Assembly: GCA_028286645.1 (NCBI GenBank)
Contig: JAQBRF010000004.1
Span: 337,536 to 401,535 of the forward strand
Origin: Candidatus Nomurabacteria bacterium
GTDB lineage: Bacteria; Patescibacteriota; Minisyncoccia; Phycocordibacterales; UBA5272
Reading direction: 5' to 3'
Length of the DNA stretch: 64,000 bases
In this document: positions 1 through 64,000 of the stretch, piece after piece
Numbering within the stretch: the stretch's first letter is position 1
Layout of the letters: each line of letters begins with the position of its first letter
The notes under the pieces: generated by a model
The model's input: the letters and a program-made list of their open reading frames with translations, nothing else
Databases searched by the model: none
What the model was told of the DNA's origin: nothing
Made by a program: the position numbers and the translations under genes

Positions 1-2668
1 TCACGATAGGACTTGGGATTTTTTTCGATCTTTTCGCGTCCACTTCGATCTCCCCTTTCTTATCTAAGTAAACATGTGCTACTCCGCCCTTTCCAAATTT
101 CTTCGCAAGCATAAGAAGAGCTATTTTATTTAAGATAGTAGTCTGCATGTATCGTTTTATTGGTCTAGCTCCGAAGTGCGGATCAAATGATTTTTCCATT
201 ATATGAGTAACTACTTCGTCTGTTACTTCAAGCACAATTTCTTTTTCAAGAAGTCTCTTAGCAAGCACATCGACTTGTAATCCCACAATCTGCCTAATCT
301 CATCTTTTGATAGCACATCAAATATGATGGTCTCATCTAATCTATTTAAGAATTCAGGCTTAAAGAATTCTTTAAGTGCATCCATCACGCGATCCTTCAC
401 TTGCGTATACTCGCTTCCTCCTACGTGATTTGCAAATCCGATCTGTTCCATCTTTTGAATGTATTGGCTTCCTATATTTGAAGTCATAACTATAATGGTA
501 TTTTTGAAATTCACCACTCTTCCCTTGCTGTCCGTTAACCTTCCTTCGTCTAATACCTGAAGAAGAATATTAAATACTTCTGGGTGCGCTTTTTCAATTT
601 CATCAAATAAAATTACTGCATACGGTCGATGTCGCACAGCCTCTGTTAAATAACCCGACTCTTCATAACCAACGTAACCTGGAGGCGCACCGATTAACTT
701 GCTTGTGGAATGCTTCTCCATATATTCACTCATGTCCACTTTGATCAACGCTTTTTCATCATTAAACATGAATGAAGCCAGCGCCTTCGTAAGCTCTGTC
801 TTTCCGACTCCCGTAGGACCTAAGAACATAAATGATCCGATAGGTCGTCCTGGGTCATTAATTCCCGCACGGCTTCGTCTTACAGCGCCGCTAATCTTCG
901 TAATCGCATCTCTTTGGCCCACCACTCGTTTACCAAGCACATCTTCCATATGTGAAAGCTTTTCCTGCTCTTCCTCAAGCATTCTCACAACTGGTATGCC
1001 AGTCCATCTGGCTACCACTGAAGCTATTTCTTCTTCACTCACTTCTTCTTTAAGGATTCTTCTATTCTTTTGAAGCTTCTTTAATTTATCCAATCGCTCA
1101 TTAAGTTCTTTGGTCAAATCTGGAATCTGTCCATATCGAATCTCCGCCACGCGAGTCAAATCCGCCCGCAATTCTGCATTATCTGCTTCAGTGCGAAGTG
1201 ATTCAAGAGATTTTTTAATTTCGCCGATTTCATTAAGTGTTTTCTTTTCATTCTTCCACTTTAGTTCTAGCTCATGCGTTTTCTCTTTTATATTTGCAAT
1301 TTCTTCTTCAATAGAATCTACGCGTTTCTTAGTCGAGCTATCTGATTCTTTATTCTCCATCAATTCTTTTGTAAGAGCTTCTTTCTCGATTTCCAAACGC
1401 ATTATCTTTCTGTGAGCCTCGTCTAATACTACTGGCTTATTTTCTAGCGCAATGCGAAGAGAACTAGCCGCTTCATCTATTAAATCAATCGCTTTATCCG
1501 GAAGGAATCTGTTAGTGATATATCTGGTAGAAAGGTTAACTGCAGAAATCAGCGCATCATCTGTAATGCGAACGCCGTGGAATAATTCATATTTTTCTTT
1601 AAGACCTCTAAGAATTGCAAGCGCATCTTCTTCATTTGGCTCTTCTACGAAGACCGGCTGGAAGCGTCGAGCAAGCGCTGGATCTTTTTCAATATGTTTT
1701 TGATATTCTTTTAAAGTTGTGGCACCGATTGCTCGCAACTCTCCGCGAGAAAGAGCTGGCTTAAGCAAGTTTGCTGCATCCGCCGAGCCTTCAGTAGCAC
1801 CTGCACCTACAATGGTGTGAATTTCATCGATAAATAAAATGATAGCTCCTTCTGATCTCTCGATTTCTTTCATGATGGCCTTTAATCTTTCTTCGAATTC
1901 TCCGCGGAATTTAGTTCCGGCTATAAGCATTCCAAGATCAAGTGAAACTAAATCTTTATTTTTCAAACTGTCCGGCACATCTCCTTTAGCCATTCGGATA
2001 GCAAGCCCTTCTACTACCGCAGTCTTTCCCACACCCGCGTCTCCGATTAATATAGGATTATTTTTTGTGCGTCGTGAAAGAATCTGCATAAGCCGCATGA
2101 TTTCCGTGTCGCGTCCAATAACTGGATCTAATTTATCTTTGCGAGCAAGATCGGTAAAGTTACGAGTATATTTTGCAATAGCTTTATTTTTCTTCGGGCC
2201 TTGTGCTTCTGTTATGTTTTGTGAACGAAGCTCTTCTAATATATGAACTGCTTGTTCGCGGTCAATTCTAAACCGAGCAAGTATTTCTCTTGCCTGTGAA
2301 GGAGATTCAAGTATTGAAATAAAGAGATGTTCAGTTGATACAAATTCGTCCCCGAGTCCTTGCGCTACTTTTAGTGAAGTTTCGAGTATCTGCGCAAGTT
2401 CTGGAGTTAAATACATCTGATACGACGGGCTCATGGTTGCAGAAGCTCCAGGAACTTCAATAGCATCCACGATGCTGTCTGTTAAATGAACGATGTCTAT
2501 TTCTAAACGCTCCAAAATCGCATGAACGAGAGATTCGTCTTGCGTAAGAAGAGCCCCCATAAGATGTAGCGGGCTTACCTGATTTTGGCCACGTTCAATA
2601 GCAAACTCGTGGGCTTTTCTTATTACTTCTTTGGCTTTTGTTGTGAAGTTATTAAATGATGGGGGCAT
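1..2668 (-). CDS. clpB: ClpB/ClpA-family AAA+ chaperone (3' end runs off window start)
   Basis: Revcomp from 2668 translates to [41 protein letters not shown] (Clp N-domain). Two AAA+ modules follow on the minus strand. Plus-strand ORFs 699-2246 are antisense artefacts. The frame continues past position 1. Confidence 0.85.
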
Positions 2669-2825
2669 AATGGTTCAGCGTGTAGCTAGTAGCGGATAGC
2701 GTGTAGCAAACACAAATTCAGATTTCAATAAATTTTTCAATAAATTAAGGGCCGTGCAGCAAATACAATCATCTCTCTCATCTATACAGTATAACAGGTG
2801 CGTCAAGCAGTTGTGACAGGATAAG

Positions 2826-2848
2826 CAATAATAATAATAATAATAATA
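2826..2848. repeat. (AAT)7 microsatellite upstream of clpB
   Basis: 'caataataataataataataataca' read directly. Confidence 0.9.
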
Positions 2849-3025
2849 CAATTTCAAATACAAGATAATTTCATTCTGAGTTCAATCATTTCTTTCATTC
2901 AATCGCGTCGGTATATATCCACAATGACAAATTCCAGAGCCTCGGTCAACTTGACATATAGTAGTATATATAGTAGAGTAAGATGGTGCCAGCGCTTGCT
3001 GGATTTGGATAGAAGGATAACCCTT

Positions 3026-3268
3026 ATGCTGAAGGCTGACATAGCATTGACGGAAGCAAAAATATGGGCTATGGCTATCGCAGTATGGATTGTCATCGTC
3101 CTGGTCGTTCTCGCGGCGATCGCCTGGCCCGGCTTGTACTTACTCCACAAGATCGCAAATGGCCTCGCCCATCTCAATTGGGTAGCCGCTAGCCCCGCCG
3201 GGATGATGCTTCTCGTATTTCTCGTGGGCATCGTGATCGGCCTTCTCATCAATAGACCACGACAGTGA
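3026..3268 (+). CDS. small GC-rich membrane protein (2 TM); start may be 2924
   Basis: Hydrophobic helices AMAIAVWIVIVLVVLAAIAW and MMLLVFLVGIVIGLL. GAAGGA lies upstream of the ATG at 3026. A rho-independent terminator follows immediately. Confidence 0.45.
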   Translation: MLKADIALTEAKIWAMAIAVWIVIVLVVLAAIAWPGLYLLHKIANGLAHLNWVAASPAGMMLLVFLVGIVIGLLINRPRQ

Positions 3269-3287
3269 AATCACCGCCGTTGTGGAA

Positions 3288-3322
3288 AAAGCGGCGTCAC
3301 CGACGCCGCTTTTTCTTTTTTA
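3288..3322 (+). terminator. rho-independent terminator
   Basis: Hairpin GCGGCGT-caccg-ACGCCGC followed by a TTTTTCTTTTTT run. Confidence 0.7.
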
Positions 3323-3449
3323 TATTTATTAAGCGCAGGGATTTGTTTCCAGATACGAGGCGTAGAATATTTTTATGAGGAGACGTACATGAACGTACGT
3401 TAACGATTAAAAATATTCTGCAACAAAGTATATGGAACAAATAACAAGC

Positions 3450-4010
3450 TTAGAGTCGTTCTTCTACATTATGCCAATCGATGTATGACATAAACGCATT
3501 CACATAATCCGCCCTCTTTAGTCCGTAATCAATCATAAAAGCATGCTCAAATACATCCATTACAAGCAGCGGTGTTGCCCCAGCTAAATGGCCCGTATCA
3601 TGCTCATTAATCCATACGTTAAATAATTTTCCCGTTGATTTATCATGAGCGAGTATCACCCACCCTATTCCTCGAATCATTCCCATCCCTACGAATTCCT
3701 TTTGCCAATTTTCAACCGAACCCCAGCATTCTTCAATTTTTTTCTTAAGAGTTCTGTCGCTTAATTGCACTCCTCCTTTTACCATATTTCCAAAATAAAG
3801 TTCATGAAGTCTCATGCCATTCCATTCCCATCCGAATCTTCGATGAAGTTCATTAAATTCAGGAGATCCTGGTTCACAAGTTTTCATTAAATCAGCCAGC
3901 TTATTCGTATTCGTCACATATCCCTGATAAAGAGTGAAGTGATTATTAAGTAGTGTGTCACTAAATCCTGGAATCCCAAGCAGACTTGAAAAGTCTTTTG
4001 CTGTGTACAT
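3450..4010 (-). CDS. Fe/Mn superoxide dismutase
   Basis: C-terminal DVFEHAFMIDYGLKRADYVNAFMSYIDWHNV, close to the SOD signature D-x-W-E-H-[STA]-[FY]2. Length of 186 aa fits. Confidence 0.8.
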   Translation of the reverse strand: MYTAKDFSSLLGIPGFSDTLLNNHFTLYQGYVTNTNKLADLMKTCEPGSPEFNELHRRFGWEWNGMRLHELYFGNMVKGGVQLSDRTLKKKIEECWGSVENWQKEFVGMGMIRGIGWVILAHDKSTGKLFNVWINEHDTGHLAGATPLLVMDVFEHAFMIDYGLKRADYVNAFMSYIDWHNVEERL

Positions 4011-4040
4011 ATTATTTATATTTAATTTATAATCTTCTCC

Positions 4041-5366
4041 CTATGATTCAATTTTCTTTACATATTTCTCTGCAATTTCTTTCATGGCCATAACTAGATC
4101 ATTCATATCTTTTTTTGCAGTTGTTCTTCCCAGAGTTATTCGGAGATTTTCTTTCGCCGCCATCTCACTTTCTCCTAAAGAAATTATAACATAACTCCCA
4201 TCGGTCTCAGAAGATGCACACGCAGATTTATGTGAAATAGCAAACCCTTTTGCGTCCAATCGCAAAATCATCTCCTCGCTCGTTATCCCTGGTATGCGGC
4301 AGTTAATATTATTGGGCAACCGGAGTTCAGAGTGTAGTGCGTAGAGTGTAGCGTGTAGACTTTCTCCCACTTTCCACTTTCCACTTTCTACTAACTGCGG
4401 GATATCGACTCTCGACTTATAGATATCCCATGCTCCATAAAACTTTATAGCGGGAATTTCTTTTTCTGCTTTCTCCTTAAAATAATCTCGCAGCTCCCTT
4501 AATCTTTCGGACTCTGTTTCTCTTAGCCTCACCGCTTCTTCTAAAGCAATAGAGAAAGCATACGCCGAAGATGCATCTTCTGTGCCGCTTCTTAAACCTC
4601 TTTCCTGTCCGCCTCCATGAACTATCGGATCAACTTTTATTCCTTCTCTTTTATAAAGAAGCGCAATGCCTTTAGGCCCATATACCTTGCTAGAATTTAC
4701 TGTAATCATGTGGGCTCGAAGCCTTACGACGTCTAAACTTAAATAGTTTCCTGCTTGGCACGCGTCGGTGTGAAAGTATGGATAAGACGTGAATGTTTTT
4801 CCATTTTCTTTTTTCCATTCGTCCAGTGCTCTTCCGATTTCTTTTATCGGCTGAATAGTTCCGATCTCGTTATTCGCATACATCACACTTACTAAAATAG
4901 TTTCAGGGGTCAGCGCTTCTTTAAAATCATTTAATTTAACTATTCCATCTTCATATGTTTTTAAATAAGTAACATTCACGAGCCGCTTCTTTTCTAAAAA
5001 CCTAATTGCTTCTAATACTGCAGGATGCTCTATTTCAGTAGTAATAATATGCGGAACTTTTCCCGGATTATCTTTTATAAAAGATTCATACGTTCCAAGG
5101 ATCGCCAAATTACAGCTCTCGGTTCCGGAACCTACAAAATATATTTCATATGCATGAGCGTTAAGTAATCGTCCGCATATTGCTCGTGCTTTATCTAAAA
5201 GAAGCCCTGATTGAACTCCTTCCTTATGAATTCCGGATGGATTCCCATAAATTAAAGATGAAACCCGAAGTGCATTAAGCGCTCCGGAAAATATCGGAGT
5301 AGACCCCGCGTGATCTAAATACACTCTGCTCACTTTCTTATTAAAAAAATTTGCGAGAAAATTCAT
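4041..5366 (-). CDS. cysteine desulfurase (IscS/NifS class V aminotransferase) with repeat-encoded loop insertion
   Basis: PLP-lysine motif SSKVYGPKGIALLY. Active-site HKSACASSETDGSYVI. About 35 extra residues (ESGKWKVGESLHATLYALHSELR) are encoded by the tandem DNA repeats 'cactttccactttccactttc' and 'gtgtag...' at 4321-4400. Confidence 0.8.
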   Translation of the reverse strand: MNFLANFFNKKVSRVYLDHAGSTPIFSGALNALRVSSLIYGNPSGIHKEGVQSGLLLDKARAICGRLLNAHAYEIYFVGSGTESCNLAILGTYESFIKDNPGKVPHIITTEIEHPAVLEAIRFLEKKRLVNVTYLKTYEDGIVKLNDFKEALTPETILVSVMYANNEIGTIQPIKEIGRALDEWKKENGKTFTSYPYFHTDACQAGNYLSLDVVRLRAHMITVNSSKVYGPKGIALLYKREGIKVDPIVHGGGQERGLRSGTEDASSAYAFSIALEEAVRLRETESERLRELRDYFKEKAEKEIPAIKFYGAWDIYKSRVDIPQLVESGKWKVGESLHATLYALHSELRLPNNINCRIPGITSEEMILRLDAKGFAISHKSACASSETDGSYVIISLGESEMAAKENLRITLGRTTAKKDMNDLVMAMKEIAEKYVKKIES

Positions 5367-5400
5367 AACATTAATCCTACAGTAAGAAAATACTTTTTAC

Positions 5401-5435
5401 AAAATAAAAAACCCAGGCCCGCGAGGACCTGGGTT
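5401..5435 (-). terminator. rho-independent terminator ending the minus-strand small-peptide locus
   Basis: Minus strand reads ACCCAGG...CCTGGGT followed by TTTTTTATTTT. Confidence 0.7.
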
Positions 5436-5617
5436 TGCGAGATAACCTCTCGCGTTGGTGGCTTCCATGGGTGGGAGCCGGGTAGACGCGAAACCGTCTG
5501 TCGCGGCGCGAGGGGCGTTCCCACGCGCAAGCGCACATCGATGACGCGAATATTAGAACAGGCACCTAAGCCCGCAAGGCTCAGCCATTGCGGGCCAGCT
5601 GGCGCCGGCTTGGTTTT

Positions 5618-5791
5618 CTACGCCGCGCTGCCGGGCGAGTCGCCCGGATTGCCACCGGCGATGTGAGCATCGCCCACGGACGCACCGCTTCCGGACGGGG
5701 CGCCTTCGTGGTTCGTCGTCGGATTAGTCGCAGAGATCGTCGTACCAGTGTGGAGCTGCATGGCCATAAGCTGCGGAGGTTCTCGATACAT
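5618..5791 (-). CDS. small Gly/Ser/Thr-rich peptide, paralog 1 (57 aa)
   Basis: Translation MYREPPQLMAMQLHTGTTISATNPTTNHEGAPSGSGASVGDAHIAGGNPGDSPGSAA. GAGGAA lies 6 nt upstream. The last ~30 nt are identical to paralog 2. Confidence 0.5.
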   Translation of the reverse strand: MYREPPQLMAMQLHTGTTISATNPTTNHEGAPSGSGASVGDAHIAGGNPGDSPGSAA

Positions 5792-5904
5792 CGTTGTTCC
5801 TCATAGAGAGTTTATCAAGATGATACAGAAAGAAGCATACCACCTACACCTTCTTTGTCAATGGTGAAAAAATGAATGATTTTTAGACTCAAATATAAAA
5901 AAAG

Positions 5905-5945
5905 ACTACCCCGTACTGCTTGTACTGCTAGGGTAGTCGTTGGGG
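5905..5945 (-). terminator. intrinsic terminator between peptide paralogs 2 and 1
   Basis: Minus strand GACTACC...GGTAGTC followed by TTTTTTTA. An extra GC hairpin GACGGGGCgattGCCCCGTC lies at 5951-5970. Confidence 0.55.
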
Positions 5946-6048
5946 TTACTGACGGGGCGATTGCCCCGTCAGGTATTTCGGCACGCAGCCGGCGCGCAAT
6001 GGCTAAGCCATGGACGCGCGCGGGCTAGCCGGCGCCGAGCTTCGAGCT

Positions 6049-6234
6049 TTACGTCGCGTTGCCGGGCGAGTCGCCCGGATTGCCACTGTCGACGCCGAGC
6101 GCGGTGTGCTGGCCGGAACTCATCTTCGCATTGGTGCCGCCGTCGTGGCGCACGCCGCCGCTCGAGCTCGCCATCGCATGATTTGCAGAGGTATTCGTTG
6201 CACCGAGCTGTTGGCCGATCGATTTCAATTTCAT
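6049..6234 (-). CDS. small Gly/Ser/Thr-rich peptide, paralog 2 (61 aa)
   Basis: Translation MKLKSIGQQLGATNTSANHAMASSSGGVRHDGGTNAKMSSGQHTALGVDSGNPGDSPGNAT. AAAGGAA RBS lies 7 nt upstream. Confidence 0.55.
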   Translation of the reverse strand: MKLKSIGQQLGATNTSANHAMASSSGGVRHDGGTNAKMSSGQHTALGVDSGNPGDSPGNAT

Positions 6235-6294
6235 CGTAGTTCCTTTCGTTGTTTGGAAGGCGTTTTAGAAGACTGCTGTTGCGGTACTTCTACC

Positions 6295-6363
6295 TTACGC
6301 ACGGCTATTGTCCTTCCGTTGCACCGATCGTGATGAGCCGACGAGTTTTGTTTCTTTACTCAT
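6295..6363 (-). CDS. 22-aa micro-ORF (MSKETKLVGSSRSVQRKDNSRA) with GAGGAA RBS
   Basis: ATG with GAGGAA 5 nt upstream, lying between paralogs 3 and 2. May be a leader peptide or chance. Confidence 0.2.
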   Translation of the reverse strand: MSKETKLVGSSRSVQRKDNSRA

Positions 6364-6472
6364 CGGTTCCTCGTCGCGGCGGAAGGCTACTCGTCGCCGA
6401 GAGTCTTCGCCGCGCCGATCGCGTGCCCGCCGTCGCCGACCTTGGCGATGTTGTACTTCGCGAAATGCCTGC

Positions 6473-6646
6473 TCACTTCGATGCCCTGGTCGCGCCGGCG
6501 CGGTGGAATCCAGTGTTGCCCGCGGCGATCGAGGTGTCGACGAAGTCGTGCTTCTTGCTGCTGTTGTGATTGCGGCTTTTAGCGGCCACTTCGTGGCCCA
6601 TGGAACCGCGCGCCTTGTCCGGCTTTTCGTGCAGACTGCTGGTCAT
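6473..6646 (-). CDS. small Gly/Ser/Thr-rich peptide, paralog 3 (57 aa)
   Basis: Translation MTSSLHEKPDKARGSMGHEVAAKSRNHNSSKKHDFVDTSIAAGNTGFHRAGATRASK. GGAGGT RBS lies 5 nt upstream of the ATG. The ORF-track start at 6667 is a GTG. Confidence 0.5.
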   Translation of the reverse strand: MTSSLHEKPDKARGSMGHEVAAKSRNHNSSKKHDFVDTSIAAGNTGFHRAGATRASK

Positions 6647-6730
6647 GTGCACCTCCGTGTTTGCCACCCTTTCGAGCGGCGGGTTGGAAAGCTTTCGATT
6701 TCTACCTTGCTTAGTAGTTCATCTTGAATC

Positions 6731-6782
6731 CTACCACCGCCTCAAAACTTGTCAAGTGGGTAAAATCCGGTGGTAGATCTAC
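6731..6782 (-). promoter_or_regulatory. putative promoter (-35 TTGACA) embedded in operator-like inverted repeats
   Basis: TACCACCG...CGGTGGTA 8-bp inverted repeat flanks a minus-strand TTGACA. The perfect palindrome GGTAGATCTACC overlaps it. Located upstream of peptide paralog 3. Confidence 0.4.
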
Positions 6783-6824
6783 CTATTTTTGCCCCCTAAT
6801 TATTAACGGAGGGAAAATAAAAAA

Positions 6825-6912
6825 ACCGATTCCCCCTCCCTAATTACAAAACGTGTAATTAGGGAGGGGTCATCAGTTTATGGGTCAGCTCGGGGATCAC
6901 CCCGAGCTGACC
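6825..6912. repeat. two adjacent perfect hairpins (15-bp and 13-bp stems)
   Basis: CCCTCCCTAATTACAaaacgtTGTAATTAGGGAGGG and GGTCAGCTCGGGGatcacCCCCGAGCTGACC. The TAATTA/GGGAGGG motif also occurs at 6793. Confidence 0.6.
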
Positions 6913-7020
6913 TCTTGCGGCTCCCTTGCAGCCTTAGCTGCTTGCCGACCATCTTGAACACCTTAAGTGTGTCAATATCATGATTCTTTGTCAATTACTT
7001 ATCCCCAGCAAAATTGTAGA

Positions 7021-7242
7021 AGCAGCTTGGCTGCGAAGATACCGGAAGCTAACGAGCTGTAGGTCCTGAAGCGGCAGCTGAAGGGCTGAGCGCGAATGTG
7101 TCGAGGAGTGAGAACGACGAAGGTACTGAGCAGAGTACTGCGAATGTGTTGACGAACGGAGGTGAGGAAATACTGAACATAGCAATGTGAATGTGCAACC
7201 GAGCGCGAGCGAGGACGTATTGAGCGCAGAGGCGCGAAATGC
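7021..7242. repeat. left copy of long-range inverted repeat; contains three degenerate ~50-nt tandem units
   Basis: Motifs agcagcttggctgcgaagat, gcgaatgtg and tactgaacatagcaatgtgaatgtgc recur as the reverse complement at 21326-21480. Confidence 0.7.
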
Positions 7243-7745
7243 TAAAATTGTTAAATAATTTTATGTCTTCCTATTTCGGCTATGTAACCCACTACCCATC
7301 AATCGCACTTTCAGTTGCTTTAATTATTGTTCTTATTTATACGATATATTTACATTTAAAAATACATAAGTTCACCAGCGGAGAATCAGGAATATCTTTA
7401 GAATCAATAATTAAGAAAAATATTGAAAGCGCCGAACAGATTAAAAAGACCAACGAACTAATTCTAGAGCATTCCGAATTGTTAGATAAAAAAGTGTCTC
7501 ATTCCATAAGAAATGCAAAAGTAATTCGCTATAAAGCATTTGAATCTCATGGATCTAATCAAAGTTTTTCTGTAGCACTACTAAATGAGGAAGGAAATGG
7601 GGTGATCATAACTTCCCTTCATTCAAATGATCGAATAAACACATTTGCAAAACCTATAGAAAAATATAAAAGTTCATATGATCTTACAGAAGAAGAGATA
7701 CAGGTAATAAACGAGAGCAAGAAGGAGCATGGAATTAGTGGATAG
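7239..7745 (+). CDS. hypothetical N-terminally anchored protein
   Basis: 168-aa ORF with one N-terminal TM helix. AT-rich host-like composition. Confidence 0.5.
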   Translation: MLKLLNNFMSSYFGYVTHYPSIALSVALIIVLIYTIYLHLKIHKFTSGESGISLESIIKKNIESAEQIKKTNELILEHSELLDKKVSHSIRNAKVIRYKAFESHGSNQSFSVALLNEEGNGVIITSLHSNDRINTFAKPIEKYKSSYDLTEEEIQVINESKKEHGISG

Positions 7746-7851
7746 CCGTTTGACGATATCAAATGTTTTATGAGTGATATCAACTACTTGCCGCGATCTA
7801 TCGACTAACCTATAAAAAACAAGGGAAACATGGTATAATTGTGCGATAATT

Positions 7852-9369
7852 ATGCCGAAAGAAGAAAAATCAAAGCTTGTTCCTCGTCAGCCGGTAATAG
7901 CAGTACTTGGGCATGTTGATCATGGAAAATCGTCCCTTCTTGACTACATCCGCAAATCAAACGTCGTAGAGAGTGAGGCTGGCGGTATCACACAAAGAAT
8001 CTCAGCATATGAAGTAGAGCACAAGCTAACAGACGGAAGAATAATGCCGATTACTTTCTTAGACACTCCAGGACATGCGGCATTTCAATCAATGCGCGAA
8101 CGAGGTGTAGAAATTGCCGACTTAGCGATATTGATGGTTTCTGCTGAAGACCAGGTGAAAGCTCAAACACTAGAAGCGTGGAAAACTATTGCTGAAAATA
8201 AACTCCCCTTTGTCGTTGCTATAAATAAGATAGACAAACCAGGTGCGGATATTCAAAAGACAAAAAACTCTCTTGTAGAGAATGGAATTTATATTGAAGG
8301 ATATGGAGGTGAAATTCCCTGCGTTGAAATAAGCGCGAAAACTGGCCAAGGAATAGACTTTCTTCTTGAAACCCTCATTCTTTTAGTTGAAGTAAACGAA
8401 CTTAAAGCCGATTTGTCGAAAAACGCTTCAGGATTTGTACTTGAAAGTTTCGTAGATCAAAAGCGAGGTATTTCTGCCAGCTTAATAATAAAAGATGGAA
8501 CGCTTCCACCAAGCGGGGCGATCTTAGCCGGCACTGCGATGTCGCCTATCAGGATAATAGAAAACTTCCGAGGATTACTCATAAAGGAACCACACGCCGG
8601 CCAGCCTATTAAAGTTACAGGCTTCGATGAATCTCCTATCGCCGGAGCAATTTTCATAAGTTCGAAAGATAAAAAAGAAATAGAAAAAGCTAGAGAAGAA
8701 GCGAAAGGAAATGAAGTTAAGGAAATAGCAGTAGACCCGAAAGTATACAGAAATGCAAAGGTTGTTGTTCCGGTAATAGTTAAAGCTGATTCTCTAGGAA
8801 CGCTTTCAGCTGTTATACAAGAATTAATGAAGAGAGAAACAGAAGATATAAAAATAAAGATAATTCATCAAGGGATAGGAACTATTACTGAAGGAGATTT
8901 AATGTCTGCATCATCTGATGAAAAAGTAGTAGTAATCGGCTTTGGAGTAAAAGTAGAACCGATGGCTCTCGTCCAGGCTGAAAGATTTAATGTGGTTCCA
9001 CAGATATTTGATATCATTTATAAACTATCCGAATGGTTTGATACTGTAATAGAAAGCCGCCTGCCTTACGAAGAAAAGGAAAATATTTTAGGTACATTAA
9101 AGATAATAAGAACCTTCAGCTCTCAAAAAGATAAGCATGTTATCGGGGGCCACGTAGAAACTGGAAAAATAAAAATAGATGCGGTGGTTAAAATTAGTCG
9201 TCGCGGTGTTGAATTGGGAAGAGGAAAAGTTATCGAGCTTCAATCCCAGAAAATTAAGGTTGATCTAGTAAATGAGGGAAATGATTGCGGTCTGCAAGTC
9301 GAAAGTAAAATCGATATGGTTCCCAATGATATATTGACTGCAGTTGAAATTGAGAAGATGAAAATCTAA
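7852..9369 (+). CDS. infB: translation initiation factor IF-2 (short form)
   Basis: G-domain motifs VLGHVDHGKSSLLD, DTPGHAAF and NKIDK. Followed by rbfA. Confidence 0.85.
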   Translation: MPKEEKSKLVPRQPVIAVLGHVDHGKSSLLDYIRKSNVVESEAGGITQRISAYEVEHKLTDGRIMPITFLDTPGHAAFQSMRERGVEIADLAILMVSAEDQVKAQTLEAWKTIAENKLPFVVAINKIDKPGADIQKTKNSLVENGIYIEGYGGEIPCVEISAKTGQGIDFLLETLILLVEVNELKADLSKNASGFVLESFVDQKRGISASLIIKDGTLPPSGAILAGTAMSPIRIIENFRGLLIKEPHAGQPIKVTGFDESPIAGAIFISSKDKKEIEKAREEAKGNEVKEIAVDPKVYRNAKVVVPVIVKADSLGTLSAVIQELMKRETEDIKIKIIHQGIGTITEGDLMSASSDEKVVVIGFGVKVEPMALVQAERFNVVPQIFDIIYKLSEWFDTVIESRLPYEEKENILGTLKIIRTFSSQKDKHVIGGHVETGKIKIDAVVKISRRGVELGRGKVIELQSQKIKVDLVNEGNDCGLQVESKIDMVPNDILTAVEIEKMKI

Positions 9370-9439
9370 TCCAGAGTCGATGGTCATGGGTCAGCACCAT
9401 CGACATTCGACTATCAGCTATCGACCATTTATACATATT

Positions 9440-9823
9440 ATGAAAGTAGAAGCAAATAAACCACAAACAAAAAGACAAATACAAGTCGGTCTTGAAGTTC
9501 TAGCCATCGCTCAGGATTTCTTTCAGCGTGAGTCCTCAGGATCTTCTATGATCACAGTCACACGAGCTGAAGTATCCGGAGACATGAAACATGGAACTAT
9601 TTTTATAACAGTGCTTCCAGAAAGCAAGGAAGAATCTGCAATTAACTTCGCCAAAAGAATGAGAAGCGATCTTAGACACGCTATTATGAAAAGGATGCCG
9701 GTAAAAGTAATACCATTTCTTGAAGTAGAAATTGATTACGGAGAAAAGAATAGACTTCATATAAGCGAACTTTTGAGGAAAAGTGGTGGCACTACTGCAG
9801 AAGCTTCGGACTTACCTAAATAA
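9440..9823 (+). CDS. rbfA: ribosome-binding factor A
   Basis: ITVTRAEVSGDMKHGTIFITV matches the RbfA core. Classic infB-rbfA linkage. The ORF-track start at 9380 is probably upstream of the real ATG. Confidence 0.75.
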   Translation: MKVEANKPQTKRQIQVGLEVLAIAQDFFQRESSGSSMITVTRAEVSGDMKHGTIFITVLPESKEESAINFAKRMRSDLRHAIMKRMPVKVIPFLEVEIDYGEKNRLHISELLRKSGGTTAEASDLPK

Positions 9824-9917
9824 ACAACTTTTGACAAAAGTAGTATTGTAATGCAGAATATGGATGAGTTTCACTTTGTAACCTACAAAGTGAATTTGAA
9901 CACAAAGGAGTCATTGA

Positions 9918-10742
9918 ATGAATCAGTCTCTGGTGAAAGAAAGCTCGCAAAGTGAATCTCGTGGACTCTCATCGTCGGAGCGGGATACACTCATTCTCCT
10001 TTTCGATCCCGCTGTGGACGATGAGAGAAAGATCGGACTTTCCTTTTCGCTGGGAGAGGGAGCTGCGAAGCTTCATCTCCGCACGGAGCGAAATGAGAAA
10101 GGCCATCCGCTCATCAAGGTGACTGGGGTGGATTCTGGGCACGATTTCAACCCTTTAATGGTCGGAGTGTACTTATTCTTCGCCCACCTTATCTCAGACC
10201 GTGTGCCGGAAAAGATCATGGGGAGACCTTCTCGTCTCAGGAAATATCTGCGCAATCTGTACACGCTTTACGGCGACACCACGCGGCCGCATCTGTCACC
10301 AGTTGCGACTCCTCCAACGAAACCCGAAACCCACAAAAGGATGCCGCTCCCAGTGAAGGCTCCAACGGCGCCGGTAAAAAAAGCGGCGGTCTTGCAGAAA
10401 GCTTCGCGAATTAACAGAAGCGAGTATGCAGAGTTCGGCGAAAGCTCCAACCTGTCGATGCCTGGCAAGCACCAGCTACTGGCAAGAGGCGAGAATGGGT
10501 ATGCATATGTCCGAAGCGACGGGAGCATCGTCACTCTGGATGGCGCGGATGAAGGGAATACGCTTTACGGGTTAACGATCGGATGCAAGATATCCGTTCG
10601 AGAGCTCTCGAATCGAAACCCCGCTTCTGTGTTCGATGCAGAGCCGCGCCGTGGGCTGGAAATCGGCAAGTTCTACAAGTACCTGTGTCAATTCCATCCG
10701 GAAGTCCCCATTGAGCGCCCAAAGCTTCCGTGGGAAAAATAG
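9918..10742 (+). CDS. GC-rich hypothetical protein (274 aa)
   Basis: AAAGGAG RBS 7 nt upstream. GC-clamped terminator immediately downstream. No recognisable motif. Confidence 0.6.
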   Translation: MNQSLVKESSQSESRGLSSSERDTLILLFDPAVDDERKIGLSFSLGEGAAKLHLRTERNEKGHPLIKVTGVDSGHDFNPLMVGVYLFFAHLISDRVPEKIMGRPSRLRKYLRNLYTLYGDTTRPHLSPVATPPTKPETHKRMPLPVKAPTAPVKKAAVLQKASRINRSEYAEFGESSNLSMPGKHQLLARGENGYAYVRSDGSIVTLDGADEGNTLYGLTIGCKISVRELSNRNPASVFDAEPRRGLEIGKFYKYLCQFHPEVPIERPKLPWEK

Positions 10743-10767
10743 GGTCGAGCTTTTTCACTTTAGCAAT

Positions 10768-10800
10768 CCCCCGGCATCATGTCGGGGCTTTTTCTTTTCT
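10768..10800 (+). terminator. rho-independent terminator
   Basis: CCCCGGCatcatGTCGGGG followed by CTTTTTCTTTTCT. Confidence 0.7.
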
Positions 10801-11029
10801 CAAATAAAAAACACCCATCGCGGGTATCTTTTACTTTATAAGTGAAACCTCTCTGTTTTTAACGAAGTGCTCGGCATTATTATACGACTGAATCAATAAA
10901 AAATTTGGGTCATTCGTATTAACTTTACCGGTTTGAAGCATCTTCTTACTTACCTAGACGGTAAAGAATCATAAATCTTACATCTCTCGCAAAAAGCCAA
11001 GAATTAAGATATAATCACTTCTGTTCACA

Positions 11030-11110
11030 CCTGCCCCGGTGGCGAAATTGGCAACAGAACAAATGCGCTAAGTGCGTCTACCAATTTCGTAAGTACATAG
11101 GGAGGTGAGA
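11030..11110 (+). pseudogene. tRNA-Leu 5' fragment plus fold-back (pseudo-tRNA / att remnant)
   Basis: 'tgccccggtggcgaaattggcaacag' copies tRNA positions 1-26. It is followed by 'agtgcgtctaccaatttcg', the inverse of the D-arm. No complete cloverleaf forms. Confidence 0.5.
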
Positions 11111-11137
11111 TAAAAGAGAGTAAAAATTAAATATTTG

Positions 11138-11221
11138 CCCAGGTGGCGAAATTGGTAGACGCACTTGCCTTAGGAGCAAGCGCCGCAAGGCATGAAGGTT
11201 CAAGTCCTTTCCTGGGCACCT
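11138..11221 (+). tRNA. tRNA-Leu (anticodon TAG)
   Basis: Acceptor GCCCAGG/CCTGGGC. Anticodon stem-loop ACTTGC-CTTAGGA-GCAAG. Long variable arm (type II). Confidence 0.85.
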
Positions 11222-12825
11222 AATAATACATTTTGGTCCGCAAGCGTATCAAAAGGTGTATTAAACGTTGATTTGTATACCTTTTTATCTTTTATATAAA
11301 AGTTCAAGAAGATCTTTTTAAGGAAGAAGTCTAGTTCTTCCATATTCTTGATAGAAGCTAGTGTTTTAGGCATATTTTCCATTAGTTCAATGAACTTTTC
11401 AAAAGTTAAAATGCTTACTTTATCATTTTCGTAAATTATCCTAGTTTTCTTCTCGTCTTCTTCTATTAAATTAATATCTCTTTCAGCTTTTTCTAGATCT
11501 CCTCTATAAAACTTCTTAATGTTTTCTGCTTCGTCGCTTAAAAGGAGATTCTTTGTCTTCTCTATCTTTTCTTCGGCTCTAACCTTTTCGGTTCGCAACG
11601 TCAAAAGTTTTTCCTTTGCTTGATTAATACGGTCTGAATGTACTTTTTTTATTTCCTTTGTATAGTGCTCATAACTTCTTTTACTAGAAAATGGTTTCTT
11701 TTCTAAAAGGTGGTATATGTAATCTAAAATTACTTTAGCTCTTATAGATTTTCCATATCTAGGACAATCACGATTATCACACCTATAGTAAAAATATCTT
11801 ATTGTGCCTTTTTTAGTTTTTTTAGCAGTTATTCCTGCTTGCAAAGATTCTCCACATTCGCAAATTACAGCGTCTCTTAAAAGACTTGCTATTATGTCCT
11901 CTCCTTTTCTATAGTTTCGAGCAAGTTTAAGTAAATCTTTATTTCCAGATAGTCTATTAATCTGCATAAATTCTTCTGTGGTTACCATAGGAATAAAATC
12001 GTAATATTCCATTAAGTTAACTACATTTTCTCCATATTGGAGTACCCCAGTATAAACAGGATCTCTTAAAATATATTGGACCCTCTGTTTGTTCATTGTA
12101 AAGAATCTTTCTGACGATTCCGTATTGCTATGAAAATATTTATTACTTATAAGATACTCAGAAATCTGGTCCAAAGTTTTGCCTTCCAATCTCATTTGGA
12201 AGCCTTGCTTCAGTAATACATAATTATTTCCGTCTGGACGTAAATAACCGTTTTTATCTTTTATATAACCGTGTTTAGAGATATTTACATATTTACCTTC
12301 TGCAAGACTTAACCTATTCCCTCTTTTAACATTGACACTTAATTTATCTGAATATTCCTTTGAGAGAGCAAACATAATTCCTAGGAGCAACTTACCGCTT
12401 GCGTCATTACTAAATGTAAAACTTACAAACTTTAAATCTTTGATTATGTCCTTATCAACTAGATCTATAACCTCTCCCGCCTCTTTCATATTTCTTGCTA
12501 GTCTGTCCGGGTGCCACGCGATAACCCCGTCATATTTACTAGCACTTATATCAAGAAGCATTTTAGTAAACTTAGGCCTTATTCCTGGCTCTTTAGCACT
12601 TTCTGCTTCCTCTATTATATCTGCAAACTTAAGTTCATTCTTTCTTGCGAAATCCCTGCATTCCGTGATTTGATCCTCAATGGAACGTATTTGTTTACCG
12701 GTCTCGTCGGTTGACTTTCTTACGTAAATAACATACTTATACTTTTCGGGAGTATATGCCACTTTGTCGTTCTGGGCCGATTTTAGTAACTCCAAAAGTT
12801 CTTGTGGAGAAGTAGGATTAAACAT
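11200..12825 (-). CDS. large serine recombinase (integrase)
   Basis: N-terminal resolvase domain YVIYVRKSTDETGKQIRSIEDQ with the catalytic Ser. 541 aa, with a Cys-containing zinc-ribbon region and a coiled-coil C-terminus. The 3' end overlaps the tRNA-Leu 3' end. Confidence 0.8.
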   Translation of the reverse strand: MFNPTSPQELLELLKSAQNDKVAYTPEKYKYVIYVRKSTDETGKQIRSIEDQITECRDFARKNELKFADIIEEAESAKEPGIRPKFTKMLLDISASKYDGVIAWHPDRLARNMKEAGEVIDLVDKDIIKDLKFVSFTFSNDASGKLLLGIMFALSKEYSDKLSVNVKRGNRLSLAEGKYVNISKHGYIKDKNGYLRPDGNNYVLLKQGFQMRLEGKTLDQISEYLISNKYFHSNTESSERFFTMNKQRVQYILRDPVYTGVLQYGENVVNLMEYYDFIPMVTTEEFMQINRLSGNKDLLKLARNYRKGEDIIASLLRDAVICECGESLQAGITAKKTKKGTIRYFYYRCDNRDCPRYGKSIRAKVILDYIYHLLEKKPFSSKRSYEHYTKEIKKVHSDRINQAKEKLLTLRTEKVRAEEKIEKTKNLLLSDEAENIKKFYRGDLEKAERDINLIEEDEKKTRIIYENDKVSILTFEKFIELMENMPKTLASIKNMEELDFFLKKIFLNFYIKDKKVYKSTFNTPFDTLADQNVLLGAQERT

Positions 12826-12854
12826 ATACAGATTATAACCTTCTAATGAAGAAA

Positions 12855-13148
12855 TTACCTTCTAAATAATTCCGGGAATCTATTAAAAAGGTCCTTATCT
12901 TCTTCGTCTTTTTTGATTGCTTTAAAAGAAAGTGAGACTAGACTTCCTATAATCTTGGCTTGATCTGGTGTTATATGATTTTTCCTAAGATTATTAATTG
13001 TATCCTCTAGTAAGACTAAGGCGTCTGGCACATTTGTAACTCTTAGGGATTTCAACGGCCGGTAAGTGATTCTCGGTTTAAGAGCCTTTCCACCTTTTAT
13101 AATTGCCTCTCTTTTTAATTCAGCCACCTCGGGATTATGAGTAAACAA
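12855..13148 (-). CDS. hypothetical small protein co-oriented with recombinase
   Basis: 97-aa ORF lying 30 nt upstream of the recombinase. Confidence 0.4.
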   Translation of the reverse strand: MFTHNPEVAELKREAIIKGGKALKPRITYRPLKSLRVTNVPDALVLLEDTINNLRKNHITPDQAKIIGSLVSLSFKAIKKDEEDKDLFNRFPELFRR

Positions 13149-13560
13149 AACTCAAAGTTAATCATTGCGTTGGCATTACATTGTTCGTTATTAGATTTTT
13201 TGAATATACATTTCATAAGTTATTGCTTGTAAATTAGCTTTTAAGATCTGAATAAATTGGTATGATTTGAGGTCATAATCAAACGAAAAACGGACCTGAA
13301 CTTACTTATCCCGTGAGATAGCTTGTTCAGACCCGTGAATCTGTCTAGCTTTTTATAACTAGCTTTGTTTTCCCTGGACCATATCTTAAGGCTTTTTCAA
13401 GATTAGGGTCGATCAGTAAAACTATTTGATTATCTTAAGTGTAGCTTATATTCATATCTTGTAAATTGCTTATATTTCTTACGAGAGAATAATAAGATAT
13501 ACTTGCATTACAACTAAATATATTAGTGGCCTAACCCCTAAGCAATTAGAGTATGGTCCA

Positions 13561-13700
13561 AATCGCGACAAACATAAAAAACCTATCATTAGGGCGTTTG
13601 TCGCGGTATACCGGGAAACTGGTATACAGGCCTTCGGGCCTTCCTAGTGGTAGGCTTTTTCTGTCTCCACTTAGATTTATAAATTAAACGCGACAAACAA
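13561..13700 (+). promoter_or_regulatory. three copies of 'cgcgacaaac' (two direct, one inverted) up to the start codon
   Basis: aatCGCGACAAACat ... gGCGTTTGTCGCGg ... aaaCGCGACAAACaatttATG. A UUCG-tetraloop hairpin (aggccTTCGggcct) lies in the same region. Confidence 0.4.
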
Positions 13701-13703
13701 TTT

Positions 13704-14135
13704 ATGGAAAAGCACGCTTCTCTTATTAAGAAAGTCTCAATATATGTCATTATTGGCTCTATAGCAGTCATAGCCCTAATTATCTCTATAAGTAGTGGAG
13801 AAGGTAGTACTTCAAGTAAAACAGCGACTACAACCTCAACAATAGCCACACGGCCTAAAATTGGAGAGGAAGGATACATTAAAACAACATTGAAATATCC
13901 TTTCTTAGCTGTAGATAGAGAATCCTACGATCAGATAATGAAATCAGCAGTAGCAAAGGACGATCGAGGAATTGCTGAAGTTATAGCCGGTGGGGGAGGT
14001 TTCTTTGTGGACAATGGTACTAAAGTCCTTGTCCTAGACCAAGAGTTTGGATCTAGGAAAGTGCGGGTGCTTGAAGGTGATCAAATTAATAGGACTGGCT
14101 GGTTAGTAATGGAGTGGATCTCAAAGGAGAAATAG
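13704..14135 (+). CDS. hypothetical membrane-anchored protein with Thr-rich linker
   Basis: N-terminal TM helix, TATTTSTIAT linker, GGGGFF motif. Confidence 0.5.
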   Translation: MEKHASLIKKVSIYVIIGSIAVIALIISISSGEGSTSSKTATTTSTIATRPKIGEEGYIKTTLKYPFLAVDRESYDQIMKSAVAKDDRGIAEVIAGGGGFFVDNGTKVLVLDQEFGSRKVRVLEGDQINRTGWLVMEWISKEK

Positions 14136-14171
14136 TCTTCGTAACTTTGTGTTTACTTGCTCGGTCTAGTT

Positions 14172-14948
14172 TTAGATCTTTACGAGAATAAAACCTATTT
14201 TTTCTCTCACGATTCCGTCATACTTACCTTCTACTAAGTTTTCGAATACTGGCCACGGCTCATAATATGTATAGCTAAAGCCATTTGCACCGTGATTAGT
14301 ATTCTGTTTAGTGGTTTCACTTAGATTTGGATACGCCAAAATAAACGCCATTTCTTCAATTACGTACTTAATAGCAATAGGTACTTTGCTGTTAATGTCT
14401 TCTCCTTCTTGGAGGCGATTCTTTAGGACCTTAGCCGTTGTAGTATTTATATCTTTATGAAACTCTAGATTTTCTTCATATAAGGTCATTAGACATTCAT
14501 ACTCTTTTAAATATGTCTCGTCCTTATAAATGTCTACCCAATCTAAGAAAATAACCTTACTCTTATTTTCTGGTTCTTCTATTTTTATTCTCTCTAAAGC
14601 TGCAAGACAATGATTCCTTAATCGATTCCTATCTAATCTTGCTTCTCTTAATACTTTGTCTTCAGAATATCCTTTAGCACGAAAATTATGCTTAGCTGGA
14701 CCGTCGGTAAAGAAAACTGAGACTCTATTTGAGAAGTTGAGTGAAAAACGCAGCATTCTATATATATTTTCTCTATTGTAATATCCATTGTTTAGGCAAA
14801 TTGCTAAAAGTAAATCTTGTTTTCTATTCAGAAACTCCACACCTCTCTTTCTTATAGGTAACCCTTCGTCATTTAGAATAACCACTGCTTGCCAGTTATG
14901 ATTTTCAACTCTCTTATTTAATCCAGCTATTTCATTTTTTAGGTCCAT
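14172..14948 (-). CDS. tRNA-dependent cyclodipeptide synthase (CDPS) homolog
   Basis: LLLAICLNNGYYNRENIYRML aligns gap-free to the CDPS pocket motif (YvmC [21 protein letters not shown]; AlbC GISAGNSYF). RVSVFFTDGPAKHN aligns to SVSVLLAGHEAAN. AIKYVIEEMAFILAYP aligns to the CDPS Y-x-x-x-E motif (AVEYVIAELPFFIGAP). Comparator sequences are from memory. Confidence 0.65.
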   Translation of the reverse strand: MDLKNEIAGLNKRVENHNWQAVVILNDEGLPIRKRGVEFLNRKQDLLLAICLNNGYYNRENIYRMLRFSLNFSNRVSVFFTDGPAKHNFRAKGYSEDKVLREARLDRNRLRNHCLAALERIKIEEPENKSKVIFLDWVDIYKDETYLKEYECLMTLYEENLEFHKDINTTTAKVLKNRLQEGEDINSKVPIAIKYVIEEMAFILAYPNLSETTKQNTNHGANGFSYTYYEPWPVFENLVEGKYDGIVREKIGFILVKI

Positions 14949-14950
14949 AT

Positions 14951-15388
14951 TTATCTTGCCATTACCACTCTTGGTTCTCCGTCCCCAAAGTAATCTTCTT
15001 TTCTCGATTCAATTTTAAATCCTAGAGATTCATAAAGGCTAATTGCTTTAAAGTTATCTGGGTGTGTTACAAGATCTATCCTTTTTACTTCTCCTATTTC
15101 CTTTAAGATATAATCCATAGCTTGCCTTGCTATTCCTTGTCTCTGAAACTCTGGAAGGATTAATATTCCACTTATATAAGCGTGGTCCGGCGATTTCATT
15201 TCATACATTACGTCACCTGCTATCTTACTGTCTTTCTCAATAATATAAACCGGTCCGTCATTTATGGCTTTTATCCATTCGGATTCCTCAAGCATTGCAG
15301 AATAAGTTTTAGATCCTACAATACTTTGCTCTATAGAGATAAGAGTAGGAATATCTTCAATTATTGCTTTTTTATATTTAAGTTCCAT
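14951..15388 (-). CDS. GNAT family N-acetyltransferase
   Basis: Motif A YISGILILPEFQRQGIARQAMDYIL and the AISLYESLGFK tail. 145 aa. Ends 3 nt before the CDPS start. Confidence 0.8.
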   Translation of the reverse strand: MELKYKKAIIEDIPTLISIEQSIVGSKTYSAMLEESEWIKAINDGPVYIIEKDSKIAGDVMYEMKSPDHAYISGILILPEFQRQGIARQAMDYILKEIGEVKRIDLVTHPDNFKAISLYESLGFKIESRKEDYFGDGEPRVVMAR

Positions 15389-15390
15389 AT

Positions 15391-15870
15391 CTAAATTATA
15401 CTCTTATATTTTTTCATAAACTTCTGTCTATCTTGGGGAGTATCAAACCAAAAGATTGTATAGTACTTTTTCTTTCCGCTTCTTATTAATGCTTCGTGTC
15501 TATGGGTGCCGTCTCTTACCGAAAGAATAGGCCAAGGGCGCGGGTTAGCAATTAACGCCGGGACTTCCCACCCTTTTTTTATTTCTTTTACCATAGCATT
15601 CACCCTTTTGTTAAACTTCTTTAAAGATTCTGGATATTCCATTCCTTCTTCTGGGCCACAACAACGCACTAACTCTTTTAAAGGAAAGTTAATTGGCCCC
15701 ACCCAGGAGTGATACCCTTCTTCTTTACGAAGTTTCAGTCCTCTTGCCATATTTTTATTGATTCCTGGACCGTGGAGAAAGGCAAAGACCCATTCGTCTA
15801 GCCTCCCTTTCTTTGTATAGGCTTTGAGTTCTTTGATAGAGAAATCTAACTTTTGTTCTGTTTTTGTCAT
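15391..15870 (-). CDS. ParB/sulfiredoxin-fold domain protein
   Basis: C-terminal ILSVRDGTHRHEALIRSG matches the ParB/Srx DGxHRxxA core. Ends 3 nt before the GNAT start. Confidence 0.45.
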   Translation of the reverse strand: MTKTEQKLDFSIKELKAYTKKGRLDEWVFAFLHGPGINKNMARGLKLRKEEGYHSWVGPINFPLKELVRCCGPEEGMEYPESLKKFNKRVNAMVKEIKKGWEVPALIANPRPWPILSVRDGTHRHEALIRSGKKKYYTIFWFDTPQDRQKFMKKYKSII

Positions 15871-15938
15871 TAAAGAAGTATACCAGTTACGTTTTAACCA
15901 CTTAAAAGGTAATAAATTAAGGGTGTATAATTAGTATT

Positions 15939-16187
15939 ATGACCACTATCAGAGAAGAACGTATTTTAAGGAGAAAGTTCTATGTTTTAGATAAAATTGC
16001 TAAACAGTTGGATCAAGTACCTGGAACGAATATTATATATTACACTCAAGATCCTACAGAGTACTTAATGAACGGCCTCCAATATAATGAGTTAATCCCA
16101 GGACCAGCAGACGAAGTTAAGATTCTAGAACTCTTTAATTCAGAGGATATTCTAAAAATTGAAAGTAATTACGACGAATATGAGTAG
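15939..16187 (+). CDS. small protein, putative antitoxin partner of PIN protein
   Basis: 82 aa. Lies immediately upstream of the PIN gene. A TATAAT sits 9 nt before its ATG. Confidence 0.35.
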   Translation: MTTIREERILRRKFYVLDKIAKQLDQVPGTNIIYYTQDPTEYLMNGLQYNELIPGPADEVKILELFNSEDILKIESNYDEYE

Positions 16188-16246
16188 AAGAGTACTAAGA
16201 TTAAAAATAAATAGAAGTAACTTTGAGTTATTATATAGTGAAATTA

Positions 16247-16788
16247 TGAAGAAGTTGTCCTTCATAGATACTAAAATACGGATTTATATTGATACAAATA
16301 TTTTTGGGAGAGCGATAGACGGTAAAATGGACCAGACAAACACAGAGTCAATTGAACGCATTGTTTCTAAGAAGAATATTAGCCTATATACGTCTGAAAA
16401 AACCAGACAAGAAATTAAAAATAATCCAAACAAGGGCGCGCAATCCTATTTACAATTTATTGTTAATTTAGTTACTGTTATACCGGAAGAACATTTCATA
16501 AAAGAAACCTCTGTAAGTATAGGTGAAGCGACACTAGGTTCTGTAACTATTGGAGGTACAACTACACAAGAGGATAAAACGTTTACACAACTTTCAGTTA
16601 TTTTCCAACAGGATGACGCAGAGCATATATTTCAAGCTATAAAAAGTAACGCACAGTATTTTATTACTCTTGATCAGAAAACGATTATCAACAAAAGAGA
16701 CGAATACAATAAACTTGGTTATCAAACAAGGCTGGTCACCCCTTTAGATCTTGAAAAAATACTATTTGCAATAGAGGATAACAGCTAA
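16247..16788 (+). CDS. PIN-domain protein (VapC-like nuclease with insertion)
   Basis: IYIDTNIFGRAID is a canonical PIN N-terminus. Later acidic residues at DDAEHIFQAI and FITLDQK. Start chosen at MKKLSF. Confidence 0.55.
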
Positions 16789-16792
16789 ATTA

Positions 16793-17338
16793 CTAGTAGG
16801 TTTTTACGTCGTAATCTCCTGTATCTTTATTATATGTAGTATGGATACTTTTTACTTGCTTATTAGAAACTTTTGCCATTATGTTTAAGAACTTTATTAG
16901 GTTAATTGCTATTAAATATTCATTCTTCTTAAAATCAGAGGTGAAATAAAGATAGGTTAGTTTACTCTTACTGTGGATAGTGTGGAATGTGTAAGAATGA
17001 ATAATAAGATTTAAAAGAAGTGACAGCTTTATGCTTATCTTTTCTGGTTTTTTAAAATCAAAAAGTTCTGTAAAATCGAATACCGGACCACGTCTCTTGG
17101 AGTTTCTTCTATGTCTTATTACAGATACCTTTGTATCTATTACTTTATCGGGTATTTTACGTGCTTCTAAGAGTTTTCTAATAGAGAACGTTATGATAAA
17201 AACCTTTATTTCAACTTTAGAAATGATTTCGTCTAGTTTGTCGTCTTCTAAGCTATTAATGTTAATTTTTTGTAACTTCTTTATGTAAGAAATGTCTCTT
17301 TTTATAATTTGCCTCCAATAGTAAGATTCAAAAGCCAT
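16793..17338 (-). CDS. hypothetical protein, very AT-rich
   Basis: 181-aa ORF, Lys/Ile-rich. Confidence 0.4.
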   Translation of the reverse strand: MAFESYYWRQIIKRDISYIKKLQKININSLEDDKLDEIISKVEIKVFIITFSIRKLLEARKIPDKVIDTKVSVIRHRRNSKRRGPVFDFTELFDFKKPEKISIKLSLLLNLIIHSYTFHTIHSKSKLTYLYFTSDFKKNEYLIAINLIKFLNIMAKVSNKQVKSIHTTYNKDTGDYDVKTY

Positions 17339-17965
17339 TTCGTGTCGTATTATATATAACTATAAGTTCAATACATTCACCCCTATTAAATAGTAATTAT
17401 TTCTTCCTGCCCAAAGTAACAATATCGCCATTATTTGCAATGACTTGTTGCTGTGGCTTATTATGTGGTACTTTAGGTAAACCTTGTACGACGTCGGTAA
17501 AATTATCTTTTTTCATATATACTAGAAGTATATCAAAAACGTATAGCCAAACCAGCCTTTTTCCTATCTACGCTTATAAAATCAGACATTATGCTATTCC
17601 AATCTCTAAACTTCTCAACGTTATTTGACACTAAATCAAAAAGTTCAAGTGCTGTATGATAGCGGGCACAGCAAAAAAAACCATAAGGTCTTTTGTTTTG
17701 CTATGCCTAGGAAGTAAGTGGCCTACGCCACTTAAGGAAGGACTTAAAAGTCCGGAGTATTTTTTTGGAAACTCCTAAAAATGACGAGGAGCAATCGGCA
17801 AACTTTTCTAAGCGACGGCGAGAAAAGATTTGTCGGAAAGATTCCTTTCCTAGATACACCAACATTTCTTCCAATAATATGCTAAGCAAATGATTTAGCT
17901 TAACATAAGAACAGCAAGAATTGGACTATAATTTTTTATGAGAAAATATAACTTTAAATCACTCC

Positions 17966-17994
17966 TTGACTTTCTATATAAGTTATGTTACAAT
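17966..17994 (+). promoter_or_regulatory. near-consensus sigma70 promoter
   Basis: TTGACT, 17-nt spacer, TACAAT. Then AAAGGAG RBS and the ATG at 18030. Confidence 0.65.
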
Positions 17995-18029
17995 GTAGAT
18001 AACCTAGTACTTACACGAAAGGAGCACTT

Positions 18030-18299
18030 ATGGACTCAGACTTAATTGAAAAGACACGACGGGAAACGGCCAGCCAAGTTCTGGCAATTACAACCGTGGT
18101 GTTACAAGCAATGTCAGCCATGACCAATCTCGGAAGCATTACTCCCTACTGGATGATGACAATAGGGTTTGCAACCGCCACAGCAGTTATGTGGATTAGG
18201 CGCAGCGCGAAAGGAGATGGAGGTTATTCTCTCCCCGGCGCAGTGATATGGCCCATCACCACACTTCTCATATTCCTGCATGGCATAGGCAGTCTTTAG
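18030..18299 (+). CDS. small membrane protein (2 TM)
   Basis: 89 aa, two hydrophobic helices. Strong promoter and RBS. Confidence 0.55.
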   Translation: MDSDLIEKTRRETASQVLAITTVVLQAMSAMTNLGSITPYWMMTIGFATATAVMWIRRSAKGDGGYSLPGAVIWPITTLLIFLHGIGSL

Positions 18300-18366
18300 C
18301 AGATGCAAGTAAGTGACCCCAGAGACTTTGGCAACTTTGGGGCCATTTTTGTATTATCATAAGTAA

Positions 18367-19053
18367 ATGAAGCAAACAAAACCACAAATTCTCTTTGAAA
18401 ATAACCAGTTAGTCGTATTAGACAAGCCCTCTGGCATGGTAATCCATCCTTTTGATTTTTCTAATGAACCAACTGTTTTAGATTTTTTGCAGGAAAATTA
18501 TCTGGAGGTTTTTAACATTGAAAATAAGTTTACACTGCAAGATAAAAGAGAAATAAATCTGGGCGGCATCGTTCACAAGTTAGATAGAGACACATCTGGC
18601 ATATTAGTGGTGGCAAGGACCCAACATGCCTTTGATGAATTAAAAAAACAATTTAGAAACCATGAAATAAACAAGGAATATATCGCTCTAGTTAATGGGA
18701 TTTTGAAAGATGACCAGATTCTGATCGACGCCCCTCTTGGAAGGTCAAAGAAAGATTTCAAACAATCAACTCAACCAGAAAATTTAAGAGGAGAAATGCG
18801 AGAAGCGATCACCGTACTTGAAGTTATAAAAAGAAATGAGAATACTACTTTAGTAAAGCTTATCCCCCAAACCGGAAGAACTCATCAATTGCGCGCACAC
18901 ATGGCGTCAATCGGACACCCCATTGTAGGAGATAAGTCATACGGAAGTAAGATAGAGTCGGAAAGAATTATGCTTCATGCAGAAAAGATTTCGTTTGAAT
19001 TAAATAATCAAAAAAATAACTTCGAATCCCAACTGCCTCAGGACTTTAAATAA
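18367..19053 (+). CDS. RluA-family pseudouridine synthase
   Basis: HKLDRDTSGILVVARTQHAFDELKKQF contains the catalytic Asp motif of RluA/RsuA. Confidence 0.8.
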   Translation: MKQTKPQILFENNQLVVLDKPSGMVIHPFDFSNEPTVLDFLQENYLEVFNIENKFTLQDKREINLGGIVHKLDRDTSGILVVARTQHAFDELKKQFRNHEINKEYIALVNGILKDDQILIDAPLGRSKKDFKQSTQPENLRGEMREAITVLEVIKRNENTTLVKLIPQTGRTHQLRAHMASIGHPIVGDKSYGSKIESERIMLHAEKISFELNNQKNNFESQLPQDFK

Positions 19054-19083
19054 AAACGCGGAGGCCGAAGCCTCTCGCGTATT

Positions 19084-19500
19084 TCACACTTTCCTCGCGT
19101 CTTTCTCGATGGGGAACATTTCGAGAATTTTGGAGCGAAGAAAAAAGTACTGAAAAAAGTTCTGAAACCCCATCTCTCGGTAGGGTCTCTCTTCGGAGGG
19201 CGAATAGTTGCCTCCCCAGGCAACCAGCGTTTTATCGCGCATTCGGATATTTATACACTCCGCTTTTGAGACTCCTTGTCCGGCGCTGTTATGAAGAATC
19301 ACTAAATCGAGCTCGTGGTCTTCGGCTGTTATCGTTCTTACCGCCTGCGCAACTTCGGGAGTGTATCGTGCCAAATGGTCTACAACTCCCAAGTACTCCT
19401 CCGCCGTCACATCGAGAAAAATCCCTTTTTCCCGCATCGCTTCCACGAGAGGGGGAAGGTTATTACGACTACCAAGTAAAAGCGTTTTAACTCTGCGCAT
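19084..19500 (-). CDS. hypothetical protein, possible Rossmann-like (DprA/LOG-like) fold
   Basis: LLLGSRNNLPPLV and DLVILHNSAGQG loosely resemble SLOG-superfamily motifs. Moderately GC-rich. Confidence 0.35.
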   Translation of the reverse strand: MRRVKTLLLGSRNNLPPLVEAMREKGIFLDVTAEEYLGVVDHLARYTPEVAQAVRTITAEDHELDLVILHNSAGQGVSKAECINIRMRDKTLVAWGGNYSPSEERPYREMGFQNFFQYFFLRSKILEMFPIEKDARKV

Positions 19501-19570
19501 GTAATTTCCTCAATTTTTGAGCTTTCGCCCATTCACTTAAAACACTAAAGGAATTGACTCTTATAGTCAA

Positions 19571-20167
19571 CTACTTCTCTTTTCTTCTGCCGATTAAAAA
19601 ATAAAACACGGTACCGATTAATGCCCCTATTGTATCCATAAGCATATCCTTCTGAGCGTCCCAAATATCTCCTTGAGACCCTAGGACTGCAATTCCTGCG
19701 CCAGGATCCGAACTAACTGCATATTGCCATTCAAATATTTCATAAAATGCAGCCACCGCCGGAATAATCATAAAGCCTGCTAAATATGCGAACCATTTTT
19801 TATTTACCCATCTGTACTTAATGGCAGATTCAATAATAGGATACGCATAAAACCCCACCGTTGCATGAGCTACCCTGTCATACATATTTCTTTCGAAACC
19901 GAAAAAATTATCAAACCAATCAAATGGAACAGCGGCAAAAGTATAATGCCCCCCAATGGTGTGCATAAATATAAGGATACTCATTAATAAATATGCAATA
20001 TTTGAAAATCTTATTTTTGCAATATATAAACCTATGATAACCGCAACAATTAGAAGAACTGTTAAATTCTCCACCCACCAAGTATGCCTATCTATCGGAT
20101 GAATCCCCAAGGCGACAAATTCTACTGCATAAATTAGCAAAAGAAGATGCGGGAAATATTTTTTCAT
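19571..20167 (-). CDS. polytopic membrane protein, paralog A
   Basis: About 45-50% identical to ORF 21442-22071, for example YFPHLLLLIY, FDWFDNFFGF and KKWFA. Confidence 0.6.
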   Translation of the reverse strand: MKKYFPHLLLLIYAVEFVALGIHPIDRHTWWVENLTVLLIVAVIIGLYIAKIRFSNIAYLLMSILIFMHTIGGHYTFAAVPFDWFDNFFGFERNMYDRVAHATVGFYAYPIIESAIKYRWVNKKWFAYLAGFMIIPAVAAFYEIFEWQYAVSSDPGAGIAVLGSQGDIWDAQKDMLMDTIGALIGTVFYFLIGRRKEK

Positions 20168-20218
20168 TGGGATAAGTGTAGCATAAAAGAAAATGCCGGG
20201 ATTTCTCCCGGCGGTAAT

Positions 20219-20692
20219 TCAAGCCGCATCGCCGCATTGGGCTTTGGCAGCTTCCACTGTTCGCTGAAATTCTTCGCGACTCATGTCATCGCCAACAAGC
20301 CCTGGAGCCCACTCGAACGGCTTAGGGTCAGCCGCTAGGACCGCGTTGAATTCTTCCCTGGTCAGTATCTGGTTGGGAATACTTTCTGACCGTTCGAGTT
20401 CGTTTACCGCTGGATACGCGATGCTGAGCTCGTGGTTCAGAAAAAAATGCATCGAGCTCACCCGTGCCTTTCTCAGCGTCATGAGTTTCCATACATCGGT
20501 GATAAGCTCGAGATCCGGAGTAAGCACTACGTTTCTCGTCCCTTTGAATAAGGCGGGGAAAGTCCCCATGAGCCCATGCTCGAGCTCCAGGAAGTAGACC
20601 ACCGTAGGCACGAACCCTGCCACTTTGCCGTCCTGCAATTCTTTCAGTGTTGCTGGAACTTTACTTCTGAGATCATCGTTTCGTATGCCCAT
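20219..20692 (-). CDS. GC-rich hypothetical protein
   Basis: GGAGGAAAA RBS before the ATG (MGIRNDDL). The ORF-track start at 20767 lies upstream of the RBS. Confidence 0.5.
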   Translation of the reverse strand: MGIRNDDLRSKVPATLKELQDGKVAGFVPTVVYFLELEHGLMGTFPALFKGTRNVVLTPDLELITDVWKLMTLRKARVSSMHFFLNHELSIAYPAVNELERSESIPNQILTREEFNAVLAADPKPFEWAPGLVGDDMSREEFQRTVEAAKAQCGDAA

Positions 20693-20848
20693 TTTTCCTC
20701 CGCACGTAACGTCTCGGGAGATATCCTGAGACCGTTTGATGCGGACGAATCTGCTCCATCTAACCATTTTAAGTATTTTTAGTCAATCTATTGATATGGG
20801 TGATACTCCGACAAATCTTTTCACTCAATTAAAAATAGATTTTTAATT

Positions 20849-21237
20849 TGTGCCCAGGGTAACATGAGAATTAGAGACTCGGCTACAAGTTCCTCCTCGC
20901 CGCCTCTCGTCGGACTCGCAGCCCGCGGCTCGCGATTTCTAGTGCTTTAGAAATAACGCTCCGCCCTTCGAGTCCCGACGCATAACACGCAGGTGTTATG
21001 CTCCCTGGGCACCAATTAAAAATCCGCTAAGGCGGTATTTTTAATTGGTGCCCAAGGCGAGACTCGGTCACAAAACTTCTCGTCGTAAACTCCTCGATAA
21101 AGTTTCGCAAAGTCGACTTATAATTAGTCGACACCTGTAGACGGCCCATTCGAGTCTCCGCAAGCCAAGCAGTTGGCTTGCTTACTACTGACACTGTGAA
21201 GTAAAAAACAGGAATTCTTTTCCTGTTTTTTACTTCA
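20849..21237 (-). mobile_element. array of miniature elements (family E + family F) with reiterated tRNA-Leu(TAA) 3'-end fragments
   Basis: tRNA 3'-like fragments 'ccgagtct...cctgggcac' at 20849-20881 and 21047-21066. Family E body 20882-20998 (gggcggagcgttat core). Long palindrome 21008-21050. Family F body 21067-21194. Hairpin 21195-21237. Confidence 0.6.
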
Positions 21238-21238
21238 T

Positions 21239-21320
21239 GTGCCCAGGGCGAGACTCGAACTCGCACGCGCTACGCGCTGAGGATTTTAAGTCCTCTATGT
21301 CTACCATTCCATCACCCGGG
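21239..21320 (-). tRNA. tRNA-Leu (anticodon TAA)
   Basis: Revcomp GCCCGGGTGATGGAATGGTAGACATAGAGGACTTAAAATCCTC... with a long variable arm. Anticodon loop CUUAAAA. Confidence 0.85.
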
Positions 21321-21325
21321 CAGGT

Positions 21326-21480
21326 TAATGTAAAACTATTCTAGCACATTCACATTAGTATGTTCAGTACGTCTTCACTTGCGTTCAGTTGCACATTCGC
21401 GCTGCTGCGCTCAGTATTTACTCTATCGCGTCCTTCGCTTGTTAGCTACGGACATCTTCGCAGCCAAGCTGCTCCAACAT
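21326..21480. repeat. right copy of long-range inverted repeat (inverted relative to 7021-7242)
   Basis: The revcomp contains agcagcttggctgcgaagat...agctaac...tactgagc...gcgaatgtg...tactgaacatactaatgtgaatgtgc. Confidence 0.7.
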
Positions 21481-22071
21481 ATTTTTCCTATAAACTGACA
21501 AATAAATAATAACACCTAAAATTCCTCCTAGGAAATCCATTAACATATCTTTTGGCGTATCCCAGAAGTCCCCTTGTGAACCCATAAACCCAGCACTAGC
21601 TACTGGGTCAACATTTATTGCGTTAATCCATTCATATATTTCATAAAATGCAGCGATGGCTGTTATAAACATGACGGCAGTAAAACAAGCAAACCACTTT
21701 TTATTTACCGCCTTAAATCTAATTAATACTTCTGTCATTGGATATGCAAGCAGTCCGATTAAAAAGTGTCCCACTCGATCATAGTTATTTCTATGGAAAC
21801 CAAATAAATTATTAAACCAATTAAAGGGCACATTTTCAAACATATAGTGTGCTCCCACTTGGTGCATGTAAAAAAGCCCGAAAATTATTAAATACGAAAT
21901 GTTTGAAAGACGAACATTTTTGATATAAAAAATAATAACAACAAGCACTAGAGGCAGCACGACTGAATTTTCTATAAACCAGACCTCTCTATTTGTAGGA
22001 TTAATCGCAAGCAAAATAAACTCGATTATATATATTAAAAGTAACAGATGGGGAAAGTATTTTTTAAACAT
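21442..22071 (-). CDS. polytopic membrane protein, paralog B
   Basis: Paralog of 19571-20167. Its C-terminal codons lie inside the inverted-repeat copy. Confidence 0.6.
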   Translation of the reverse strand: MFKKYFPHLLLLIYIIEFILLAINPTNREVWFIENSVVLPLVLVVIIFYIKNVRLSNISYLIIFGLFYMHQVGAHYMFENVPFNWFNNLFGFHRNNYDRVGHFLIGLLAYPMTEVLIRFKAVNKKWFACFTAVMFITAIAAFYEIYEWINAINVDPVASAGFMGSQGDFWDTPKDMLMDFLGGILGVIIYLSVYRKNMLEQLGCEDVRS

Positions 22072-22081
22072 ATTATTTATA

Positions 22082-22492
22082 TTAGATAGTAACTACCTCT
22101 ACCTTATGTTTCTCTAATCCAAGATTTGGTTTGTCTATATTTTTGATTATTATTTCAAACAAATATCTTTTGCTTTCGTCTTTACATACTATTTTCGGGC
22201 CAGCAAAATTATCTGCATAAGAACATAATTCATTTTTATCCTTATCAAAGAGGATGTGATGAAATGAATAATCAGACGCACCACCCGAACGTTTTATAAA
22301 GATAAGTGAATCATCAATTATGTAAATTTGTGGATCTGTAAATATATCATCTTTAATCTCTTTAGTAATAGCGGTTAGCGGAAAGCCTTTCTTGTCCCAT
22401 TTAGAATATTTTGAAGAAGCCAATATAACATAGATTAATCCTATCAAGACAATAATTATTAAAGTTGCTAATATAATTAACTTATATTTCAT
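22082..22492 (-). CDS. hypothetical membrane-anchored protein
   Basis: 136 aa with an N-terminal TM helix. Confidence 0.45.
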   Translation of the reverse strand: MKYKLIILATLIIIVLIGLIYVILASSKYSKWDKKGFPLTAITKEIKDDIFTDPQIYIIDDSLIFIKRSGGASDYSFHHILFDKDKNELCSYADNFAGPKIVCKDESKRYLFEIIIKNIDKPNLGLEKHKVEVVTI

Positions 22493-22494
22493 TG

Positions 22495-22567
22495 TGCCCC
22501 CAGAAGGGATCGAACCTTCGACCTGCGGATTAAGAGTCCGATGCTCTACCAGCTGAGCTATAGGGGC
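22495..22567 (-). tRNA. tRNA-Lys (anticodon CTT)
   Basis: Revcomp GCCCCTATAGCTCAGCTGGTAGAGCATCGGACTCTTAATCCGCAGGTCGAAGGTTCGATCCCTTCTGGGGGCA. Anticodon loop CUCUUAA. Confidence 0.85.
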
Positions 22568-22778
22568 ATTGAATGCAAAATACTATACCATGAGTTTGCA
22601 AAATTTTCTAGAGAGTTTATATGAAATATGTTAGAATTAAAAAACTTTTAAAGTAAAAGTATCCGGGCGTGGTGCCCCCATAAGCACTAGCGAAATTAAA
22701 GTATTGCATTGCGATTAAACCGCGGCGCAGATAAGTTAAGAAACGCTGTTAAGCAAATTAATTTAAAATGACCCCTAA

Positions 22779-22852
22779 GGTGCAGTGGCGAAGTGGCCTA
22801 ACGCTGCGGTTTGCAAAACCGCCATTCGCGGGTTCGACTCCCGCCTGCACCT
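22779..22852 (+). tRNA. tRNA-Cys (anticodon GCA)
   Basis: GGTGCAG acceptor pairs with CTGCACC. Anticodon stem-loop GCGGT-TTGCAAA-ACCGC. Discriminator U73, as typical for tRNA-Cys. Confidence 0.85.
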
Positions 22853-23030
22853 CTAAATTACAAAGTAATTTGCAGGAGAAAGCAAACTGCTTTGCTTTCG
22901 GGAGTCGAAAGGCGGAGCGTTATTTATTCTGCTGAATAAATAACGTTCCGCGGCCAGCGAAAAAGTTTTCTGTCGAGAAGACTTTATTTGTCGGAGACAT
23001 TCCCGCCCATACCTCTAAATTCTAATATCC
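22853..23030 (+). mobile_element. family E miniature element + diverged duplicate of tRNA-Cys 3' end
   Basis: Body holds 'tcgaaaggcggagcgttatttattc' and a 16-bp hairpin. 'cattcccgcccatacctctaaatt' at 22999-23030 mirrors tRNA-Cys 3' 'actcccgcctgcacctctaaatt'. Confidence 0.6.
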
Positions 23031-23043
23031 AATTTATTCCCCA

Positions 23044-23072
23044 TTGACAAGATGGGAAATCTAGTATATAAT
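23044..23072 (+). promoter_or_regulatory. consensus sigma70 promoter
   Basis: TTGACA, 17-nt spacer, TATAAT. Confidence 0.65.
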
Positions 23073-23113
23073 AATACGTAAAGCTACATCCACATTCCCC
23101 TACAGAGGGTACG

Positions 23114-23557
23114 ATGAACAAACTGTTCGCAAGTATCGTAATTACATTCTGCCTGGCAGCCTGCCAGAGCATCCCACAAACCACCACCCCGGCACAAAAA
23201 ACCGTGCCGACCATGATCACCACAACCAAAGTCCTGGACCTTCTGGACAAGGACGAGGTGGTGATAGTCGACGTACGGCCGAAGCAAGACCGGAAAACCT
23301 TTCCGTCCGCCTACGGGATTCACTATCTTCAATTCGGTCCGACTCAATGGACCGGAAAGATATCCGGAAGGGATGAGGAAAACTTCCTTCGCGCAATCTA
23401 CCCCATCTACGCGGAGGCGGAGGAGGCGGGGAAAATGATCGTCTTGATGTGCGACGAAGGTGTGCGAGCGCGTGTCGCTGCACAGCTGCTTCACAATCAG
23501 GACATGGACGTGTTCTACGCGTCCGATGCCAACATGATTACGCTCATGTACCGCTAA
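23114..23557 (+). CDS. rhodanese-domain lipoprotein (GC-rich)
   Basis: Signal peptide with lipobox LAAC. Rhodanese active-site loop LMCDEGVRARVAA (CxxGxR). Confidence 0.6.
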   Translation: MNKLFASIVITFCLAACQSIPQTTTPAQKTVPTMITTTKVLDLLDKDEVVIVDVRPKQDRKTFPSAYGIHYLQFGPTQWTGKISGRDEENFLRAIYPIYAEAEEAGKMIVLMCDEGVRARVAAQLLHNQDMDVFYASDANMITLMYR

Positions 23558-23587
23558 AAAGCGATCATGAGAATACAAAGGGCCATG

Positions 23588-23624
23588 CTTAACGCGTGGC
23601 CCGGTTTTTTTTATTTTAAAAAAT
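23588..23624 (+). terminator. rho-independent terminator
   Basis: GGGCCA...TGGCCC followed by GGTTTTTTTTATTTT. Confidence 0.7.
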
Positions 23625-23704
23625 GATAAGTCAATTGCGTTTTATTTTTCAATGTGACAGTATTGTGGGGACCGCTCTATCACAATTCTTTTCGGGAGAC
23701 TACA

Positions 23705-24781
23705 ATGTCTTTTCGCAAACCCACTAAAGCTCAGATGTCCCTACTTAGCGCTACAGTAGGATTCTCTTCGTATCTCATTCCTGCGTACCTAAGTTTCAGT
23801 GGTCCATATAAATGGTGGATGATGTTAGCAGTCTTTTTCAGCTGCTGCGTCTACTATTTCATAGACCTACCATATCCCATAGAAGTGCGCTATTTCAACA
23901 AACCGGTGGGAAATTATTACGATGAGGGTTTTGTTCTGTTCTTTACAATTCCTTTTATTGACTTCCTCTTACGGTTATCCTATCCATATGGAATATGGAT
24001 AGATAGACCAAAAGGAAAAGAGAGGCCAGAAGATATCTACAGAAGGGAGGCTCGAGTTCGAATTAACAAGGACGATTCGAACGTGCGTATCCTCGCACCA
24101 ATCAGAAACTTTACAAAGAGGGATGCGCTCGTAATTAGCATCATAAGGTATTTTTGGGAGCTTTTGTTCACCGGGCCGGAAATATATAAATTCAAAAGGG
24201 TTGGCCGACTCCTACTTTTACTTAGCTTCCTCGGCGGCTTTGGAGCCACTAAGTTCGCCTCAGAACCAGTAGCCGCTCCTCTCCCGCTTCCGAATCCTAC
24301 GAATAATTCTTCTTCCCCGGAGGTGCCTCCGCTACTAGATGTCCAATTTTCCACCACTTCGTCGGAAGTGGTGGAACTAAACGCGCCACTCGCAAGCGAG
24401 CCACCAAACGCCTTGACGGAAACTCAACCGGTAACTCAAGGTATACCCGCAATTCCACAGTCCGCTGCGCCCTCTCTCGGGCCTCAACTCGCGCAAATCG
24501 ATTACTCCCCAAGTGACGAGATACGTGTGTGGAATGAAAATGAATGCGCTCGCATTCCTCCAGACACAGTGTTCGCGTTCAAAATGAACACATGGCCTAA
24601 GCGAGCTGCCAACATGCGTCAAGCATTGAGCTACGCCGACATTCGCAATGGTCAAGGCGGAGAGCCCTCCTACAATACCATCCCCTGGCAAGATGTCGGG
24701 TCATACTGGAACGCCATCGACCCAAATTATCCTCTGCGCTGGGAATCCTACCCTGGTCGCGTGGGGTATGTCTGCTTTTAG
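23705..24781 (+). CDS. hypothetical polytopic membrane protein with Pro/Ser-rich linker and C-terminal domain
   Basis: GGGAGA RBS before MSFRKPTKAQ. Several TM helices. Moderately GC-rich. Confidence 0.5.
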   Translation: MSFRKPTKAQMSLLSATVGFSSYLIPAYLSFSGPYKWWMMLAVFFSCCVYYFIDLPYPIEVRYFNKPVGNYYDEGFVLFFTIPFIDFLLRLSYPYGIWIDRPKGKERPEDIYRREARVRINKDDSNVRILAPIRNFTKRDALVISIIRYFWELLFTGPEIYKFKRVGRLLLLLSFLGGFGATKFASEPVAAPLPLPNPTNNSSSPEVPPLLDVQFSTTSSEVVELNAPLASEPPNALTETQPVTQGIPAIPQSAAPSLGPQLAQIDYSPSDEIRVWNENECARIPPDTVFAFKMNTWPKRAANMRQALSYADIRNGQGGEPSYNTIPWQDVGSYWNAIDPNYPLRWESYPGRVGYVCF

Positions 24782-24787
24782 AAACAT

Positions 24788-24818
24788 CCACAGGTGCAAT
24801 GCCTGTGGCTTTTTTTTA
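24788..24818 (+). terminator. rho-independent terminator
   Basis: CCACAGGtgcaatgCCTGTGG followed by CTTTTTTTT. Confidence 0.7.
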
Positions 24819-24843
24819 AAATAGTCATATATACTTTATTTTA

Positions 24844-25740
24844 ATGGATCAACATATCACCGTCATTCCTCATGAAAAGTTTTCTGAGCACCCTCTTTTA
24901 TCTCGGCTCTTAGAATTACATGATGTACCAGAAGTAATTTATGTAAAAGGAAATCTTCCTGAAATAACAATAGATGAATATGGACGAGCAACTCCTAGAA
25001 TATTAACTGTAGTTGGATCAAGAAGTTACACAGAATATGGAAGGAGCGCATTAAATAATTTAATTTCATCATTAAGCGGGGAAGATGTGATTATCCTTTC
25101 AGGACTTGCTCTTGGTATAGATGGCCTGGCTCACTCTGCAGCACTTAAAAATAATATTAAAACTATTGGCGTGCCCGGAAGTGGAATTGATTTGAAAGTT
25201 ATACATCCACGGACCAATTTGCAAATCGCAGAAGAAATACTTAATAAAGGAGGCACACTTCTATCAGAATTTGATCCTTTAATGCGACCAGCCAAGTGGA
25301 CATTTATTATGAGAAACAGAATTATGGCCGCATTATCTGATGCAGTCCTATTAATAGAAGCGGGCGAAAAGTCTGGGACTCTTGTAACAGCGCGCATGGC
25401 ACTGGAATTAGGACGAGATATTGGAGCAATTCCTGGAGAGATATTTTCTCCTACATCAATAGGCACAAATGACCTTATAAAAAATGGGGCTTATTTAATA
25501 TCAACACCTGACGACTTATTTTCTTTGCTTCATATGTCGAAAAAGCAAGATAGTAATCACCAAATTAATCTAACCCAAGAAGAGAAAATAATTATGGATA
25601 TATTAAATGAGCCATCAGAAAAAGACGCTTTATTAATTAAAAGCAATATGTCTCCTGATAAATTTTTAATAACATTATCCTCGCTTGAAATTAAAGGAGT
25701 AATTGAAGAAACATTTGGAGAAGTAAGAAGGATAAACTAG
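24844..25740 (+). CDS. dprA: DNA processing protein DprA (Smf)
   Basis: LTVVGSRSYTEYGRSAL and LSGLALGIDGLAHSAAL Rossmann motifs. Conserved dprA-topA synteny. Confidence 0.8.
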   Translation: MDQHITVIPHEKFSEHPLLSRLLELHDVPEVIYVKGNLPEITIDEYGRATPRILTVVGSRSYTEYGRSALNNLISSLSGEDVIILSGLALGIDGLAHSAALKNNIKTIGVPGSGIDLKVIHPRTNLQIAEEILNKGGTLLSEFDPLMRPAKWTFIMRNRIMAALSDAVLLIEAGEKSGTLVTARMALELGRDIGAIPGEIFSPTSIGTNDLIKNGAYLISTPDDLFSLLHMSKKQDSNHQINLTQEEKIIMDILNEPSEKDALLIKSNMSPDKFLITLSSLEIKGVIEETFGEVRRIN

Positions 25741-25831
25741 ATATTAGATTGCAGATTGAATTCCGAATTCTATAAAATTTGCTTTTTGTCTTTATCTATA
25801 GTCTAATGTCTAACATCTATCAACTAATTAT

Positions 25832-28051
25832 ATGAAACTACTCATAGTAGAAAGTCCATCAAAAGCGAAAACAATCTCTAAATATTTAGACGGCGCATAC
25901 GAAGTGCGTGCGTCTGTTGGACATGTGCGAGATCTTCCCAAGAGCAATAAAAAAGCTCTGGACATTGAAGGCGGCTTCGTTCCACACTACGAAGTCTCTC
26001 CGGGGAAAGAAAAAGTAATAGCCGAAATTAAATCCCTCGCAAAGAGATCAAACGAAGTAATACTCGCAACCGACCCCGATCGCGAAGGAGAAGCTATAGC
26101 GTGGCACATAAGAGAGGCTTGTAAATTAGACGGATCTAAGCGCGTAACATTTAACGAAATTACTCCGGAGGCTATTAAAGAAGCACTTAAACATCCTCGA
26201 GAAATCGATATGAATTTAAAGGAGGCGCAAGAAGCGCGAAGAGTGCTTGATCGATTGGTTGGATATGACCTATCCGGAATTATTTGGAAGAAAGTTAGAT
26301 ACGGACTTTCTGCTGGACGAGTGCAGTCTCCAGCGCTTCGCATTATCATGGAAAGAGAAAGAGAAATCCGCGCGTTTAATCCAGTTACTTATTATGTAAT
26401 AGCCGGTGAATTTATAACGGTCGGAAAAATGAAGGAGAGCAAGACATATACATTAATTTTAGAATGCGAAGAGCAGCCGAAAGTTAAGGGAGAAGCTGAT
26501 CGAATAGTAAAAGAAGGAAAGAACGGAACATGGGAAGTAGTAGGAGTTGAGAGCACGGAAGTATCTCGCTCCCCTCGCGCGCCTTTCACTACTTCGACTC
26601 TTCAGCAGACCGCATCGTCTCGCCTCGGGTTTGCTCCTAAGCGCACGATGATGATCGCACAAAAACTATATGAAAAAGGATTAATCACATACATGCGTAC
26701 TGACAGCACGACTCTTTCTGCTGTTGCGGTTAATGAAATTAAAAGTACGATCGAAAAAACATATGGAGGAGAGTTAGTAGAAATTAGACAATACAAAACT
26801 AAATCAAAAAATGCTCAGGAAGCCCACGAAGCAATAAGACCCACTCATGCAAGCTCGAGATCAGGCGGAAGCACAGACGATGAAAAAAGACTCTATTCAT
26901 TAATCTGGGAAAGAACAGTTGCCAGCCAAATGAAGGATGCGAAACTTAAGAGAAGCAAAGTCACTGCAAACATTCATACCAAAAGCATCCCTGACTTTTC
27001 CGTAACAGGATCAATTGTTGTGTCTCCCGGATGGCTGCTTGCAGATCCTAATGCTCGCGGAGATGATGTGATACTACCCGCGCTTAATAAAGGAGACCCG
27101 CTTAACTTAAAAGCCCTTCAAGCGATTGAAAAAGCAACAGAACCGCCGAACAGATATACCGAAGCTGGGCTTATTAAAGAGCTAGAAAAAAGAGGCATCG
27201 GACGACCTTCAACATACGCGTCTATCATTTCTACTATTGAAGACCGTGGGTATGTTGATAAATTAAACAAAGCCCTTCACCCGACAGATACCGGCGAAGT
27301 GGTTATTTCATTTTTAGAAGAGCATTTTACTAATTATATTTCTGATACGTTCACCGCTGAAATGGAAGACAAGCTTGATGATATAGCAGAAGGCAAAACA
27401 ACATACTTAAAAATATTAACTGATTTTTATAAACCATTCTTAAAAGATGTTAAATCAAAAGAAAAATTAGAGAAGGCTACAAACATGGGAGATGCTCCAG
27501 TTGATATTAAATGCCCTCTTTGTGAAAGTCCTATGGTTATTAAGCTTGCAAAAAATGGAAAGTTTTATTCATGTGCAAGGTTCCCGGATTGTATGGGCGC
27601 GAGAAAGTTAGATGGCTCTGTTATGGAAGGACCGAAGATGCTTGGAAAGGTTTGTCCTAAGTGTGAAAAGGGAGAATTAATGGAACGTGAAGGACGTTAT
27701 GGAAAGTTTATTGCATGTTCTAATTATCCAAAGTGTAAATATATTGAGCAAGACGAAGAATTAAGAAAAGCAAATTCTACTGGAGTATCGTGCAATAAAT
27801 GTAAAGATGGATATATGGAAGAAAGAAAAGGCCGGTTTGGTATATTTTATTCCTGTTCAAATTATCCTGATTGCAAACATATTATAAAAACACGGCCCAC
27901 GGGTAACAGATGTACATATAAAAAAGATGATGGAACAGAATGCGGCGAACTCATGATGGAAGGGACAAAAACGATTCCCGAGCGATGCAGTGATAAGACC
28001 TGCCCCAATCATAACCCTCACAAACTAGAGCAAGATAAAACTAAAAAATAA
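25832..28051 (+). CDS. topA: DNA topoisomerase I with C-terminal C4 zinc ribbons
   Basis: TOPRIM MKLLIVESPSKAK...ATDPDREGE. Topo IA core. Four CxxC...CxxC ribbons. Confidence 0.9.
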   Translation: MKLLIVESPSKAKTISKYLDGAYEVRASVGHVRDLPKSNKKALDIEGGFVPHYEVSPGKEKVIAEIKSLAKRSNEVILATDPDREGEAIAWHIREACKLDGSKRVTFNEITPEAIKEALKHPREIDMNLKEAQEARRVLDRLVGYDLSGIIWKKVRYGLSAGRVQSPALRIIMEREREIRAFNPVTYYVIAGEFITVGKMKESKTYTLILECEEQPKVKGEADRIVKEGKNGTWEVVGVESTEVSRSPRAPFTTSTLQQTASSRLGFAPKRTMMIAQKLYEKGLITYMRTDSTTLSAVAVNEIKSTIEKTYGGELVEIRQYKTKSKNAQEAHEAIRPTHASSRSGGSTDDEKRLYSLIWERTVASQMKDAKLKRSKVTANIHTKSIPDFSVTGSIVVSPGWLLADPNARGDDVILPALNKGDPLNLKALQAIEKATEPPNRYTEAGLIKELEKRGIGRPSTYASIISTIEDRGYVDKLNKALHPTDTGEVVISFLEEHFTNYISDTFTAEMEDKLDDIAEGKTTYLKILTDFYKPFLKDVKSKEKLEKATNMGDAPVDIKCPLCESPMVIKLAKNGKFYSCARFPDCMGARKLDGSVMEGPKMLGKVCPKCEKGELMEREGRYGKFIACSNYPKCKYIEQDEELRKANSTGVSCNKCKDGYMEERKGRFGIFYSCSNYPDCKHIIKTRPTGNRCTYKKDDGTECGELMMEGTKTIPERCSDKTCPNHNPHKLEQDKTKK

Positions 28052-28290
28052 TAGCTCGGGAAAGCGACCAACCTGCTTTGGTTGCGTTCGTTTTTGTCGG
28101 GCGGAGCGTTATGAGGTGAGCACGCCGAATTGCGAGCCGAGGGTGATTAGCAAATCATGCCGTGAGGCCAAAGCGAACTTTTTGAGTGGCTACGAAAAAA
28201 GATTTGTAGTCAAAGACCATACCTGAACGATGTAGCGACAAAATCTGTCCGAATCACAATCCACACAAGTTAGAAATAGTAAAGAAATAA
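28052..28290 (+). mobile_element. family E miniature element + diverged duplicate of topA 3' end
   Basis: Body holds 'gtcgggcggagcgttatgagg'. 28205-28290, ending '...tgtccgaatcacaatccacacaagttagaaatagtaaagaaataa', mirrors the last ~75 nt of topA and its stop codon. Confidence 0.6.
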
Positions 28291-28439
28291 GAGAGGAATT
28301 AGTGAGTACTTGACAAAGTTAATACCAATGGTTAGTGTACTAGCAGGACAGCATGTGCTGCCTCCCTTGCTCCGGGAATGGAGTTGGAAGGAGAAGTACC
28401 TTGGATAATACCACCCCGCTTTATGCCATCCCTTTTGAG

Positions 28440-29066
28440 ATGGTTGCTCTAAAGAGCAAGTTCGAAACCCTGCGCTACGGCGTGGAGAGTCTCGGATTGG
28501 GAACTATCGATATCCGAATGGCTCATTACAACACAGATGCCAGGGCGGATGAAGATAACATGGCCGACTGGATGTTGATAGTCTGCTCCGACGCTCGCGG
28601 GGAAGAGATTGCGGTAATGTACTTTCTTACCCAACTTTATCCCGACGAAGATCGCAATGAGACGTACGCATCGGTGGATGCTCATCAACTCCGATTCGAG
28701 AAGCTCTTCGCGAAACCTCATCAGCTTAGTTGGGATGAGGCCTATAAGCGTATAAAGCGCGCGTATGGCTGGCTTGCAAAGGATAAGGACCCTCGATTCG
28801 CTAATTTTCCTGAACCTCAATATATGGTGGTAACGCACCTTAGTTTTGGATTCGGTGAAAAAATGCTGAGTAATTGCGAAGGCCCCTACCAAAAAGAGCT
28901 CGCCGATATACGCTTAAAAGATTTGCAGAGCGAGTATAAGCGCTTTGCTGATCTTACAGCTTCGGCGGAAGGGAAGGATACCCCGATGATGAATTTCGTC
29001 GCGGAGGTAATCCCAATCTCTTTACCGCAAAAGCTTGCGCTATTAGCTGTCGAAAAGTCGACATAA
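28440..29066 (+). CDS. GC-rich hypothetical protein
   Basis: ORF in the GC-rich segment. Start uncertain between 28353 and 28440. Confidence 0.4.
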   Translation: MVALKSKFETLRYGVESLGLGTIDIRMAHYNTDARADEDNMADWMLIVCSDARGEEIAVMYFLTQLYPDEDRNETYASVDAHQLRFEKLFAKPHQLSWDEAYKRIKRAYGWLAKDKDPRFANFPEPQYMVVTHLSFGFGEKMLSNCEGPYQKELADIRLKDLQSEYKRFADLTASAEGKDTPMMNFVAEVIPISLPQKLALLAVEKST

Positions 29067-29196
29067 AACCCTTTCGCCATTCTCTTCGGCGTGTAGATGA
29101 GATAGGGAAGCAATCTCCGAATTAGAATTGCGCATGACCAGATTTAATCTGGTCTTTTTTCTTCCCATATACTTCTATTTCTGTTACTGTAAATAA

Positions 29197-30681
29197 ATGG
29201 GAAAGATTCCAGTTGTTAATACAAATCCAGAGCGAATTTTTGCACTTCTTCCAGGAATAACGCATGAAGACAAAGAAAAAATTGTTAAAGCCTGTAAGTT
29301 TGCAGAAAAGGCTCATAGCGGACAATTAAGAAAGTCCGGTGAGCCATATTATAACCATGTCTTTATGACGGGATTGAACTTGGCAGTACTAAAAATGGAT
29401 AGCGATACCATCGCCGCCGGGATACTGCATGACGTGTTAGAAGACACTGAAGTAACAGATGAAGAATTAAAGAACGAGTTTGGAGAAAATATTTTAAATT
29501 TAGTGCAAGGAGTGACGAAGCTCGCCAAACTTCGCTATTCAGGTGCGGAGCGGCACGTCGAATCACTTCGTAAATTCTTCATCGCTATGGCGGACGATAT
29601 ACGAGTAGTCGTTATTAAACTATGCGACCGACTCCATAATATAGAAACTCTTCAATATGTTTCACCAGAAAAACAAAAGAGGATTGCTCTTGAGACACTG
29701 GAGATACACGCGCGTCTAGCAGACCGACTCGGTATGGGGCGTCTTAAATCTCAATTAGAAGACGCGGCATTCCCCTATGTGTATCCAGAAGAATACAAAA
29801 AAACAATTGAATTTTTTGAAACAATGAAGCCTGTTTCTGATGAGCAATTTGAAAAGGTTGTCGCCTCTTTAAAAGAAGAGCTCTCAATATTTGATGTAGA
29901 AATTGAAAGAATAGACTATCGGGTAAAACATTTATATAGTCTATGGCTGAAATTAAAAAGATACAGGATGGATACTTCCAAGGTACATGACGTCTTAGCC
30001 CTTCGTATCATCGTGCCTACGCCAACTGACTGTTATCAAGCTCTCGGCGTGATCCACGGCCTTTATAGGCCGGTTCCTACTAGATTTAAGGATTACATCG
30101 CAGTACCGAAACCAAATGGTTACAGATCGCTTCATACAACTGTTTTTACTGGAGACGGAAGTACACTTGAAATACAAATCAGAACCCAGGAAATGCATAA
30201 CGAAGCTGAGTACGGTATCGCATCACACTTAACATATAAAGAACTTGGCAAGAATTTAAGCAAAGAAGAAATTATAAAGAAAACAGGATGGACCAAAGAA
30301 CTCTTAGAATGGCAAAAGGACGTGGCGCACCATAAAGATTTCTTAACTAACCTACGAAATGATTTTTTTCAAAATCGCGTGTTTGTCCTCACGCCATTAG
30401 GCGATGTGATTGATCTTCCCGAAGGATCTACACCGATAGACTTTGCCTATGCTGTTCACTCAGACATCGGAGACCATACAGCCGGTGCAAAAGTAAATGG
30501 TAAGATGGCTCCTTTAAATACGATTCTTCAAAATCGCGATGTGGTGGAAATTGATGTAAAAGAAAGTGCCTCACCTAAAAGAAAGTGGATTGATATGGCT
30601 CGCACAACATTAGCTAAAAGAAAAATCAGAAATTATATAAAGGAGCATGGAAATCCGCTGGAGCGACTGCTTACTAGATAG
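29197..30681 (+). CDS. rel: (p)ppGpp synthetase/hydrolase Rel/SpoT homolog (HD + synthetase + TGS, no ACT)
   Basis: HD motif HSGQLRKSGEPYYNHV...ILHDVLEDT. Synthetase motif LRIIVPTPTDCYQALGVIHGLY...YRSLHTTV. TGS region VFVLTPLGDVIDLPEGSTPIDFAYAVHS. Confidence 0.85.
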   Translation: MGKIPVVNTNPERIFALLPGITHEDKEKIVKACKFAEKAHSGQLRKSGEPYYNHVFMTGLNLAVLKMDSDTIAAGILHDVLEDTEVTDEELKNEFGENILNLVQGVTKLAKLRYSGAERHVESLRKFFIAMADDIRVVVIKLCDRLHNIETLQYVSPEKQKRIALETLEIHARLADRLGMGRLKSQLEDAAFPYVYPEEYKKTIEFFETMKPVSDEQFEKVVASLKEELSIFDVEIERIDYRVKHLYSLWLKLKRYRMDTSKVHDVLALRIIVPTPTDCYQALGVIHGLYRPVPTRFKDYIAVPKPNGYRSLHTTVFTGDGSTLEIQIRTQEMHNEAEYGIASHLTYKELGKNLSKEEIIKKTGWTKELLEWQKDVAHHKDFLTNLRNDFFQNRVFVLTPLGDVIDLPEGSTPIDFAYAVHSDIGDHTAGAKVNGKMAPLNTILQNRDVVEIDVKESASPKRKWIDMARTTLAKRKIRNYIKEHGNPLERLLTR

Positions 30682-30784
30682 TATTTGAAGTGATAAATTC
30701 TAGGATTTAGGCAAGCTAACCATAAACTTGACATTTGTATAATATAATGTAACCTTTAATTAAACCTTCATGAATGGAGTTTCT

Positions 30785-31081
30785 ATGAGTACCCATGACA
30801 GCCTGCAGTATGTCCTGATCATCATCTTTTCGCTGGCCGTTTTCTTGGGGCGATTTGAGGGATTTTTCTCTCCAGGGTTAAGTGACTTTAGGAGGACTTC
30901 TTCTGCACAAGAGATATTGATCTTCGTTATTGGATACCTGGGATTGGGGATGATGAATCTCGGATTTAGCGATCCGTTCAGCAAAGCTCCTGGCCCTCCT
31001 GTATCGGCGATCATTATTACTCTTACTATTTCGCTTTTGGCATTGCTATACATGCCGAAAGAACTACAAGAGACGACATAG
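30785..31081 (+). CDS. small membrane protein
   Basis: GGAG 8 nt upstream of the ATG. Two hydrophobic helices. A terminator follows. Chosen over antisense ORF 30760-31053. Confidence 0.45.
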   Translation: MSTHDSLQYVLIIIFSLAVFLGRFEGFFSPGLSDFRRTSSAQEILIFVIGYLGLGMMNLGFSDPFSKAPGPPVSAIIITLTISLLALLYMPKELQETT

Positions 31082-31087
31082 CTGAAA

Positions 31088-31124
31088 ACACGCAGAGAAC
31101 CTGCGTGCTTATTTTATTTATTTT
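31088..31124 (+). terminator. rho-independent terminator
   Basis: CACGCAGagaacCTGCGTG followed by CTTATTTTATTTATTTT. Confidence 0.7.
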
Positions 31125-31216
31125 CCTATATAAATGTATGGTGATGAATAAATTTCATAGCCAAATTTGTAAATTCATATTTTATGATAAAAAGTACATC
31201 AATGAATTTAAACTCT

Positions 31217-32368
31217 TTATACTGTAAAGTTTTTTACACTATAAAGATCTTCTTCCTGCTCATCTCCCTTCACTTCTTCGAGAGATCTATCATCTAGCGC
31301 CACTTCATTTTCTTCTATACTGTCTTGCTCTACAGCTTCGCTTCCTGATTCAAAATTAACAGCACTCGGAGCATTTTCAATCTCGTCGAGTGTTTCTTTA
31401 GGAATTTCCATAATTAATTCTTCCTTTCCTAAATGAGTAAATCCAGTTACCGCAGGCACTTCCCGCGGACTTTCTCCTTGCTCTTTAAGCATTTCAATAT
31501 CCTCTTCTTTTAATTTATCAAACATCCCCTTATGAGTTTTATTTTCTCCAGCTTTTCGTATTGCCAAAGAAAGAGCCAGCAATTCTTCGTGAGAAAAATA
31601 ATCAATCCAAATACGTCCACCACGCTCGCGGGGTTCTATCTGCACGCGAGTACCGAGCGATTCGGCCAATCTTTCTTCCATATCTACTACTTCTGGAGTC
31701 ATAAAGAAATCCTTTTTACGGACTTTTTCGAATGCGATGCGACGTGCAATAGCTTCAGCCTCACGCACAGTCATCTTTCTCACCATCATTTCTTTAAATA
31801 GCGTCATCTGCTCTTGTGGACGATCTATTAGCATAAGAAGCGGCCTGGTGTGTCCTTCCGTTATCTGGCCTTTTGAAAGCGCATCTAAGATATCTTGCGG
31901 AAGCATGAGTATGCGCACCGTGTTTGATACATATTCTCGGCTCTTCCCTACTTTTCTTCCTACTTCAGCAAGGGAAATTTTAAATTCATCTGCCAATCTC
32001 TGGAATGATTGTGCGCGCTCAACCGCATTTAAATCTTCACGCTGCAGGTTTTCAATAATAGCAAGTTCTAATTTCGCACGGCTATCATCTCCCACACGCA
32101 CGACCACAGGCACCTGATCAAGTCCGGCGAGTTTTGATGCGCGAAGCCTTCTTTCTCCAGCGATAAGCTCGTACTCCACTTTTACACCTCCATCATCTAG
32201 TACAGTTTGAGTGCGAGAAACCACAAGAGGCTGAAGTACTCCGTATTGGCGGATGCTGTCTGATAATTCTTTTAATCGGTCTTGATCAAATTCCCGTCTG
32301 GGTTGATACGGGTTCGGTACTATCTTATCTATTTCTATCCAAAAAATTGAGCTTTCAGTTTGTCCCAT
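31217..32368 (-). CDS. parB: ParB/Spo0J-family partition protein with acidic C-terminal extension
   Basis: IEIDKIVPNPYQPRREFD and LIAGERRLRASKLAGL ParB boxes. Confidence 0.8.
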   Translation of the reverse strand: MGQTESSIFWIEIDKIVPNPYQPRREFDQDRLKELSDSIRQYGVLQPLVVSRTQTVLDDGGVKVEYELIAGERRLRASKLAGLDQVPVVVRVGDDSRAKLELAIIENLQREDLNAVERAQSFQRLADEFKISLAEVGRKVGKSREYVSNTVRILMLPQDILDALSKGQITEGHTRPLLMLIDRPQEQMTLFKEMMVRKMTVREAEAIARRIAFEKVRKKDFFMTPEVVDMEERLAESLGTRVQIEPRERGGRIWIDYFSHEELLALSLAIRKAGENKTHKGMFDKLKEEDIEMLKEQGESPREVPAVTGFTHLGKEELIMEIPKETLDEIENAPSAVNFESGSEAVEQDSIEENEVALDDRSLEEVKGDEQEEDLYSVKNFTV

Positions 32369-32671
32369 AAATGTTTAATGAGAAAAGTATAACACGCTGT
32401 AAATCATATTGAGATAGAGCCAAATATATAAGTTTGCTACACTCTTTCTATAATGGAAACTATTAAAAGAAGTACGAAGGATGCAAGAATAAATGTATTT
32501 ATTGGAGGAAAAGAAGTAGAGATAGCCTTTTTTATAGTTAACTTCTTAAAAATATGGGCATGTGTCGGAGGATAGTACCTTCCAGAACTTTATAGCTATT
32601 CACTCTATGTTAAGAAATGTATAGCAAGGCTTAAATGAATAACAACGAGAGGATGTTAAACTCAGTAAATA

Positions 32672-33253
32672 ATGCTTGAATATAAAATATTTTTTGCACT
32701 TGTTGCGTCCGCATTCGAAATCATTGCCAACTTTCCGTATATTCTGGACATACTTGCAAGAAAAACCACTCCTCATTTTTTTACATGGCTTATTTGGACC
32801 CTGCTCACATGGATTAGTTTTTTTATTCTTGTTTCGGAAGGGGCAGGCACGGGGGCTTTGGTAACCGGAGTGACTGCAGTTACATGTTTAGGAATACTTA
32901 CTCTGTCATTATTTTATGGAGCAAGGAAAATAACAACATCTGATTGGATATGCCTTATTCTTGCTTTTTTTGCTCTAGCCCTATGGAAAATTACTAATAA
33001 TGGATTTTTAGCAATAATTATAATTGTTATTGTTGACACCCTTGGCTTTATACCTACTTTTAGAAAGTCATTCCTAGAACCATATAAGGAAACCTTATCT
33101 ACTTATCTTCTTGTAACCTGTAAACACCTTCTCACATTATTTGCACTTCAGATGTACACACCCACAACCATTCTTTACCCAGCTATTCTTTTCTTAACAA
33201 ATTTTTTATTTGTTATTATGCTTATCATAAGACGAAAGAAAATTGTTGTTTAG
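32672..33253 (+). CDS. hypothetical polytopic membrane protein
   Basis: 193 aa with 5-6 predicted TM helices. Confidence 0.5.
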   Translation: MLEYKIFFALVASAFEIIANFPYILDILARKTTPHFFTWLIWTLLTWISFFILVSEGAGTGALVTGVTAVTCLGILTLSLFYGARKITTSDWICLILAFFALALWKITNNGFLAIIIIVIVDTLGFIPTFRKSFLEPYKETLSTYLLVTCKHLLTLFALQMYTPTTILYPAILFLTNFLFVIMLIIRRKKIVV

Positions 33254-33618
33254 GTGCCGGAGGAGAGACTGGTCACGAAATCAGCTCCTCACTTCGTTTG
33301 TCACAGATGATTTCTCGACCCCTATTCAAGTCTCCGCAAGCCAAGCAGTTGGCTTGCTCTCAATTCCAATATAGTGAATTAAAAAACAAGAGAAAAACTC
33401 TTGTTTTTTAATTCATGTGCCGGAGGAGAGACTTGGCTACAAGTTTTCTCTCGTCGCCACTCAAGAAACTCGCAGCCCACCCCTCGTGGTTTTGCTTGCT
33501 AACAAAACATCACTGCGGCCCTTCAAGTTCTCACGTAAAACGCGCAGGCGCTTTACTCTCCTTGTACAGTGTTTAAATAAAAATACCGAGACGAGCTCGG
33601 TATTTTTATTTAAACATG
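33254..33618 (-). mobile_element. array of miniature elements (family F + family E) with reiterated tRNA-Leu(CAA) 3'-end fragments
   Basis: Fragments 'gtgccggaggagagact' at 33254-33272 and 33417-33436 copy the tRNA 3' end at 33619-33637. Family F body with 'tctccgcaagccaagcagttggcttgct' and hairpin 33375-33416. Family E body 33437-33569. 21-bp hairpin 33570-33616. Confidence 0.6.
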
Positions 33619-33699
33619 TGCCGGAGGAGAGACTTGAACTCTCACACCTTTCGATACACGATTTTGAGTCGTGCGCGTCTACCATTCCGCCACTCCGGC
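33619..33699 (-). tRNA. tRNA-Leu (anticodon CAA)
   Basis: Revcomp GCCGGAGTGGCGGAATGGTAGACGCGCACGACTCAAAATCGTG... with a long variable arm. Anticodon loop CUCAAAA. Confidence 0.85.
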
Positions 33700-33845
33700 A
33701 AGTTTAATTATTCTAGCACGACTAATATTAATTTTTTTAAATAATCCTTACATCTATTGACTTTCCTTACAAATATGATATAGTTAAGCTAAATGGGCAC
33801 CTGCTCATTGTAATGCTTTACAACGGCTCAAGGAGGCCAATAAAC

Positions 33846-34979
33846 ATGACCACCAACATTCCTGCTCCCTCGGGCGCTTTCGTGGGATCGATCGATCGTT
33901 CCGGTTCTCGCGCGGGCGAAGAAAAGGCCATGGTCCTGGCATGGAACGCATTCATGGCGAACATGAAAAAAGACCCGCTGGGCCAAAACATGCGCGGCCG
34001 CATATCGATGTGGGACAATATGGGCACCGACATCCTCCGTCAAGGAGTTTTCTCGGAGATCAAACCGCTCACAAACGGCGAGATCGAAGCCCGGGCGCTC
34101 ACTCCGCTTTACGACAACGTAATGTTCGCGATTCAGATCCTCGACGAGATGGAAGGCGCTCGAAAAGCGCTCGTCATCGACACCGACGGTCTGGAGAACT
34201 ACTCTCAAAAGTGGAAGGATGTCGCTCCAGTCCGGGCGGAAATCGAAAAACGTCGCGAGCAAGGCTGGCTCGTCATCTACCTCGCGAAGAATATAGACGC
34301 GTGGAAGGTGGCGGAGGAGCTCGGCATCCCGAAAGAAAACGCGATGAACTACCGCAATACCGGCGCCGCGGCGCCGCATAGCGGAGGCTTACTGAGCCGT
34401 TTTCGTAACCATGTGGCAGAACACCCCATGGGCTACGCGCTCGGCGCGACTGCTGCGCTCGTCGGCGCTTACATGCTGCTCCGTCCGGGGCAATCGCATG
34501 GCGCACTCGGCTTCACTGATTCGGATCGCAATAACGCGATGGGCGTAGACGGCGTCAGCCAAACCTGGCAGAACGCAGTGGCAGACGATGCGAGCGGGTT
34601 CAGAGAGCCGATCAACCACTTCATGGACCTGCCAACGAATCTACAGGAAGCGTACGTCGGGCTCCCTGAAGATTTCGACCCGCTCCTCGGCTCGATGAAC
34701 GAAGACGGAACTCAGCCGGGTCTCCTCGATCCGAATGAAGATGTCCTCGATGCAACGGATGCCGAAAGCTTGGCTAACGGTGAATATGCCGAGGCTGGTC
34801 AAGGTGAATCCAACGCGACCGAGGACACACCGAGACAAGGAAACGTGTCGGGAAATGATCGCGAAGAACAAGGGGCCGACGCGGACCCTGACCCACTTCC
34901 CGAGGAATCGAACGACTCGGTGAGTATTGACGCAGACTACGGCGGCGGTGGTGGTGGTGGAGACATCGGGGGCGACTGA
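33846..34979 (+). CDS. GC-rich hypothetical protein with acidic tail ending in poly-Gly
   Basis: AGGAGG RBS 9 nt before the ATG (MTTNIPAPSG). C-terminal DADYGGGGGGGDIGGD. Confidence 0.55.
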   Translation: MTTNIPAPSGAFVGSIDRSGSRAGEEKAMVLAWNAFMANMKKDPLGQNMRGRISMWDNMGTDILRQGVFSEIKPLTNGEIEARALTPLYDNVMFAIQILDEMEGARKALVIDTDGLENYSQKWKDVAPVRAEIEKRREQGWLVIYLAKNIDAWKVAEELGIPKENAMNYRNTGAAAPHSGGLLSRFRNHVAEHPMGYALGATAALVGAYMLLRPGQSHGALGFTDSDRNNAMGVDGVSQTWQNAVADDASGFREPINHFMDLPTNLQEAYVGLPEDFDPLLGSMNEDGTQPGLLDPNEDVLDATDAESLANGEYAEAGQGESNATEDTPRQGNVSGNDREEQGADADPDPLPEESNDSVSIDADYGGGGGGGDIGGD

Positions 34980-35063
34980 GAATCGCCTCGACGTCACGAC
35001 GTAAAGCAAGAAAGTCAACCGTCCACAAGGCGTAAGCTGAGTGGGCGGTTTTTTTATTAATAA

Positions 35064-35456
35064 TTATCTCCCCTCTAGTGTATTTATCTCCGCAATTGTT
35101 ATTCCTCCTAAATATCCGGTTGCAGTAATTCCATTTGCTTTCTGGAATTTCTTAAGTGCTAATTGAGTTTTTATACCAAAATAATCTGATTCTTTTCCGG
35201 GTGCTCCGTTACCTGATGAGGCAACTTGATAACCGTGCATATTTAAATATATCTGCAGACTTCTAACATCTTCCCCTTTTGCTCCTAAAGATAAAGGCCT
35301 TTTAAAATTAAAGTTCTCAGTCTGGCTAACGGTTATTTGTGTACTGGTTGCGTTTGTCGGAGAAACGGTTACAGCTACTCCAGAAATAGTACTAGTTTGC
35401 GCACTTGCAACACTTATAATTCCTAATGCAATTAAAATAAATATTCCTTTTTTCAT
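35064..35456 (-). CDS. secreted peptidoglycan-binding domain protein
   Basis: Signal peptide. PG_binding_1-like region GAKGEDVRSLQIYLNMHGY...FGIKTQLALKKFQKANGITATGYLG. Confidence 0.7.
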   Translation of the reverse strand: MKKGIFILIALGIISVASAQTSTISGVAVTVSPTNATSTQITVSQTENFNFKRPLSLGAKGEDVRSLQIYLNMHGYQVASSGNGAPGKESDYFGIKTQLALKKFQKANGITATGYLGGITIAEINTLEGR

Positions 35457-35468
35457 GCATTAATTATA

Positions 35469-36530
35469 TCACAAGCCTGTATTATCATAAGACAATTTTG
35501 TAAGGTCGCTTATTATTTTAGAAAGGCTATCAAAACTATTTCCTCGAGTCATAACACAGATCAAAAAAGGAGCAGATGATTTATAAACAATCCCACAATC
35601 ATGAAGCTCCTCGCTTGAAACTGTTTTCCCATCACTTTCGTATACAGTTCTTTCGCCGAATTTGTGAGCAACTATCACCCCTTGCGGAACTCCAGAAACT
35701 ATACCTTGAGAAAAATCGGAATCAGAAAGAAGAGTCAGCGCCAATATAGAATCATCCTCACTTAAATATGTACTGTTATATAAAATCCTCAGCAATCTTG
35801 AATATAAATCCGCAGACATAAAGTCTGAACTTCCTCCGGCATCCGGGGTGGGCAAAGGAAGTTTCAAATTAATAAACAAGTTTGGAATAGCGTCCGGCGG
35901 AACCAACTTAAATAATAAATTTGTAGCATTATTATCCGAATAAGAAATCATATATTTCATTAATTCTTTTACTGTGTAATAATTCCCCCCAATAATTTTC
36001 ACCTCTGACTTGTAATGCTCTTCTCCATTTAAATCTATCTTTCCGTCAAAATAAATCTTTTTATTTAATAAGTTAGGGTTCTTTTCGGATTCCTTAAGGA
36101 TAGCAATCATTATAGGGACTTTCATCAAACTTGCGGGAGCGAAAGTTTCCTTACTATTTACTTCGCCAAATAAAGCAGTATCAAGATTCCTATAATAAAA
36201 AGATATCATCGTGGCGGACTTGTCCGCGGTTTTTTTATTAATATAATCATTAACTTTTTTCATAAAATCATCCTGAAGCGCTGTTTTAGGATTGTCTTGA
36301 GACAAAAGAAGAGGAGAAATAAGCGGGCTTGTTACTCGGAGGCGCAAGGGTGTACTCCTGATTTCTGAAATCTTATTTGGCAATACGCTATATGTAAGAT
36401 ATAAATATACTAAAAAACCACCAAGGGCAAAAAAAACTACATATAAAGCGATGTTCTTAAACATTTTATGAAAATTCATGCAAGTAAAGGAATTATTATA
36501 TAATACACCTAATACACAGAAATATTTCAT
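35469..36530 (-). CDS. membrane-anchored beta-lactamase-fold serine hydrolase (class A / PBP-like)
   Basis: SxxK (SLMKV), SDN (SYSDNNATN) and KTG-like (HKFG) motifs in the canonical order. Confidence 0.65.
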   Translation of the reverse strand: MKYFCVLGVLYNNSFTCMNFHKMFKNIALYVVFFALGGFLVYLYLTYSVLPNKISEIRSTPLRLRVTSPLISPLLLSQDNPKTALQDDFMKKVNDYINKKTADKSATMISFYYRNLDTALFGEVNSKETFAPASLMKVPIMIAILKESEKNPNLLNKKIYFDGKIDLNGEEHYKSEVKIIGGNYYTVKELMKYMISYSDNNATNLLFKLVPPDAIPNLFINLKLPLPTPDAGGSSDFMSADLYSRLLRILYNSTYLSEDDSILALTLLSDSDFSQGIVSGVPQGVIVAHKFGERTVYESDGKTVSSEELHDCGIVYKSSAPFLICVMTRGNSFDSLSKIISDLTKLSYDNTGL

Positions 36531-36610
36531 TTATGAGCTTCCCAAAAAAGAAATAACATGGTAGATTGAAATTCCCCTCTTTAAAAATTCTATTAGAACG
36601 GAGACGACGC

Positions 36611-36967
36611 ATGCCACTCGCGTTAACAGAAGAACCGCAAACTTCACAGCCGTACATGGATCCCAGCAACCTGGAAAAGTTGAGCTGGAACCGGGTGCTG
36701 TACACAGCCGTCAAGCAAAGGAAAGCTCACGGACTCGTGGATACCGGAAGCATCATCAACGGAGTCCGGACGGACTTCCATAAGAAATGCACCCCTGAAG
36801 TCGCAGAATATATCCTGCGGGGGTGGGAACAGCACGGATTCCTCCACAACGCTCGCGGGCATTGGTGGAGACTCACGGAGGCAGCGGAACAAAAGGCGGG
36901 AGCTTGGGCACAAAATCCCGCACATATGCGTCGGACCACAAGCCCTGAAGCGTTGATGCGCGCGTAA
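36611..36967 (+). CDS. GC-rich hypothetical protein
   Basis: GGAGA RBS before MPLALTEEPQ. A terminator follows. Confidence 0.45.
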   Translation: MPLALTEEPQTSQPYMDPSNLEKLSWNRVLYTAVKQRKAHGLVDTGSIINGVRTDFHKKCTPEVAEYILRGWEQHGFLHNARGHWWRLTEAAEQKAGAWAQNPAHMRRTTSPEALMRA

Positions 36968-36985
36968 GCACAGCATCAGTAGTAC

Positions 36986-37022
36986 GTGCGCAGACCTGAG
37001 GGGGCTGCGCACTTTTTTTTAT
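36986..37022 (+). terminator. rho-independent terminator
   Basis: GTGCGCAG...CTGCGCAC followed by TTTTTTTT. Confidence 0.7.
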
Positions 37023-37023
37023 A

Positions 37024-37332
37024 CTAAAATGAGTACTCCCGGATGTAATCAATTATTTCATCAGAGTTTCCCATTTGTACATTAGCGGAAGTATCTACGA
37101 GAAATGGCATAGTGCGAGCATTGTACCCTTGAACTTCTTTAAGGAACTCTCCATTCTTTATATTTCTATCTTCATAGGAAATGCTTCTATTCGCAAATTC
37201 GTTCTTTACTTTCGCGCAGTATTCACAATTATCTTTTGTATAAAGTATCAACATATCAAAAATTGTATCACAATTTTTAGATTTAAGAATTATGAATGAT
37301 TCATAATTCTTAAATCGTAAATCATGAATCAA
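37024..37332 (-). CDS. glutaredoxin/NrdH-like thioredoxin-fold protein
   Basis: LYTKDNCEYCAKVK (CxxC), TMPFLVD and IIDYI. The real start is probably MLILYTK at about 37254. Confidence 0.6.
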   Translation of the reverse strand: MIHDLRFKNYESFIILKSKNCDTIFDMLILYTKDNCEYCAKVKNEFANRSISYEDRNIKNGEFLKEVQGYNARTMPFLVDTSANVQMGNSDEIIDYIREYSF

Positions 37333-37360
37333 TAAATTTTGCTCCTTGTATTAATTTTAT

Positions 37361-38251
37361 TTGACTATAGAATGTGACTACATGAAAAAAGCTCCAGAAG
37401 TAATAGTTGTTCTAGGCCCCACTGCAAGTGGAAAGAGTGATTTTGCTGTAGATTTATCATTGCAAATGGGCGGCGAAGTAATAAGCGCTGACTCAAGACA
37501 GATATATAAAGGCTTAGATATAGGAACAGGAAAAATTAAAAAAGAGGAAATGAAAGGCGTGAAGCATTATATGCTTGATGTCATAGACCCAAATGAAGAA
37601 TTTTCTGTTGCTAAATATAAAAAGTTAGCAACCCCGATTTTAAAAGATATTCTTTCGCGAAATAAAGCCGCAATCATCTGCGGAGGAACCGGCCAATATA
37701 TAGATGCCCTTATTTTTGATAATAAAGTTCCCGCTGTTCCGCCAAACAAGGCATTAAGAAATAGTTTGGAGGAAAAAAGCGCGGAAGAACTATATAACGA
37801 ACTTTTAAAGAAAGACAAAAGAAGAGCTTTGGAAATAGACAGACATAATAAAGTGCGCCTAATACGTGCTTTAGAGATAATAGAAGTCTTAGGTAAAGTT
37901 CCACGCCTTACCAAACTCAAATTAAAATATAATACTAAAATTTATCTACTTTCCCCATCTCGAGAGTTACTAAGGGAGAGAATAACAAAAAGATTAGAAG
38001 AAAGATTAAAGATAGGAATGATTGAAGAAGTTGAAAATCTTATGAGAGATAGGAAAAATTCGCATGATAAGAAAAAGTTTGGACTTGAATATGTAAGCAT
38101 AGCTAAATTCTTAGAAAAGAAAATATCTGAAGATGATATGAAGCAAGAGATCATTACGAAAAGCATGCAGTACGCTAAACGGCAAGAAACATGGAATAAA
38201 AAGTATCTGAGGGATTTTAAAGATATTGCGGAAATTATAGAAGTGAAATAA
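37361..38251 (+). CDS. miaA: tRNA dimethylallyltransferase
   Basis: P-loop VIVVLGPTASGKSDFAV and the SADSRQIYKGLDIGTGK motif. Confidence 0.85.
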   Translation: MTIECDYMKKAPEVIVVLGPTASGKSDFAVDLSLQMGGEVISADSRQIYKGLDIGTGKIKKEEMKGVKHYMLDVIDPNEEFSVAKYKKLATPILKDILSRNKAAIICGGTGQYIDALIFDNKVPAVPPNKALRNSLEEKSAEELYNELLKKDKRRALEIDRHNKVRLIRALEIIEVLGKVPRLTKLKLKYNTKIYLLSPSRELLRERITKRLEERLKIGMIEEVENLMRDRKNSHDKKKFGLEYVSIAKFLEKKISEDDMKQEIITKSMQYAKRQETWNKKYLRDFKDIAEIIEVK

Positions 38252-38303
38252 AAACAGCGCTACGCCTTGATGCATCCGCATCAGAATCGTAGCGCCTTGT
38301 TGC

Positions 38304-39008
38304 TTACAGACCGGATTTCAACTTGATATCCGGTGAACCATCGAGAATTGCGGAAGTGTGAATCATTTCCTGGTCGCGGATCAACCTGGCAAGACGGTTA
38401 ACAGTCTTCCATCCGAGCTCTTTTTGTACGTCCCGCTCTCTGATCTCTGCGGCCACCATCCGTCGGCAATTCTTTCTTTCCGGATAGAACCACAACCGGG
38501 CGAAACGAGCGTTTGCTAGCAGGGTTGTTGATTTTGTGGCCTTTTCATCCTTCAGAACTTCCCAGCCGAGGGTGATAGCCACTTGGCGATGCCCTCCGAA
38601 CGGATTCAAAAGGTGCCGTCGCAAATACACCGCCATCAGCACCTCCTTATCATCCGGAGTAAGAAGCCTACGAGCCGGCGCTTGCATGGCAACCTGCGAA
38701 AGTCGGCTCATTTCCTTGAAGCGTTCGATGGCCTTCGGTACATAGCTCAGTTGCCGCTTCGCAATAAGCTTGATCGAATGATTCATCGCCGCGTAAAGGG
38801 TGCTGATATACGTCATCTGCGCCCGAGCCCATTGCTCACGAAGCAGTCCTTCTCTTTCTTGGGTCCGTGCGGGCCGCAGACTGAATGCAACGTACTGCGT
38901 GTTTGCGTATTCGTAGAGTCTACGATGTTGAAGTACTACACCTTTCGACCCGAAGTACAAACCTTGCCAGTGCGGTGCATCATCTTGATGTAACGGATCT
39001 TGCGGCAT
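38304..39008 (-). CDS. GC-rich hypothetical protein
   Basis: AGGGGGAAAC precedes the ATG at 39008 (MPQDPLHQ). No recognised motif. Confidence 0.45.
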   Translation of the reverse strand: MPQDPLHQDDAPHWQGLYFGSKGVVLQHRRLYEYANTQYVAFSLRPARTQEREGLLREQWARAQMTYISTLYAAMNHSIKLIAKRQLSYVPKAIERFKEMSRLSQVAMQAPARRLLTPDDKEVLMAVYLRRHLLNPFGGHRQVAITLGWEVLKDEKATKSTTLLANARFARLWFYPERKNCRRMVAAEIRERDVQKELGWKTVNRLARLIRDQEMIHTSAILDGSPDIKLKSGL

Positions 39009-39141
39009 GTTTCCCCCTATTACAATTAATCGGTATATACCGTACTCATATAGTATATAATATATATGCGCTTCTGTCAATATGATATATCCTAAAAAAT
39101 CCTTTAAATATCTGGTATAATCCAATTATAAGTTTAAAAAC

Positions 39142-40563
39142 ATGTCTAATGATTACATAACAACTATAGGACTTGAGGTCCACGCTGAACTCCATACCAA
39201 TTCTAAAATGTGGTGCGGTTGTAAAAACGATCCATATGAAAAGAAGCCTAATCAAAATATCTGCGAGGTTTGCATGGCTCATCCTGGGACGCTTCCTGTT
39301 CCAAATAAAGATGCGATAAAAAAAGTGATTACGGTAGGGCTTGCACTAGGCGCAGATATTGCCGACTTCACAGAATTTGATAGAAAGAATTACTTTTATC
39401 CCGATATCCCTAAAGGTTATCAGATATCTCAATACAAACTCCCTATTGTAACGGGCGGGAAAATTAATGGGATTGAAGTTACTAGAATACATTTAGAAGA
39501 AGATACGGCGAAGTCTACACATACCACATCTGCAAACGCTACATTAGTTGATTACAATCGCGCCGGAGTTCCTCTTATGGAGCTTGTAACTGAGCCAGTA
39601 ATCCATACAGCTGAAGACGCTGGAAAGTTCGCCAGAGAATTACAGAGAGTGCTTCGTTATGTGGGAGCGTCCGAAGCTAACATGGAAATGGGGCAAATGA
39701 GAGTCGAGGCGAATATTTCCGTATCAAAAGATCCGAATAAGTTCGGAACCAAATGCGAAGTGAAAAACTTAAATTCATTCCGCTCCGTAGAAGAAGCCAT
39801 TAAATATGAAGTGGCGCGGCATATTGAATTAATAGAAAAAGGAGAACAGGTTATTCAAGAAACTCGCGGCTGGGATGAAAACAAGCAGACTACATTTTCA
39901 CAAAGGAAAAAAGAAAATGCGCACGACTACAGATATTTCCCAGATCCTGATTTACCTAAGCTTTATCTTCATAAATTATTTAATATTGATGAAATAAAAA
40001 GCTCTCTTCCTACACTTCCGAAAGAAATGAGAGAAAAATTAGCAGGTTTCGATTTAAAACCTGACACGATTGATATTCTTATCGACTCTCCCTCTCTTGT
40101 TAATTACTTTAACGAAGTAATTAAAGACAAAGATGCAGCTTTCGCAAATCTAACTGCAAACTATTTAACTGCGGATATTTTAGGATTACTTAAAAAAGAC
40201 AGTAAGGAGGCAACGATAGATTCACTTCCAACTTCGAAGAGTTTAAGAGCGGTTATTGAAATGATCCAGGCTGGTGAGCTTTCCTCTCGCGGAGCAAAAG
40301 ATTTGCTGGCAGAACTATTAGACGCAAAGGAAGTTGACGTAAAGAAATTAGCTGAAGAAAAAGGCTTAATCCAGAAAAACGATCCGGAAGCATTGAAAAC
40401 AATTGTAGCTGAAGTCATTTCAGAAAATCCAAAGCAAGTTGCAGATTATAAATCTGGAAAAGAAGCTATGTTTATGTTTTTCGTAGGACAATGCATGAAG
40501 AAATCCAAGGGGTCTGGTAATCCTGCATTATTTCAAGACCTGCTAAAACAAGCTTTGAAATAG
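39142..40563 (+). CDS. gatB: Asp/Glu-tRNA amidotransferase subunit B
   Basis: N-terminal TIGLEVHAELHTNSKMWCGC and a C-terminal GatB/YqeY domain. Confidence 0.85.
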   Translation: MSNDYITTIGLEVHAELHTNSKMWCGCKNDPYEKKPNQNICEVCMAHPGTLPVPNKDAIKKVITVGLALGADIADFTEFDRKNYFYPDIPKGYQISQYKLPIVTGGKINGIEVTRIHLEEDTAKSTHTTSANATLVDYNRAGVPLMELVTEPVIHTAEDAGKFARELQRVLRYVGASEANMEMGQMRVEANISVSKDPNKFGTKCEVKNLNSFRSVEEAIKYEVARHIELIEKGEQVIQETRGWDENKQTTFSQRKKENAHDYRYFPDPDLPKLYLHKLFNIDEIKSSLPTLPKEMREKLAGFDLKPDTIDILIDSPSLVNYFNEVIKDKDAAFANLTANYLTADILGLLKKDSKEATIDSLPTSKSLRAVIEMIQAGELSSRGAKDLLAELLDAKEVDVKKLAEEKGLIQKNDPEALKTIVAEVISENPKQVADYKSGKEAMFMFFVGQCMKKSKGSGNPALFQDLLKQALK

Positions 40564-40581
40564 TACTGATATAATTGTTAA

Positions 40582-41172
40582 ATGACAATAAGAGAAGTAT
40601 TTACTAATAGATTCATTAAAGATCTTTTCTGGAGTATTGTTTTTATATTTTTTCTTTATGCGATTACTCATAACCCCATTACCCATCCCACTCCGCAGCC
40701 TATCCCAGGAAATTGGAGCATACAGATAATGCAGCATCCATTATTTTTCGGGTTCGCCGGACATAATTACATCGCATTAAAAGATGCTGATGGTAATATA
40801 ATCTCTGAATTTCATGGACTTGCAACTGATATAAATAATGGGGGATGGAAATATATTGGGACTAATTCAACCGACATAATAAAAGTCTGGGAATTTGAAA
40901 ATGGCAGATATTATATTGCAGGAAAGGGTTTCCCTGGAAAAATTTTATCTCAAGGATTAGAGGCGGATATGAGAGCTGCCTGGAATAAAGGAAGGGCATG
41001 CATGGCACCGATTGATAGCAAAAAGATTCCTTACCCTGCATATGGCGTTAGCTTAAGGGGTGAAACTGTAAATTCAAACTCAGTCGCATACACTCTCGCC
41101 ATTTGCATGGGGTTTAGTCCGGCGCATGTAGGATTACTTACTCCTGGAGAAAAGGTGAATTTATTAAAATAA
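40582..41172 (+). CDS. hypothetical membrane-anchored protein
   Basis: 196-aa ORF with an N-terminal TM helix. Confidence 0.45.
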   Translation: MTIREVFTNRFIKDLFWSIVFIFFLYAITHNPITHPTPQPIPGNWSIQIMQHPLFFGFAGHNYIALKDADGNIISEFHGLATDINNGGWKYIGTNSTDIIKVWEFENGRYYIAGKGFPGKILSQGLEADMRAAWNKGRACMAPIDSKKIPYPAYGVSLRGETVNSNSVAYTLAICMGFSPAHVGLLTPGEKVNLLK

Positions 41173-41206
41173 AAAATCCCCGCATAAGCAGGGCAATACA
41201 GAGTAA

Positions 41207-41596
41207 TCAGTACTTCGCGAGGCCCTTTTCGGAGAGAATACCCTCAGCCTCGTCATGGGCTTCTACGAGCAATTTCTCAAGGCACCTGGACGCCCGCATT
41301 TCGTCTGAGGAATAATTCTCCTCATTGGGGGGGTATATCGTATCTACGAAAGAATGAATACGCTGCCCGAAATTCTTAAAAGCGAGATAACTGCCTCCTT
41401 TTTCCACCTGATCGACAAGGGCTTTTACTAAAGCCGGTTTGCTTATCGAAGAAAGTACGAGGGACAGGTCGCCCATGTCCAACATTGGCGCTTTGCTTTG
41501 TAGAACGAAAATTGCCTTTCCATTGTTCATTTGCAGTCCCCTCTTAATATGAATATAGCTCATTTCAACTCTACAGGAATCTTGATTGGACTGCAA
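41207..41596 (-). CDS. hypothetical protein (moderately GC-rich)
   Basis: ORF with a minus-strand terminator (CCCTGCttatGCGGGG plus a T-run) at 41174-41198. Confidence 0.4.
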   Translation of the reverse strand: MQSNQDSCRVEMSYIHIKRGLQMNNGKAIFVLQSKAPMLDMGDLSLVLSSISKPALVKALVDQVEKGGSYLAFKNFGQRIHSFVDTIYPPNEENYSSDEMRASRCLEKLLVEAHDEAEGILSEKGLAKY

Positions 41597-41599
41597 ACA

Positions 41600-42565
41600 C
41601 TATTTTTTTAACTCTTTTACCAATATATCTCCAAACTCCTTAACCATTTCATCTTCAAACAATGAAAGTGTCATTACATCTTTTTTACTTACCTTCTTTA
41701 GATCCTTTAATTTCTTTTCGCAAGTTTTTTTATCTACCACATCCGACTTTGACAATACAACGATCTCTTCTCTTTTTAAGAGTTCTGCATCATACTTTCC
41801 AAGTTCTTCCCGGATAGTCTTATAAGCCTGGGACACGTCCTCATTATCTGCTGCCACTAAGTGAATGAGTAATTTTGTGCGCGTGATATGGCGTAAAAAT
41901 TTGTGTCCCAGTCCTTTTCCTTCGCTCGCTCCTTCGATGATTCCTGGAATGTCAGCAAGGACATAACCGAAGTACGCCCCGAGGTTCGGCTCAAGGGTTG
42001 TAAACGGATAATCCCCGATCTTTGCTCCTGCGCGAGTGAGTGCGTTTAGCAGGGACGATTTACCAGCGTTTGGCAATCCTATTAATCCCACATCTGCAAT
42101 GAGTTTAAGTTCGATTTCAAATGTCGCAAATTCTCCGATTTCTCCTTTTGTAAACTCCTCCGGTGCGCGATTTGTTGAAGACTTAAAGTTTTCATTTCCT
42201 AATCCACCTTTTCCTCCACGAAGAATCAAATGTATCCCTTCTTCTGTAAATTCATAATGTTTATCGTATTCACGATTGTATACAACCGCTCCAATTGGAA
42301 TATCTAAATATAAATCTTCACCGTCTTTTCCATGCATGCTTCTTTTCTGTCCAGAAACTCCTGTCGGCGCTTCCCATTCTCTTTTATGCTTGTAATTCGA
42401 TAAGGCTTGAATATCACGAACAATGCGGAAATATACATCTCCGCCTTTTCCTCCGTCTCCACCGGCCGGACCTCCATACATGATGCCTTTTTCACGGCGC
42501 CATCTAACTACTCCATCTCCGCCTTTTCCGGCCTTTATATTTAAGGTTATATGATCAATTAACAT
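41600..42565 (-). CDS. obg: GTPase Obg
   Basis: Gly-rich Obg fold GGKGGDGVVRWRREK...GGPAGGDGGKGGDVY. G-domain DVGLIGLPNAGKSSLL. Confidence 0.9.
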   Translation of the reverse strand: MLIDHITLNIKAGKGGDGVVRWRREKGIMYGGPAGGDGGKGGDVYFRIVRDIQALSNYKHKREWEAPTGVSGQKRSMHGKDGEDLYLDIPIGAVVYNREYDKHYEFTEEGIHLILRGGKGGLGNENFKSSTNRAPEEFTKGEIGEFATFEIELKLIADVGLIGLPNAGKSSLLNALTRAGAKIGDYPFTTLEPNLGAYFGYVLADIPGIIEGASEGKGLGHKFLRHITRTKLLIHLVAADNEDVSQAYKTIREELGKYDAELLKREEIVVLSKSDVVDKKTCEKKLKDLKKVSKKDVMTLSLFEDEMVKEFGDILVKELKK

Positions 42566-42733
42566 AAGAGTACTTACTAGATATTAGGCTTTAGGCGTTA
42601 AAAAACCCAAAGATTAAATCATTGTTAAATACTACCTTAAAATAAGGGTTTTATCAATAAGGACTTGACTTTATATAGAAATAATGTATAATTTACAAAA
42701 TATACTTCCCTTATCATCCTTTAGGAGAAAAAA

Positions 42734-43018
42734 GTGAACCCTTTGTACATTGTTATGCCGTCCCTTAGCGTAAACACGGCAGAATTCGTTCAGAATGTGG
42801 AGTTGACGAAAAGCTTTCTTTATCAACTCTTCGTGCTGCCACTTGTCGCCGTGGCGATCTACTTCGCAATTTACTATGTGTTTTGCGCCCCAGGCGTAGA
42901 ACAAGCGGAGAATCGCTGTCACTATAAGAAGATTCGGAAAGTCTTCACAGGATTTTTAGTTCTCTTCATCGTGATTAATGTGGTTTTCCGGCTCGCTCTG
43001 CGCTTCCTGTTGAGCTAA
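42734..43018 (+). CDS. small membrane protein (GTG start)
   Basis: AGGAGA 5 nt upstream of the GTG. Two TM helices. A strong terminator follows. Confidence 0.45.
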   Translation: MNPLYIVMPSLSVNTAEFVQNVELTKSFLYQLFVLPLVAVAIYFAIYYVFCAPGVEQAENRCHYKKIRKVFTGFLVLFIVINVVFRLALRFLLS

Positions 43019-43069
43019 ATAAGTTCGGCGTCATCATGGCCGCGCTAGGCTACTGATCATATCCGAATA

Positions 43070-43102
43070 CCCGCCGCACGGCCTCTCCGTGCGGCGTTTT
43101 TT
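43070..43102 (+). terminator. rho-independent terminator
   Basis: CGCCGCACGGcctctCCGTGCGGCG followed by TTTTTTG. Confidence 0.75.
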
Positions 43103-43164
43103 GCTTAAAATATGCAATTTTGTCAAGATTGACCGCTTGGACAAAAAGAATAGAATGGCCTTAT

Positions 43165-43743
43165 ATGAAAACAATTAAAATAGCCTTCTTAGGAATATTG
43201 GTATCTATGGGAGCGTTCGGTGCGGCATCTGCAGCGTATTATCAGACATCGTCATATTATCAGCCTACAAGCAGCTATTATGGAAACTATAGTAATTATA
43301 GCGCTTCTTACTATTACACTTCAGGATGCTATACCTATTATTATAATGGGTCTACCAGATCAACTACTGTTTACAGCTATAACTGTTCCACTACAAATTA
43401 CAATACATCATATTATCCAGTAAGCAGCTACACTACTTATCCCTCAACCAGCTATTACACCCAGCCATCACAGTACTACGTATACTGCAGCTCAAATGGC
43501 ACATGGTATAAAACAACTGGATCCTGTCCAAATATTTTCAGCGGATATAGCACGAATTACAATACATATAATACAGGTTATACAAATACTGGATATACGA
43601 ATACAAATTATTACGACAGCTACTACGGAAATGGCGGATATAATAGCTATGATTCATACGACATGTACGGATATAATAACTATAACAACAGCGGATACGG
43701 AAATAATTGTTACTACAGCGGGTACCAATACGTTTGCTACTAG
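43165..43743 (+). CDS. secreted tyrosine-rich low-complexity protein
   Basis: Signal peptide MKTIKIAFLGILVSMGAFGAASA. The mature part is about 28% Tyr plus Ser/Thr/Asn/Gly, with 8 Cys. Confidence 0.55.
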   Translation: MKTIKIAFLGILVSMGAFGAASAAYYQTSSYYQPTSSYYGNYSNYSASYYYTSGCYTYYYNGSTRSTTVYSYNCSTTNYNTSYYPVSSYTTYPSTSYYTQPSQYYVYCSSNGTWYKTTGSCPNIFSGYSTNYNTYNTGYTNTGYTNTNYYDSYYGNGGYNSYDSYDMYGYNNYNNSGYGNNCYYSGYQYVCY

Positions 43744-43770
43744 AGCGGAGTGTAGCGTATAGAAAACACA

Positions 43771-43805
43771 AATAAAAAAGGTCGCGCTAACGCGCGGCCT
43801 TTTGC
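43771..43805. terminator. bidirectional intrinsic terminator
   Basis: GGTCGCGCtaacGCGCGGCC, flanked by an A-run on the 5' side and a T-run on the 3' side. Confidence 0.6.
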
Positions 43806-43812
43806 GTCTCTT

Positions 43813-44283
43813 CTACCCAGAGAGCTCCCCGTAGTACTCGAACTCACGGTGGAGCTTTTCCGAAAGCGGGAACCTGTTAGTCTGCCCTCGGTCTGGCACC
43901 CGATTTATCTTCGGGTCCCATGCTTGGTATTGCATACGAGAGCCGCTTATCAGGTGTTCTAATGAAAGAACCACCACGTACGGGCTTGAACTTCCTTCCT
44001 TTCTTCTCTTGAGGATCGTGCTCCCGGGCTTGATGACGAACTTCTTCCCGAGGAAACGATAATCCCGCTGGAAGTGAGGCAGAGGATGACGAGCGAGTGA
44101 GCTTGTAGGCTTCACCTCCTGCTTGACCACATCCCATTCGCGAGTGGTGACCTCCCCTCCATACAATTGCTCCGCGTCCGGAGGAAATACCTCCATGACG
44201 AGCACAATACTCTGCGCGCCTGCCACCACTTTCCGATCCAACCACAGATCCTCTACTGCGGGGTTCTGCTTTACCTTTTTCAT
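43813..44283 (-). CDS. GC-rich hypothetical protein, tandem paralog 1
   Basis: Shares WDPKINRVPDRGQTNRFPLSEKLHREFE with paralog 2 (WDLKNNCPQPRGQTNGHPIDERFHKKFK). Confidence 0.5.
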   Translation of the reverse strand: MKKVKQNPAVEDLWLDRKVVAGAQSIVLVMEVFPPDAEQLYGGEVTTREWDVVKQEVKPTSSLARHPLPHFQRDYRFLGKKFVIKPGSTILKRRKEGSSSPYVVVLSLEHLISGSRMQYQAWDPKINRVPDRGQTNRFPLSEKLHREFEYYGELSG

Positions 44284-44329
44284 TGCGAGTACTCCATTGA
44301 ACGTATCATTATTACCCTATCATGCTTTT

Positions 44330-44358
44330 CTTAAAGAAAAAAGCCGCGCGAGCGCGGC
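44330..44358 (-). terminator. rho-independent terminator
   Basis: Minus strand GCCGCGC...GCGCGGC followed by TTTTTTCTTT. Confidence 0.6.
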
Positions 44359-44381
44359 CACTTATACGTTGGAGCTTCCAT

Positions 44382-44885
44382 TTAACGCTTGAGAGGTGGC
44401 TCCACCACCTTGAACTTCTTATGGAAGCGTTCGTCGATGGGGTGCCCGTTGGTTTGACCTCTGGGCTGAGGACAGTTGTTCTTCAGATCCCACACTCGGT
44501 ACTGAAATACCCACACATCTTCAGAACGTTGCGGTTTCCAAACTTTCATCACCTTGATGTAGCGAGCGTCTTCGTGTTCACGCTTTTCCCGTTCCAGAAT
44601 GGTCACTCCTGGCTCGAGATCCGGAACATAGAACCCGACGCGACGGCCATAGTTATCGGGGAAATTCCGCGCCTCGAGATAGGAGGTAGTTCCCACAGGA
44701 GTTCCTTTCTCGATGTCGAACGATCGTACCTTCGCCACAGTGAGAGCGCGAGCCATGAGTGGGTGGTGGCCTTTCTGCACATTGAGGACCACGACATGGG
44801 GCCATGATCTCCTTGCCCCCTTTTGCCTCTCAAACACCCCACCCTCTTCAACCTTCTGTGACCCTTCTTTCTTCTCGATGAACAT
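44382..44885 (-). CDS. GC-rich hypothetical protein, tandem paralog 2
   Basis: See paralog 1. Confidence 0.5.
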   Translation of the reverse strand: MFIEKKEGSQKVEEGGVFERQKGARRSWPHVVVLNVQKGHHPLMARALTVAKVRSFDIEKGTPVGTTSYLEARNFPDNYGRRVGFYVPDLEPGVTILEREKREHEDARYIKVMKVWKPQRSEDVWVFQYRVWDLKNNCPQPRGQTNGHPIDERFHKKFKVVEPPLKR

Positions 44886-45106
44886 GGTTTATCCTTCGCA
44901 AAGTGAGTGAAGCTCATTAAAACACTATCACAAAAATCTTCTAGCTAAAAGTCCGCAATATGGCGGACTTTTAAACTATCTTAAATTAAACTTAAAAATT
45001 AGTATAGCTATCACAAGAAAGAGTATTAACAGAATCCAGACTGAAATTTTACTTAAGGGCCGAGTCGTAAAGACATTAAGTAGAATCTCAAGAATAAAAT
45101 CCATAA

Positions 45107-46471
45107 CTAGTAATTTCTTAATCTTTCTGATTTCTCGTGATTCCTGATCTTCTCATGAACTTTCGCTTCAATCTGTCTGATTCGCTCACGCGTAACCCCA
45201 AACTCAGCGCCCACTTCTTCTAGCGTATTTACTACTCCGTGATATTCGCCAAGTCCGTTTCTCATTTCAACAATCTTTCTTTCCTTTGGTGAAAGCTCTT
45301 CTAGAATTTCGTCGATCTGGTCGGCAAGAATTCTGTGTGATGATTCCTGGTCAGGAGATAAGATCTTATCATCTGAAATAAATTCTCCCAGTGTTGATTT
45401 ATCGTCATCATCTCCAATCGGCTTTTCAAGCGACACGGTATCTTGGTTGATGTTTTCTATAATATGAATCTTTTCCACATCAACTCCCATTTCTACTGCA
45501 ATTTCTTCAGCTAATGGATCGCGTCCTAAGTCCTGAGAAAGACGTCTCACGACTTGTTTGTATTTAGCAATTGTTTCCACCATGTGAACAGGAATACGAA
45601 TAGTACGTGACTGATCCGCAAGGGCTCTCGTGATAGCCTGGCGAATCCACCATGTGGCATAAGTTGAGAACTTATATCCTTTGGTCCAATCAAATTTTTC
45701 AACCGCCTTAAATAATCCAATATTTCCTTCTTGAATTAAGTCAAGAAGTGTAAGATCCGATGATCTTCCCACATACTTCTTTGCAATAGACACCACCAAA
45801 CGGAGGTTGGCTTTTGCAAGCAACGTACTTGCTTCCCTATCTCCTTTTTCTATTCTTTGAGCAAGCTCGCGCTCGTTATCTCCAGAAATAAGCGGATATT
45901 GTCCGATTTCACGAAGATACATTTGAATACTGTCATGAGAACTGTCGGATCCTGCAAGCTTAGTAAGGTCGTCATCCATATCCAAGAGATTCCCTCCTTC
46001 TAGGACATCGATTCCCGCTTGATTCATTTTTTCATAAAGTTCCTCAAGATATAAAATATCTGTTTCAATGGTTGGGAAATATCTTATGATCTCATCATAT
46101 GTAATGAAACCACGCTCCTTGCCTTTTTGCAGAAGTTCTAATTCGTTGCTTTCTCTAGTTGTGACCTTCTTTGGCTTTTCTGGTGCTCTTACTTTTGTCG
46201 GACCAGTTTTTATAGTAAATGCCTTTGGCTTATATTTAGGCTTATCTGAAATCTTTGCTTTTTTTACTACAACCTTTGCCTTTTTAATATTCTTTGAAAA
46301 TTTTCCCCCTTTACTTGCACTAGTCTTTTTTAAATTTTTACTATTATTTTTATTTAGAGGTGCCTTCTTTTTTTGTGGCACATCTCTTTTGGCTTTAGCC
46401 TTTTTTGCTGCAGATTTTACTGCAGGTTTTTTATGTAAACTTTTCTTTTGTGAAGTAACTTTTTTCGCCAT
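45107..46471 (-). CDS. rpoD: RNA polymerase sigma-70 factor with Lys-rich N-terminus
   Basis: Region 2 LVVSIAKKYVGRSSDLTLLDLIQEGNIGLFKAVEKFDWTKGYKFSTYATWWIRQAI. Region 4 LEEVGAEFGVTRERIRQIE. Confidence 0.9.
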   Translation of the reverse strand: MAKKVTSQKKSLHKKPAVKSAAKKAKAKRDVPQKKKAPLNKNNSKNLKKTSASKGGKFSKNIKKAKVVVKKAKISDKPKYKPKAFTIKTGPTKVRAPEKPKKVTTRESNELELLQKGKERGFITYDEIIRYFPTIETDILYLEELYEKMNQAGIDVLEGGNLLDMDDDLTKLAGSDSSHDSIQMYLREIGQYPLISGDNERELAQRIEKGDREASTLLAKANLRLVVSIAKKYVGRSSDLTLLDLIQEGNIGLFKAVEKFDWTKGYKFSTYATWWIRQAITRALADQSRTIRIPVHMVETIAKYKQVVRRLSQDLGRDPLAEEIAVEMGVDVEKIHIIENINQDTVSLEKPIGDDDDKSTLGEFISDDKILSPDQESSHRILADQIDEILEELSPKERKIVEMRNGLGEYHGVVNTLEEVGAEFGVTRERIRQIEAKVHEKIRNHEKSERLRNY

Positions 46472-46537
46472 GTTGACGTGTAAGCGGGATTATATCATAT
46501 ATAGACGTATGTGTCCATGGAAAAATTACAGCAATTA

Positions 46538-48169
46538 TTAACCCCCATTATTTTTCATATGAATATAGATTTTCTGCAATATCTCATCTTCGTCATGGCC
46601 CTCTTCTTGCAACTTTTGCTGAAGTTCTAAAAGGCTTTGTTTATGAAGCTCTTTTTTATATGTGCTGATTAAATCTGTAAAATATTTATCTTTATTCCCA
46701 ACAGCTTTTTCTTCCAGCTTGAACATTTCTTCTTGAATAATGGCTTCTGGGAATTGCTCTAGATCAAGCGAAAGAGAAAGCAGGCTTTCGTCATTTAATT
46801 TGCTAGTTAAAGTAGCATAGGCGATTAATTCCCGCGCGATTCTATCTTTGAGCGGAACCGGGCTCGTAATTTCTTTTATAACTTCAGCTTGATGGAATGA
46901 GCCACGTGATAATTCTTCCATAAGCACGCTTTGTGGAATATTTGCTTTTTCTTCTATAACTCTTAGGAAGTGCGCTCGGTCAATCGGAGATTGTATAGCT
47001 CGAATAAAAGGCAGGAGTTCACTTACTATTCTCTGCCCCCGAATACGCTGATCTTTTTCTGATTTTAATATGTCGTTTAAAACATTTTCTACAATATGCT
47101 TTTTATTTTCTATCGCTTTTAGCCAGTCTTCCTTGCTTTCTTTTATTAAATCCGCCGGATCTTTCGAGCCGATTGAAATAACATAAACATCTAAGCCTCC
47201 CAGAAGGCAAAGCATGGCAGTTTTTTTAAGCGCAGCTTCTCCCGCTTTATCCTGATCAAATGAAAGGATTACCGTATCACAAAATCTTTTAATTAAATTA
47301 ATATGCTCATCAGTAAAAGCAGTACCAGAGACCGCTACGGTGTTCGTAACACCCGCTTGATAACTCATACAAAGATCCATCTGTCCTTCTACTATTACCA
47401 CGGCTTTTGATTCAGACATCTTTTTCTTCGCTGTATCGTACCCAAATAAAATCTTAGATTTATGGTAAAGTGCTGTCTCTGGAGTATTCACATATTTGCC
47501 TTGTGCAACCGTAGCATCAACAAAGCTGGGCAAAATCCGCCCTGAATAGCCCACAGTAGCCCCAGACACGTTTCTAATAGGAAACATGATTCTTCCTCTG
47601 AATCTGTCATACCAACCCTTAGTCTTGCCGCTACTATCTTTTGCCTCAATGGTAATTCCGGACTGTTCCATTTCTTCAGGAGAATATCCCTTAGAAGCTA
47701 AATACATGAATAAATCGCGCCACTCATTCTTTGCAAAGCCGATGTGGAATGTAGAGATTGTTTCTTCGGTTAACCCGCGTTCTAATAAATAATTCTTAGA
47801 TTCCGGACTATTTTTTAAATTGTTTTCGAAATGAATGGTGGCATCTTTTAATAAAGAAACCAGCCGCATATCTTCTTTATTCTTTTCAGTGTTGGTCAAT
47901 TGAATCCCAGCTCTATCTGCTAAAATTTTAAGCGCATCAAAAAATGGAATGTTTTCAATTTTTTCAACGAATGTAAAAATATCTCCATGAGCTTGACAGC
48001 CGAAGCAATGAAATGATTTTCTTTCAGGTGAAACATAAAAGCTCGGTGTTTTCTCATTGTGGAACGGACAGCGCGCTCGAAACTGACTTCCAGATTTTTC
48101 TAAGCGGATATATGTAGTGACGACATCAGTTATAGAGAGATTTTCCTTTATCTGGTCTTTAGGATTCAT
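46538..48169 (-). CDS. dnaG: DNA primase
   Basis: Zinc ribbon CPFHNEKTPSFYVSPERKSFHCFGCQAHGD. TOPRIM domain. dnaG-rpoD operon order. Confidence 0.9.
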   Translation of the reverse strand: MNPKDQIKENLSITDVVTTYIRLEKSGSQFRARCPFHNEKTPSFYVSPERKSFHCFGCQAHGDIFTFVEKIENIPFFDALKILADRAGIQLTNTEKNKEDMRLVSLLKDATIHFENNLKNSPESKNYLLERGLTEETISTFHIGFAKNEWRDLFMYLASKGYSPEEMEQSGITIEAKDSSGKTKGWYDRFRGRIMFPIRNVSGATVGYSGRILPSFVDATVAQGKYVNTPETALYHKSKILFGYDTAKKKMSESKAVVIVEGQMDLCMSYQAGVTNTVAVSGTAFTDEHINLIKRFCDTVILSFDQDKAGEAALKKTAMLCLLGGLDVYVISIGSKDPADLIKESKEDWLKAIENKKHIVENVLNDILKSEKDQRIRGQRIVSELLPFIRAIQSPIDRAHFLRVIEEKANIPQSVLMEELSRGSFHQAEVIKEITSPVPLKDRIARELIAYATLTSKLNDESLLSLSLDLEQFPEAIIQEEMFKLEEKAVGNKDKYFTDLISTYKKELHKQSLLELQQKLQEEGHDEDEILQKIYIHMKNNGG

Positions 48170-48322
48170 GTGTCCATTTTAGCACAAGCTAAATGGACAG
48201 ATTTTAGACGTTAGATATTAGATTTTAGGTAGATCAAACCCAACTTCCAGTTGGCATAAATAAAAAATATAGAAATAAAAAAGCCCGCAACTGGTGCGGA
48301 GCTTTCGGCCGATAAGGCCTGG

Positions 48323-48868
48323 TTAAGCGATCGGGTCAAAATCGTTGGAGATCCCGAACTCTGCAAAGAGGGTGAAGACTCGTTCGCAAACGATGGCTTT
48401 CGCGAGATCTCGTACGAAGGTGTCGATGGCCCGACCCCTCGGATACAGACCCCCGAATTCCTTTATAACTACGCTGTGTGCCTGACAGAAATCATCAAGC
48501 TTGTCCATCAGAAAACCTGCTTCACCGCTACGTTTGATGATACCCATGGTGTGAGTGAAGGAGAAGTTGTTTTGGGTTTTTTCCTTCACCACATTCACGA
48601 TTACGGCGGCGAGATCAGTTTTTGCGTTGATCAAAGCCATCTGAGTTTCCTCATCTTCTGTGATCCTTTTCAGGACCTCCTTGCCCACTTCCAGAAAAAT
48701 AGGGTCGCCTTGGCGACTTCCTGTGGACTTGTAAAAGCGAGAAAGCAACTCAACAGAACTATGTGCGGATTGCATATAGTCTCCTTGACTATCAAGGTCC
48801 ACCTCACGACAATTCGTAAGCATGGAAGATTCGAGGTTCGTCCTCGTCCGAACCATAACAAACAACAA
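48323..48868 (-). CDS. hypothetical protein (GC-moderate) between rpoC and dnaG
   Basis: ORF with a minus-strand terminator (CCGCAccagtTGCGG plus a T-run) at about 48268-48300. Confidence 0.4.
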   Translation of the reverse strand: MLFVMVRTRTNLESSMLTNCREVDLDSQGDYMQSAHSSVELLSRFYKSTGSRQGDPIFLEVGKEVLKRITEDEETQMALINAKTDLAAVIVNVVKEKTQNNFSFTHTMGIIKRSGEAGFLMDKLDDFCQAHSVVIKEFGGLYPRGRAIDTFVRDLAKAIVCERVFTLFAEFGISNDFDPIA

Positions 48869-48985
48869 TGGTTAATATACAGTATACCACGTAATATGAC
48901 TCATTGTCAATAGTAAAAAGCCTTATTAAATAAGGCTTTTTACTATATTCATATAGATTCTTAAAAAGTCAGAAGCTGATTCAGA

Positions 48986-51900
48986 TTATGACTTTTTATC
49001 TTTCTTTTCCCTTAATCCAGTGCCGGCGGGGATAAGTCGTCCAATAATCACATTCTCCTTCAACCCTCGAAGCTCATCAATCTGGCCTCTTGTTGAAGCG
49101 TTGATAAGAACTCTCGTAGTGTTTTGGAATGATGCTGAGGACAGCCATGATGAGGTAGAAAGTGCTACGTCCGTTATACCTAATACTAAATGCTTTCCCT
49201 TTGCTTCTACTCCGCCGTTTTTCTTCACGCGATTATTCTCAGTTCTAAAGTTTGATATTTCAACAATATCGCTTTGTGTGAACTTGGTATCTCCTGGGTT
49301 TGAAACTTTAATTCTTCCGAACATTTGCTTGATCACTATTTCCACGTGCTTACGTGAAATTGAAGCTCCTTGAAGTTCATACACCTTGTTGATTTCACTA
49401 ACGATGTATTCTTCTGCAGCTTCTTTGCTTGCTTGATTAAATAATTCATCTATGTCCGCAGATCCATCAGTGATCATGGCTCCCTTTTTTACCATATCCC
49501 CTACTTTTACAATAGGCTGGCGTCTAAATGGTACAGTGTACTCAATTTGCTTGCCGCTTTTATTTCCCTTTGCTCCATCATCATCTGCTAGGATAATGAT
49601 AACCTTTTCCTTTCCTTCGTCACGAATACCTAGCACTTCGCCAGATTCATGCGCAATGATAGATGGATTCTTCGGAGTTCGGCGTTCGAAAATTTCTTCA
49701 ACACGAGGAAGACCTTGTGTGATGTCCGTTCCTGCCACACCTCCAGAGTGGAATGTACGCATAGTAAGCTGAGTTCCTGGTTCACCGATCGCTTGAGCGG
49801 CCACGATTCCTACAGCTTCACCAAGCTGAACCTGATGATTTCGTCCCATGTCCAGACCATAACACTTTTGACATAATCCATGCATTGACTGGCAAACAAG
49901 AGGTGAGAATACTTTTACTTCTTCTACTCCGCTGTTTTCTATTTCTAACGCATCATCTTTTGATACAAGGTGATTTTTCTTAAATATGACTTTCCCTCCA
50001 ACTATTATGTCTTCAGCGATAACTCGTCCACGAACATTCTTTGAAATCGGCACTTCAATTCCTAATGCGTTTTCCTTGCGCACAATCTTATGCTCTTTCG
50101 TTCCGCAATCAACTTCTGTGATGATGGCGTCTTGTGCCACATCCACCAATCTTCGAGTAAGATATCCCGCTTGAGCTGTTTTCAAGGCGGTGTCTGAGTT
50201 ACCTTTACGCGCTCCATAAGTTGTAATGAAGTATTCAAGCGGAGTAAGACCTTCTTTATAAGAAGAAATTACAGGGAAGTCGATATTTCTTCCGGAGTTG
50301 TTAACGATAATACCCTTCATACCTGACATTTGAATAACCTGAGCCATAGAACCTCGGGCTTCAGATGTAATAAGATCATAAACTGATCCATGCTTTTCTA
50401 GAGATGCTGGGATAAGCTTTTCGATCTTCTTACGAACATCCTGCCAAGATAGAATAGTCTTTTCATATCTTTCTTCTTCAGACAAAAGACCTTCCTGGAA
50501 ATCTTCTACGATTCGCGCAGCTTGCCTCCATCCTTCTTCGACTAACACTCCCTTTTCTGGCGGAACTTTCACTGCATCAATATTCCAAGTAGTCCCTGAA
50601 ATAGTTGCATACTTATAGCCGAATGCTTTTATTTTATCAATCACTGACGGAGCAGTATCTAATCCATATGTAAGAATTACCTGGTCTATAATTCCGTTCA
50701 TTTTCTTTCCTGTGACTTCTTCATTTATATATGGGAAAGAAGTTGGAAATACAGAGTTAAATAATAGCTTTCCGACAGTTGTCTGAAATGGCTTTCCTTC
50801 GTACTTTGCATATTTTTCTTTATCAGTTGATGCAAGCACCCAGATTTTCGCTCTGAAAGAGAGGATTCCGAATTCATACGCGGTAATTGCTTCGTTTGGA
50901 GAAGCGAAATATTTATTCTCGCCTTTTTCTCCGTCAATATCTTTTGTCATCCAATATGTTCCAAGCACCATGTCCATTCTAGGGTTCACTGTAGAGTCTC
51001 CGCTTCCTGGCTTTAGTAAGTTTCTGTTTGCCGCCATAAGAGTTCTCGCTTCTTCCTGTGCCTCAATAGAAAGTGGCAAGTGAACCGCCATCTGGTCTCC
51101 GTCGAAGTCTGCGTTAAAGGCAGAACAAACGAGAGGGTGAAGAGAAATAGCATTTCCTTCGATCAATTTCGGATTGAAAGCCTGGATACCAAGTCGGTGA
51201 AGAGTCGGAGCTCGGTTTAGAAGCACATATTTTCCTTTAATACACTCTTCTAAAATTGCCCACACTTCTGGAATTCCATCTTCAATAAGCTTATTTGCTC
51301 CGCGTATGTTAAATGCTAATTCTCTTTCTAAGATTTTAGAAATAATAAATGGCTTAAAGAGTTCAAGGGCCATGTGCTTAGGAAGACCACATTCATTGAG
51401 TGCAAGTGATGGACCTACGACAATAACAGAACGAGCTGAGTAGTCCACACGCTTTCCTAGAAGGTTTCCTCTAAGTAGCCCTTGCTTTCCTTTCAAGTTA
51501 TCAGATAGCGACTTTAATTGTCGCTTCTGAGACTGGCTCATAACAGCATCTTGTCCATGACGCGCGGAGTTATCTATAAGCGCATCTACAGCTTCCTGAA
51601 GAATTCTTTTTTCATTTCTTAAAATAACATCTGGGGCGCCGATTTCCATTAACTTCTTCAATCGGTTATTTCTGTTTATCACGCGTCGGTAAAGATCGTT
51701 TACATCTGATGCGGCATAACGACCTCCTTCAAGTGCAACCATCGGACGAATACCTGGAGGAATAACTGGAATAGTTGTTAAGAACATCCACTCTGGACGA
51801 ATACCAGCGATTTGGAATGCTCTTATTAATGAAAGTCTCTTTTCTGCCTTATCACGTTCAAGTGCGCCGGCTTTTTCTAGCTGCTTAACTATTCCTTCTT

Positions 51901-52591
51901 CGATTGCCTTCAAATCCATTAATTTAAATAGATCAAAGATGGCTTCAGCTCCGATTCCGGCTTCAAACATCGTGCCATATTTCATGGCATATCTGTGATA
52001 GGTAAGCTCGTCAAATATTTTTGATGGCTTGATTTCTTCAATCTCCTTTTTGGTAGAAGTTAAAAGCTCTCGAAGCTTATCTTGAGTCTTTTCATCATTT
52101 GCTGATTTTACCTTCGCCTTAAATTCGCTATCAAGGTTTGCTAAAATTTCAGCTTTCGCTGCCAGGTTTACTGATTTAACAACATATCCAGCAAAGTAAA
52201 TAACCTTTTCTACATCAGATACCGGCTGAGCAAGTATAAGAGAGATACGGGAAGGAACATTTCTTAAGAACCAAATGTGCGCAACAGGTGAAGCGAGCTC
52301 AATATGCCCCATTCTTTCACGTCGAACTATAGACTTAGTAACTTCCACTCCACACTTTTCACATATAATATCCTTATATCGAATGCGTCGATATTTTCCA
52401 CAATAACATTCATAATCTTTTTCAGGACCAAATATTCGCTCATCAAAGAGACCATATCTTTCACTTCTGCCAGTTCTATAGTTGATGGTTTCTGGCTTGG
52501 TAACTTCACCAAAGCTCCATGATCGGATTGTTTCCGGAGAAGCAATCTTGATTTCCAGACCGTCAAAATTTTGTGTATCAATTGTTTTCAT
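48986..52591 (-). CDS. rpoC: RNA polymerase beta' subunit
   Basis: Zinc-binding YECYCGKYRRIRYKDIICEKCGVEV. Catalytic NADFDGDQMAVH. 1201 aa. Confidence 0.95.
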   Translation of the reverse strand: MKTIDTQNFDGLEIKIASPETIRSWSFGEVTKPETINYRTGRSERYGLFDERIFGPEKDYECYCGKYRRIRYKDIICEKCGVEVTKSIVRRERMGHIELASPVAHIWFLRNVPSRISLILAQPVSDVEKVIYFAGYVVKSVNLAAKAEILANLDSEFKAKVKSANDEKTQDKLRELLTSTKKEIEEIKPSKIFDELTYHRYAMKYGTMFEAGIGAEAIFDLFKLMDLKAIEEGIVKQLEKAGALERDKAEKRLSLIRAFQIAGIRPEWMFLTTIPVIPPGIRPMVALEGGRYAASDVNDLYRRVINRNNRLKKLMEIGAPDVILRNEKRILQEAVDALIDNSARHGQDAVMSQSQKRQLKSLSDNLKGKQGLLRGNLLGKRVDYSARSVIVVGPSLALNECGLPKHMALELFKPFIISKILERELAFNIRGANKLIEDGIPEVWAILEECIKGKYVLLNRAPTLHRLGIQAFNPKLIEGNAISLHPLVCSAFNADFDGDQMAVHLPLSIEAQEEARTLMAANRNLLKPGSGDSTVNPRMDMVLGTYWMTKDIDGEKGENKYFASPNEAITAYEFGILSFRAKIWVLASTDKEKYAKYEGKPFQTTVGKLLFNSVFPTSFPYINEEVTGKKMNGIIDQVILTYGLDTAPSVIDKIKAFGYKYATISGTTWNIDAVKVPPEKGVLVEEGWRQAARIVEDFQEGLLSEEERYEKTILSWQDVRKKIEKLIPASLEKHGSVYDLITSEARGSMAQVIQMSGMKGIIVNNSGRNIDFPVISSYKEGLTPLEYFITTYGARKGNSDTALKTAQAGYLTRRLVDVAQDAIITEVDCGTKEHKIVRKENALGIEVPISKNVRGRVIAEDIIVGGKVIFKKNHLVSKDDALEIENSGVEEVKVFSPLVCQSMHGLCQKCYGLDMGRNHQVQLGEAVGIVAAQAIGEPGTQLTMRTFHSGGVAGTDITQGLPRVEEIFERRTPKNPSIIAHESGEVLGIRDEGKEKVIIILADDDGAKGNKSGKQIEYTVPFRRQPIVKVGDMVKKGAMITDGSADIDELFNQASKEAAEEYIVSEINKVYELQGASISRKHVEIVIKQMFGRIKVSNPGDTKFTQSDIVEISNFRTENNRVKKNGGVEAKGKHLVLGITDVALSTSSWLSSASFQNTTRVLINASTRGQIDELRGLKENVIIGRLIPAGTGLREKKDKKS

Positions 52592-52705
52592 AGTTTTTTG
52601 ATTGATTTTTAATGAGTGGAGCGATTATAAAAATCATCACCCAGCCATTTATTTTTATTTTTTGTTTTTACCATTTTCTAAAATGGCTGGGCAAATAATT
52701 TAGTC

Positions 52706-55700
52706 TTATAATGATGTTTCGCCTAAAATTGGTTCCTCTCTGCTTTCGACCTTGCGAGGCACTACGTCAAGCGATAGCCCGCGAAGTGTGTTTAACATCA
52801 CCGTAAACGATGCCGGAGTATTCGGCTCCTTAACGTCTTCTCCCTTGATGATAGAATCGAATGCTTGTGAACGCCCTACAATATCGTCAGATTTCACAGT
52901 AAGCATTTCACGCAAGATGTGCGCAGCTCCATAACCTTCGAGTGCCCATACTTCCATTTCTCCAAATCTCTGTCCTCCTCCTTGAGCTTTTCCGCCAAGC
53001 GGCTGCTGTGTAATAAGAGAATAAGGGCCGATTGATCGCATGTGAATCTTATCTTCCACCATATGGTGAAGTTTCAGGATATACATAACGCCGATTGCTG
53101 TTTCTTTATCGAACTTATCGCCTGTTCTTCCGTCATAAAGCTGAACCGTACCAGAATCCTTAAATCCTGCCTTTACTAGTTCTTCTTTAATTTCTGTTTC
53201 ATTGGCTCCTTGGAATGACGGAACAATAGCTTGGTATCCTAAGGTTTCTGCGGCAAGACCTAAATGCATTTCTAGTATTTGTCCTAGGTTCATACGTGAT
53301 GGCACACCAAGAGGAGTAAGAATGATGTCAATTGGAGTTCCGTCTGCATCGTATGGCATTTCTTCTACTGGAAGAATTGTTGAAATAACACCCTTGTTTC
53401 CATGACGTCCAGCAAGCTTGTCTCCGACTGAAATGTTTCTGATCTGTGCTACTTCAATATGGATTCTTTTTATGATTCCACTTTCCAAGTGATCTCCGCG
53501 TTCACGTGAGAATACTTTTACACCTATGACGCGTCCGCGCTTTCCGTGATCAAGTCGAAGAGATGAATCTTTCACATCTCGCACTTTTTCACCGAAGATT
53601 GAACGAAGAAGTCTTTCTTCTGGGGTAAGTTCGGTCTCACCCTTTGGTGTAATCTTTCCTACCATAATGTCTCCTGGTCTGACTTCTGCTCCGATACGCA
53701 CAACCCCGTCTTCATCTAAATTCTTGAGTTTATTTTCTCCTACGTTTGGAATATCGTGTGTTGTAACTTCAGCTCCTAACTTTGTATCTCGGACGTTACA
53801 TACGAATTCTTCAATGTGAATCGAGCTAAACTTGCTTTCCTTTACCAATCTTTCTGAAAGAATAATAGCGTCTTCAAAGTTGGCTCCATTCCATGACATA
53901 AATGCCACGCGGATGTTATGGCCGAGCGCGATCTGTCCGTTATCCGATGTAGCAGCATCTGCTAGGATTTGTCCTTTTTTAACTTTATCTCCTATAGAAA
54001 CTGCAGGTCTCTGGTGGAAGAGATTGAAGGCATTTGTTCTCGCAAAGTTGATAAGCGCGTATTCATATTCTTTCTTTTCACTCTTTACCACAATTTTCTT
54101 TGCATCCACATACTTAACTTCTCCTGCTTCTTCCGCGATAATAAGTCGTCCAATGTGCTTTGCTGCTTCTCCTTCCATACCGGTTGCTACTAGCGGCGCT
54201 TCTGGACGCATAAGCGGAACTGCTTGCTTTTGCATGTTTGAACCCATCAGTGCTCTAGACGCGTCGTCATGCTCTAGGAATGGAATCATAGAAGTTGCGA
54301 CAGAAAAGGCTTGGTTCGTTGCTACATCAATGAATTCAACTTCATTTCTTTCTGCAAGAGCCGGTTGTCCCGCGCGACGGACTTCAATTTCATCATTAAC
54401 AAATTTTCCATCTTTATCATATTCATTTCCGGCATGCGCAATAACAAACCTCTCTTCTTCAAGAGCGTTCATATACACGATCTCCTTAGTAATCTTTCCT
54501 TTCAATACCTTTACATACGGAGTTTCGATAATACCGAAATCATTTATTCGGGCGTAATTCGAAAGACGCAAAATAAGACCGATGTTTGGACCTTCTGGAG
54601 TATGGATTGGACACACGCGGCCGTAGTGGGATGTGTGCACGTCACGAACTTCAAATCCAGCTCGTTCTCGTGTTAAACCTCCGGGACCTAGCGCTGAAAG
54701 CGTTCTTAAGTGTTCAACTTCTGCTAGAAGGTTTTCCTGGTTCATAAACTGTGAAAGCTGGTTAGTCGTAAAGAATTCCTTGATACGAGCCTGTAGCGGA
54801 CGCTGGTTGATGATAGCGATAGGAAGTGTCGTATCAGTATCTATAACTGACATTTTATCCTGAATATTTCTCTTCATCTGCATCATTCCCGTTCGGATCT
54901 TTCCGGCCATCATTTCTCCTACATATCTAACGCGTCGTGAACCTAAGTGGTCGATATCGTCTTCTTCTGCATTTGGATTGTTGTTAAGTTCAACAATGTG
55001 ATTGATAATATCTATAAGATCCTCTTTTGAAAGAGTTCTTCGAGCACCTTCCTTGTCTTTCGGATCGATTGACTTGCCGAATCTTTTATTAAATCTGAAT
55101 CGTCCTACGGGAGAAAGATCATATCTTTCAGGCGAAAGAATAGCATCTATATGCTCCTTTGCGTTTTCTGGGGTCGCCAAATCTCCATCTCGAAGACGTT
55201 TATAAATTTCTATATATGAATCATGAAGTGTCTTTATTTCATCTTTAGCAACTACCAGATCCATAAGCGGACCAGTAATCGGATGATCCTTAAATGCGGC
55301 TTTAATCTGCTCATCTGTTGATAGTCCAAGCACGCGCATTAGGGCGATAATTGAAAACTTTCTTTTCTTGTCTATTCGAACATACATTCCTCCATCAGAT
55401 TCTGATCCGATTTCAATCCATACTCCACGAGCAGGAATAATCTTCGCACCGAAATATCTTTTTCCCTTTGATTCTTCTGAATCAAAAAATACTCCGAAAG
55501 AACGCGCAAGCTGTGGTACAACTACACGTTCAACTCCGTTAATGATGAATGTTCCGTGAACAGTCATCAATGGAAAATCTGCCATGAAGATTTCCTGTTC
55601 TTTAACAGTATTTAATATTTTGTTTGTTAGCTTTACTCGAGCACGCAGTGGCGCTTCATAAGTCAGCTTATTTTCCTTCGCATAGACTTCATCATACTTA

Positions 55701-55921
55701 GGCGGAGATAGCTCAAAAGAAATAAACTCCAGATCAAATTTCTTTTCTGAATAATCACGAAGTGGAGAGAATTCTCTGAAGATTTCTACAATTCCTCTTT
55801 CTGTTAAGTCTTTATATGAAAGGATTTGGTTTTCTACCAGGTTTGGCAACTTAGTGAGCGGTTCACGATACTTTGAGAACGTTTTCTGCGGACGCACATG
55901 GGAATTATGTGTTTTTGGCAT
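52706..55921 (-). CDS. rpoB: RNA polymerase beta subunit
   Basis: Conserved rpoB blocks, for example GEMEVWALEGYGAAHIL. The ATG at 55921 is preferred over the TTG-initiated ORF start at 55939. Confidence 0.95.
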   Translation of the reverse strand: MPKTHNSHVRPQKTFSKYREPLTKLPNLVENQILSYKDLTERGIVEIFREFSPLRDYSEKKFDLEFISFELSPPKYDEVYAKENKLTYEAPLRARVKLTNKILNTVKEQEIFMADFPLMTVHGTFIINGVERVVVPQLARSFGVFFDSEESKGKRYFGAKIIPARGVWIEIGSESDGGMYVRIDKKRKFSIIALMRVLGLSTDEQIKAAFKDHPITGPLMDLVVAKDEIKTLHDSYIEIYKRLRDGDLATPENAKEHIDAILSPERYDLSPVGRFRFNKRFGKSIDPKDKEGARRTLSKEDLIDIINHIVELNNNPNAEEDDIDHLGSRRVRYVGEMMAGKIRTGMMQMKRNIQDKMSVIDTDTTLPIAIINQRPLQARIKEFFTTNQLSQFMNQENLLAEVEHLRTLSALGPGGLTRERAGFEVRDVHTSHYGRVCPIHTPEGPNIGLILRLSNYARINDFGIIETPYVKVLKGKITKEIVYMNALEEERFVIAHAGNEYDKDGKFVNDEIEVRRAGQPALAERNEVEFIDVATNQAFSVATSMIPFLEHDDASRALMGSNMQKQAVPLMRPEAPLVATGMEGEAAKHIGRLIIAEEAGEVKYVDAKKIVVKSEKKEYEYALINFARTNAFNLFHQRPAVSIGDKVKKGQILADAATSDNGQIALGHNIRVAFMSWNGANFEDAIILSERLVKESKFSSIHIEEFVCNVRDTKLGAEVTTHDIPNVGENKLKNLDEDGVVRIGAEVRPGDIMVGKITPKGETELTPEERLLRSIFGEKVRDVKDSSLRLDHGKRGRVIGVKVFSRERGDHLESGIIKRIHIEVAQIRNISVGDKLAGRHGNKGVISTILPVEEMPYDADGTPIDIILTPLGVPSRMNLGQILEMHLGLAAETLGYQAIVPSFQGANETEIKEELVKAGFKDSGTVQLYDGRTGDKFDKETAIGVMYILKLHHMVEDKIHMRSIGPYSLITQQPLGGKAQGGGQRFGEMEVWALEGYGAAHILREMLTVKSDDIVGRSQAFDSIIKGEDVKEPNTPASFTVMLNTLRGLSLDVVPRKVESREEPILGETSL

Positions 55922-56212
55922 AAATTGGCAGTGCGCCAAAACGGCCTTTCTCCGTTTTGGCTAAATTTTTAGTATTAAAATTAGTAAACAAACCTCTCTT
56001 TCTCTTTTTGGACACCCCGAGCTCATGACTCAATCGTTATAGAAGCATAACACAATAATTTTAAGGGCGCAAGCCTTAAAGACCAGCTTCTTTATCCTAT
56101 TTCTTTTTAATCTCCGATTTTTAGGCACAGGTATTTTTATTGCTATAAAAATCCTTCCTTCTCGTCTACTCGACTCCGAAAGTCCTAAAAATAGGAGATT
56201 GGATTCCTTAAT

Positions 56213-56243
56213 ACAAAAAACAAAAGCCCATCTTACGATGGGC
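56213..56243 (-). terminator. rho-independent terminator
   Basis: Minus strand GCCCATCgtaaGATGGGC followed by TTTTGTTTTTTG. Confidence 0.65.
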
Positions 56244-56273
56244 CCCGCGAGAAAACGGTTAAAGACTCAGTAT

Positions 56274-56750
56274 TTAAGGGCGTGATGTGATGAATCGGAA
56301 CTTGCATCCGTAGATCTCGAGCGTGTCTTCGTCGGGTGTGCTCCCTCGTATGTACTTGAACTCAGGAGCGGTCGGCATTTTACGCCGCTCTTCAACGTCG
56401 AGCGGTGACGGAAGAAGCACTTGATCAGTGTAGCGTGGCGGGGGGAGCCAACGTTTGCCCACCAGATCATAGTAGAGCTTCAACCTTAACACTTCATTGC
56501 TTCGTTGCCGAATAGGGCGGGTAAGAAACTCGGCCTCAATCTGAAGAGATTGATTGACGTCACCCCCGTGCGGCACAGAGAAGGCAAGTAAGGTAAGAGC
56601 CCCCGAGACAAAGCACGCGAGTGCAGGCAATACGTAATCATTCCGCGCTGCGATGTCTGATTCGAGAAAACCTGCTGCTATTAAAATGGCAAATCCTGCT
56701 CCAACCAACATGGCGCCGGCCGCCTGATGAGGCTTCATATAAGAATTCAT
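56274..56750 (-). CDS. GC-rich hypothetical membrane-anchored protein
   Basis: AAAGGATGG RBS before the ATG at 56750 (MNSYMKPHQ). One TM helix. Confidence 0.45.
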   Translation of the reverse strand: MNSYMKPHQAAGAMLVGAGFAILIAAGFLESDIAARNDYVLPALACFVSGALTLLAFSVPHGGDVNQSLQIEAEFLTRPIRQRSNEVLRLKLYYDLVGKRWLPPPRYTDQVLLPSPLDVEERRKMPTAPEFKYIRGSTPDEDTLEIYGCKFRFITSRP

Positions 56751-56969
56751 AACCATCCTTTAGCTCTCTCGACATGGAAGAGCAGAATTGTAAAATGAGC
56801 ATTCATCCCGGGATTAAGACCGGAAGATAACCAGTGTCGAGCCTAGTGCGGTTACTATAGCACATTTTGCACCAAGTGTCAATACTAAATAACCCTTCAT
56901 TTATAAAGGCTTTTCTTTTTTCATTATTTGTGGTGTAATACAGGAAACTTTTCACAAATGAGGTGACTC

Positions 56970-57278
56970 ATGTCCCGCATTATCGTGTGTGTTCTTCTGT
57001 TCTGTCTTCAGCATTCCGTAATAGCGGCCTCCGATCCACTGGAAAACATCCAGGAAAAGATAAGGGGGGCGGCCGACGAATTAAACAAATATGGAGTATG
57101 TGTCGAGCAAAACATCGATACATACTCAGTAAAGGTTTGCAGCGGAAGAATACAATCCCCCTGCAACCATTTCCTGCGAGCTCGTGTGCATTCTCACCGT
57201 GAAGACCACTATCGATGTCCGGCGGGGCGAGATCTGGGAAGCATGCCAATTAAGAATCGCATCGTACTACCTAAGTAA
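56970..57278 (+). CDS. small secreted Cys-rich protein
   Basis: GAGGTGA RBS. Signal peptide MSRIIVCVLLFCLQHSVIAAS. Six Cys in the mature part. Confidence 0.4.
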   Translation: MSRIIVCVLLFCLQHSVIAASDPLENIQEKIRGAADELNKYGVCVEQNIDTYSVKVCSGRIQSPCNHFLRARVHSHREDHYRCPAGRDLGSMPIKNRIVLPK

Positions 57279-57424
57279 AAATCTATTGCTTAGGTTTACT
57301 TACGATATACCCTGTTTAAATAACGACCATGAGGAGGTGGAGAAGTACAAGGGATTGGCGAAAGACATTTTCCGAAAGGCGATCCTCTCGATCGCGAAGT
57401 AACGCCCGAAAGGGCTTTTTTTTA

Positions 57425-58018
57425 TTATATAAACTTCTTTATTACTTTAAAGTCTTCAAAAAGCTGAGGCTTCATCCCGCCGTTATAAAGCCCAACAGCT
57501 GGATGATATAGTGGCAAAATATCTACTTTTCCATAAGATAACTTTCCTTTATACAATTTCCCGTGCATTTTTCCTATTGTAGTTAATTCGGTTGCGATAC
57601 CGGTTTTTGAAAAAATATAATACATGCTTAAGCGCCCTAGAAGCACAATTACTTTCGGCTTAATGATTTCTAGCTGACGGTCTAAGAAGGGCGCATAGAG
57701 CGCAATTTCTTCTGGCGATGGATCGCGATTATCGTGCGGTCGGTCTTTCACTAAATTTGTAATGTAAACTTTTTGCCGATCAAGCCCAATAGAAGCTAAC
57801 ATTTCATCCAGCAATTTACCAGAGCGTCCGCAAAATGGCTTTCCGGTGAGCGCTTCAGTTTTCCCCGGAGCTTCTCCGATACAAACAATATTCGCCTTTT
57901 CTGTTCCTTCTCCTATTACAGGAAAATAGTTATTAGTAATCCGATATTCATATAAGGGAGATTCTTTCAAATTTAAAATCTCTTTATTTATTTTCTGCAT
58001 ACCATCCTTCTTTATCAT
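57425..58018 (-). CDS. uracil-DNA glycosylase superfamily protein (family 4-like)
   Basis: IVCIGEAPGKTE motif A, FCGRSGKLL, and LPLYHPA motif B. Confidence 0.7.
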   Translation of the reverse strand: MIKKDGMQKINKEILNLKESPLYEYRITNNYFPVIGEGTEKANIVCIGEAPGKTEALTGKPFCGRSGKLLDEMLASIGLDRQKVYITNLVKDRPHDNRDPSPEEIALYAPFLDRQLEIIKPKVIVLLGRLSMYYIFSKTGIATELTTIGKMHGKLYKGKLSYGKVDILPLYHPAVGLYNGGMKPQLFEDFKVIKKFI

Positions 58019-58053
58019 AATGATAGTTTACAGTTTTCAGTTATCAGTTTCCA

Positions 58054-58083
58054 GTAAAAAAGCGCACCCTCCCCGGTGCGCCT
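58054..58083 (-). terminator. rho-independent terminator
   Basis: Minus strand GCGCACCggggaGGGTGCGC followed by TTTTTT. Confidence 0.7.
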
Positions 58084-58103
58084 GATGCGAAAATGAACGC
58101 CGC

Positions 58104-58559
58104 TTACTTCTTCGCGTGCTTTTCTTTGTTTTTATATGCCATTCTCGCTTCGTTCCATTCATGGTCAGACTTCAAGATAATCCTCACATAGTGCCCGGAG
58201 AATCTCCATTCGGTTTCCTTTTCCTGACCATTGATCAGGACCACATTTTCCTCCGGGGTGTAGCGGACAGTTGCGCGAACCCCTTTATTGCTTATCGCGA
58301 AGCATTCGTCATCGGGCGCTTCCCCGGGGGATTGGCAGTTTTCCTTGAACTTCGCCAGATCATACGGGCTGATCCTTAGGTCCGGCTGTACAGGATGTTT
58401 ATTTGCCAGGGCAATGACCCGAGCACTTTCCTTTTTATAAAACTCTTCCCGCTCGCCATTGCGTTGAATGGCAGAAACTGCCCATATGGCCACCGACACA
58501 AAAGCTACCGCCCCCGCGCCCCATGAGAAGACGCGTAATGCTCTCCTGACCTTATTCAT
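58104..58559 (-). CDS. GC-rich hypothetical membrane-anchored protein
   Basis: 151 aa, with an N-terminal TM helix and a Lys-rich tail. Confidence 0.45.
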   Translation of the reverse strand: MNKVRRALRVFSWGAGAVAFVSVAIWAVSAIQRNGEREEFYKKESARVIALANKHPVQPDLRISPYDLAKFKENCQSPGEAPDDECFAISNKGVRATVRYTPEENVVLINGQEKETEWRFSGHYVRIILKSDHEWNEARMAYKNKEKHAKK

Positions 58560-58676
58560 GAACGATCCTTAAATTAGAGTGCCGACTTTCAGCCAGCAAT
58601 TAAAAAGCTTCATACGAGCTACCCGCCTTCTAATCTATAATAAAAATCAGGAAAGTCAAATCAACCAAAACTAAAT

Positions 58677-59450
58677 TTATGCCTTCAATCCTCTTCCTGT
58701 TTTAAAGAGATACAATATCCAAGCAAAAGCAATTGCAATAGCCCCCAATATAACTGCAATACAATATATAAAAGAAATATCAGAAAATCCTAAGATGCCA
58801 TATCTAAGAGCATTAATCATATAAAGAATTGGATTGAAATGTGAGATGGTTTGCCAAATGCCTGGCAGCATTTTCACTGAGTAGAAAATTCCACCTAAGT
58901 ATGTAAGAGGCATAAGGAAAAAAGTTGAAACTATTCCCATATCATCAAAAGTTTTCGCATAAGTGGCATTAATAAGTCCAAGAAGGGCGAAAAACATTGA
59001 AGTAAGCAGAATTACTAGGACAGCGTAGATCGGATGTACTATATGGATAGTCTCAAAAAAGAATGAGCTTATAAATATAAGAAATCCTATAATTACTCCG
59101 TTAAACATGGAGCTGGCTAAATAACTTGTTACGACAAGCCATGCGGGCATAGGAGTAATTAATATTTCCTGAACAGTCTTTTGAAATTTTAAAAAGAAAA
59201 ACTTAGTGAGCATGCTTTGAAAAGAATTCATTAGTACTGCCATCATCATAAGACCGGGCACTATGAAAGCCATATAAGAAACTCCACCGACGGCTTTGAT
59301 TTGAGAACCGATAAAAGTTCCGAAAATCAGAAAATACATTACTGTGGTAATTATGGAAGGCAAGAAGGTCTGCTTCCATGTACGAAAAGAGCGTCTTATT
59401 TCTTTATCAAATATAGTTCTAAATGCGATGTATTTTTGTCTTGGATTCAT
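58677..59450 (-). CDS. ABC-2 type transporter permease
   Basis: Six TM helices. Lies immediately downstream of the ABC ATPase. Confidence 0.7.
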   Translation of the reverse strand: MNPRQKYIAFRTIFDKEIRRSFRTWKQTFLPSIITTVMYFLIFGTFIGSQIKAVGGVSYMAFIVPGLMMMAVLMNSFQSMLTKFFFLKFQKTVQEILITPMPAWLVVTSYLASSMFNGVIIGFLIFISSFFFETIHIVHPIYAVLVILLTSMFFALLGLINATYAKTFDDMGIVSTFFLMPLTYLGGIFYSVKMLPGIWQTISHFNPILYMINALRYGILGFSDISFIYCIAVILGAIAIAFAWILYLFKTGRGLKA

Positions 59451-59461
59451 AGGTATAGATG

Positions 59462-60217
59462 TTAGATTTTAGATAATACCGGTTCCTGGCTGCCTCCTGC
59501 TTCTTTAATTATTTCCATATATATATCTTCCAAACGTTTGCCGCCTCTTACCTCCTCCATCGTTCCCTCTCGTTTGATTTCTCCATTACTAATAATGGCG
59601 ATATTTCTACAAAGATTTTCCGCCTCTTCTAAATAGTGCGTCGTAAGGATTATAGTAACCCCACTTTTATTTAATTCTGCTAAATATTTCCACATTTCAT
59701 GCCTAAGCTCCACATCGACTCCAGCCGTAGGCTCGTCCAAGAAAAGTAGAGTTGGCTTATGTACGAGCGCACGAGCAATCATTAGTCGTCTTTTCATGCC
59801 TCCAGAAAGAGCGATAGTCTGTACTTTTCTTTTATCTTCTAGTGAAAGCTTAGTTAAAAGCATGTCGATCTGCTCCTTCGCCTCACTTCTTGATATTCCA
59901 TAATATCCCGCTTGTGTATATAAAACATTTTCTACTGTTTCAAAAATATCCGCGTTATATTCTTGAGGAACTAGGCCAATATGGACCTTGGCAATGTCTC
60001 CATCAATATCAATATCATGGCCTTGAACTATTATCTTTCCCTCTGTTTTATTAACTAGTCCGCAGGTTATGCTAATGAGTGTAGTTTTCCCGGCGCCGTT
60101 AGGGCCGAGGAGAGCGAAAAAATCCCCTTCAGCGACATTTAAGCTCACCTCTTTCAAAGCTTGCTTCCCTCCTTCGTATATTTTTTTTAAACTTTTAATT
60201 TCTAATGCGTTCTTCAT
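59462..60217 (-). CDS. ABC transporter ATP-binding protein
   Basis: Walker A LLGPNGAGKTT. Signature LSGGMKRRL. Walker B LLFLDEPTAGVD. Confidence 0.9.
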   Translation of the reverse strand: MKNALEIKSLKKIYEGGKQALKEVSLNVAEGDFFALLGPNGAGKTTLISITCGLVNKTEGKIIVQGHDIDIDGDIAKVHIGLVPQEYNADIFETVENVLYTQAGYYGISRSEAKEQIDMLLTKLSLEDKRKVQTIALSGGMKRRLMIARALVHKPTLLFLDEPTAGVDVELRHEMWKYLAELNKSGVTIILTTHYLEEAENLCRNIAIISNGEIKREGTMEEVRGGKRLEDIYMEIIKEAGGSQEPVLSKI

Positions 60218-60312
60218 GGAATGATTATTCTATACTATCATTTGCTGAGAAGAAAACAAAACAGCACCTAAGGCGCTGTTTTAATTATTAATAAAGTAAT
60301 ATTACTTGGAAT

Positions 60313-60720
60313 TTATTTCCAAGATGCTAGCCAATCTTTCAATTGCTTTAGTTGTGAGGCCTCAGAACTTATAACATTTTTCGCAAGAGTTGCGATCTCA
60401 TTTCTTGGGTTTAGTGCAAGAACTTGTTGAGACATTGCAATGGCGGCTTGTTGGTTTGCTACCATCAACTGCACATACTGCTTCTCTGTAGTAACTTTAC
60501 CTGTGTAAGCTACATATGAAGATGTTGTCCCGCCTGCATTTGCAGATCCAGCTTGAGTTCCAGTTGTTCCGCTTCCGCTAGTTCCGGTTGCAGACCCGTT
60601 ATCTGTTACCGTGTCCATAGCATCCATGGATCCTTTATCGGTCATAGAATATCCATACCATCCTACTAAAAGCCCTACTATTAATGCGATTACAATTCCC
60701 CAAATATTATTTTTGTTCAT
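60313..60720 (-). CDS. membrane-anchored protein with DUF305-like C-terminal helix pair
   Basis: LMVANQQAAIAMSQQVL resembles the DUF305 HHxxAIxMA motif, but without the His residues. Confidence 0.35.
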   Translation of the reverse strand: MNKNNIWGIVIALIVGLLVGWYGYSMTDKGSMDAMDTVTDNGSATGTSGSGTTGTQAGSANAGGTTSSYVAYTGKVTTEKQYVQLMVANQQAAIAMSQQVLALNPRNEIATLAKNVISSEASQLKQLKDWLASWK

Positions 60721-60778
60721 ACGATATTAAGTATAAGGTCAAATGGCAAAAGTCAAAAGTGACAGCGACACCTTTTAT

Positions 60779-61324
60779 TTATGAGTTTTGAGATTTGAGA
60801 TATTCTAGCATTGTGTCTGCATCTGATACTTCAAATGGGTCAGAATCATAGTTATCTGAAAATCCAGGCTCGATAAATAACTTTTTTATTATTCCATCTT
60901 CTACGAACATAGAATATCTCCATGATCTTTCACCGAATCCTAAGTTAGTCTTCTTTACAAGCATTCCTATCTCGCGAGTAAAGTCTGCATTTCCGTCAGG
61001 CAGCATAAATACTTTTTCAACGTTCAGATTTTTCTTCCAGTTATACATTACGAATGCATCATTCACTGAGATACAAACAATTTCATCTACTCCTAAATTT
61101 TTAAATTCATCATAATGCTTTTCATAACCCGGCGCATGAGTAGACGAACATGTAGGCGTAAATGCTCCCGGAAGTCCGAACACAATTACTTTTTTCCCCT
61201 TAAAAATTTCATCTGTAGTAACGTCTTGCCAGCGGAAAGGATTTTCTCCACCAACTGATTCATCTCGCACCCTAGTCTTAAATGTTACTTGTGGAACACT
61301 GTCCCCTTCTTTTTTTTGGTTCAT
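60779..61324 (-). CDS. peroxiredoxin (Prx5-like)
   Basis: FGLPGAFTPTCSSTHAP with the peroxidatic Cys. Confidence 0.8.
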   Translation of the reverse strand: MNQKKEGDSVPQVTFKTRVRDESVGGENPFRWQDVTTDEIFKGKKVIVFGLPGAFTPTCSSTHAPGYEKHYDEFKNLGVDEIVCISVNDAFVMYNWKKNLNVEKVFMLPDGNADFTREIGMLVKKTNLGFGERSWRYSMFVEDGIIKKLFIEPGFSDNYDSDPFEVSDADTMLEYLKSQNS

Positions 61325-61433
61325 ATTTTTTCAATTTATTTCTAATAATCATAACTACCATAATCTGTATATAGTAAATATAACGCAAAGATTTGTAAGA
61401 TGCAAAATACTTCAAAGTGGTATACTTTGCCCC

Positions 61434-62189
61434 ATGAGCAATGTCCTTAAAGCTAATGAATTTTTCGATATCAATAAGCTCCCCCCTGAAAAAGGCTTAC
61501 TTTTATTTGGACTTTCTATGAACAGACTTCTGAATCGTCAAAGCCCAGAAAAGTGTTTTGAGGATATACGGCATATAAGTCCCTCAAAGGTCAATAAGCC
61601 GCTTATAGGTCTTAACTTTATATATTCAGATTTCTTATATTTGTATAGCGATAAACCCGCACCTGAACTAAAAAAAACATTTATGGTGGAAGTCATAAAA
61701 CACAGAAATGGAATGATGAATTTACTGGAAAAGAATGCACTTGAATTTCAACTTCAACACGCATTTAATTACATGGTCTGGAATCAGCTTTATGTGGGCA
61801 CAAATAATTTTAATGACTTATTTGAGGAGATAAAAAGAATTTATAAAAAAGATGAGCTATTCCAAAAATATCTTGAAGAAGACTGTCAAACTTTTGGAAG
61901 AGAGATGAAAGAAAATCAAGTTAATTTTTTCTTAGAAGAAAACCTAATGTGCTACCTATTGAGTAAAGGGCAAGTAAAGCTTCCAAATGAATTTATAGAA
62001 AATAATCAAAAGTGGGTATTGTTTTGCTATCCAGGAAGAGCATTGAAAAGCCATATATATCTGCACCAAATCAACCCCTTTAAATTAAAATGGAATGAAA
62101 ATCCCTATCAAGACTCTTATTACGATTTAGAATCAAAACAGCTTATTGATTTTAATCGTATTGATTTAGAAACTTACAAAGTCAAATAG
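61434..62189 (+). CDS. hypothetical protein
   Basis: 251-aa AT-rich ORF. Confidence 0.4.
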   Translation: MSNVLKANEFFDINKLPPEKGLLLFGLSMNRLLNRQSPEKCFEDIRHISPSKVNKPLIGLNFIYSDFLYLYSDKPAPELKKTFMVEVIKHRNGMMNLLEKNALEFQLQHAFNYMVWNQLYVGTNNFNDLFEEIKRIYKKDELFQKYLEEDCQTFGREMKENQVNFFLEENLMCYLLSKGQVKLPNEFIENNQKWVLFCYPGRALKSHIYLHQINPFKLKWNENPYQDSYYDLESKQLIDFNRIDLETYKVK

Positions 62190-62205
62190 GAAGGAAACAG
62201 GAACA

Positions 62206-63126
62206 CTAATTAATCTTCGTGGGATATTCAGACTTGGAAGCGTTAGCTATTGCCTCCGTCCACAATTCTCCATTTTTCTTCATTGAGCCGTCAGTTGCCC
62301 AAGCAAGAGCCGGTAGTGCTAAGATATTACCAGTATAATTATTAAGATTACCGTTCTCCTCTTCAAATGCATAACCATACAGCTCGTCTTTCTTCGCCCG
62401 ATCTAATACAAAATTATGATCATATAATTTATGAGATATGCTTACAAACATAGCACTAGTTTTCATTACAGATAAAAATTCATTAGTAAGAATTTTCTTT
62501 GTGCTATTATTATCAGCCAAAGCAGGGAAAATAACATCACACCCCTTAATAAGATCTCCTAATTCCAGAAATACAAATCTATCATCTCGAGAATTTTGAG
62601 ACCAGTATGAGACTTCCATACCTACCCCTACGCATAATTCAGCAAAACGTTTCCCGATACTTCCTAAGCCTATTATCCCAACTTTCTTTCCTCGTAATTC
62701 GACACCTTGATGCTTAATAAAATCCTGCCTAAAATTATCATGCATAACGACGGGCAATTTACGCGCTAAAGATAAAGTCATCATCAATGAGAATTCTGCA
62801 ACGGCCTCTGTTGAAAAACCTCTCAGATTTGTAACCGGTATTCCTTTTTCTTTAGCATACAAAGTATCAATCCAACCAAAAGAAGTTGTTTGCAGGATAA
62901 TCGCCTTTAAATTAACCACAGAGTCAATATCTTGTTTCGAAAAAGACCAATTAACAAAATCTGGATCAATAGCAAGTATTTTCTCATCCGCGGTTTTCAA
63001 TTCTCGTATACCTGAAATAGGCTCTACTGTAGTTTTAAAAATAACTTCTCCGGCCTGAGCCAATTTATCTTCAAGTTCTTGTGTAAATACCCCTTCCCTA
63101 TTAGGCGTAAGAATAATTAGCTTCAT
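62206..63126 (-). CDS. D-isomer-specific 2-hydroxyacid dehydrogenase family protein
   Basis: NAD-binding GKKVGIIGLGSIGKRFAE. Confidence 0.75.
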   Translation of the reverse strand: MKLIILTPNREGVFTQELEDKLAQAGEVIFKTTVEPISGIRELKTADEKILAIDPDFVNWSFSKQDIDSVVNLKAIILQTTSFGWIDTLYAKEKGIPVTNLRGFSTEAVAEFSLMMTLSLARKLPVVMHDNFRQDFIKHQGVELRGKKVGIIGLGSIGKRFAELCVGVGMEVSYWSQNSRDDRFVFLELGDLIKGCDVIFPALADNNSTKKILTNEFLSVMKTSAMFVSISHKLYDHNFVLDRAKKDELYGYAFEEENGNLNNYTGNILALPALAWATDGSMKKNGELWTEAIANASKSEYPTKIN

Positions 63127-63317
63127 TTAGGAAGTATATCAGTAACATCATTGTAACAAAATCCGCCTTCGGCGGATTTTGTTTTATCTTTATTTAGGAT
63201 TTTAAAAGAAAATTATTTGGAGCAGATTCTAGGCGGGGAGAAAGGTTTTTTAGAGACGTACGAGATAGTACGTCGAGAAAAACTAGAGGCTCCGCAACAA
63301 CGAAGGTGCCCAAATAA

Positions 63318-64000
63318 TTATCTTTTCGGTACGAAGGTGAGAGCGTGGCCTAATTTAGTTCCACGTCCCGTTCTTCCTATTCTGTGAATATAAGTCTCGT
63401 AGTTATTTGGAATATCATAGTTCACCACAAGTGAAATATCATTGATATCTAGTCCGCGAGCTGCAACGTCAGTTGCAATAACTACTTGGACTTTTCCGCT
63501 TGAAAGCGCTTTAACGGCTCTTTCTCTTTCTCTGTTATGCATGTCTCCATGAAGCGCTAAGGCTTTGAATCCTCTTGCTTCAAGTTCTGCTTGCAATCCA
63601 TCCACGTGTCTTTTCATTTCTCTGAAAATAAGTACTTTTGAATACTCAGGTTTAGAAAGAATGTCATGAAGCGCTTCTACCTTATCCTTATCTCCGTTAA
63701 CTCTTACGACGTCCTGCATAACTGATGCTGCAGTATCTCGTGATTTAACAGAAACTGTTACAGGATCTTTTAGGAAATCATTACAAAGCTTCTTAATTTC
63801 AGCTCCAAATGTGGCTGAAAAGAATAGACCCTGCTTTTTCGCAGGCATTGCGCCTAATATAGATCTCATATCATCTATGAATCCCATATCTAGCATTCTA
63901 TCTGCTTCATCAAGAACGATACTTTCGAAGTAATCCATTCTGATTTTTCCTCTTTCAATTAAATCTTTAACTCTTCCTGGGGTTCCGATAACTGCATGGA
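63318..64000 (-). CDS. DEAD-box RNA helicase (5' end beyond window)
   Basis: LDEADRMLDMGF (DEAD box). Motif VI HRIGRTGRG. The gene continues past 64000. Confidence 0.85.
   Translation of the reverse strand, partial: HAVIGTPGRVKDLIERGKIRMDYFESIVLDEADRMLDMGFIDDMRSILGAMPAKKQGLFFSATFGAEIKKLCNDFLKDPVTVSVKSRDTAASVMQDVVRVNGDKDKVEALHDILSKPEYSKVLIFREMKRHVDGLQAELEARGFKALALHGDMHNRERERAVKALSSGKVQVVIATDVAARGLDINDISLVVNYDIPNNYETYIHRIGRTGRGTKLGHALTFVPKR

What the first reader, a model, noticed from the sequence alone, without database searches (positions are those of the whole stretch)
14172..15870. Three-gene operon on the integrase island: ParB/Srx-fold protein - GNAT acetyltransferase - tRNA-dependent cyclodipeptide synthase (CDPS) homolog
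Three minus-strand ORFs are separated by only 2-3 nt (15391-15870, 14951-15388, 14172-14948). The distal ORF aligns gap-free to the CDPS pocket motif. LLLAICLNNGYYNRENIYRML matches YvmC [21 protein letters not shown] and AlbC GISAGNSYF. It also aligns to the Y-x-x-x-E catalytic motif (AIKYVIEEMAFILAYP), and RVSVFFTDGPAKHN matches SVSVLLAGHEAAN. The comparator sequences are recalled from memory, not looked up. CDPSs hijack aminoacyl-tRNAs to make cyclodipeptides and normally sit beside tailoring enzymes. A GNAT plus a ParB/sulfiredoxin-fold protein is not a described tailoring set. The cluster lies on a horizontally acquired island in an organism with minimal biosynthetic capacity. Possible roles are an acetylated cyclodipeptide signal or toxin, or an aa-tRNA-targeting conflict system. 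GNAT toxins of the AtaT/TacT type also act on aminoacyl-tRNA.
Basis: partly seen in the sequence, partly recalled or inferred. Interest (0 to 1): 0.8.

Follow-up and report, generated by a model that had tools for sequence, protein, structure and literature searches.

The report
Cysteine-type cyclodipeptide synthase in strain-specific operon
A tiny-genome Candidatus Nomurabacteria bacterium carries a real cyclodipeptide synthase gene whose catalytic serine is naturally a cysteine, a variant shared by a whole overlooked clade, but its two tightly packed neighbour genes (an acetyltransferase and a ParB/sulfiredoxin-fold protein) do not accompany it in any other genome found.

Summary
Three minus-strand genes, separated by 2 nt each, encode a ParB/Srx-fold protein (by predicted structure only), a RimI-like GNAT and a cyclodipeptide synthase (CDPS) homologue. 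The CDPS scores 65 bits on Pfam and 96 bits on TIGR04539, both above cut-off. Its model has pLDDT 94, and its 48 best PDB matches are all CDPSs.

The catalytic nucleophile (Ser37 in AlbC) is Cys51 here. Cys was at this position in every member examined of a mostly Patescibacteria clade. N40, Y178, E182 and Y202 equivalents are kept. The AlbC S37C mutant forms a thioester intermediate and stays partly active. A published family census discarded sequences without the serine, so this clade seems undescribed.

The "three-gene pathway" reading is not supported. In 16 other CDPS-clade loci, 9 loci of ORF1 relatives and 5 of GNAT relatives, the three genes never co-occur as orthologues. Only unrelated GNATs recur, near 2 other CDPSs.

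The genes lie in a low-GC stretch beside a large serine recombinase at tRNA-Leu.

Best reading: an active thioester-type CDPS in a recently assembled, strain-specific operon. There is no evidence for a toxin or defence role. Product and partners' roles are unknown.

The parts
14172..14948 (-). CDPS-family enzyme, 258 aa, with a Cys nucleophile. Catalytic equivalents in AlbC numbering: C51=S37, N54=N40, Y195=Y178, E199=E182, Y228=Y202, Y229=H203.
   Evidence: Pfam PF16715 scores 65.3 bits (cut-off 27) and TIGR04539 scores 96.4 bits (cut-off 45). The AF2 model has pLDDT 94.2. The top 48 Foldseek PDB hits are all CDPSs, with target-normalised TM up to 0.84. The residue mapping comes from the profile alignment to YvmC, BtCDPS and 6ez3.
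14796..14798 (-). TGC codon for Cys51, at the position of the catalytic Ser of canonical CDPSs.
   Evidence: The codon was read directly from the sequence. Cys is invariant in 20 of 20 aligned clade members and present in 57 of the sequences examined. The AlbC S37C structure 4q24 scores about 6 bits higher than wild-type AlbC 3oqv against the clade profile: 37.3 against 31.2 bits.
14951..15388 (-). GNAT N-acetyltransferase, 145 aa, RimI-like or N-terminal-acetyltransferase-like. It carries the acetyl-CoA motif QRQGIA.
   Evidence: PF00583 scores 60.9 bits (cut-off 20.7). The rimI equivalog scores 43 bits, below its cut-off of 86. The best PDB relatives are generic GNAT, RimI and Naa enzymes. 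The search found 422 homologues at E<=1e-10; among the 120 best listed, every organism name given is Patescibacteria/CPR.
15391..15870 (-). ParB/sulfiredoxin-fold protein, 159 aa. It has an N-terminal three-helix extension and the conserved motif S-x-RDG(N/T)HRxEAL. It has no DNA-binding HTH domain.
15871..15938 (.). 68-nt divergent intergenic region upstream of the operon. It is the presumed promoter region shared with the plus-strand gene at 15939.
   Evidence: The sequence is shown. The consensus scan found a plus-strand promoter-like site at 15902-15931 and no significant minus-strand site in this gap. Promoter function is inferred only.
11200..12825 (-). Large serine recombinase (integrase) of the island, 541 aa.
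   Evidence: It has Resolvase and Recombinase domains plus a Zn_ribbon_recom match below Pfam's cut-off (20.2 bits against 25.3), and it matches PHROG integrase phrog_95 at E 1.5e-56.
11137..11220 (+). tRNA-Leu(TAG). Its 3' end overlaps the last 21 nt of the recombinase gene, which makes it the likely integration site and left island boundary.
   Evidence: ARAGORN and Rfam tRNA at 58.6 bits.
15939..16788 (+). Divergent pair on the island: an 82-aa ORF overlapping a 209-aa weak PIN-domain protein. It may be a toxin-antitoxin-like pair and is not part of the operon.
   Evidence: PIN_3 has E 0.0013 and TIGR00305 has E 0.0018, both below their curated cut-offs.

Best explanation
ORF 14172-14948 encodes a functional enzyme of the cyclodipeptide synthase family. 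It belongs to a clade, mostly from Patescibacteria, in which the catalytic serine is replaced by an invariant cysteine. By analogy with AlbC and its S37C mutant, the proposed mechanism has four steps. Cys51 attacks the ester carbonyl of a first aminoacyl-tRNA and forms an aminoacyl-thioester enzyme. A second aminoacyl-tRNA binds and donates its aminoacyl group, giving a dipeptidyl-thioester. Glu199 and Tyr195 assist these steps. Tyr228 then helps intramolecular cyclisation, which releases a 2,5-diketopiperazine. In this genome the gene is the last of a tightly coupled, probably co-transcribed trio. The other two genes encode a RimI-like GNAT and a small ParB/Srx-fold protein that is probably a nucleotide-binding or phosphotransfer protein. 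The trio is a strain-specific juxtaposition within a low-GC variable region beside a large serine recombinase at tRNA-Leu. It is not a conserved biosynthetic or defence module. What is shown: gene structure, family, fold, residue conservation and lack of co-conservation. What is inferred: catalysis through a thioester, a cyclodipeptide product, co-transcription, and any role of the two partners.
For: Family membership rests on Pfam and TIGRFAM scores above the curated cut-offs and on 16 PDB CDPS sequence hits. The fold rests on a model with pLDDT 94 whose top 48 Foldseek hits are all CDPSs. The catalytic mapping is C51/N54/Y195/E199/Y228, from alignments to YvmC, BtCDPS, Shae-CDPS and a P. gingivalis CDPS. 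These residues are invariant across 20 clade members, along with the conserved RNRLRN helix that aligns with YvmC's K/R-rich stretch; a tRNA-binding role for that helix is my inference from AlbC/CDPS knowledge. Cys is a clade property, not an error. It occurs in 57 sequences, which form two pure-Cys clades of 47 and 5 leaves in an NJ tree. The chemistry is plausible. AlbC S37C is phenylalanylated through a thioester and keeps partial activity (PMC3105412). The operon layout is real, with 2-nt junctions that are rare in this window. Co-conservation is absent. Seventeen CDPS-clade loci share no orthologous neighbour. ORF1 relatives sit beside methyltransferases, a HAD hydrolase, an AAA kinase, a TraG-like ATPase or a serine recombinase. 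GNAT relatives at 67-73% identity sit in unrelated contexts. The island setting rests. A second Nomurabacteria CDPS locus (L005) also lies next to a homologous large serine recombinase and a group II intron reverse transcriptase.
Against: No member of the Cys clade has been assayed. AlbC S37C is less active than the wild type, so efficient cyclodipeptide synthesis by a natural Cys enzyme is unproven. The NYH signature reads N-Y-Y here, and the effect of H203 to Y is unknown. The two unusually tight junctions suggest translational coupling, which usually accompanies a shared function. A GNAT lies directly upstream of the CDPS in one other locus (L020) and within 1.5 kb in another (L002). GNATs are rare in the background sequence examined. 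A loose CDPS-GNAT functional link therefore cannot be excluded. Most contigs retrieved are short, which limits the co-conservation test.
Confidence: 0.72

Rival explanations
1. The three genes form a dedicated pathway. The CDPS makes a cyclodipeptide. The GNAT then acetylates it, for example on a side-chain amine. The ParB/Srx-fold protein, acting as an ATP-dependent kinase like SerK or SbnI, modifies it or supplies a precursor.
For: The 2-nt junctions are rare in this window. A GNAT is directly upstream of the CDPS in L020, and another lies 1.5 kb away in L002. The closest structural relatives of ORF1 include the amino-acid kinases SerK and SbnI.
Against: No other locus holds the trio, or even an orthologous pair. 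The three CDPS-linked GNATs share only 23-34% identity with each other. The window's GNAT belongs to a large RimI-like family found in housekeeping-type contexts. The papers read here on CDPS families and gene neighbourhoods do not describe GNAT or ParB/Srx proteins as CDPS tailoring enzymes.
Confidence: 0.13
2. The Cys-clade protein is a CDPS-fold enzyme that uses aminoacyl-tRNA for a different outcome than a diketopiperazine. It might transfer the thioester-bound aminoacyl or dipeptidyl group to another acceptor, or release a linear dipeptide.
For: The nucleophile is changed systematically. Clade-specific invariant motifs flank the active site: CLNNGYY, TDGPA, and YY in place of YH. Thioesters are better acyl donors to external nucleophiles than oxoesters, which is general chemistry. 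Neighbours include peptidase S51, an asparaginase-like protein and glyoxalase-fold proteins rather than classical DKP tailoring enzymes.
Against: All residues implicated in the CDPS ping-pong and cyclisation steps are retained, including the Y202 equivalent. AlbC S37C still makes cyclodipeptide (PMC3105412). No conserved partner that could serve as an acceptor was found.
Confidence: 0.15
3. The trio is a conflict system, either toxin-antitoxin or anti-phage, that targets aminoacyl-tRNA. The GNAT would act as a TacT/AtaT-like toxin and the CDPS would deplete charged tRNA.
For: The genes lie in a low-GC stretch next to an integrase and a PIN-like pair. Both GNAT toxins and CDPSs act on aminoacyl-tRNA, which is established knowledge.
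Against: None of the island proteins tested (the trio and four of its neighbours) hits PADLOC. The GNAT's solved relatives are RimI, Naa and polyamine acetyltransferases, with no TacT or AtaT at E<=1e-4. No antitoxin-like small gene is coupled to the GNAT. Relatives of all three genes sit in ordinary chromosomal contexts. No relative was found in 2.9 million viral contigs.
Confidence: 0.04
4. The CDPS homologue is a decaying or inactive relic carried as island cargo.
For: It lies in a low-GC, probably mobile region. One relative (L009) is split by a frameshift.
Against: The ORF is intact and full-length. Thirty-two positions are invariant across relatives that share only 36-57% identity with it, and these include all the catalytic positions. 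The model is high-confidence.
Confidence: 0.03

Closest known systems
NYH-subfamily cyclodipeptide synthases (YvmC and BtCDPS cyclo-Leu-Leu synthases, AlbC; PDB 3oqh, 6ztu, 3oqv)
   Same: They share the Rossmann-like CDPS fold (target-normalised TM 0.76-0.84) and the same family HMMs. They also share N40, Y178, E182 and Y202 equivalents, a basic helix alpha-4 and a similar size.
   Different: The nucleophile is Cys rather than Ser. G35 is replaced by Ala or Pro. H203 is replaced by Tyr in most clade members. Sequence identity is only 17-18%. The host lineage is Patescibacteria. No classical tailoring genes such as CDO or P450 lie adjacent.
AlbC S37C engineered variant (PDB 4q24; PMC3105412)
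   Same: It has Cys at the nucleophile position. A thioester aminoacyl-enzyme has been demonstrated, and activity is partly retained. It matches the clade profile better than wild-type AlbC does.
   Different: It is a laboratory point mutant of a Ser enzyme. Here Cys is the natural residue, it is invariant, and it is accompanied by co-varying neighbouring residues (A/P-x-C-L-N-N-G-Y-Y).
[quoted passage not shown]
   Same: It is a CDPS from the same candidate-phyla radiation, and it is the best single-sequence PDB hit (E 1e-6).
   Different: It belongs to the XYP subfamily and has the canonical Ser ('AISLGN'). It is a different clade with a lower structural match (TM 0.6-0.68).
ParB/Srx-fold small proteins: sulfiredoxin, free serine kinases SerK and SbnI, KorB/ParB N-domains, PadC
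   Different: There is no Pfam ParBc hit. ORF1 lacks the HTH DNA-binding domain, the GERRxR CTP motif and the sulfiredoxin catalytic Cys motif. It has a unique N-terminal three-helix extension. Its function is unknown.
RimI and Naa-type N-terminal acetyltransferases (GNAT)
   Same: It has the GNAT fold HMMs and the acetyl-CoA motif. The best solved relatives are RimI, SSO0209 and Naa20.
   Different: It scores below the rimI equivalog cut-off (43 against 86 bits). Its substrate is unknown.

Membership tests
Cyclodipeptide synthase (CDPS; PF16715 / TIGR04539) | The family HMM score is above the curated cut-off. | tested here: met
   PF16715 scores 65.3 bits against 27. TIGR04539 scores 96.4 bits against 45.
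Cyclodipeptide synthase (CDPS; PF16715 / TIGR04539) | Class-I aaRS-like Rossmann fold of CDPSs. | tested here: met
   The AF2 model has pLDDT 94.2. The top 48 Foldseek PDB hits are all CDPSs (E down to 2e-12, TM 0.7-0.84), and TyrRS appears only from rank 49.
Cyclodipeptide synthase (CDPS; PF16715 / TIGR04539) | Catalytic serine nucleophile (AlbC S37). The 2018 census used this as an inclusion criterion. | tested here: not met
   The aligned residue is Cys51 (TGC) in the query and in the whole clade. The census removed sequences lacking the serine (PMC5816076).
Cyclodipeptide synthase (CDPS; PF16715 / TIGR04539) | Other catalytic residues: Y178, E182 and Y202 (AlbC numbering). | tested here: met
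   Y195, E199 and Y228 align with them and are invariant in the clade.
Cyclodipeptide synthase (CDPS; PF16715 / TIGR04539) | Subfamily signature: NYH (N40, Y202, H203) or XYP. | tested here: inconclusive
   The signature here is N54, Y228, Y229 (N-Y-Y). Some clade members keep N-Y-H. The nearest solved relatives are NYH enzymes.
Cyclodipeptide synthase (CDPS; PF16715 / TIGR04539) | The enzyme uses two aminoacyl-tRNAs and releases a cyclodipeptide. | not testable with these tools
   This needs heterologous expression with LC-MS, or an in-vitro assay with aminoacyl-tRNAs.
CDPS biosynthetic gene cluster (CDPS plus dedicated tailoring enzymes) | Tailoring genes are co-conserved with the CDPS across genomes. 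| tested here: not met
   Seventeen CDPS-clade loci have no orthologous shared neighbour. Only divergent GNATs recur, in 3 loci. ORF1 and GNAT relatives are never next to a CDPS.
GNAT acetyltransferase (PF00583) | HMM score above the cut-off and an acetyl-CoA motif A (Q/R-x-x-G-x-G/A). | tested here: met
   The score is 60.9 bits against 20.7. The motif 'QRQGIA' is visible in the translation.
TacT/AtaT-type GNAT toxins | Sequence similarity to TacT or AtaT, and an adjacent cognate antitoxin. | tested here: not met
   No TacT or AtaT appears among the PDB hits at E<=1e-4, and there is no NCBIfam toxin model hit. The flanking genes are ORF1 and the CDPS, and neither is antitoxin-like.
ParB/sulfiredoxin fold | Structural match to the ParB N-domain or Srx core. 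| tested here: met
ParB partition / ParBc (PF02195) | Pfam ParBc HMM hit, a GERRxR CTP-binding motif and an HTH DNA-binding domain. | tested here: not met
   There is no Pfam hit at E<=1. The motif reads RDG(T/N)HR. The protein is only 159 aa and has no HTH.
Large serine recombinase integrative element | Resolvase, Recombinase and Zn-ribbon domains next to a tRNA gene, with compositional deviation. | tested here: met
   The Zn_ribbon_recom match is below Pfam's cut-off (20.2 bits against 25.3). The att sites and the right-hand boundary were not resolved.

The most novel reading that the evidence does not exclude
The Cys-nucleophile CDPS homologues make up an undescribed, largely CPR-restricted branch of tRNA-dependent peptide-bond-forming enzymes. 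They would work through thioester intermediates. Their products, either cyclodipeptides or acyl-transfer products that Ser-CDPSs cannot make, could mediate the interaction of these episymbionts with their hosts. In this strain the enzyme would be functionally coupled to a GNAT and a ParB/Srx-fold kinase-like protein, giving a new modified product.
Probability: 0.12. Interest if true: 0.8.

Novelty: new variant of a known kind. Interest (0 to 1): 0.5.

Why it matters
CDPSs divert charged tRNAs from translation into natural-product synthesis, and they are used as compact biocatalysts. All characterised members use a serine nucleophile, and family surveys have filtered on that serine. A natural clade with an invariant cysteine has three implications. 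First, it shows that evolution has adopted the thioester route, which was previously seen only in an engineered mutant. Second, it offers enzymes with possibly different reactivity or substrate scope. Third, it adds one of the few secondary-metabolism-type functions to Patescibacteria, organisms with very reduced metabolism. The result also corrects the more exciting reading: the three-gene 'module' is a local arrangement, not a conserved system.

Tried and rejected
1. A conserved three-gene module. I tested this through contexts of 2 CDPS relatives, 7 genome loci and 7 metagenome loci. I also checked 4 ORF1 relatives and 3 GNAT relatives. tblastn cross-checks and all-against-all neighbour clustering completed the test. 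The module is rejected.

2. A defence or toxin system. PADLOC gave no hits, there is no TacT/AtaT similarity, and no relatives occur in viral contigs. This reading is rejected as unsupported.

3. ORF1 as a ParB partition protein. It has no ParBc HMM hit, no HTH and no CTP motif. This is rejected; only the fold is shared.

4. The Cys as a sequencing error or one-off mutation. It is invariant in 57 sequences examined, so this is rejected.

5. Tight spacing as mere genome compaction. The median same-strand gap in the window is 95 nt, so this is rejected.

6. Island boundaries from direct repeats. Only short tRNA-3'-end-like repeats were found, and the right-hand end is unresolved.

7. Searches that could not run or gave nothing. 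Literature searches for a natural Cys-CDPS found nothing. Only open-access text was searched, so absence from the literature is not proven.

8. LOOT RNA in related loci. None was found.
Full report
**Observation**

The junctions are 2 nt each and read TAG-AT-ATG and TAA-AT-ATG. All three are genuine genes with conserved, same-length homologues.

The source is a Candidatus Nomurabacteria (Patescibacteria/CPR) metagenome-assembled genome on a 514-kb contig. In a crude gene set for the window, only 3 of 41 same-strand neighbour pairs have gaps of 5 nt or less, and two of those are inside this trio; the median gap is 95 nt. The tight coupling is therefore a real local feature, not just genome compaction.

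**The distal gene is a CDPS-family enzyme**

- It scores 65.3 bits on Pfam PF16715 (cut-off 27) and 96.4 bits on TIGR04539 (cut-off 45).
- Sixteen distinct PDB CDPS sequences match it or its clade profile.
- An AlphaFold2 model built from 20 clade members has mean pLDDT 94.2.
- Its 48 best Foldseek matches in the PDB are all CDPS structures, with target-normalised TM up to 0.84. Tyrosyl-tRNA synthetases appear only from rank 49.

The catalytic nucleophile is not serine. In every alignment, to ParcuCDPS, BtCDPS, YvmC, S. haemolyticus CDPS and P. gingivalis CDPS, the G-x-S serine (AlbC/YvmC S37) aligns with Cys51, codon TGC at 14796-14798. The engineered AlbC S37C structure (4q24) scores about 6 bits better against the clade profile than wild-type AlbC (3oqv), which pins the register.

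The other catalytic positions are retained: N54=N40, Y195=Y178, E199=E182 and Y228=Y202. H203 is Tyr229. All of these, and an RNRLRN stretch that aligns with YvmC's K/R-rich helix, are invariant or nearly so in the clade; a tRNA-binding role for that helix is my inference from what is known of AlbC.

**Size and spread of the Cys clade**

- An exhaustive profile search of 1.84 billion representatives found 646 relatives at E<=1e-3.
- I examined 180 sequences: the 34 first-round hits plus the new ones among the best 150 representatives. Of these, 57 carry Cys at this position, 96 carry Ser, one carries Trp and 26 do not cover the position.
- A rough neighbour-joining tree places the Cys sequences in two pure clades. 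One has 47 leaves and includes the query. The other has 5 leaves and includes Candidatus Peribacteraceae, another CPR lineage.
- Named members are mostly Patescibacteria (Nomurabacteria, Doudnabacteria), plus one Bryobacterales contig.

**Literature**

- AlbC S37C is phenylalanylated through a thioester and keeps partial activity, whereas S37A is dead (PMC3105412).
- The 2018 family census removed sequences 'lacking the catalytic serine' (PMC5816076). That filter would have excluded this clade.
- Four full-text searches found no description of a natural Cys-CDPS. Only open-access text was searched.
- CDPSs in CPR bacteria are not new in themselves. ParcuCDPS, a Ser enzyme of the XYP subfamily, has been characterised and crystallised.

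**The other two genes**

The middle gene is a GNAT. It scores 60.9 bits on PF00583 and carries the acetyl-CoA motif QRQGIA. It belongs to a large RimI-like/Naa-like family; the source names given among its closest relatives are all Patescibacteria/CPR. It has no similarity to the TacT/AtaT toxins.

**Is it a module?**

- ORF1 relatives (51-80% identical) sit next to SAM methyltransferases, a HAD hydrolase and AAA kinase, a TraG-like ATPase or a serine recombinase. None sits next to a CDPS or GNAT.
- GNAT relatives (67-73% identical) sit next to a metallophosphatase, a histidine phosphatase or a peptidoglycan-binding protein.
- Clustering all ORFs within 3 kb of the CDPS in 17 loci found only three recurring neighbour families. 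These are GNATs in 3 loci, a large serine recombinase in 2, and an unknown protein of about 282 aa in 2.
- The three CDPS-linked GNATs share only 23-34% identity with each other, so they are not orthologues.
- One of them (L020) lies directly upstream of its CDPS in a nucleotidyltransferase-like/GNAT/CDPS trio. GNATs were otherwise absent from about 120 kb of background sequence.
- A loose, convergent CDPS-GNAT association therefore remains possible, but it is weakly supported.
- Other CDPS neighbours are heterogeneous: a methyltransferase, peptidase S51, an asparaginase-like protein, glyoxalase-fold proteins, a WDGH protein and a group II intron reverse transcriptase.

**Setting**

A large serine recombinase (11200-12825) overlaps the 3' end of tRNA-Leu(TAG) (11137-11220). 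GC is 31-37% from 11 to 18 kb against about 40% around it. The same stretch carries a weak PIN-like pair and a LOOT RNA. The right-hand boundary is unresolved. A second Nomurabacteria CDPS locus (L005) also lies beside a homologous recombinase at 28% identity, E 3e-47. This fits the view that these genes are cargo of variable regions. No relative occurs in viral contigs, and no defence-system model matches.

**Mechanism (inferred)**

Cys51 attacks the first aminoacyl-tRNA and forms an aminoacyl-thioester. A second aminoacyl-tRNA then yields a dipeptidyl-thioester, and Tyr228-assisted cyclisation releases a diketopiperazine.

I placed the P1 pocket residues by offset from the catalytic anchors: L47, A49, F79, T81, F202, I203 and Y226. 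They are bulkier than those of AlbC and are conserved (positions from PMC5816076). This hints at a common, possibly small, first substrate, but it is speculation. The product is unknown. The GNAT and the ParB/Srx protein have no demonstrated link to it.

**Verdict**

- The family assignments are confirmed.
- The pathway and conflict-system interpretations are not supported.
- The notable result is a natural, apparently undescribed Cys-nucleophile CDPS clade centred on CPR bacteria. I rate it a new variant of a known kind and of moderate interest.

Noticed in passing
window 13528-13642 (+): There is a LOOT RNA (Rfam RF03000) match at 65.3 bits (gathering 46.4, E 5e-10). It lies in the low-GC stretch, between a 97-aa ORF and a 143-aa membrane-like ORF, about 530 nt beyond the 3' end of the operon. 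No LOOT match was found in 15 related loci.
   Followed up: partly
window 20839-21066 and 21239-21321: Three short remnants resemble tRNA-Leu 3' ends followed by A-A-T-T-A-A-A-A-A-T. They lie within about 400 nt of the minus-strand tRNA-Leu(TAA). One plus-strand copy (21004-21019) resembles the 3' end of tRNA-Leu(TAG) at 11211-11226. They look like att-site scars of repeated integration at tRNA-Leu genes. They could mark an alternative right-hand end of the island, about 9.8 kb from the left end.
   Followed up: partly
window 11032-11051: A 20-nt copy (95% identical) of the 5' end of tRNA-Leu(TAG) lies 104 nt upstream of the tRNA gene. It may be a tRNA fragment or a duplication.
   Followed up: no
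window 19571-20167 (-) and 21442-22071 (-): Two paralogous multi-pass membrane proteins (198 and 209 aa, both containing 'KKYFPHLLLLIY' at the N-terminus) flank the tRNA-Leu(TAA) region. An 82-nt stretch is 78% identical between the two genes.
   Followed up: no
L020 3036-4801: Another Cys-clade CDPS sits last in a tight trio with 1-4 nt gaps. The trio is a 158-aa nucleotidyltransferase-like protein (weak Aminoglyc_resit hit), a 160-aa GNAT and the CDPS. The layout parallels the window's, but the partner proteins are not orthologous.
   Followed up: partly
L005 6001-10141: In another Nomurabacteria genome, the Cys-clade CDPS is followed by a group II intron-type reverse transcriptase and then by a large serine recombinase. 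That recombinase is homologous to the window's (28% identity, E 3e-47).
   Followed up: partly
L009 5989-6785: The CDPS relative is split into two overlapping ORFs in different frames. This is either a frameshift (a pseudogene) or an assembly error.
   Followed up: no
proteins P0064, P0073, P0114, P0130, P0152: A second, small Cys-nucleophile CDPS clade has the motif P-C-P-G-N-G-[YH]-F. It includes Candidatus Peribacteraceae (CPR). It suggests that the Ser-to-Cys change arose more than once, or is ancient in CPR.
   Followed up: partly
L004 5004-5849 (-) and L007 5005-5856 (-): A conserved protein of about 282 aa with no Pfam hit is divergently transcribed immediately upstream of the CDPS in two loci. 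It might be a regulator.
   Followed up: no
window 6001-7000 and 34001-35000: Two 1-kb bins have markedly high GC (56% and 59%) in a genome of about 40% GC. Rfam found no rRNA or other family there.
   Followed up: no
L011 2553-4079; L013 4370-5495; L016 4135-5272: Relatives of the ParB/Srx-fold ORF1 repeatedly abut small-molecule-modifying enzymes: an AAA_18 kinase plus a HAD phosphatase (with 0-1 nt junctions), and SAM methyltransferases. This hints that the family acts on small molecules or nucleotides rather than on DNA partition.
   Followed up: partly

Follow-up and report, generated by a model that had tools for sequence, protein, structure and literature searches.

A homolog of the tRNA-dependent cyclodipeptide synthases (CDPSs) encoded by a Candidatus Nomurabacteria bacterium carries a cysteine, Cys51, where the family has its catalytic serine nucleophile (S37 of AlbC), and this cysteine is the conserved hallmark of a family branch that surveys filtered for the serine would have dropped. 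In the 2018 census of Gondry et al., the largest of the family, the serine was an inclusion criterion, and sequences lacking it were removed (PMC5816076). No description of a natural Cys-type CDPS was found in the full-text literature to 2026, a body of text that leaves most subscription journals outside its coverage. The gene lies on the minus strand of the window, that is, the whole stretch of 64,000 nucleotides that was analysed, and its product probably has the CDPS fold and is active on aminoacyl-tRNA substrates, and it would employ Cys51 as covalent nucleophile by way of aminoacyl- and dipeptidyl-thioesters. The scaffold and probably also the reaction logic are those of the known CDPSs; the nucleophile differs, and the loop that holds it has probably co-adapted. 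The features of the gene on which the argument turns are the following:

14172..14948, minus strand: CDPS homolog of the Cys type, 258 amino acids (PF16715, TIGR04539, AlphaFold2 model, Foldseek)
14796..14798, minus strand: codon TGC of Cys51, at the catalytic Ser nucleophile position (AlbC S37), from the codon and the alignments
14778..14804, minus strand: nucleophile loop A49-I-C51-L-N-N54-G55-Y-Y57, from translation, clade-specific residues and covariation
14352..14366, minus strand: Y195-V-I-E-E199, with the equivalents of AlbC Y178 and E182, from profile and MAFFT alignments
14262..14267, minus strand: Y228-Y229, equivalent to AlbC Y202-H203, giving the subfamily signature N-Y-Y, not N-Y-H
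14616..14648, minus strand: R101-EARLDRNRL-R111, basic stretch of helix alpha4 and putative tRNA-binding patch, from clade conservation

Family, fold and residue correspondence

At the family level, the product of the open reading frame 14172-14948 has a 100% identical twin at NCBI (P0001), annotated only as 'uncharacterized protein JWN37_776' and derived from a Candidatus Nomurabacteria bacterium MAG (514-kb contig). The reading frame is intact and full length. Its 258 amino acids match the Pfam family PF16715 with 65.3 bits, against a cut-off of 27 and with 208 of the 220 profile positions covered, as well as the NCBIfam family TIGR04539 (tRNA-dependent cyclodipeptide synthase) with 96.4 bits against a cut-off of 45. 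The AlphaFold2 model, for which 34 homologs were used as input, reached a mean pLDDT of 94.4 and a pTM of 0.92. The model and its Foldseek matches place the protein in the Rossmann-type fold that resembles the catalytic domain of class-Ic aminoacyl-tRNA synthetases. When the model was compared to the PDB with Foldseek, the top 46 matches were all CDPSs (S. haemolyticus, YvmC, BtCDPS, AlbC, Rv2275), the best of them being 6ez3 (E 5.6e-12, TM 0.85). Structures of TyrRS ranked after the CDPSs (E about 3e-3, TM 0.46), an order that is typical for the CDPS family. The possibility that the protein is itself a class-I aminoacyl-tRNA synthetase of the TyrRS/TrpRS type was rejected, because HIGH and KMSKS are absent from the 258 amino acids and no aminoacyl-tRNA synthetase family of Pfam or NCBIfam is matched.

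Four alignments place Cys51 at the position held in CDPSs by the conserved catalytic serine. At the nucleotide level, the plus strand has GCA at positions 14796-14798; read on the minus strand, this is the Cys codon TGC of residue 51 of the reading frame. In a phmmer search against the PDB, the 'aiCLnN' stretch of the window protein pairs with 'AISLGN' of ParcuCDPS. A profile built from 34 sequences pairs Cys51 with the Ser of 'GISPFN'/'GISPFT' in BtCDPS, YvmC and the S. haemolyticus CDPS, and aligns Y195..E199 with 'YVLAEL' and Y228-Y229 with 'YH'. Aligned to AlbC ('GISAGN'), this profile matches C51 to S37, N54 to N40, Y195 to Y178 and E199 to E182. Finally, an independent MAFFT alignment, made with AlbC and 150 full-length relatives, pairs S37 with C51, N40 with N54, Y178 with Y195, E182 with E199, Y202 with Y228, H203 with Y229 and G35 with A49. 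The AlbC sequence used as query gave a score and coordinates identical to those of the PDB copy 3oqv, and it agrees with every mutated position given in PMC3105412. Among the relatives that cover the nucleophile column, only C or S is found, bar one probable misalignment.

The sequence-only reading had claimed that Cys51 corresponds to AlbC S37 and that N40 is retained downstream, proposing a multiple alignment as the check and conceding that a profile alignment might move the catalytic Ser elsewhere. The first correspondence is borne out by the phmmer, profile (CDPS structures and AlbC) and MAFFT alignments and the second, with N54 as the retained Asn, by the profile and MAFFT alignments; the multiple alignment, run with the 150 relatives and AlbC, returned the same pairing of residues. 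No invariant Ser occurs elsewhere in the Cys clade in the alignment of 34 homologs, and therefore the objection of a misregister fails. An artefact of another kind, namely a sequencing or assembly error, could be suspected from the fact that a single-base change converts AGC or TCC into TGC and from the origin of the sequence in a MAG. Against this explanation, and against a misaligned motif, stand the agreement of four alignment methods and the recurrence of the same Cys in dozens of assemblies that were obtained independently, in different studies and from different phyla, by which the artefact reading is already refuted and its probability reduced to a negligible level.

Two groups of solved enzymes help to locate the protein within the family. 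ParcuCDPS, from Parcubacteria bacterium RAAC4_OD1_1 (PDB 7QB8), also comes from a candidate-phyla-radiation bacterium and is the best single-sequence PDB match of the window protein (E 1.3e-6 to its variant 7QAY), a match of low identity that covers only query residues 42-204; its nucleophile is Ser. This enzyme is an experimentally active cyclo(His-Pro)/cyclo(His-Glu) synthase of the XYP subfamily (PMC5816076). Among solved structures, the best profile matches of the window clade are the NYH CDPSs (YvmC, BtCDPS, S. haemolyticus CDPS and AlbC), which share with the window protein the fold (TM 0.77-0.85, normalised to the target), the equivalents of N40, Y178, E182 and Y202 and, for the most part, the basic alpha4 helix. 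The NYH enzymes have a Ser nucleophile, a Gly at -2 and H203, and the window protein differs from them at all three positions. It further differs by a longer loop before the Y228 strand and by an extra N-terminal extension of about 35 residues, which is structured and conserved across the Cys clade.

Conservation and origins of the cysteine type

The cysteine is an invariant trait of the lineage. All 34 homologs that match at E 2e-38 or better, the most distant with 36% identity, have it in the nucleophile column within a C-L-N-N-G-Y-Y motif, and 23 other residues are equally invariant in this set. The Cys codon is TGC in the window and TGT in nine related loci, with synonymous variation also in the flanking codons, and two further genome loci carry the motif CLNNSY(Y/F). 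These data bear directly on the idea of an inactive pseudoenzyme, or of a decaying gene, that would have lost its nucleophile. Such an idea may draw on the missing canonical Ser, on the splitting of the gene into two reading frames at one related locus (L011) and on the mobile or accessory context of many loci. However, it is made very improbable by the invariance of Cys and 23 further residues over such a range of identity, by the synonymous codon change at and around the Cys site, by the intact reading frame and very confident model of the window protein, and by the competence of Cys as a nucleophile at this same site in AlbC (PMC3105412). The initial hesitation between a natural variant of CDPS chemistry and an inactive or repurposed homolog is in this way partly settled: the invariant Cys, the synonymous codons, the retention of the other catalytic residues and the thioester chemistry demonstrated in AlbC S37C (PMC3105412) favor the natural variant and disfavor the inactive homolog. 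The spread of the trait over a whole clade, its two origins and its coupling to the loss of Gly at -2 go beyond the sequence-only reading.

The extension of the Cys type beyond these close homologs was evaluated by an exhaustive profile search of 1.84 billion cluster representatives (50% identity), which yielded 672 CDPS-like clusters. The best 150 of these 672 representatives comprise 27 with Cys, 92 with Ser, 30 fragments without the site and one probable misalignment, and within these best 150 every representative above 190 bits is of the Cys type. Judged from these sequences, the Cys type is a sizeable natural clade that accounts for at least 27 of the 672 clusters. The extra-lineage members that were sampled are all bona fide Pfam CDPS matches. 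Where a genome record names the host, it belongs to Doudnabacteria, Nomurabacteria or other Patescibacteria, except for a single MAG of Bryobacterales. As a separate observation, six Ser-type relatives, P0107 (795 aa) and P0120, P0152, P0157, P0166 and P0171 (449-500 aa), are two to three times as long as a normal CDPS, and their CDPS domain appears to be fused to other domains.

Neighbor-joining (NJ) trees, computed after taking out the tested columns and carrying no support values, contain two separate all-Cys clades, one with 42 to 46 sequences including the query and the other with five (P0049, P0063, P0094, P0108 and P0135). Fitch parsimony on these trees gives Ser as the ancestral state and two changes to Cys. 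The members of the second clade are CDPSs of about 225-260 amino acids with the motif (V/I)P(L/I)-C-P-x-N-G-(Y/H)-F, exemplified by the gene at 241-921 of L012, the short contig of P0049. Bearing Pro at -2 and Gly at +4, this clade is placed among Ser-type NYH enzymes, a nesting that implies an independent switch from Ser to Cys.

The exchange of the nucleophile is coupled to changes in the loop around it. At -2, all 51 Cys types possess Ala or Pro and none possesses Gly, the residue found in 71 of 82 Ser types; at +4, Gly is present in 48 of 51 Cys types versus 7 of 86 Ser types. The window protein follows this pattern, with A49 in place of the conserved Gly of the family (AlbC G35), G55 in place of S41, and N54 at the N40 position between them. 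The Fisher p values for these two positions are about 1e-25, a statistic that ignores shared ancestry, and the recurrence of the coupling in two clades is a stronger argument for it than the p values. Because the G35A mutant of AlbC is 'poorly active' (PMC3105412), the change at -2 seems to compensate for the exchange by adjusting the loop to the sulfur atom, and neutral drift seems a poorer account of it.

Genomic setting of the gene

In the window, the CDPS gene is the last of an apparent three-gene operon with 2-nt gaps, in which the ParB-like gene is followed by the GNAT gene and this in turn by the CDPS gene. The elements of this setting are:

14951..15388, minus strand: GNAT N-acetyltransferase, 145 amino acids, generic RimI/NAT-like (Pfam/NCBIfam)
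15391..15870, minus strand: protein of 159 amino acids, weakly ParB-like, with a 'DGTHR' motif (phrog_1033, E 0.004, a weak assignment)
11200..12825, minus strand: large serine recombinase (Resolvase + Recombinase + Zn ribbon) bordering a low-GC island
11137..11220, plus strand: tRNA-Leu (TAG anticodon), probable integration target of the island

The GNAT gene lies immediately upstream of the CDPS gene, the 2-nt gap being confirmed by the stop and start positions, and the 159-residue protein has no match in Pfam, NCBIfam or the PDB. The window is chromosomal, with IF-2 and RbfA upstream and pseudouridine synthase, topoisomerase I, RpoB and RpoC downstream. Its GC content falls to 0.32-0.35 over about 11.2 to 18 kb versus about 0.41 in the flanks, and this low-GC stretch, taken as 11137-18300, starts at the tRNA-Leu gene and lies between rbfA and the pseudouridine synthase gene. 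The 3' end of the serine recombinase gene overlaps the tRNA-Leu gene. This combination of low GC content, tRNA-Leu and overlapping recombinase indicates that the stretch 11137-18300 is probably an integrated mobile element that carries the CDPS operon as cargo. No tRNA-derived direct repeat was found as an att site at the far end of the island, as expected with a serine recombinase, and the right boundary is thus drawn solely from GC content. The PADLOC models of defence systems gave no match on the island proteins, the search for phage copies of the CDPS gave no match, and the search for plasmid copies returned only Ser-type CDPSs with 24% identity or less.

Two further observations were made in this region. 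Positions 11032-11051 hold a 20-nt copy (19/20 identical) of the 5' end of tRNA-Leu (11136-11155), located 104 nt upstream of the complete tRNA gene. This copy, on which ARAGORN calls no tRNA, may be the remnant of a tRNA-Leu gene disrupted or duplicated in an earlier integration. On the island itself, an ORF of 82 amino acids at 15939-16187 (+) overlaps by 29 nt an ORF of 209 amino acids at 16159-16788 (+), which displays weak PIN-domain matches (E about 1e-3, under the Pfam cut-off); both ORFs may constitute a toxin-antitoxin pair.

The neighborhoods of other Cys-type genes were compared by an all-against-all BLAST of the ORFs of 12 loci, in which no genes beside the CDPS were shared beyond pairs; the contexts vary from locus to locus. 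The GNAT and ParB-like genes were considered as conserved partners and rejected, since among the 12 loci they are paired with the CDPS in the window alone and so do not belong to any conserved system. N-acetylation or self-protection would be conceivable links between this pair and the CDPS product. Likewise, no tailoring enzymes are conserved beside the gene in these loci, and hence no pathway context backs a diketopiperazine product. Several of the other loci look mobile or tRNA-adjacent. In L003 (5875-6789) the CDPS gene is directly downstream of tRNA-Leu(GAG) and near a pseudouridine synthase, in L007 (6001-10141) it has a relative of the window's serine recombinase at a distance of 1.8 kb, and in L013 (2086-4248) it adjoins a Transposase_mut gene. 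In L011 (5989-6785), from MAG WY2.bin78 with about 1.8x coverage per contig name, the CDPS is contained in two overlapping ORFs, a split that reflects either a frameshift in a pseudogene or a faulty assembly.

Active site, proposed mechanism and significance

Outside the nucleophile, the catalytic apparatus of the family is retained. The Tyr, Glu and Tyr that are catalytic in AlbC (Y178, E182 and Y202) are present as Y195, E199 and Y228, and in the MAFFT alignment these three residues and N54, the equivalent of N40, each occur in 47 of 47 Cys-type sequences. From the signature of the NYH subfamily (N40, Y202 and H203), the window protein keeps N54 and Y228 and has Tyr at position 229. At this position, 38 of 47 Cys types have Tyr, and 94 of 101 Ser-type neighbors have His. 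Since its closest relatives are NYH enzymes, the window protein seems to belong to a branch that derives from the NYH subfamily and bears the signature N-Y-Y.

The putative tRNA-binding patch is recognizable in part. In AlbC, the basic helix alpha4 has a role in tRNA binding, and R98 and R99 are the most important residues of the patch (PMC3105412). A basic residue at position 104 of this helix is found in 100% of the clade and at positions 101, 107, 109 and 111 in 67-88%, while the columns of R98 and R99 correspond to N112 and H113 in the window protein, in a helical register that is uncertain. Regarding the substrate pockets, the P1 sequence L-A-F-T-W-F-I-Y hardly varies within the clade, a sign that its members may have the first substrate in common. 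As a weak lead from sequence comparison, on which no conclusion is built, this P1 most resembles LGFPWFMF and LGFPWLVF, which are motifs that accommodate Pro or Leu according to Table 2 of Gondry et al. (PMC5816076). P2 reads T-K-V-N-E-W-P and holds a Glu at AlbC position 204, where Ser-type neighbors have Arg or Lys. The positions specific to the clade are N53, T81, G83 (within an invariant 'TDGPA'), Y141 and Y229; relative to AlbC, the clade-specific changes are G35 to A/P, G39 to N, S41 to G, V67 to T and H203 to Y. A second conserved Cys, C114, was considered as a partner thiol and rejected, as it is absent among the clade-specific positions.

The capacity of a Cys at this site to act as nucleophile has been demonstrated in AlbC of Streptomyces noursei. 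The S37A mutant is inactive (PMC3105412). The S37C mutant, which has Cys at the CDPS nucleophile position like the window protein, partly keeps its activity, at a level below wild type, and shows label retention like wild type (PMC3105412). Moreover, the Phe-thioester on C37 of this mutant was sequenced by MS/MS (PMC3105412), so that both thioester formation and partial activity with Cys are established there by others. According to PMC12945691, 4Q24 is the structure of AlbC S37C with a covalent analogue. The two proteins have 16-18% identity in the Foldseek alignment, and they differ in that AlbC S37C is a laboratory point mutant of a Ser-adapted site with G35 and S41 intact, whereas the window protein is natural, carries A49 and G55 and has Tyr in place of H203.

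On these grounds we infer that the window protein is active, that it uses tRNA substrates and that its product is a cyclodipeptide. In the proposed mechanism, the acceptor end of the first aminoacyl-tRNA would dock on the basic alpha4 helix, with the aminoacyl group lodged in pocket P1, and the thiol of Cys51 would attack the ester to form an aminoacyl-S-enzyme thioester. The free amine of this intermediate would then attack another aminoacyl-tRNA, the second, which Y195 and E199 would hold in place, to generate a dipeptidyl-S-enzyme, and an intramolecular aminolysis aided by Y228 would release the cyclodipeptide. The nucleophile loop would have been rebuilt around the larger sulfur, with Ala or Pro substituted for the otherwise conserved Gly at -2, and in most cases Gly for the Ser at +4.

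Exchanges between Ser and Cys nucleophiles are found in other enzymes, such as the 3C proteases of chymotrypsin fold and the Cys-containing thioesterase domains of some NRPS/PKS. In such exchanges, the scaffold is homologous and the covalent acyl-enzyme mechanism is kept while the oxygen nucleophile is substituted by sulfur. The folds and substrates of these enzymes are unrelated to those of the CDPSs, and they serve only as precedent for such swaps being functional and able to alter the product.

The Cys51 nucleophile would also fit an enzyme that keeps the capture of aminoacyl-tRNA and has been repurposed for another outcome, be it the release of a linear dipeptide by hydrolysis, the transfer to an amine, thiol or peptide acceptor, or the replacement of tRNA esters by thioester donors. 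The clade-specific substitutions of the active site and the invariant 'TDGPA' are compatible with such a change of function, as are the Glu of P2, the structured and conserved N-terminal extension and the GNAT N-acetyltransferase ahead of the CDPS in the window operon. The crippling effect of G35A on AlbC (PMC3105412) points in the same direction, and since the Cys clade always has Ala or Pro at this position, its substrate pocket must differ from that of AlbC. Other features counted against an AlbC-like activity are the N112/H113 pair in the columns of R98/R99, the Tyr in place of H203 and the reduced activity of S37C. Nevertheless, the residues to which peptide-bond formation and cyclisation are assigned in AlbC (Y178, E182, Y202 and N40) are strictly kept; the 12 loci have no conserved partner gene in common, neither for a carrier protein nor for an enzyme that makes an acceptor, and the GNAT is specific to the window. 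Repurposing, the main rival reading, is consequently regarded as unlikely, and a thioester-based cyclodipeptide synthase is retained as the probable identity of the window protein.

A bolder proposal, decidedly speculative and rather improbable, is that the Cys-type CDPSs form a distinct subfamily, absent from the family surveys consulted, concentrated in the candidate phyla radiation and often found in mobile contexts, that arose through at least two convergent changes from G-x-S to P/A-x-C and that possibly reaches products or acceptors inaccessible to the Ser type. If this were true, the thioester chemistry may allow transfer to nucleophiles other than amino acids, difficult cyclisations or the use of thioester donors. 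CDPSs have been defined mechanistically by their Ser acyl-enzyme, and a natural Cys branch means that the catalytic repertoire of the family is wider than catalogued. The Cys-type enzyme would offer a natural thioester-forming scaffold for the trapping of intermediates and for biocatalysis, and the coupled change of Gly to Pro or Ala makes it an experiment at hand for learning how an active site adjusts when sulfur takes the place of oxygen. A Cys nucleophile may also suit the habitats of these organisms, which are largely anoxic. With regard to the organisms themselves, the Cys branch points to the production of small molecules by members of the candidate phyla radiation, bacteria with reduced genomes about whose chemistry very little is known.

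Follow-up and report, generated by a model that had tools for sequence, protein, structure and literature searches.

Integrative elements such as e14 and phage 21, both found at icd, carry a replacement 3' end for the gene into which they integrate, and in Escherichia coli the tyrT gene is followed by 178-bp repeats that contain the last 19 nt of the tRNA. In group II introns (EBS-IBS) and group I introns (internal guide sequence) a base-paired guide selects the insertion site. The IS200/IS605 elements find their cleavage and target sites through DNA-DNA pairing, by guides of 4-5 nt that lie beside a hairpin, with a fixed short target motif and no known duplication of a gene end. The ssrA-GIs of Dehalococcoides insert in the T loop and carry the gene of a 540-aa serine recombinase (DsiB) next to attL; they form tandem islands bounded by 20-bp repeats, each of which is directly preceded by a conserved motif, and some members are 'cis-mobilizable' and lack an integrase (PMC3146451). 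In the bridge RNA of IS110, target and donor have separate loops, and within a loop one side pairs with one DNA strand and the other side with the opposite strand (PMC11208160).

Here we analyse an array behind tRNA-Leu(TAA) in a 64-kb stretch of DNA from a Candidatus Nomurabacteria bacterium (the window). We read it as two tandem members of a group of non-autonomous insertion elements that would be targeted by base pairing and carry a replacement gene end, and we put the probability of this reading at roughly 0.55. The family to which they belong is, on balance, probably one of non-autonomous, non-coding insertion elements of about 150-200 nt, devoid of genes and common in CPR/Patescibacteria. 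No description of such tiny elements was found in the literature searched, and the family is apparently undescribed. Like the ssrA-GIs, its members show T-loop insertion, gene-end repeats of ~20 bp that bound the units, serial arrays, a motif upstream of the repeat and the existence of integrase-less members. Unlike them, they are only 150-200 nt long and gene-free, occur at more than 12 targets, and possess an antisense segment and a covarying scaffold; moreover, the local recombinase island does not share the unit arms.

Two tandem units behind tRNA-Leu(TAA)

As shown in Table 1, the tRNA gene is followed on its own strand by unit F and then by unit E, 390 bp in all, each made up of a hairpin and a structured body together with a copy of the 3'-terminal 19-20 nt of tRNA-Leu(TAA). 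The initial annotation had described serial, cargo-less miniature units stacked at this tRNA 3' end, each bounded by a copy of that end, and we arrive at the same arrangement. The features that it listed are present at their places, and their motifs are far more frequent than chance predicts: the E core was found 3 times (0.31 expected), a 22-nt palindrome twice (0 expected) and GTGCCCARGG 4 times (0.10 expected). Repeat copy 2 is identical to 21239-21257 at 18 of 19 positions (95%, one mismatch). Copy 3 is split, reading cgagtctc, a 14-nt insert (20860-20873) and ccctgggcac, with its parts at 20850-20859 and 20874-20882; inserts of 13-14 nt are present inside some B copies.

The guide of unit F is the complement of the T-loop region TTCGAGTCTC of the tRNA and pairs with the downstream tRNA-end copy in the MFE fold; a clear anti-acceptor half is absent from this unit. 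Its hp1, GCAAGCCAA-CTGC-TTGGCTTGC, is the palindrome that had been singled out in the annotation, and its body ends in an hp3-like terminal hairpin (...TTTTGTGACC) which abuts repeat copy 2 directly. In unit E the guide has two halves. The first is the complement of the acceptor 3' strand of tRNA-Leu(TAA) and forms an outer 10-bp stem in the fold, and the second is the complement of the T-loop region, with 2 mismatches. The scaffold of this unit contains hp2, with an invariant GGCGGAGCG...CGCGAGCC internal loop, and an hp3 that ends in ...CTTGTAGCC.

A long palindrome spans 21003-21057, with arms of 21 nt (21003-21023 and 21037-21057) that are 95% complementary. It is made up of the unit E hairpin (21013-21047) together with 21003-21012 and 21048-21057; the tRNA-end copy stands opposite its own complement, which lengthens the arms to 21 nt. 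What had been described as a palindrome built from tRNA fragments is thus the anti-acceptor half of the E guide and the tRNA-end copy, pairing across the unit hairpin. Snap-back synthesis was rejected as the origin of such palindromes, since the antisense segment at topA matches a sequence ~65 nt upstream of the stop codon and not the adjacent sequence. The term 'terminator-like', also used in the annotation, is an interpretation only: the array hairpins are AT-rich, they hold the T run inside the stem, and a simple terminator scan called none of them a terminator.

Both hairpins have relatives at tRNA-Leu(CAA). That of unit F is homologous to 33375-33415, the hairpin before the F body there (83% identity), and for unit E the aligned region extends from 20873 to 21064 and matches 33427-33634.

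Table 1. Coordinates of the array, of the other units and of the recombinase island in the window
Feature	Position	Strand	Basis or remark
tRNA-Leu(TAA), target gene	21239-21321	minus	ARAGORN; Rfam tRNA 56.4 bits
Promoter-like site for tRNA-Leu(TAA)	21366-21338	minus	
Direct-repeat copy 1, 'A' of unit F	21239-21259	minus	Last ~20 nt of tRNA-Leu(TAA), T loop to 3' end
Unit F hairpin, perfect 18-bp stem, T run	21197-21237	minus	Inverted repeat
hp1 of unit F, 9-bp hairpin, conserved CTGC loop, GCAAGCCAA-gcag-TTGGCTTGC	21160-21181	minus	
Antisense 'guide' of unit F, minus-strand GGAGACTCGAATGGG	21145-21159	minus	Inverted repeat
Unit F body	21067-21144	minus	Alignment, fold, orthologous F unit in L143
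Internal hairpin of unit F body	21112-21132		
Direct-repeat copy 2, cgagtctcgccTtgggcac, 'B' of unit F and 'A' of unit E	21048-21066	minus	
Unit E hairpin	21013-21047	minus	Inverted repeat; homologous to hairpin before E body at tRNA-Leu(CAA)
5' half of unit E guide (anti-acceptor), minus-strand GTGCCCAGGG	21003-21012	minus	Inverted repeats
hp1 of unit E, 9-bp stem, CTGC loop	20980-21001	minus	Alignment, fold
3' half of unit E guide (anti-T), minus-strand GTCGGGACTCGAAG	20966-20979	minus	Inverted repeat
Unit E core, GGGCGGAGCGTTAT	20953-20966	minus	
Conserved scaffold of unit E	20881-20965	minus	Covariance model R1, 72 bits, E=7e-14; covariation
Direct-repeat copy 3, 'B' of unit E	20850-20882	minus	Direct repeats
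Degenerate E-type hairpin, AATTAAAAAT-ct-ATTTTTAATT, distal array end	about 20826-20848	minus	Inverted and direct repeats
Unit pair at tRNA-Leu(CAA)	33255-33617	minus	Unit E 33407-33617, then unit F 33255-33406; R1 match 33435-33519, 51 bits
E-type unit behind tRNA-Cys	22854-23022	plus	R1 60.6 bits
Second tRNA-end copy of tRNA-Cys unit	22998-23022		
Unit at topA 3' end (ORF 25832-28051)	27964-28290	plus	
topA unit, replacement C-terminal coding end	27964-28051		
topA unit, split guide	28054-28062 and 28086-28098		Either side of hp1
topA unit, scaffold	28100-28211		
topA unit, displaced second in-frame C-terminus copy	28212-28290		
Unit matched to tRNA-Leu(TAG)	17643-17862	plus	R1 34.8 bits, E=2e-5; sequence; L143 comparison
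Same unit, displaced tRNA-end copy	17643-17669		Followed by hairpin
Same unit, split guide	17700-17712 and 17735-17745		Either side of hp1
Same unit, scaffold	17751-17837		
Same unit, decayed tRNA-end copy	17838-17862		
tRNA-Leu(TAG)	11137-11220		6.4 kb upstream of its matched unit
Large serine recombinase ORF	11200-12825		541 aa; 3' end overlaps tRNA-Leu(TAG) 3' end
Serine-recombinase island	11200 to about 17640		Between tRNA-Leu(TAG) and unit 17643-17862

Unit anatomy and further copies in the window

Units were read along the strand of the target gene, X being the insertion point. The first part, 'A', is the target from X to the gene end (from the T loop to the 3' end for tRNAs, the last 28 codons for topA), and at tRNA sites a T-run hairpin comes next. 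The second is a ~10-nt complement of the second half of the repeat, which for tRNAs is the acceptor 3' strand. It is followed by hp1, a 9-bp hairpin whose stem covaries among six window copies while its loop is a constant CTGC, and by 10-13 nt that complement the repeat's first half (T loop and T stem in the case of tRNAs), placed one base 5' of the scaffold. The scaffold, the fifth part, includes hp2 with its invariant GGC-GGA-GCG / CGC-GA-GCC internal loop, F-type units being without hp2, and hp3, which terminates in GTGACC or a variant and is fused directly to 'B', where the target sequence is repeated from about X onward. The units contain no ORF.

The window holds seven such units, at four of its five tRNA genes and at the 3' end of topA; tRNA-Lys is the only tRNA gene without one. 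Besides F and E, two lie behind tRNA-Leu(CAA), where repeats and guides fit that tRNA, and the others are found at tRNA-Cys, tRNA-Leu(TAG) and topA. In the tRNA-Cys unit the guide GGGAGTCGAA is complementary to TTCGACTCCC, with an 11-nt exact complement. Six of the seven align as one superfamily, of which E and F, taken for separate families in the initial annotation, are subtypes. The seventh, matched to tRNA-Leu(TAG), was found by its scaffold with the covariance model R1, which also recovers the other six.

A covarying scaffold

RNAalifold gives 23 base pairs for the scaffold, with compensatory changes in 17. In counts over 31 distinct sequences, made on an alignment fitted to the model itself, all but one of the pairs (22 of 23) are altered on both sides. 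Paired states fill 94% of the alignment cells, against 65.5% after shuffling and 30-45% with partners slid, and the covariation score is 0.685, compared with at most 0.124 with partners slid. The scaffold is under structural selection and is not an inert scar. G-U pairs outnumber A-C mismatches by 23 to 6, which indicates that the sense strand is the folded strand. In unit E both strands fold far better than shuffled sequences, as hairpin-rich DNA would, and pairing between the ends of the unit can produce a stem that resembles an acceptor stem and whose 3' end is identical to that of the tRNA. Conserved loops (CTGC, AGCA and GACG) accompany the invariant internal loop.

The module had no match in Rfam 15 even at E<=1 to 10; the only families above threshold there were tRNA, tmRNA and LOOT. 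Hammerhead, HDV-like, group II domain V, box C/D and H/ACA RNAs were rejected by eye, their core motifs being missing.

An antisense segment matched to the target

Every copy possesses an antisense segment fitted to its own target. Within the 15-nt stretch directly 5' of the scaffold, the exact complement to the upstream target of the same copy is 9.95 nt long on average and at least 9 nt in 81%; set against the targets of other-type elements, the same stretch gives a mean of 5.43 nt, with at least 9 nt in 2%. With shuffled targets, a complement as long as the observed one turned up in none of 200 trials for 12 of the 25 copies; for 16 copies it turned up at most once in 200. Copies with hp1 have a second complementary block of 6-14 nt, located 21-25 nt upstream on the far side of the hairpin, and on the target the two blocks directly adjoin each other. 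Between the topA elements of the window and of L143, a locus syntenic with the window (TopA 81% identical), two target positions differ and the guide compensates both.

In most copies the junction between element and B falls about 2-4 nt inside the stretch that the guide pairs with. The match of the antisense segment to the target suggests targeting by base pairing, and the position of the insertion point inside the paired stretch also points to it. On the other hand, pairing within the element, rather than a search for targets, may be the selected feature. The window topA guide matches A perfectly and B at 13 of 18 positions.

With the IS110 bridge RNA the units share a structured non-coding part, hairpin-flanking segments that covary with the insertion site, and a wide target range. 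They differ from it in that both guide halves complement one (sense) strand and are contiguous on the target; furthermore, IS110 encodes its recombinase and has a core-dinucleotide repeat, whereas the units are protein-free and have repeats of 19 to about 80 nt that reach the gene end. A base-paired guide within a structured mobile RNA is also found in group I and group II introns, but the units are far smaller and without an Rfam intron match, their pairing lies mostly 3' of the junction, and the gene is not interrupted. They resemble IS200/IS605 elements and PATEs, the miniatures derived from these, in being rich in hairpins and in having guide-type pairing and a strand-specific folded form. 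PATEs and IS200/IS605 nevertheless differ from the units, which have 10-20 nt of complementarity, are retargeted to many genes, lack a common short target motif, are flanked by long gene-end repeats and, unlike IS200/IS605, lie on both strands of one replichore.

The repeat as a replacement gene end

The direct repeat always reaches the end of the gene, which makes it about 20 nt long for tRNAs and ~80 nt for topA. At topA, A and B are both in frame and encode nearly identical peptides. In the five lineages compared, 54 of the codon changes between the two are synonymous and 17 non-synonymous; in the window the ratio is 16 to 1 over 20 codons. This synonymous divergence shows that one of the copies evolved as a working gene end in another lineage and is of foreign origin. 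The units resemble in this the integrative elements with a replacement 3' end, which likewise bring an imported gene end with synonymous differences. The same divergence refutes a target-site duplication by staggered cuts, and a classical MITE was rejected on this ground and because the length of the repeat depends on the target and always extends to the gene end.

We infer that A is the likelier import. Third-position identity between the window and L143 is about 0.52 for B (by our own count), 0.64 for A and 0.49 for the remainder of topA, so that B diverges like the rest of the gene. In addition, B is decayed or truncated in two further loci (L127 and L129), and the hairpin that separates A from the body moves together with the body.

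Distribution and turnover

In other CPR (Patescibacteria) genomes and metagenomes, copies were found downstream of tmRNA, of protein genes and of no fewer than 10 different tRNAs. A pattern search with the E core (hp2) led to 20 metagenome contigs and to Saccharibacteria and Paceibacteria MAGs; among the 120 matches listed for a 15-base pattern in genome contigs nearly all were due to chance, and two were genuine (L036 and L100). The targets in metagenomes and MAGs comprise tRNA-Thr(GGT), tRNA-Thr(TGT), tRNA-Ala, tRNA-Lys, tRNA-Gln, tRNA-Ser, tRNA-Met, tmRNA, topA and another ORF. Overall, the conserved body is present at more than 12 different targets, a protein-coding gene included. The E and F families thus recur elsewhere and duplicate their own targets there, so the integration reading of the annotation withstands the search for other copies. 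A second copy of the target end follows the module in most cases, and in L123 and L136 the repeat is just 3-5 nt. Arrays are common (L124, L130, L137 and L141). In the loci that were chosen independently of the module (L143-L156), units stand at about 3-4 of 16 tRNA genes.

Occupancy differs between the window and L143. At tRNA-Leu(TAA) the window has F and E and L143 has F only; at tRNA-Cys an E-type unit corresponds to an hp3-only unit in L143; and the extra unit of the window at 17643-17862, matched to tRNA-Leu(TAG), has no counterpart there. Exact-protein look-ups at the tRNA-Leu(TAA) and tRNA-Leu(CAA) loci returned matches from the same sample only and found neither empty and filled sites in near-identical strains nor an excised form, and mobility is accordingly inferred from distribution. 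A scaffold search of viral contigs gave no match.

These data bear on two explanations that involve no mobile element. Local tandem duplication and unequal crossing-over of the tRNA 3' region would fit the spacing of the tRNA 3'-end repeats, about 190-200 bp, and the perfect tandem duplicate in L124. Yet the E and F bodies differ, and each has closer relatives elsewhere (at other tRNAs, at topA, in other CPR classes) than the body next to it, which makes this origin extremely improbable. Repeats of the tyrT type were rejected in the same way, since the bodies have nearer relatives at other loci and in other organisms. Alternatively, the units might be resident structured ncRNA genes (for example antisense regulators, or tRNA-like RNAs that derive from the tRNA operon) that are immobile and spread by local duplication only. 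Strong covariation, the acceptor-like stem with its tRNA-identical 3' end and the identical tandem duplication in L124 would all be expected of such genes. They would leave unexplained the topA gene-end duplicates with their synonymous divergence, the occupancy differences between related genomes, the decay of B, and the recurrence of one body at targets that are unrelated, each time with an antisense segment to fit, and we regard this possibility as very improbable.

A serine-recombinase island at tRNA-Leu(TAG)

The recombinase encoded next to tRNA-Leu(TAG) has more than 1100 CPR homologues. In all the loci fetched for four of them (L143-L156), the recombinase gene and a convergently oriented tRNA (Leu, Val or Ala) overlap at the tRNA 3' end. 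The island ends in the displaced tRNA-end copy GTTCAAGT, 12 nt and CGGGCAC (17643-17669), a terminus common to L143, and island and miniature unit are stacked in one array.

It could be argued that the units are cis-mobilisable remnants of such islands. Serine- or tyrosine-recombinase islands would have integrated serially in the T loop, each bringing a replacement 3' end, and deletion of the cargo would have left fused att arms, any later movement depending on an island integrase that acts on protein-recognised att sites. The stacking at tRNA-Leu(TAG) of an island with a 541-aa serine recombinase and a unit, the overlap of the recombinase gene with the tRNA end here and in L143-L156, and the published precedent of the Dehalococcoides ssrA islands (PMC3146451) speak for this view, in which the conserved ...GTGACC end beside B could be an att arm. 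Target repeats flank the units at 21239, 21048 and 20850, and at other targets too, as in an integrase-dependent element or CIME. However, att arms common with an integrase-encoding relative were not found, and the family is not confined to a single protein-recognised target. A protein-recognised att site cannot account for one body at more than 12 unrelated targets, topA among them. The R1 module is absent from the far ends of the islands in the window, L143, L146, L148 and L154; in the window and L143 those far ends also lack the GTGACC motif and are unrelated in sequence. No recombinase homologue was found near the module in 22 metagenome loci. Given that islands occur without the module and the module without a recombinase, we do not take the serine recombinase as its partner. 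Finally, the remnant view leaves the target-matched antisense segment and the covarying hairpins without a role, and we consider it rather unlikely.

The initial annotation had proposed much the same for the TAA array, as scars of serial site-specific integration into this tRNA. Serial elements with target duplication are indeed found, also elsewhere, but passive scars of integrase islands at one tRNA do not agree with a structured, target-matched family spread across CPR, whose covarying body recurs at many targets including a protein-coding gene and in which every copy has an antisense segment fitting its own target. A separate candidate, LOOT RNA as a guide for the recombinase, was dropped after its complementarity to the target tRNA proved no better than chance.

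How the units may insert

The reading that we prefer, insertion elements targeted by base pairing, would work as follows. The antisense segment would act in the manner of a guide and choose the site by pairing with the sense strand of the target at X, and insertion would take place at X, a few nt inside the paired stretch. A putative trans-acting enzyme would take hold of the element by its scaffold. With the replacement 3' end as cargo, insertion into essential genes would be tolerable, the gene staying intact because the element supplies its own 3' end. The regenerated site could then be used again, giving rise to arrays in which the newest unit is the one next to the gene. The folded form would be the sense strand, as RNA or as single-stranded DNA. 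The presence of elements on both strands of one replichore disfavours a strict lagging-strand requirement.

In a SINE-like, RNA-based variant of this model, the unit would be transcribed, guide-directed cleavage would occur at X, and a reverse transcriptase supplied in trans would copy the RNA, with priming or annealing through its target-derived 3' part. Truncated copies that keep the 3' junction are compatible with it: L137 unit 2, which is flanked by the 8-nt repeat GAATCCCT, and the second copy in L127 both lack 5' sequence and have an intact 3' junction. So are the G-U bias of the sense strand and the CTGC, AGCA and GACG loops, which together with the invariant internal loop are typical of RNA-protein handles. 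Deletion can, however, also yield truncated copies, and no reverse transcriptase is found among the annotated ORFs of the window or the called genes of the fetched loci. At tRNA sites the T-run hairpin stands between gene and body, upstream of the latter, and a scan found no promoter-like site for the unit body; this disfavours simple read-through and weakens an RNA-only model. We consider the variant distinctly unlikely.

More tentatively, and at somewhat less than even odds, the units may represent a new class of programmable mobile element, in which the bipartite guide and the scaffold direct a candidate effector, or an RNA- or ssDNA-catalysed cut-and-join reaction, to a selected position close to the 3' ends of essential genes, with the insertion made harmless by the recoded gene end. 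Such a class would differ from CRISPR-associated transposons, the IS110 bridge RNA, IS200/IS605 and group II introns.

Implications

Even on a conservative reading, the units form a family of structured elements that is missing from Rfam and undescribed in the literature searched. If pairing chooses the site, they would constitute a very compact insertion system, naturally retargeted many times to tRNAs, tmRNA and topA, that mends the damage it causes with a recoded gene end brought in from elsewhere, and they could be a lead for programmable DNA insertion. In the tiny genomes of CPR bacteria, the units would explain part of the non-coding DNA, as well as the fragments of tRNA genes that confuse annotation, and they may provide the repeats behind inversions with end points at tRNA genes.

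Serine-recombinase islands at tRNA 3' ends

The large serine recombinases (~545 aa) belong to a CPR-wide family with more than 1100 homologues. In all the loci that we fetched for four homologues, the recombinase gene and a convergent tRNA gene overlap at their 3' ends; the tRNA can be Leu-TAG, Val-TAC or Ala-TGC (see table). The island of the window, at tRNA-Leu(TAG) (about 11200-17640), is of low GC and its cargo includes a cyclodipeptide synthase and an acetyltransferase. All serine-recombinase islands examined contain LOOT RNA (RF03000), lying 0.7-2.2 kb away from where the recombinase gene begins; complementarity between this RNA and the target tRNA of its island was not above chance.

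At one tRNA-Ala locus (L149), two mutually inverted tRNA-Ala genes enclose a 6-kb segment with two serine-recombinase genes. Unlike this bracketed segment, the left side in L148 and L150 is occupied by a restriction-modification cluster, and the locus is therefore polymorphic between samples.

Displaced copies of tRNA ends

Upstream of tRNA-Leu(TAG), the first 19 nt of this tRNA recur as a direct copy and its D-arm region as an inverted copy. This layout is the 5'-end mirror image of the arrangement of target copy plus antisense segment; the pair is absent in L143, the related genome syntenic with the window. In several displaced copies of tRNA 3' ends, including those joined to the unit scaffold in L122 and L141 (B copies), a 12-14-nt insert separates the T-loop part from the acceptor part, and the sequences of these inserts are unrelated to one another. 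The automatic call of the RluA gene in L143 has 22 extra codons, which cover the displaced end copy of tRNA-Leu(TAG); the gene probably begins at the ATG that immediately follows this copy.

Gene neighbourhood and gene order

The array of units F and E behind tRNA-Leu(TAA) is flanked by two paralogous DUF2238 genes, while L143 has a single one, that adjoining the tRNA. Distal to the array, 19084-20826 includes ORFs without family matches and may be further imported DNA. Among related genomes, gene order is altered by inversions ending at tRNA genes that carry these non-coding elements or islands, and the block of tRNA-Val plus island lies in opposite orientation in L146 and L154.

Coordinates of the features and comparisons
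Feature	Locus	Position	Strand
Overlapping tRNA and recombinase genes	window	11137-12825	
Overlapping tRNA and recombinase genes	L143, L146, L148-L156	around 11600	
LOOT RNA	window	13528-13642	+
LOOT RNA	L143	7986-8105	
LOOT RNA	L146	9157-9288	
LOOT RNA	L148/L149	8413-8540	
LOOT RNA	L154	7821-7932	
tRNA-Ala genes	L149	5431-5506; 11609-11683	
Direct 19-nt copy, tRNA-Leu(TAG)	window	11033-11051	
Inverted D-arm copy, tRNA-Leu(TAG)	window	11075-11089	
Inserts in tRNA-end copies	window	20860-20873; 17651-17662	
Insert in tRNA-end copy	L143	6562-6573	
Inserts in B copies	L122, L141		
RluA start/tRNA-Leu(TAG) end copy	window vs L143	17592-17660 vs 6558-6624	
DUF2238 genes	window	19571-20167; 21442-22071	-
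Inversion comparison	window vs L143	9380-25740 vs 4100-15400	
Inversion comparison	L146 vs L154

Follow-up and report, generated by a model that had tools for sequence, protein, structure and literature searches.

R1, a family of small folded elements at the 3' ends of topA and tRNA genes in Paceibacteria/Nomurabacteria

We analyzed a stretch of 64,000 nt from a Candidatus Nomurabacteria genome (referred to here as the window). The topA gene in this window is followed by a member of a previously uncatalogued folded family, here named R1, and then by a second, diverged copy of the gene's own 3' end. R1 is common in Paceibacteria/Nomurabacteria. We interpret positions 27967-28211, with a probability of roughly 0.6, as an integrative mini-element, non-autonomous and site specific, that enters its target gene in the Campbell manner and provides it with a new 3' end, target choice probably being aided by base pairing. 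A preliminary description of this DNA had placed an element family at the 3' end of topA together with a duplicated gene end, and the pseudo-copy and the covariance-model matches described below establish both.

The duplicated end of topA and the unit behind it

The topA gene (25832-28051, + strand) is an intact, in-frame open reading frame (ORF) for DNA topoisomerase I (739 aa), and the Pfam domains Toprim, Topoisom_bac, and Zn_ribbon_Top1 were found on an identical product. The protein was 60 to 87% identical to its homologues in 80 Patescibacteria loci, the closest being MAG proteins (82 to 87%). The stop codon is followed by a GC-richer body of ~160 nt and then by a second in-frame copy of the topA end (last ~26 codons). 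We refer to the live last codons of topA, from the last base of a Thr codon through KTIPERC...KK* (27967-28051, +; asterisks denote stop codons), as copy 1, and to the pseudo-copy (28212-28290, +) as copy 2. The latter is in frame from 28210, with a TAG just before (28207-28209) and a TAA at its end (28288-28290); its translation is (S)KTIPERCSDKICPNHNPHKLEIVKK, compared with KTIPERCSDKTCPNHNPHKLEQDKTKK at the live end. All of the sequence strings quoted in the preliminary description were present at the positions that it gave. The duplication, which it had put at ~75 nt, is real but longer, since the homology starts at 28212 instead of ~28227, i.e., 15 nt further upstream.

The two copies shared 70% DNA identity (66 nt), with 2 of 22 residues differing and 16 of 20 mismatches at third codon positions. 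Stretches with at least 12 of 22 residues identical to the topA end occurred in just these two places on both strands of the 64-kb window, and tblastn matched the topA end to copy 2 with an E value of 6.6e-11. The duplication is far beyond chance. The resemblance is neither accidental nor the product of a recent local duplication, and both copies have served as working TopA ends, since the mismatches are mostly at third positions (16/20) and few residues changed (2/22).

A target site lies inside topA at 27964-27983 (+; GACAAAAACGATTCCCGAGC, codons G-T-K-T-I-P-E-R) and spans the left edge of the repeat (..GGGAC|AAAAAC, after 27966; vertical bars mark the crossover). This site is complementary to two segments of the unit behind the gene, which we call the anti-target, as supported by reading, by complementarity statistics, by the predicted fold with 28054-28098, and by covariation in 14 genomes. 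The left part of the anti-target (GCTCGGGAA; 28054-28062, +) is the reverse complement of 27975-27983, a perfect 9-nt complement (p = 0.000 vs 400 random windows). The right part (TCGTTTTTGTC; 28088-28098, +) is the reverse complement of 27964-27974 and extends 3 nt leftward beyond the repeat. The anti-target is split by hp1 (GCGACCAA-CCTGCT-TTGGTTGC; 28064-28085, +), which along with hp2 and hp3 makes up the three hairpins of the R1 body in 5'-to-3' order. The hp1 stem covaries (9 pairs, 7 with compensatory changes), its loop motif CTGC is nearly invariant across the family, and hp1 together with the downstream T-run also scored as an intrinsic terminator in a terminator scan.

The rest of the unit (28099-28211, +) is the folded R1 core, delimited by alignment, covariation, and the covariance model. 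It consists of GGCGGAGCG, hp2, the motif CGAGCCG.GG, an extra insertion specific to the window, hp3, and the 3' end ..TTTGTAGTC; the hp3 stem includes a GGTC segment that pairs with GACC at the end of the element. The covariance model matched the topA-linked unit at 28059-28212 (92.4 bits; E value, 1.9e-21). When folded by itself, the 261-nt region gave z scores that were not significant (-1.0 and -0.45), and the structure is clear only from comparative data and with the upstream target. With that target included, the z scores were -3.2 (RNA parameters) and -2.65 (DNA parameters), and the pairing between target and anti-target was present in the minimum-energy structure.

The R1 family, its targets, and its occurrence among relatives

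Fourteen topA-linked bodies could be aligned, in the order hp1, GTGAGGCGGAGCG, a variable hp2, CGAGCCGGGGTCGCGA, a long variable hp3, and TTGTGACC directly before the copy. RNAalifold predicted 38 pairs for these 14 bodies, 26 of which had compensatory changes. The addition of four tRNA-linked bodies from the window raised these numbers to 40 pairs and 31 with compensatory changes, and one G.U pair was invariant in 15 of 15; hence, the fold is that of the sense strand. From the combined topA- and tRNA-linked alignment we derived a covariance model, which matched 7 times in the window and 53 times in 80 related Paceibacteria/Nomurabacteria loci. The body had earlier been called a "family E" element and described as holding a 21-mer, gtcgggcggagcgttatgagg (28096-28116), which turned out to be single in the window at ≤3 mismatches; judged by this 21-mer the family claim fails, but judged by the covariance model, with its seven window members, it stands. 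Rfam 15 gave no match in the window at the gathering threshold and nothing credible at an E value of ≤10 for three R1 members, and no description of R1-like elements was found in the literature searched.

Among the best R1 matches (n = 58), 37 lay directly 3' of a same-strand tRNA gene (eight species: Leu-caa, Leu-taa, Leu-tag, Cys, Lys, Trp, Tyr, and Glu) and 17 directly 3' of topA (54/58 in total). The proposal that a protein-coding gene is the target is therefore upheld, in a family that otherwise uses tRNA genes. The four unanchored matches included one cut off from tRNA-Leu(tag) by a serine-recombinase island and two at locus edges. Anchored units are followed by a partial direct repeat of the 3' part of their target (18 to 85 nt of the target gene; clear in 34 members), and arrays of two or three units are common. 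The bodies are uniform in size (about 90 to 160 nt), and the tRNA-linked units begin with a terminator. The nearest relative of a core was at a different target in 31 of 55 cases; core identities were 77 to 81% among Leu-taa, Leu-caa, and Leu-tag members and 84% between Cys and Lys members. That the nearest core is often found at another target suggests that specificity travels with a swappable sequence rather than with one integrase per target.

The other members in the window are all associated with tRNA genes. One (22873-22996, +) lies directly 3' of tRNA-Cys (22779-22853), with part of the tRNA 3' end repeated behind it; reverse complementation of its anti-target, GGGAGTCGAA, gives the T-arm sequence, TTCGACTCCC. 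Two tandem members (21186-21065 and 21006-20880; 20880-21186 overall, - strand) lie 3' of tRNA-Leu(taa) (21239-21321), each followed by a copy of the tRNA 3' end. Two more (33561-33434 and 33362-33270; 33270-33561 overall, -) lie 3' of tRNA-Leu(caa) (33618-33699), with copies of the tRNA 3' end at 33404-33435 and 33241-33272. The last member (17709-17838, within 17665-17862, +) has a decayed copy of the tRNA-Leu(tag) 3' end and has been parted from its tRNA (11137-11220), a 6.4-kb serine-recombinase island having entered between them later. It is homologous to positions 840-1035 of related locus L005, where the R1 element directly follows tRNA-Leu(tag).

The point at which the repeat starts is fixed. 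For tRNA targets, it is inside the T-loop, with ..GGTTC|RAGTC.. in the real gene and ..GTGACC|RAGTC.. or ..GTAGCC|RAGTC.. at the downstream copy. For topA targets, the repeat starts at ..GG(C/G)AC|RAARAC.., and ..GTGACC|RAAGAC.. precedes the copy. The crossover motif C|RA is thus common to all R1 targets, and the topA site (GGNAC|RAARAC) resembles the T-loop of tRNAs (GGTTC|RAGTC; shared pattern, GG..C|RA.). This likeness offers a plausible route by which a tRNA-targeting family may have gained a protein-coding target. The preliminary description had suggested that the family recognizes gene 3' ends by sequence mimicry, an idea that was right in spirit and can be extended: R1 has both a sense copy of the 3' part of its target and an antisense copy of the site, and the site in topA is itself T-loop-like.

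Related genomes had been named in advance as the place where the topA proposal could fail. In the comparison set (80 related loci retrieved by TopA similarity), R1 plus a pseudo-copy was present at topA in 13 loci, mini versions were present in 2, and the site was empty in others (e.g., L005 and L009). The pseudo-copy lay 124 to 154 nt past the stop in 12 of the 80 loci, where it always started with (P/S)KTIPERC and ran to a stop codon; the thirteenth locus, L048, has an R1 body with a decayed topA copy. The mini bodies (39 nt; L006 and L007) stand beside a second copy and carry only an anti-target (AGTCCC vs GGGACT) and a hairpin, which ends in ..GGACC in L007; their sequences suggest a minimal module. 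Three tandem R1 units follow topA in L076. Units 1 and 2 of this array are identical, which points to unequal crossing-over rather than separate integration.

The gene order dprA-topA-(variable)-relA-parB is conserved, and the spacer between topA and relA measures about 90 to 100 nt at the empty sites of L005 and L009 vs 1146 nt in the window. Because occupied and empty states both occur, we regard the 3' flank of topA as an insertion hotspot. The two copies differ by ~30% at synonymous sites in the window but are 95 to 100% identical in L004, L016, L029, and L034, indicating insertions of different ages. No empty-site topA allele was found in the same species, an exact-protein look-up having recovered only the same arrangement.

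Antisense copies of the insertion site

The R1 segment that follows hp1 is complementary to the real target and crosses the left edge of the repeat. Examples are GTATAGTCTTTGTC against the target GACAAAGACTATAC (L050, topA), GATGGTTTTTGTG against CACAAAAACCATC (L076, topA), and GAGAGACTTGAA against TTCAAGTCTCTC (tRNA-Leu). In 34 elements, the longest perfect complement to the element's own target had a median of 8 nt vs 3.7 nt in random windows of the same locus, and the complementarity was associated with p ≤ 0.01 in 18 of them. The match to the live target was longer than that to copy 2 in 23 of the 34 and shorter in 1. For the window element, 11 + 9 nt are complementary to topA (27964-27983), with 11 nt matching copy 1 vs at most 5 nt matching copy 2. 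The antisense continues before hp1 in a subset of elements, including that of the window, such that hp1 forms a branch.

The anti-target also covaries with its partner. Across the 14 topA elements, it follows the synonymous sites of the live codons Gly-Thr-Lys-Thr-Ile, with 19 double changes compared with 7.5 ± 2.1 in shuffles (0 of 500 shuffles reached 19). The cells of the anti-target alignment were paired at a rate of 83% vs at most 50% when the partner was slid by 1 to 3 columns. The pairing goes 2 to 3 nt past the boundary of the repeat on its left side (GAC/GTC, CAC/GTG, TTC/GAA, and, in tRNA-Trp of L031, TCC/GGA). Only two states occur at the Gly-codon position on that side, and they track host clades; the covariation there may thus reflect one or two events. 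In outer tandem units (e.g., the second unit of L021), the anti-target fits the intact T-loop of the tRNA and not the adjacent hybrid site. Site and anti-target pair under both RNA and DNA energy models, and the fold is strand specific (G.U pairs and compensatory changes). We also considered the anti-target as a tRNA-primer-binding site, complementary to the CCA-bearing 3' end of the mature tRNA; a single suggestive case was found, and the idea was rejected since it was not general and is inapplicable to topA.

Proposed integration, alternatives, and known systems

In the mechanism that we propose, an R1 unit would comprise a sense copy of the 3' part of the target from the crossover onward (here, the last ~27 topA codons and the stop), an antisense copy of the target site interrupted by hp1, the conserved multi-helix core, and a hairpin ending in ..GTGACC or ..GTAGTC that abuts the crossover. 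Integration would follow the Campbell pattern at a fixed point, i.e., C|RA in the T-loop of a tRNA gene or the similar GGNAC|RAARAC in topA. The copy brought by the element would then serve as the working gene end (copy 1), leaving the original topA end further downstream and dead (copy 2, 28212-28290); tandem arrays would arise from repeated integrations. The anti-target, as RNA or as folded single-stranded DNA, would pair with the sense strand of the unoccupied site and so select or verify the target, while the recombination chemistry would be performed by a recombinase encoded elsewhere in the genome. This scheme predicts an empty site of GGGAC|AAAGACCATACC, in which the left flank of topA is joined to copy 2 (...GAAGGGAC|AAAGACCATACCTGAACG). 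The predicted junction of the excised circle (attP) is ...TTTGTAGTC|AAAAACGATTCC, also represented as ...GATTTGTAGTC|AAAAACGATTCCCGAGCG.

The direction of the exchange is suggested by the C-terminal tails. An E-x-KK* tail (EIKK*, EIVKK*, EVKK*, or EPKK*) is found in element-free relatives and in all second copies in the close clade, and copy 2 of the window, ending in EIVKK*, resembles both. The live topA ends of element-bearing genes are heterogeneous (EQDKTKK*, EGEKIKK*, VTK*, and QAK*). On the basis of these motifs and of the better fit of the anti-target to copy 1, we infer that the live end is the element-borne copy and that the host end was displaced. The element had been said either to supply or to displace the C-terminus of the gene; the tail motifs and the anti-target favor both, a supplied live end and a displaced old one. 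Nucleotide identity over 60 nt and the flanks past the stop codons were both saturated and uninformative as to which copy is ancestral.

No recombinase gene was found beside R1 at about 40 arrays, where the recurrent neighbors were only syntenic housekeeping genes, or among the window ORFs scanned besides an independent serine-recombinase island. One dedicated integrase for each of nine targets is unlikely in a small genome. Two possibilities are a single recombinase that reads the C|RA common to all targets, selection then enforcing the cognate pairings, and an element that is directed by its own antisense and homology. In a more far-reaching reading, R1 would be a compact, self-addressed guide module (RNA or folded single-stranded DNA), in which the split anti-target would pair on both sides of the crossover in the unoccupied gene, GGTC would pair with the element's own end, and one recombinase acting in trans could insert the ~200-nt unit into any T-loop-like site for which the antisense and the replacement end match. 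We put this version forward tentatively, and it may well be wrong. The RNA form of guidance, here and in our main proposal, is weakened because hp1 and the T-run resemble a terminator and the tRNA-linked units start with one, such that the core may be poorly transcribed.

The alternative closest to our proposal retains the mini-element and leaves target choice entirely to protein, i.e., to one recombinase for T-loop-like cores. The antisense would act after integration, in the transcript, where a long 3' stem formed with the gene end, hp1, and the T-run would serve as a terminator or 3'-end stabilizer for topA or the tRNA. The terminator score of hp1 and the T-run agrees with this, as does the fact that the anti-target pairs best with the integrated attL form, i.e., the live gene; its coevolution with live synonymous sites would fit continuing selection on a structure in cis, and a motif present in all targets (C|RA) could be read everywhere by one protein. 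However, the tRNA-linked units have a separate terminator between the tRNA and the anti-target, which would place the partner in another transcript, and the pairing would occupy the 3' 23 nt of a tRNA, in competition with the tRNA's own folding. Outer tandem units, moreover, keep anti-targets for an intact T-loop and not for the neighboring hybrid site. We therefore consider purely protein-based choice unlikely, although it deserves more weight than the explanations that follow.

Bacterial tRNA genes commonly carry tandem remnants of att sites, and the R1 bodies could accordingly be scars, left by attL-attR deletion of larger integrase-bearing prophages or islands, with R1 as a conserved att-flanking arm. 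The window does contain a cargo-bearing island at tRNA-Leu(tag), and GC-rich orphan ORFs lie beside several arrays (e.g., 28353-29066 and 20219-20767). Yet none of the 58 members (about 1.4 Mb) holds cargo between its own repeats, and the serine-recombinase island crosses over elsewhere, in the acceptor stem, and did no more than come between an older R1 unit and its tRNA. In the examined regions of 44 loci with related serine recombinases, the only R1 matches were mini units in three loci, lying separately next to tRNA genes, and within 10 kb no R1 body was seen ahead of a tRNA copy at the far end; viral contigs recovered by two pattern scans contained no true R1 member, and a third scan gave no hits. 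Uniform sizes (about 90 to 160 nt) and strong structural selection on the fold also speak for a functional unit and not for random deletion products, making an origin as scars quite improbable. Still less credit is due to an immobile origin, in which the topA end was duplicated in tandem on the spot, and a vertically inherited noncoding RNA gene or 3'-UTR element of the host was captured or arose in the process. A well-conserved structured core could have a cellular role, and many related genomes have R1 at the same tRNA (e.g., tRNA-Cys and tRNA-Leu(caa)), but topA is occupied in some relatives and empty in others. The same body also occurs at nine unrelated targets, always with a target-specific repeat and antisense segment, it forms tandem arrays, and the divergence between copies spans the wide range given above. 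Finally, a repeat of a gene's 3' end just downstream of the gene superficially resembles a diversity-generating retroelement, with copy 2 as the template repeat and copy 1 as the variable repeat, and such retroelements are common in CPR bacteria. The substitution pattern rules this out: the mismatches are not adenine specific (A in copy 2 at 6 of 20 and in copy 1 at 3 of 20), and the protein is conserved rather than diversified (16/20 mismatches at third positions; 20/22 residues identical). In addition, no reverse transcriptase was detected among the roughly 50 window ORFs scanned, and the same R1 family targets tRNA genes.

Several known systems share features with the proposed mini-element. 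The closest are integrative elements that restore the 3' end of the gene they enter, i.e., P4-type tRNA/tmRNA integrators and the streptococcal elements ICESt1 and ICESt3 (fda 3' end), with their integrase-less derivatives, the cis-mobilizable elements (CIMEs). As in this group, direct repeats of the 3' part of the target flank the R1 insert. Preservation of the gene by an element-supplied end, a feature of the group, would also apply to R1. The T-loop is a classic sublocation for tRNA integrators, and crossover within it, tandem accretion, and non-autonomous copies are common to R1 and this group. Unlike these elements, R1 units are only about 120 to 240 bp, have no cognate integrase nearby, use one core family for at least nine targets, and each contain an antisense copy of the target plus a conserved multi-helix fold.

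R1 is also comparable to the attP(+) site of CTX phage with XerCD and to the attC sites of integrons with IntI, being small, lacking a recombinase gene, and conserving structure over sequence on one strand. As in these systems, two inverted copies of the site, ~60 to 150 nt apart, could pair with each other and so imitate the duplex of the chromosomal target. The targets differ, i.e., tRNA T-loops and topA vs dif or attI; the R1 repeat reaches the gene end, and the branched junction with conserved G.U pairs is more RNA-like.

With the bridge (seek) RNAs of IS110/IS1111, the EBS/IBS pairings of group II introns, and the 4-nt guides of IS608, R1 shares target-complementary segments that span the crossover. 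It also pairs a separate segment (GGTC) with its own end (GACC), and its specificity would probably be changeable by sequence. It differs from these systems in having no associated DEDD, TnpA, or reverse-transcriptase gene and no similarity by Rfam or covariance model, in that all of its guide-like segments pair with the same strand, and in that a long sense copy of the target 3' end is present. We found no IS110-family transposase domain among the window ORFs scanned, and R1 is not classed as an IS110-type bridge RNA; these ORFs also lacked the Pfam domains of IS200/IS605 (TnpA/TnpB), and there was no Rfam match to omega-RNA or HEARO-type models at an E value of ≤10. Bacterial MITEs (Correia, ERIC, RUP, and BOX) are likewise small, multicopy, structured, noncoding, and mobilized in trans, the last being a proposal in the case of R1. 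R1 is not assigned to them, as it lacks terminal inverted repeats common to the family as well as short target-site duplications. Its insertion is strictly site and orientation specific at gene 3' ends, and its inverted repeat is local target sequence.

If the mini-element reading is correct, CPR bacteria with small genomes hold dozens of ~200-bp mobile units that enter essential genes harmlessly, each bringing the replaced gene end together with its own address in the form of an antisense target copy. Mimicry of the T-loop would have added an essential protein gene, topA, to the range of a tRNA-targeting family. The odd 3' flanks of topA and tRNA genes and their variable C-terminal tails would be explained, which would aid annotation. 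R1 would also represent a new structured nucleic-acid family outside Rfam, with about 60 examples for modeling, and a tractable candidate for a new nucleic-acid-guided recombination system, pending a partner enzyme. Should the more tentative guide-module version hold, it would amount to natural, programmable, and scar-free "gene-end swapping" in CPR bacteria, comparable in function to bridge RNAs, to which we detected no relation in sequence or structure.

Two neighbors of R1 in the window deserve mention. One ORF, orf237 (28353-29066), is outside the R1 unit; it had no Pfam or NCBIfam match and no homologue but itself among 5.8 billion proteins. The serine-recombinase island encodes a large serine recombinase (541 aa; 11200-12825, -) with Resolvase and Recombinase domains, whose last codons overlap tRNA-Leu(tag), and R1 unit 17709-17838 lies at the far end of the island, 6.4 kb away. 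The island junction shares only GGGCAC with the tRNA, and we therefore place its crossover in the acceptor stem. A segment consisting of ..GGGCACA, a terminator, and R1 (17665-17862) is homologous to the unit directly after tRNA-Leu(tag) in L005. Given this crossover and the greater age of the R1 unit, the recombinase was ruled out as the R1 integrase. In about 30 of the 44 metagenome loci, the related serine recombinase adjoins the 3' end of a tRNA or tmRNA gene in convergent orientation.

A serine-recombinase island at tRNA-Leu(tag)

The acceptor-stem end of the tRNA-Leu(tag) gene (11137-11220) is the insertion site of a 6.4-kb island (window positions 11200-17664). This island encodes a large serine recombinase (541 aa), the last 7 codons of which overlap the 3' end of the tRNA gene. 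Relatives of this recombinase were abutted by a convergent tRNA or tmRNA 3' end in approximately 30 of the 44 metagenome loci, the tRNAs being those for Leu, Val, Arg, Pro, and Gln. These relatives look like a serine integrase family with tRNA 3' ends as targets. The island also contains a LOOT RNA (Rfam RF03000; 65 bits; 13528-13642, plus strand), which is flanked by the recombinase on one side and by cyclodipeptide-synthase-like and GNAT genes on the other.

Small inserts at tRNA-Pro and topA in other loci

At locus L139, a 129-nt insert lies on the reverse strand between tRNA-Pro (11855-11926) and a recombinase gene ending at 11575, with a perfect 18-nt copy of the tRNA-Pro 3' end on its far side. 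Because the covariance model of R1, the folded mini-element family, gave no match to this insert, the locus suggests that other families of T-loop mini-elements exist outside the sampled Paceibacteria. A weak R1-like match (36.6 bits) at locus L164 (11772-11879, minus strand) is located directly 5' of an intact tRNA-Pro, not 3' of a tRNA.

Much smaller, miniature inserts were present at the topA site of three relatives (L006, 4912-4950; L007, 8209-8247; L008, approximately 8206-8290). The bodies in L006 and L007 are 39 nt long and consist of the anti-target (AGTCCC), i.e., the segment complementary to the target site, and a hairpin, accompanied by a second full GTKTIPERC... copy. In L008, a hairpin is followed by a decayed ..PNHNPHKLDKK remnant.

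GC-rich orphan ORFs and the surroundings of tRNA-Leu(taa)

Nine window ORFs (6010-6727, 9918-10742, 20219-20767, 23084-23578, 23654-24781, 28353-29066, 33813-34979, 38304-39125, and 43813-44885) had G+C contents of 0.46 to 0.60, compared with approximately 0.35 to 0.40 for the genome, and no match in Pfam or NCBIfam. One of them, located at 28353-29066 in the interval that separates the topA element from relA, matched only itself among 5.8 billion proteins and was missing from all 80 related loci. Several of these orphan ORFs are positioned just past R1 arrays.

A second repeat family, distinct from R1, occurs at 6990-7240 (plus strand) and 21325-21500 (minus strand; directly 5' of tRNA-Leu(taa)); the copies are approximately 72 to 81% identical and contain sub-repeats (GCGAATGTG). 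Two DUF2238 membrane-protein paralogues (19571-20167 and 21442-22071, both minus strand) share an 82-nt stretch (78% identical); the interval between them contains a GC-rich orphan ORF as well as tRNA-Leu(taa) with its R1 array.
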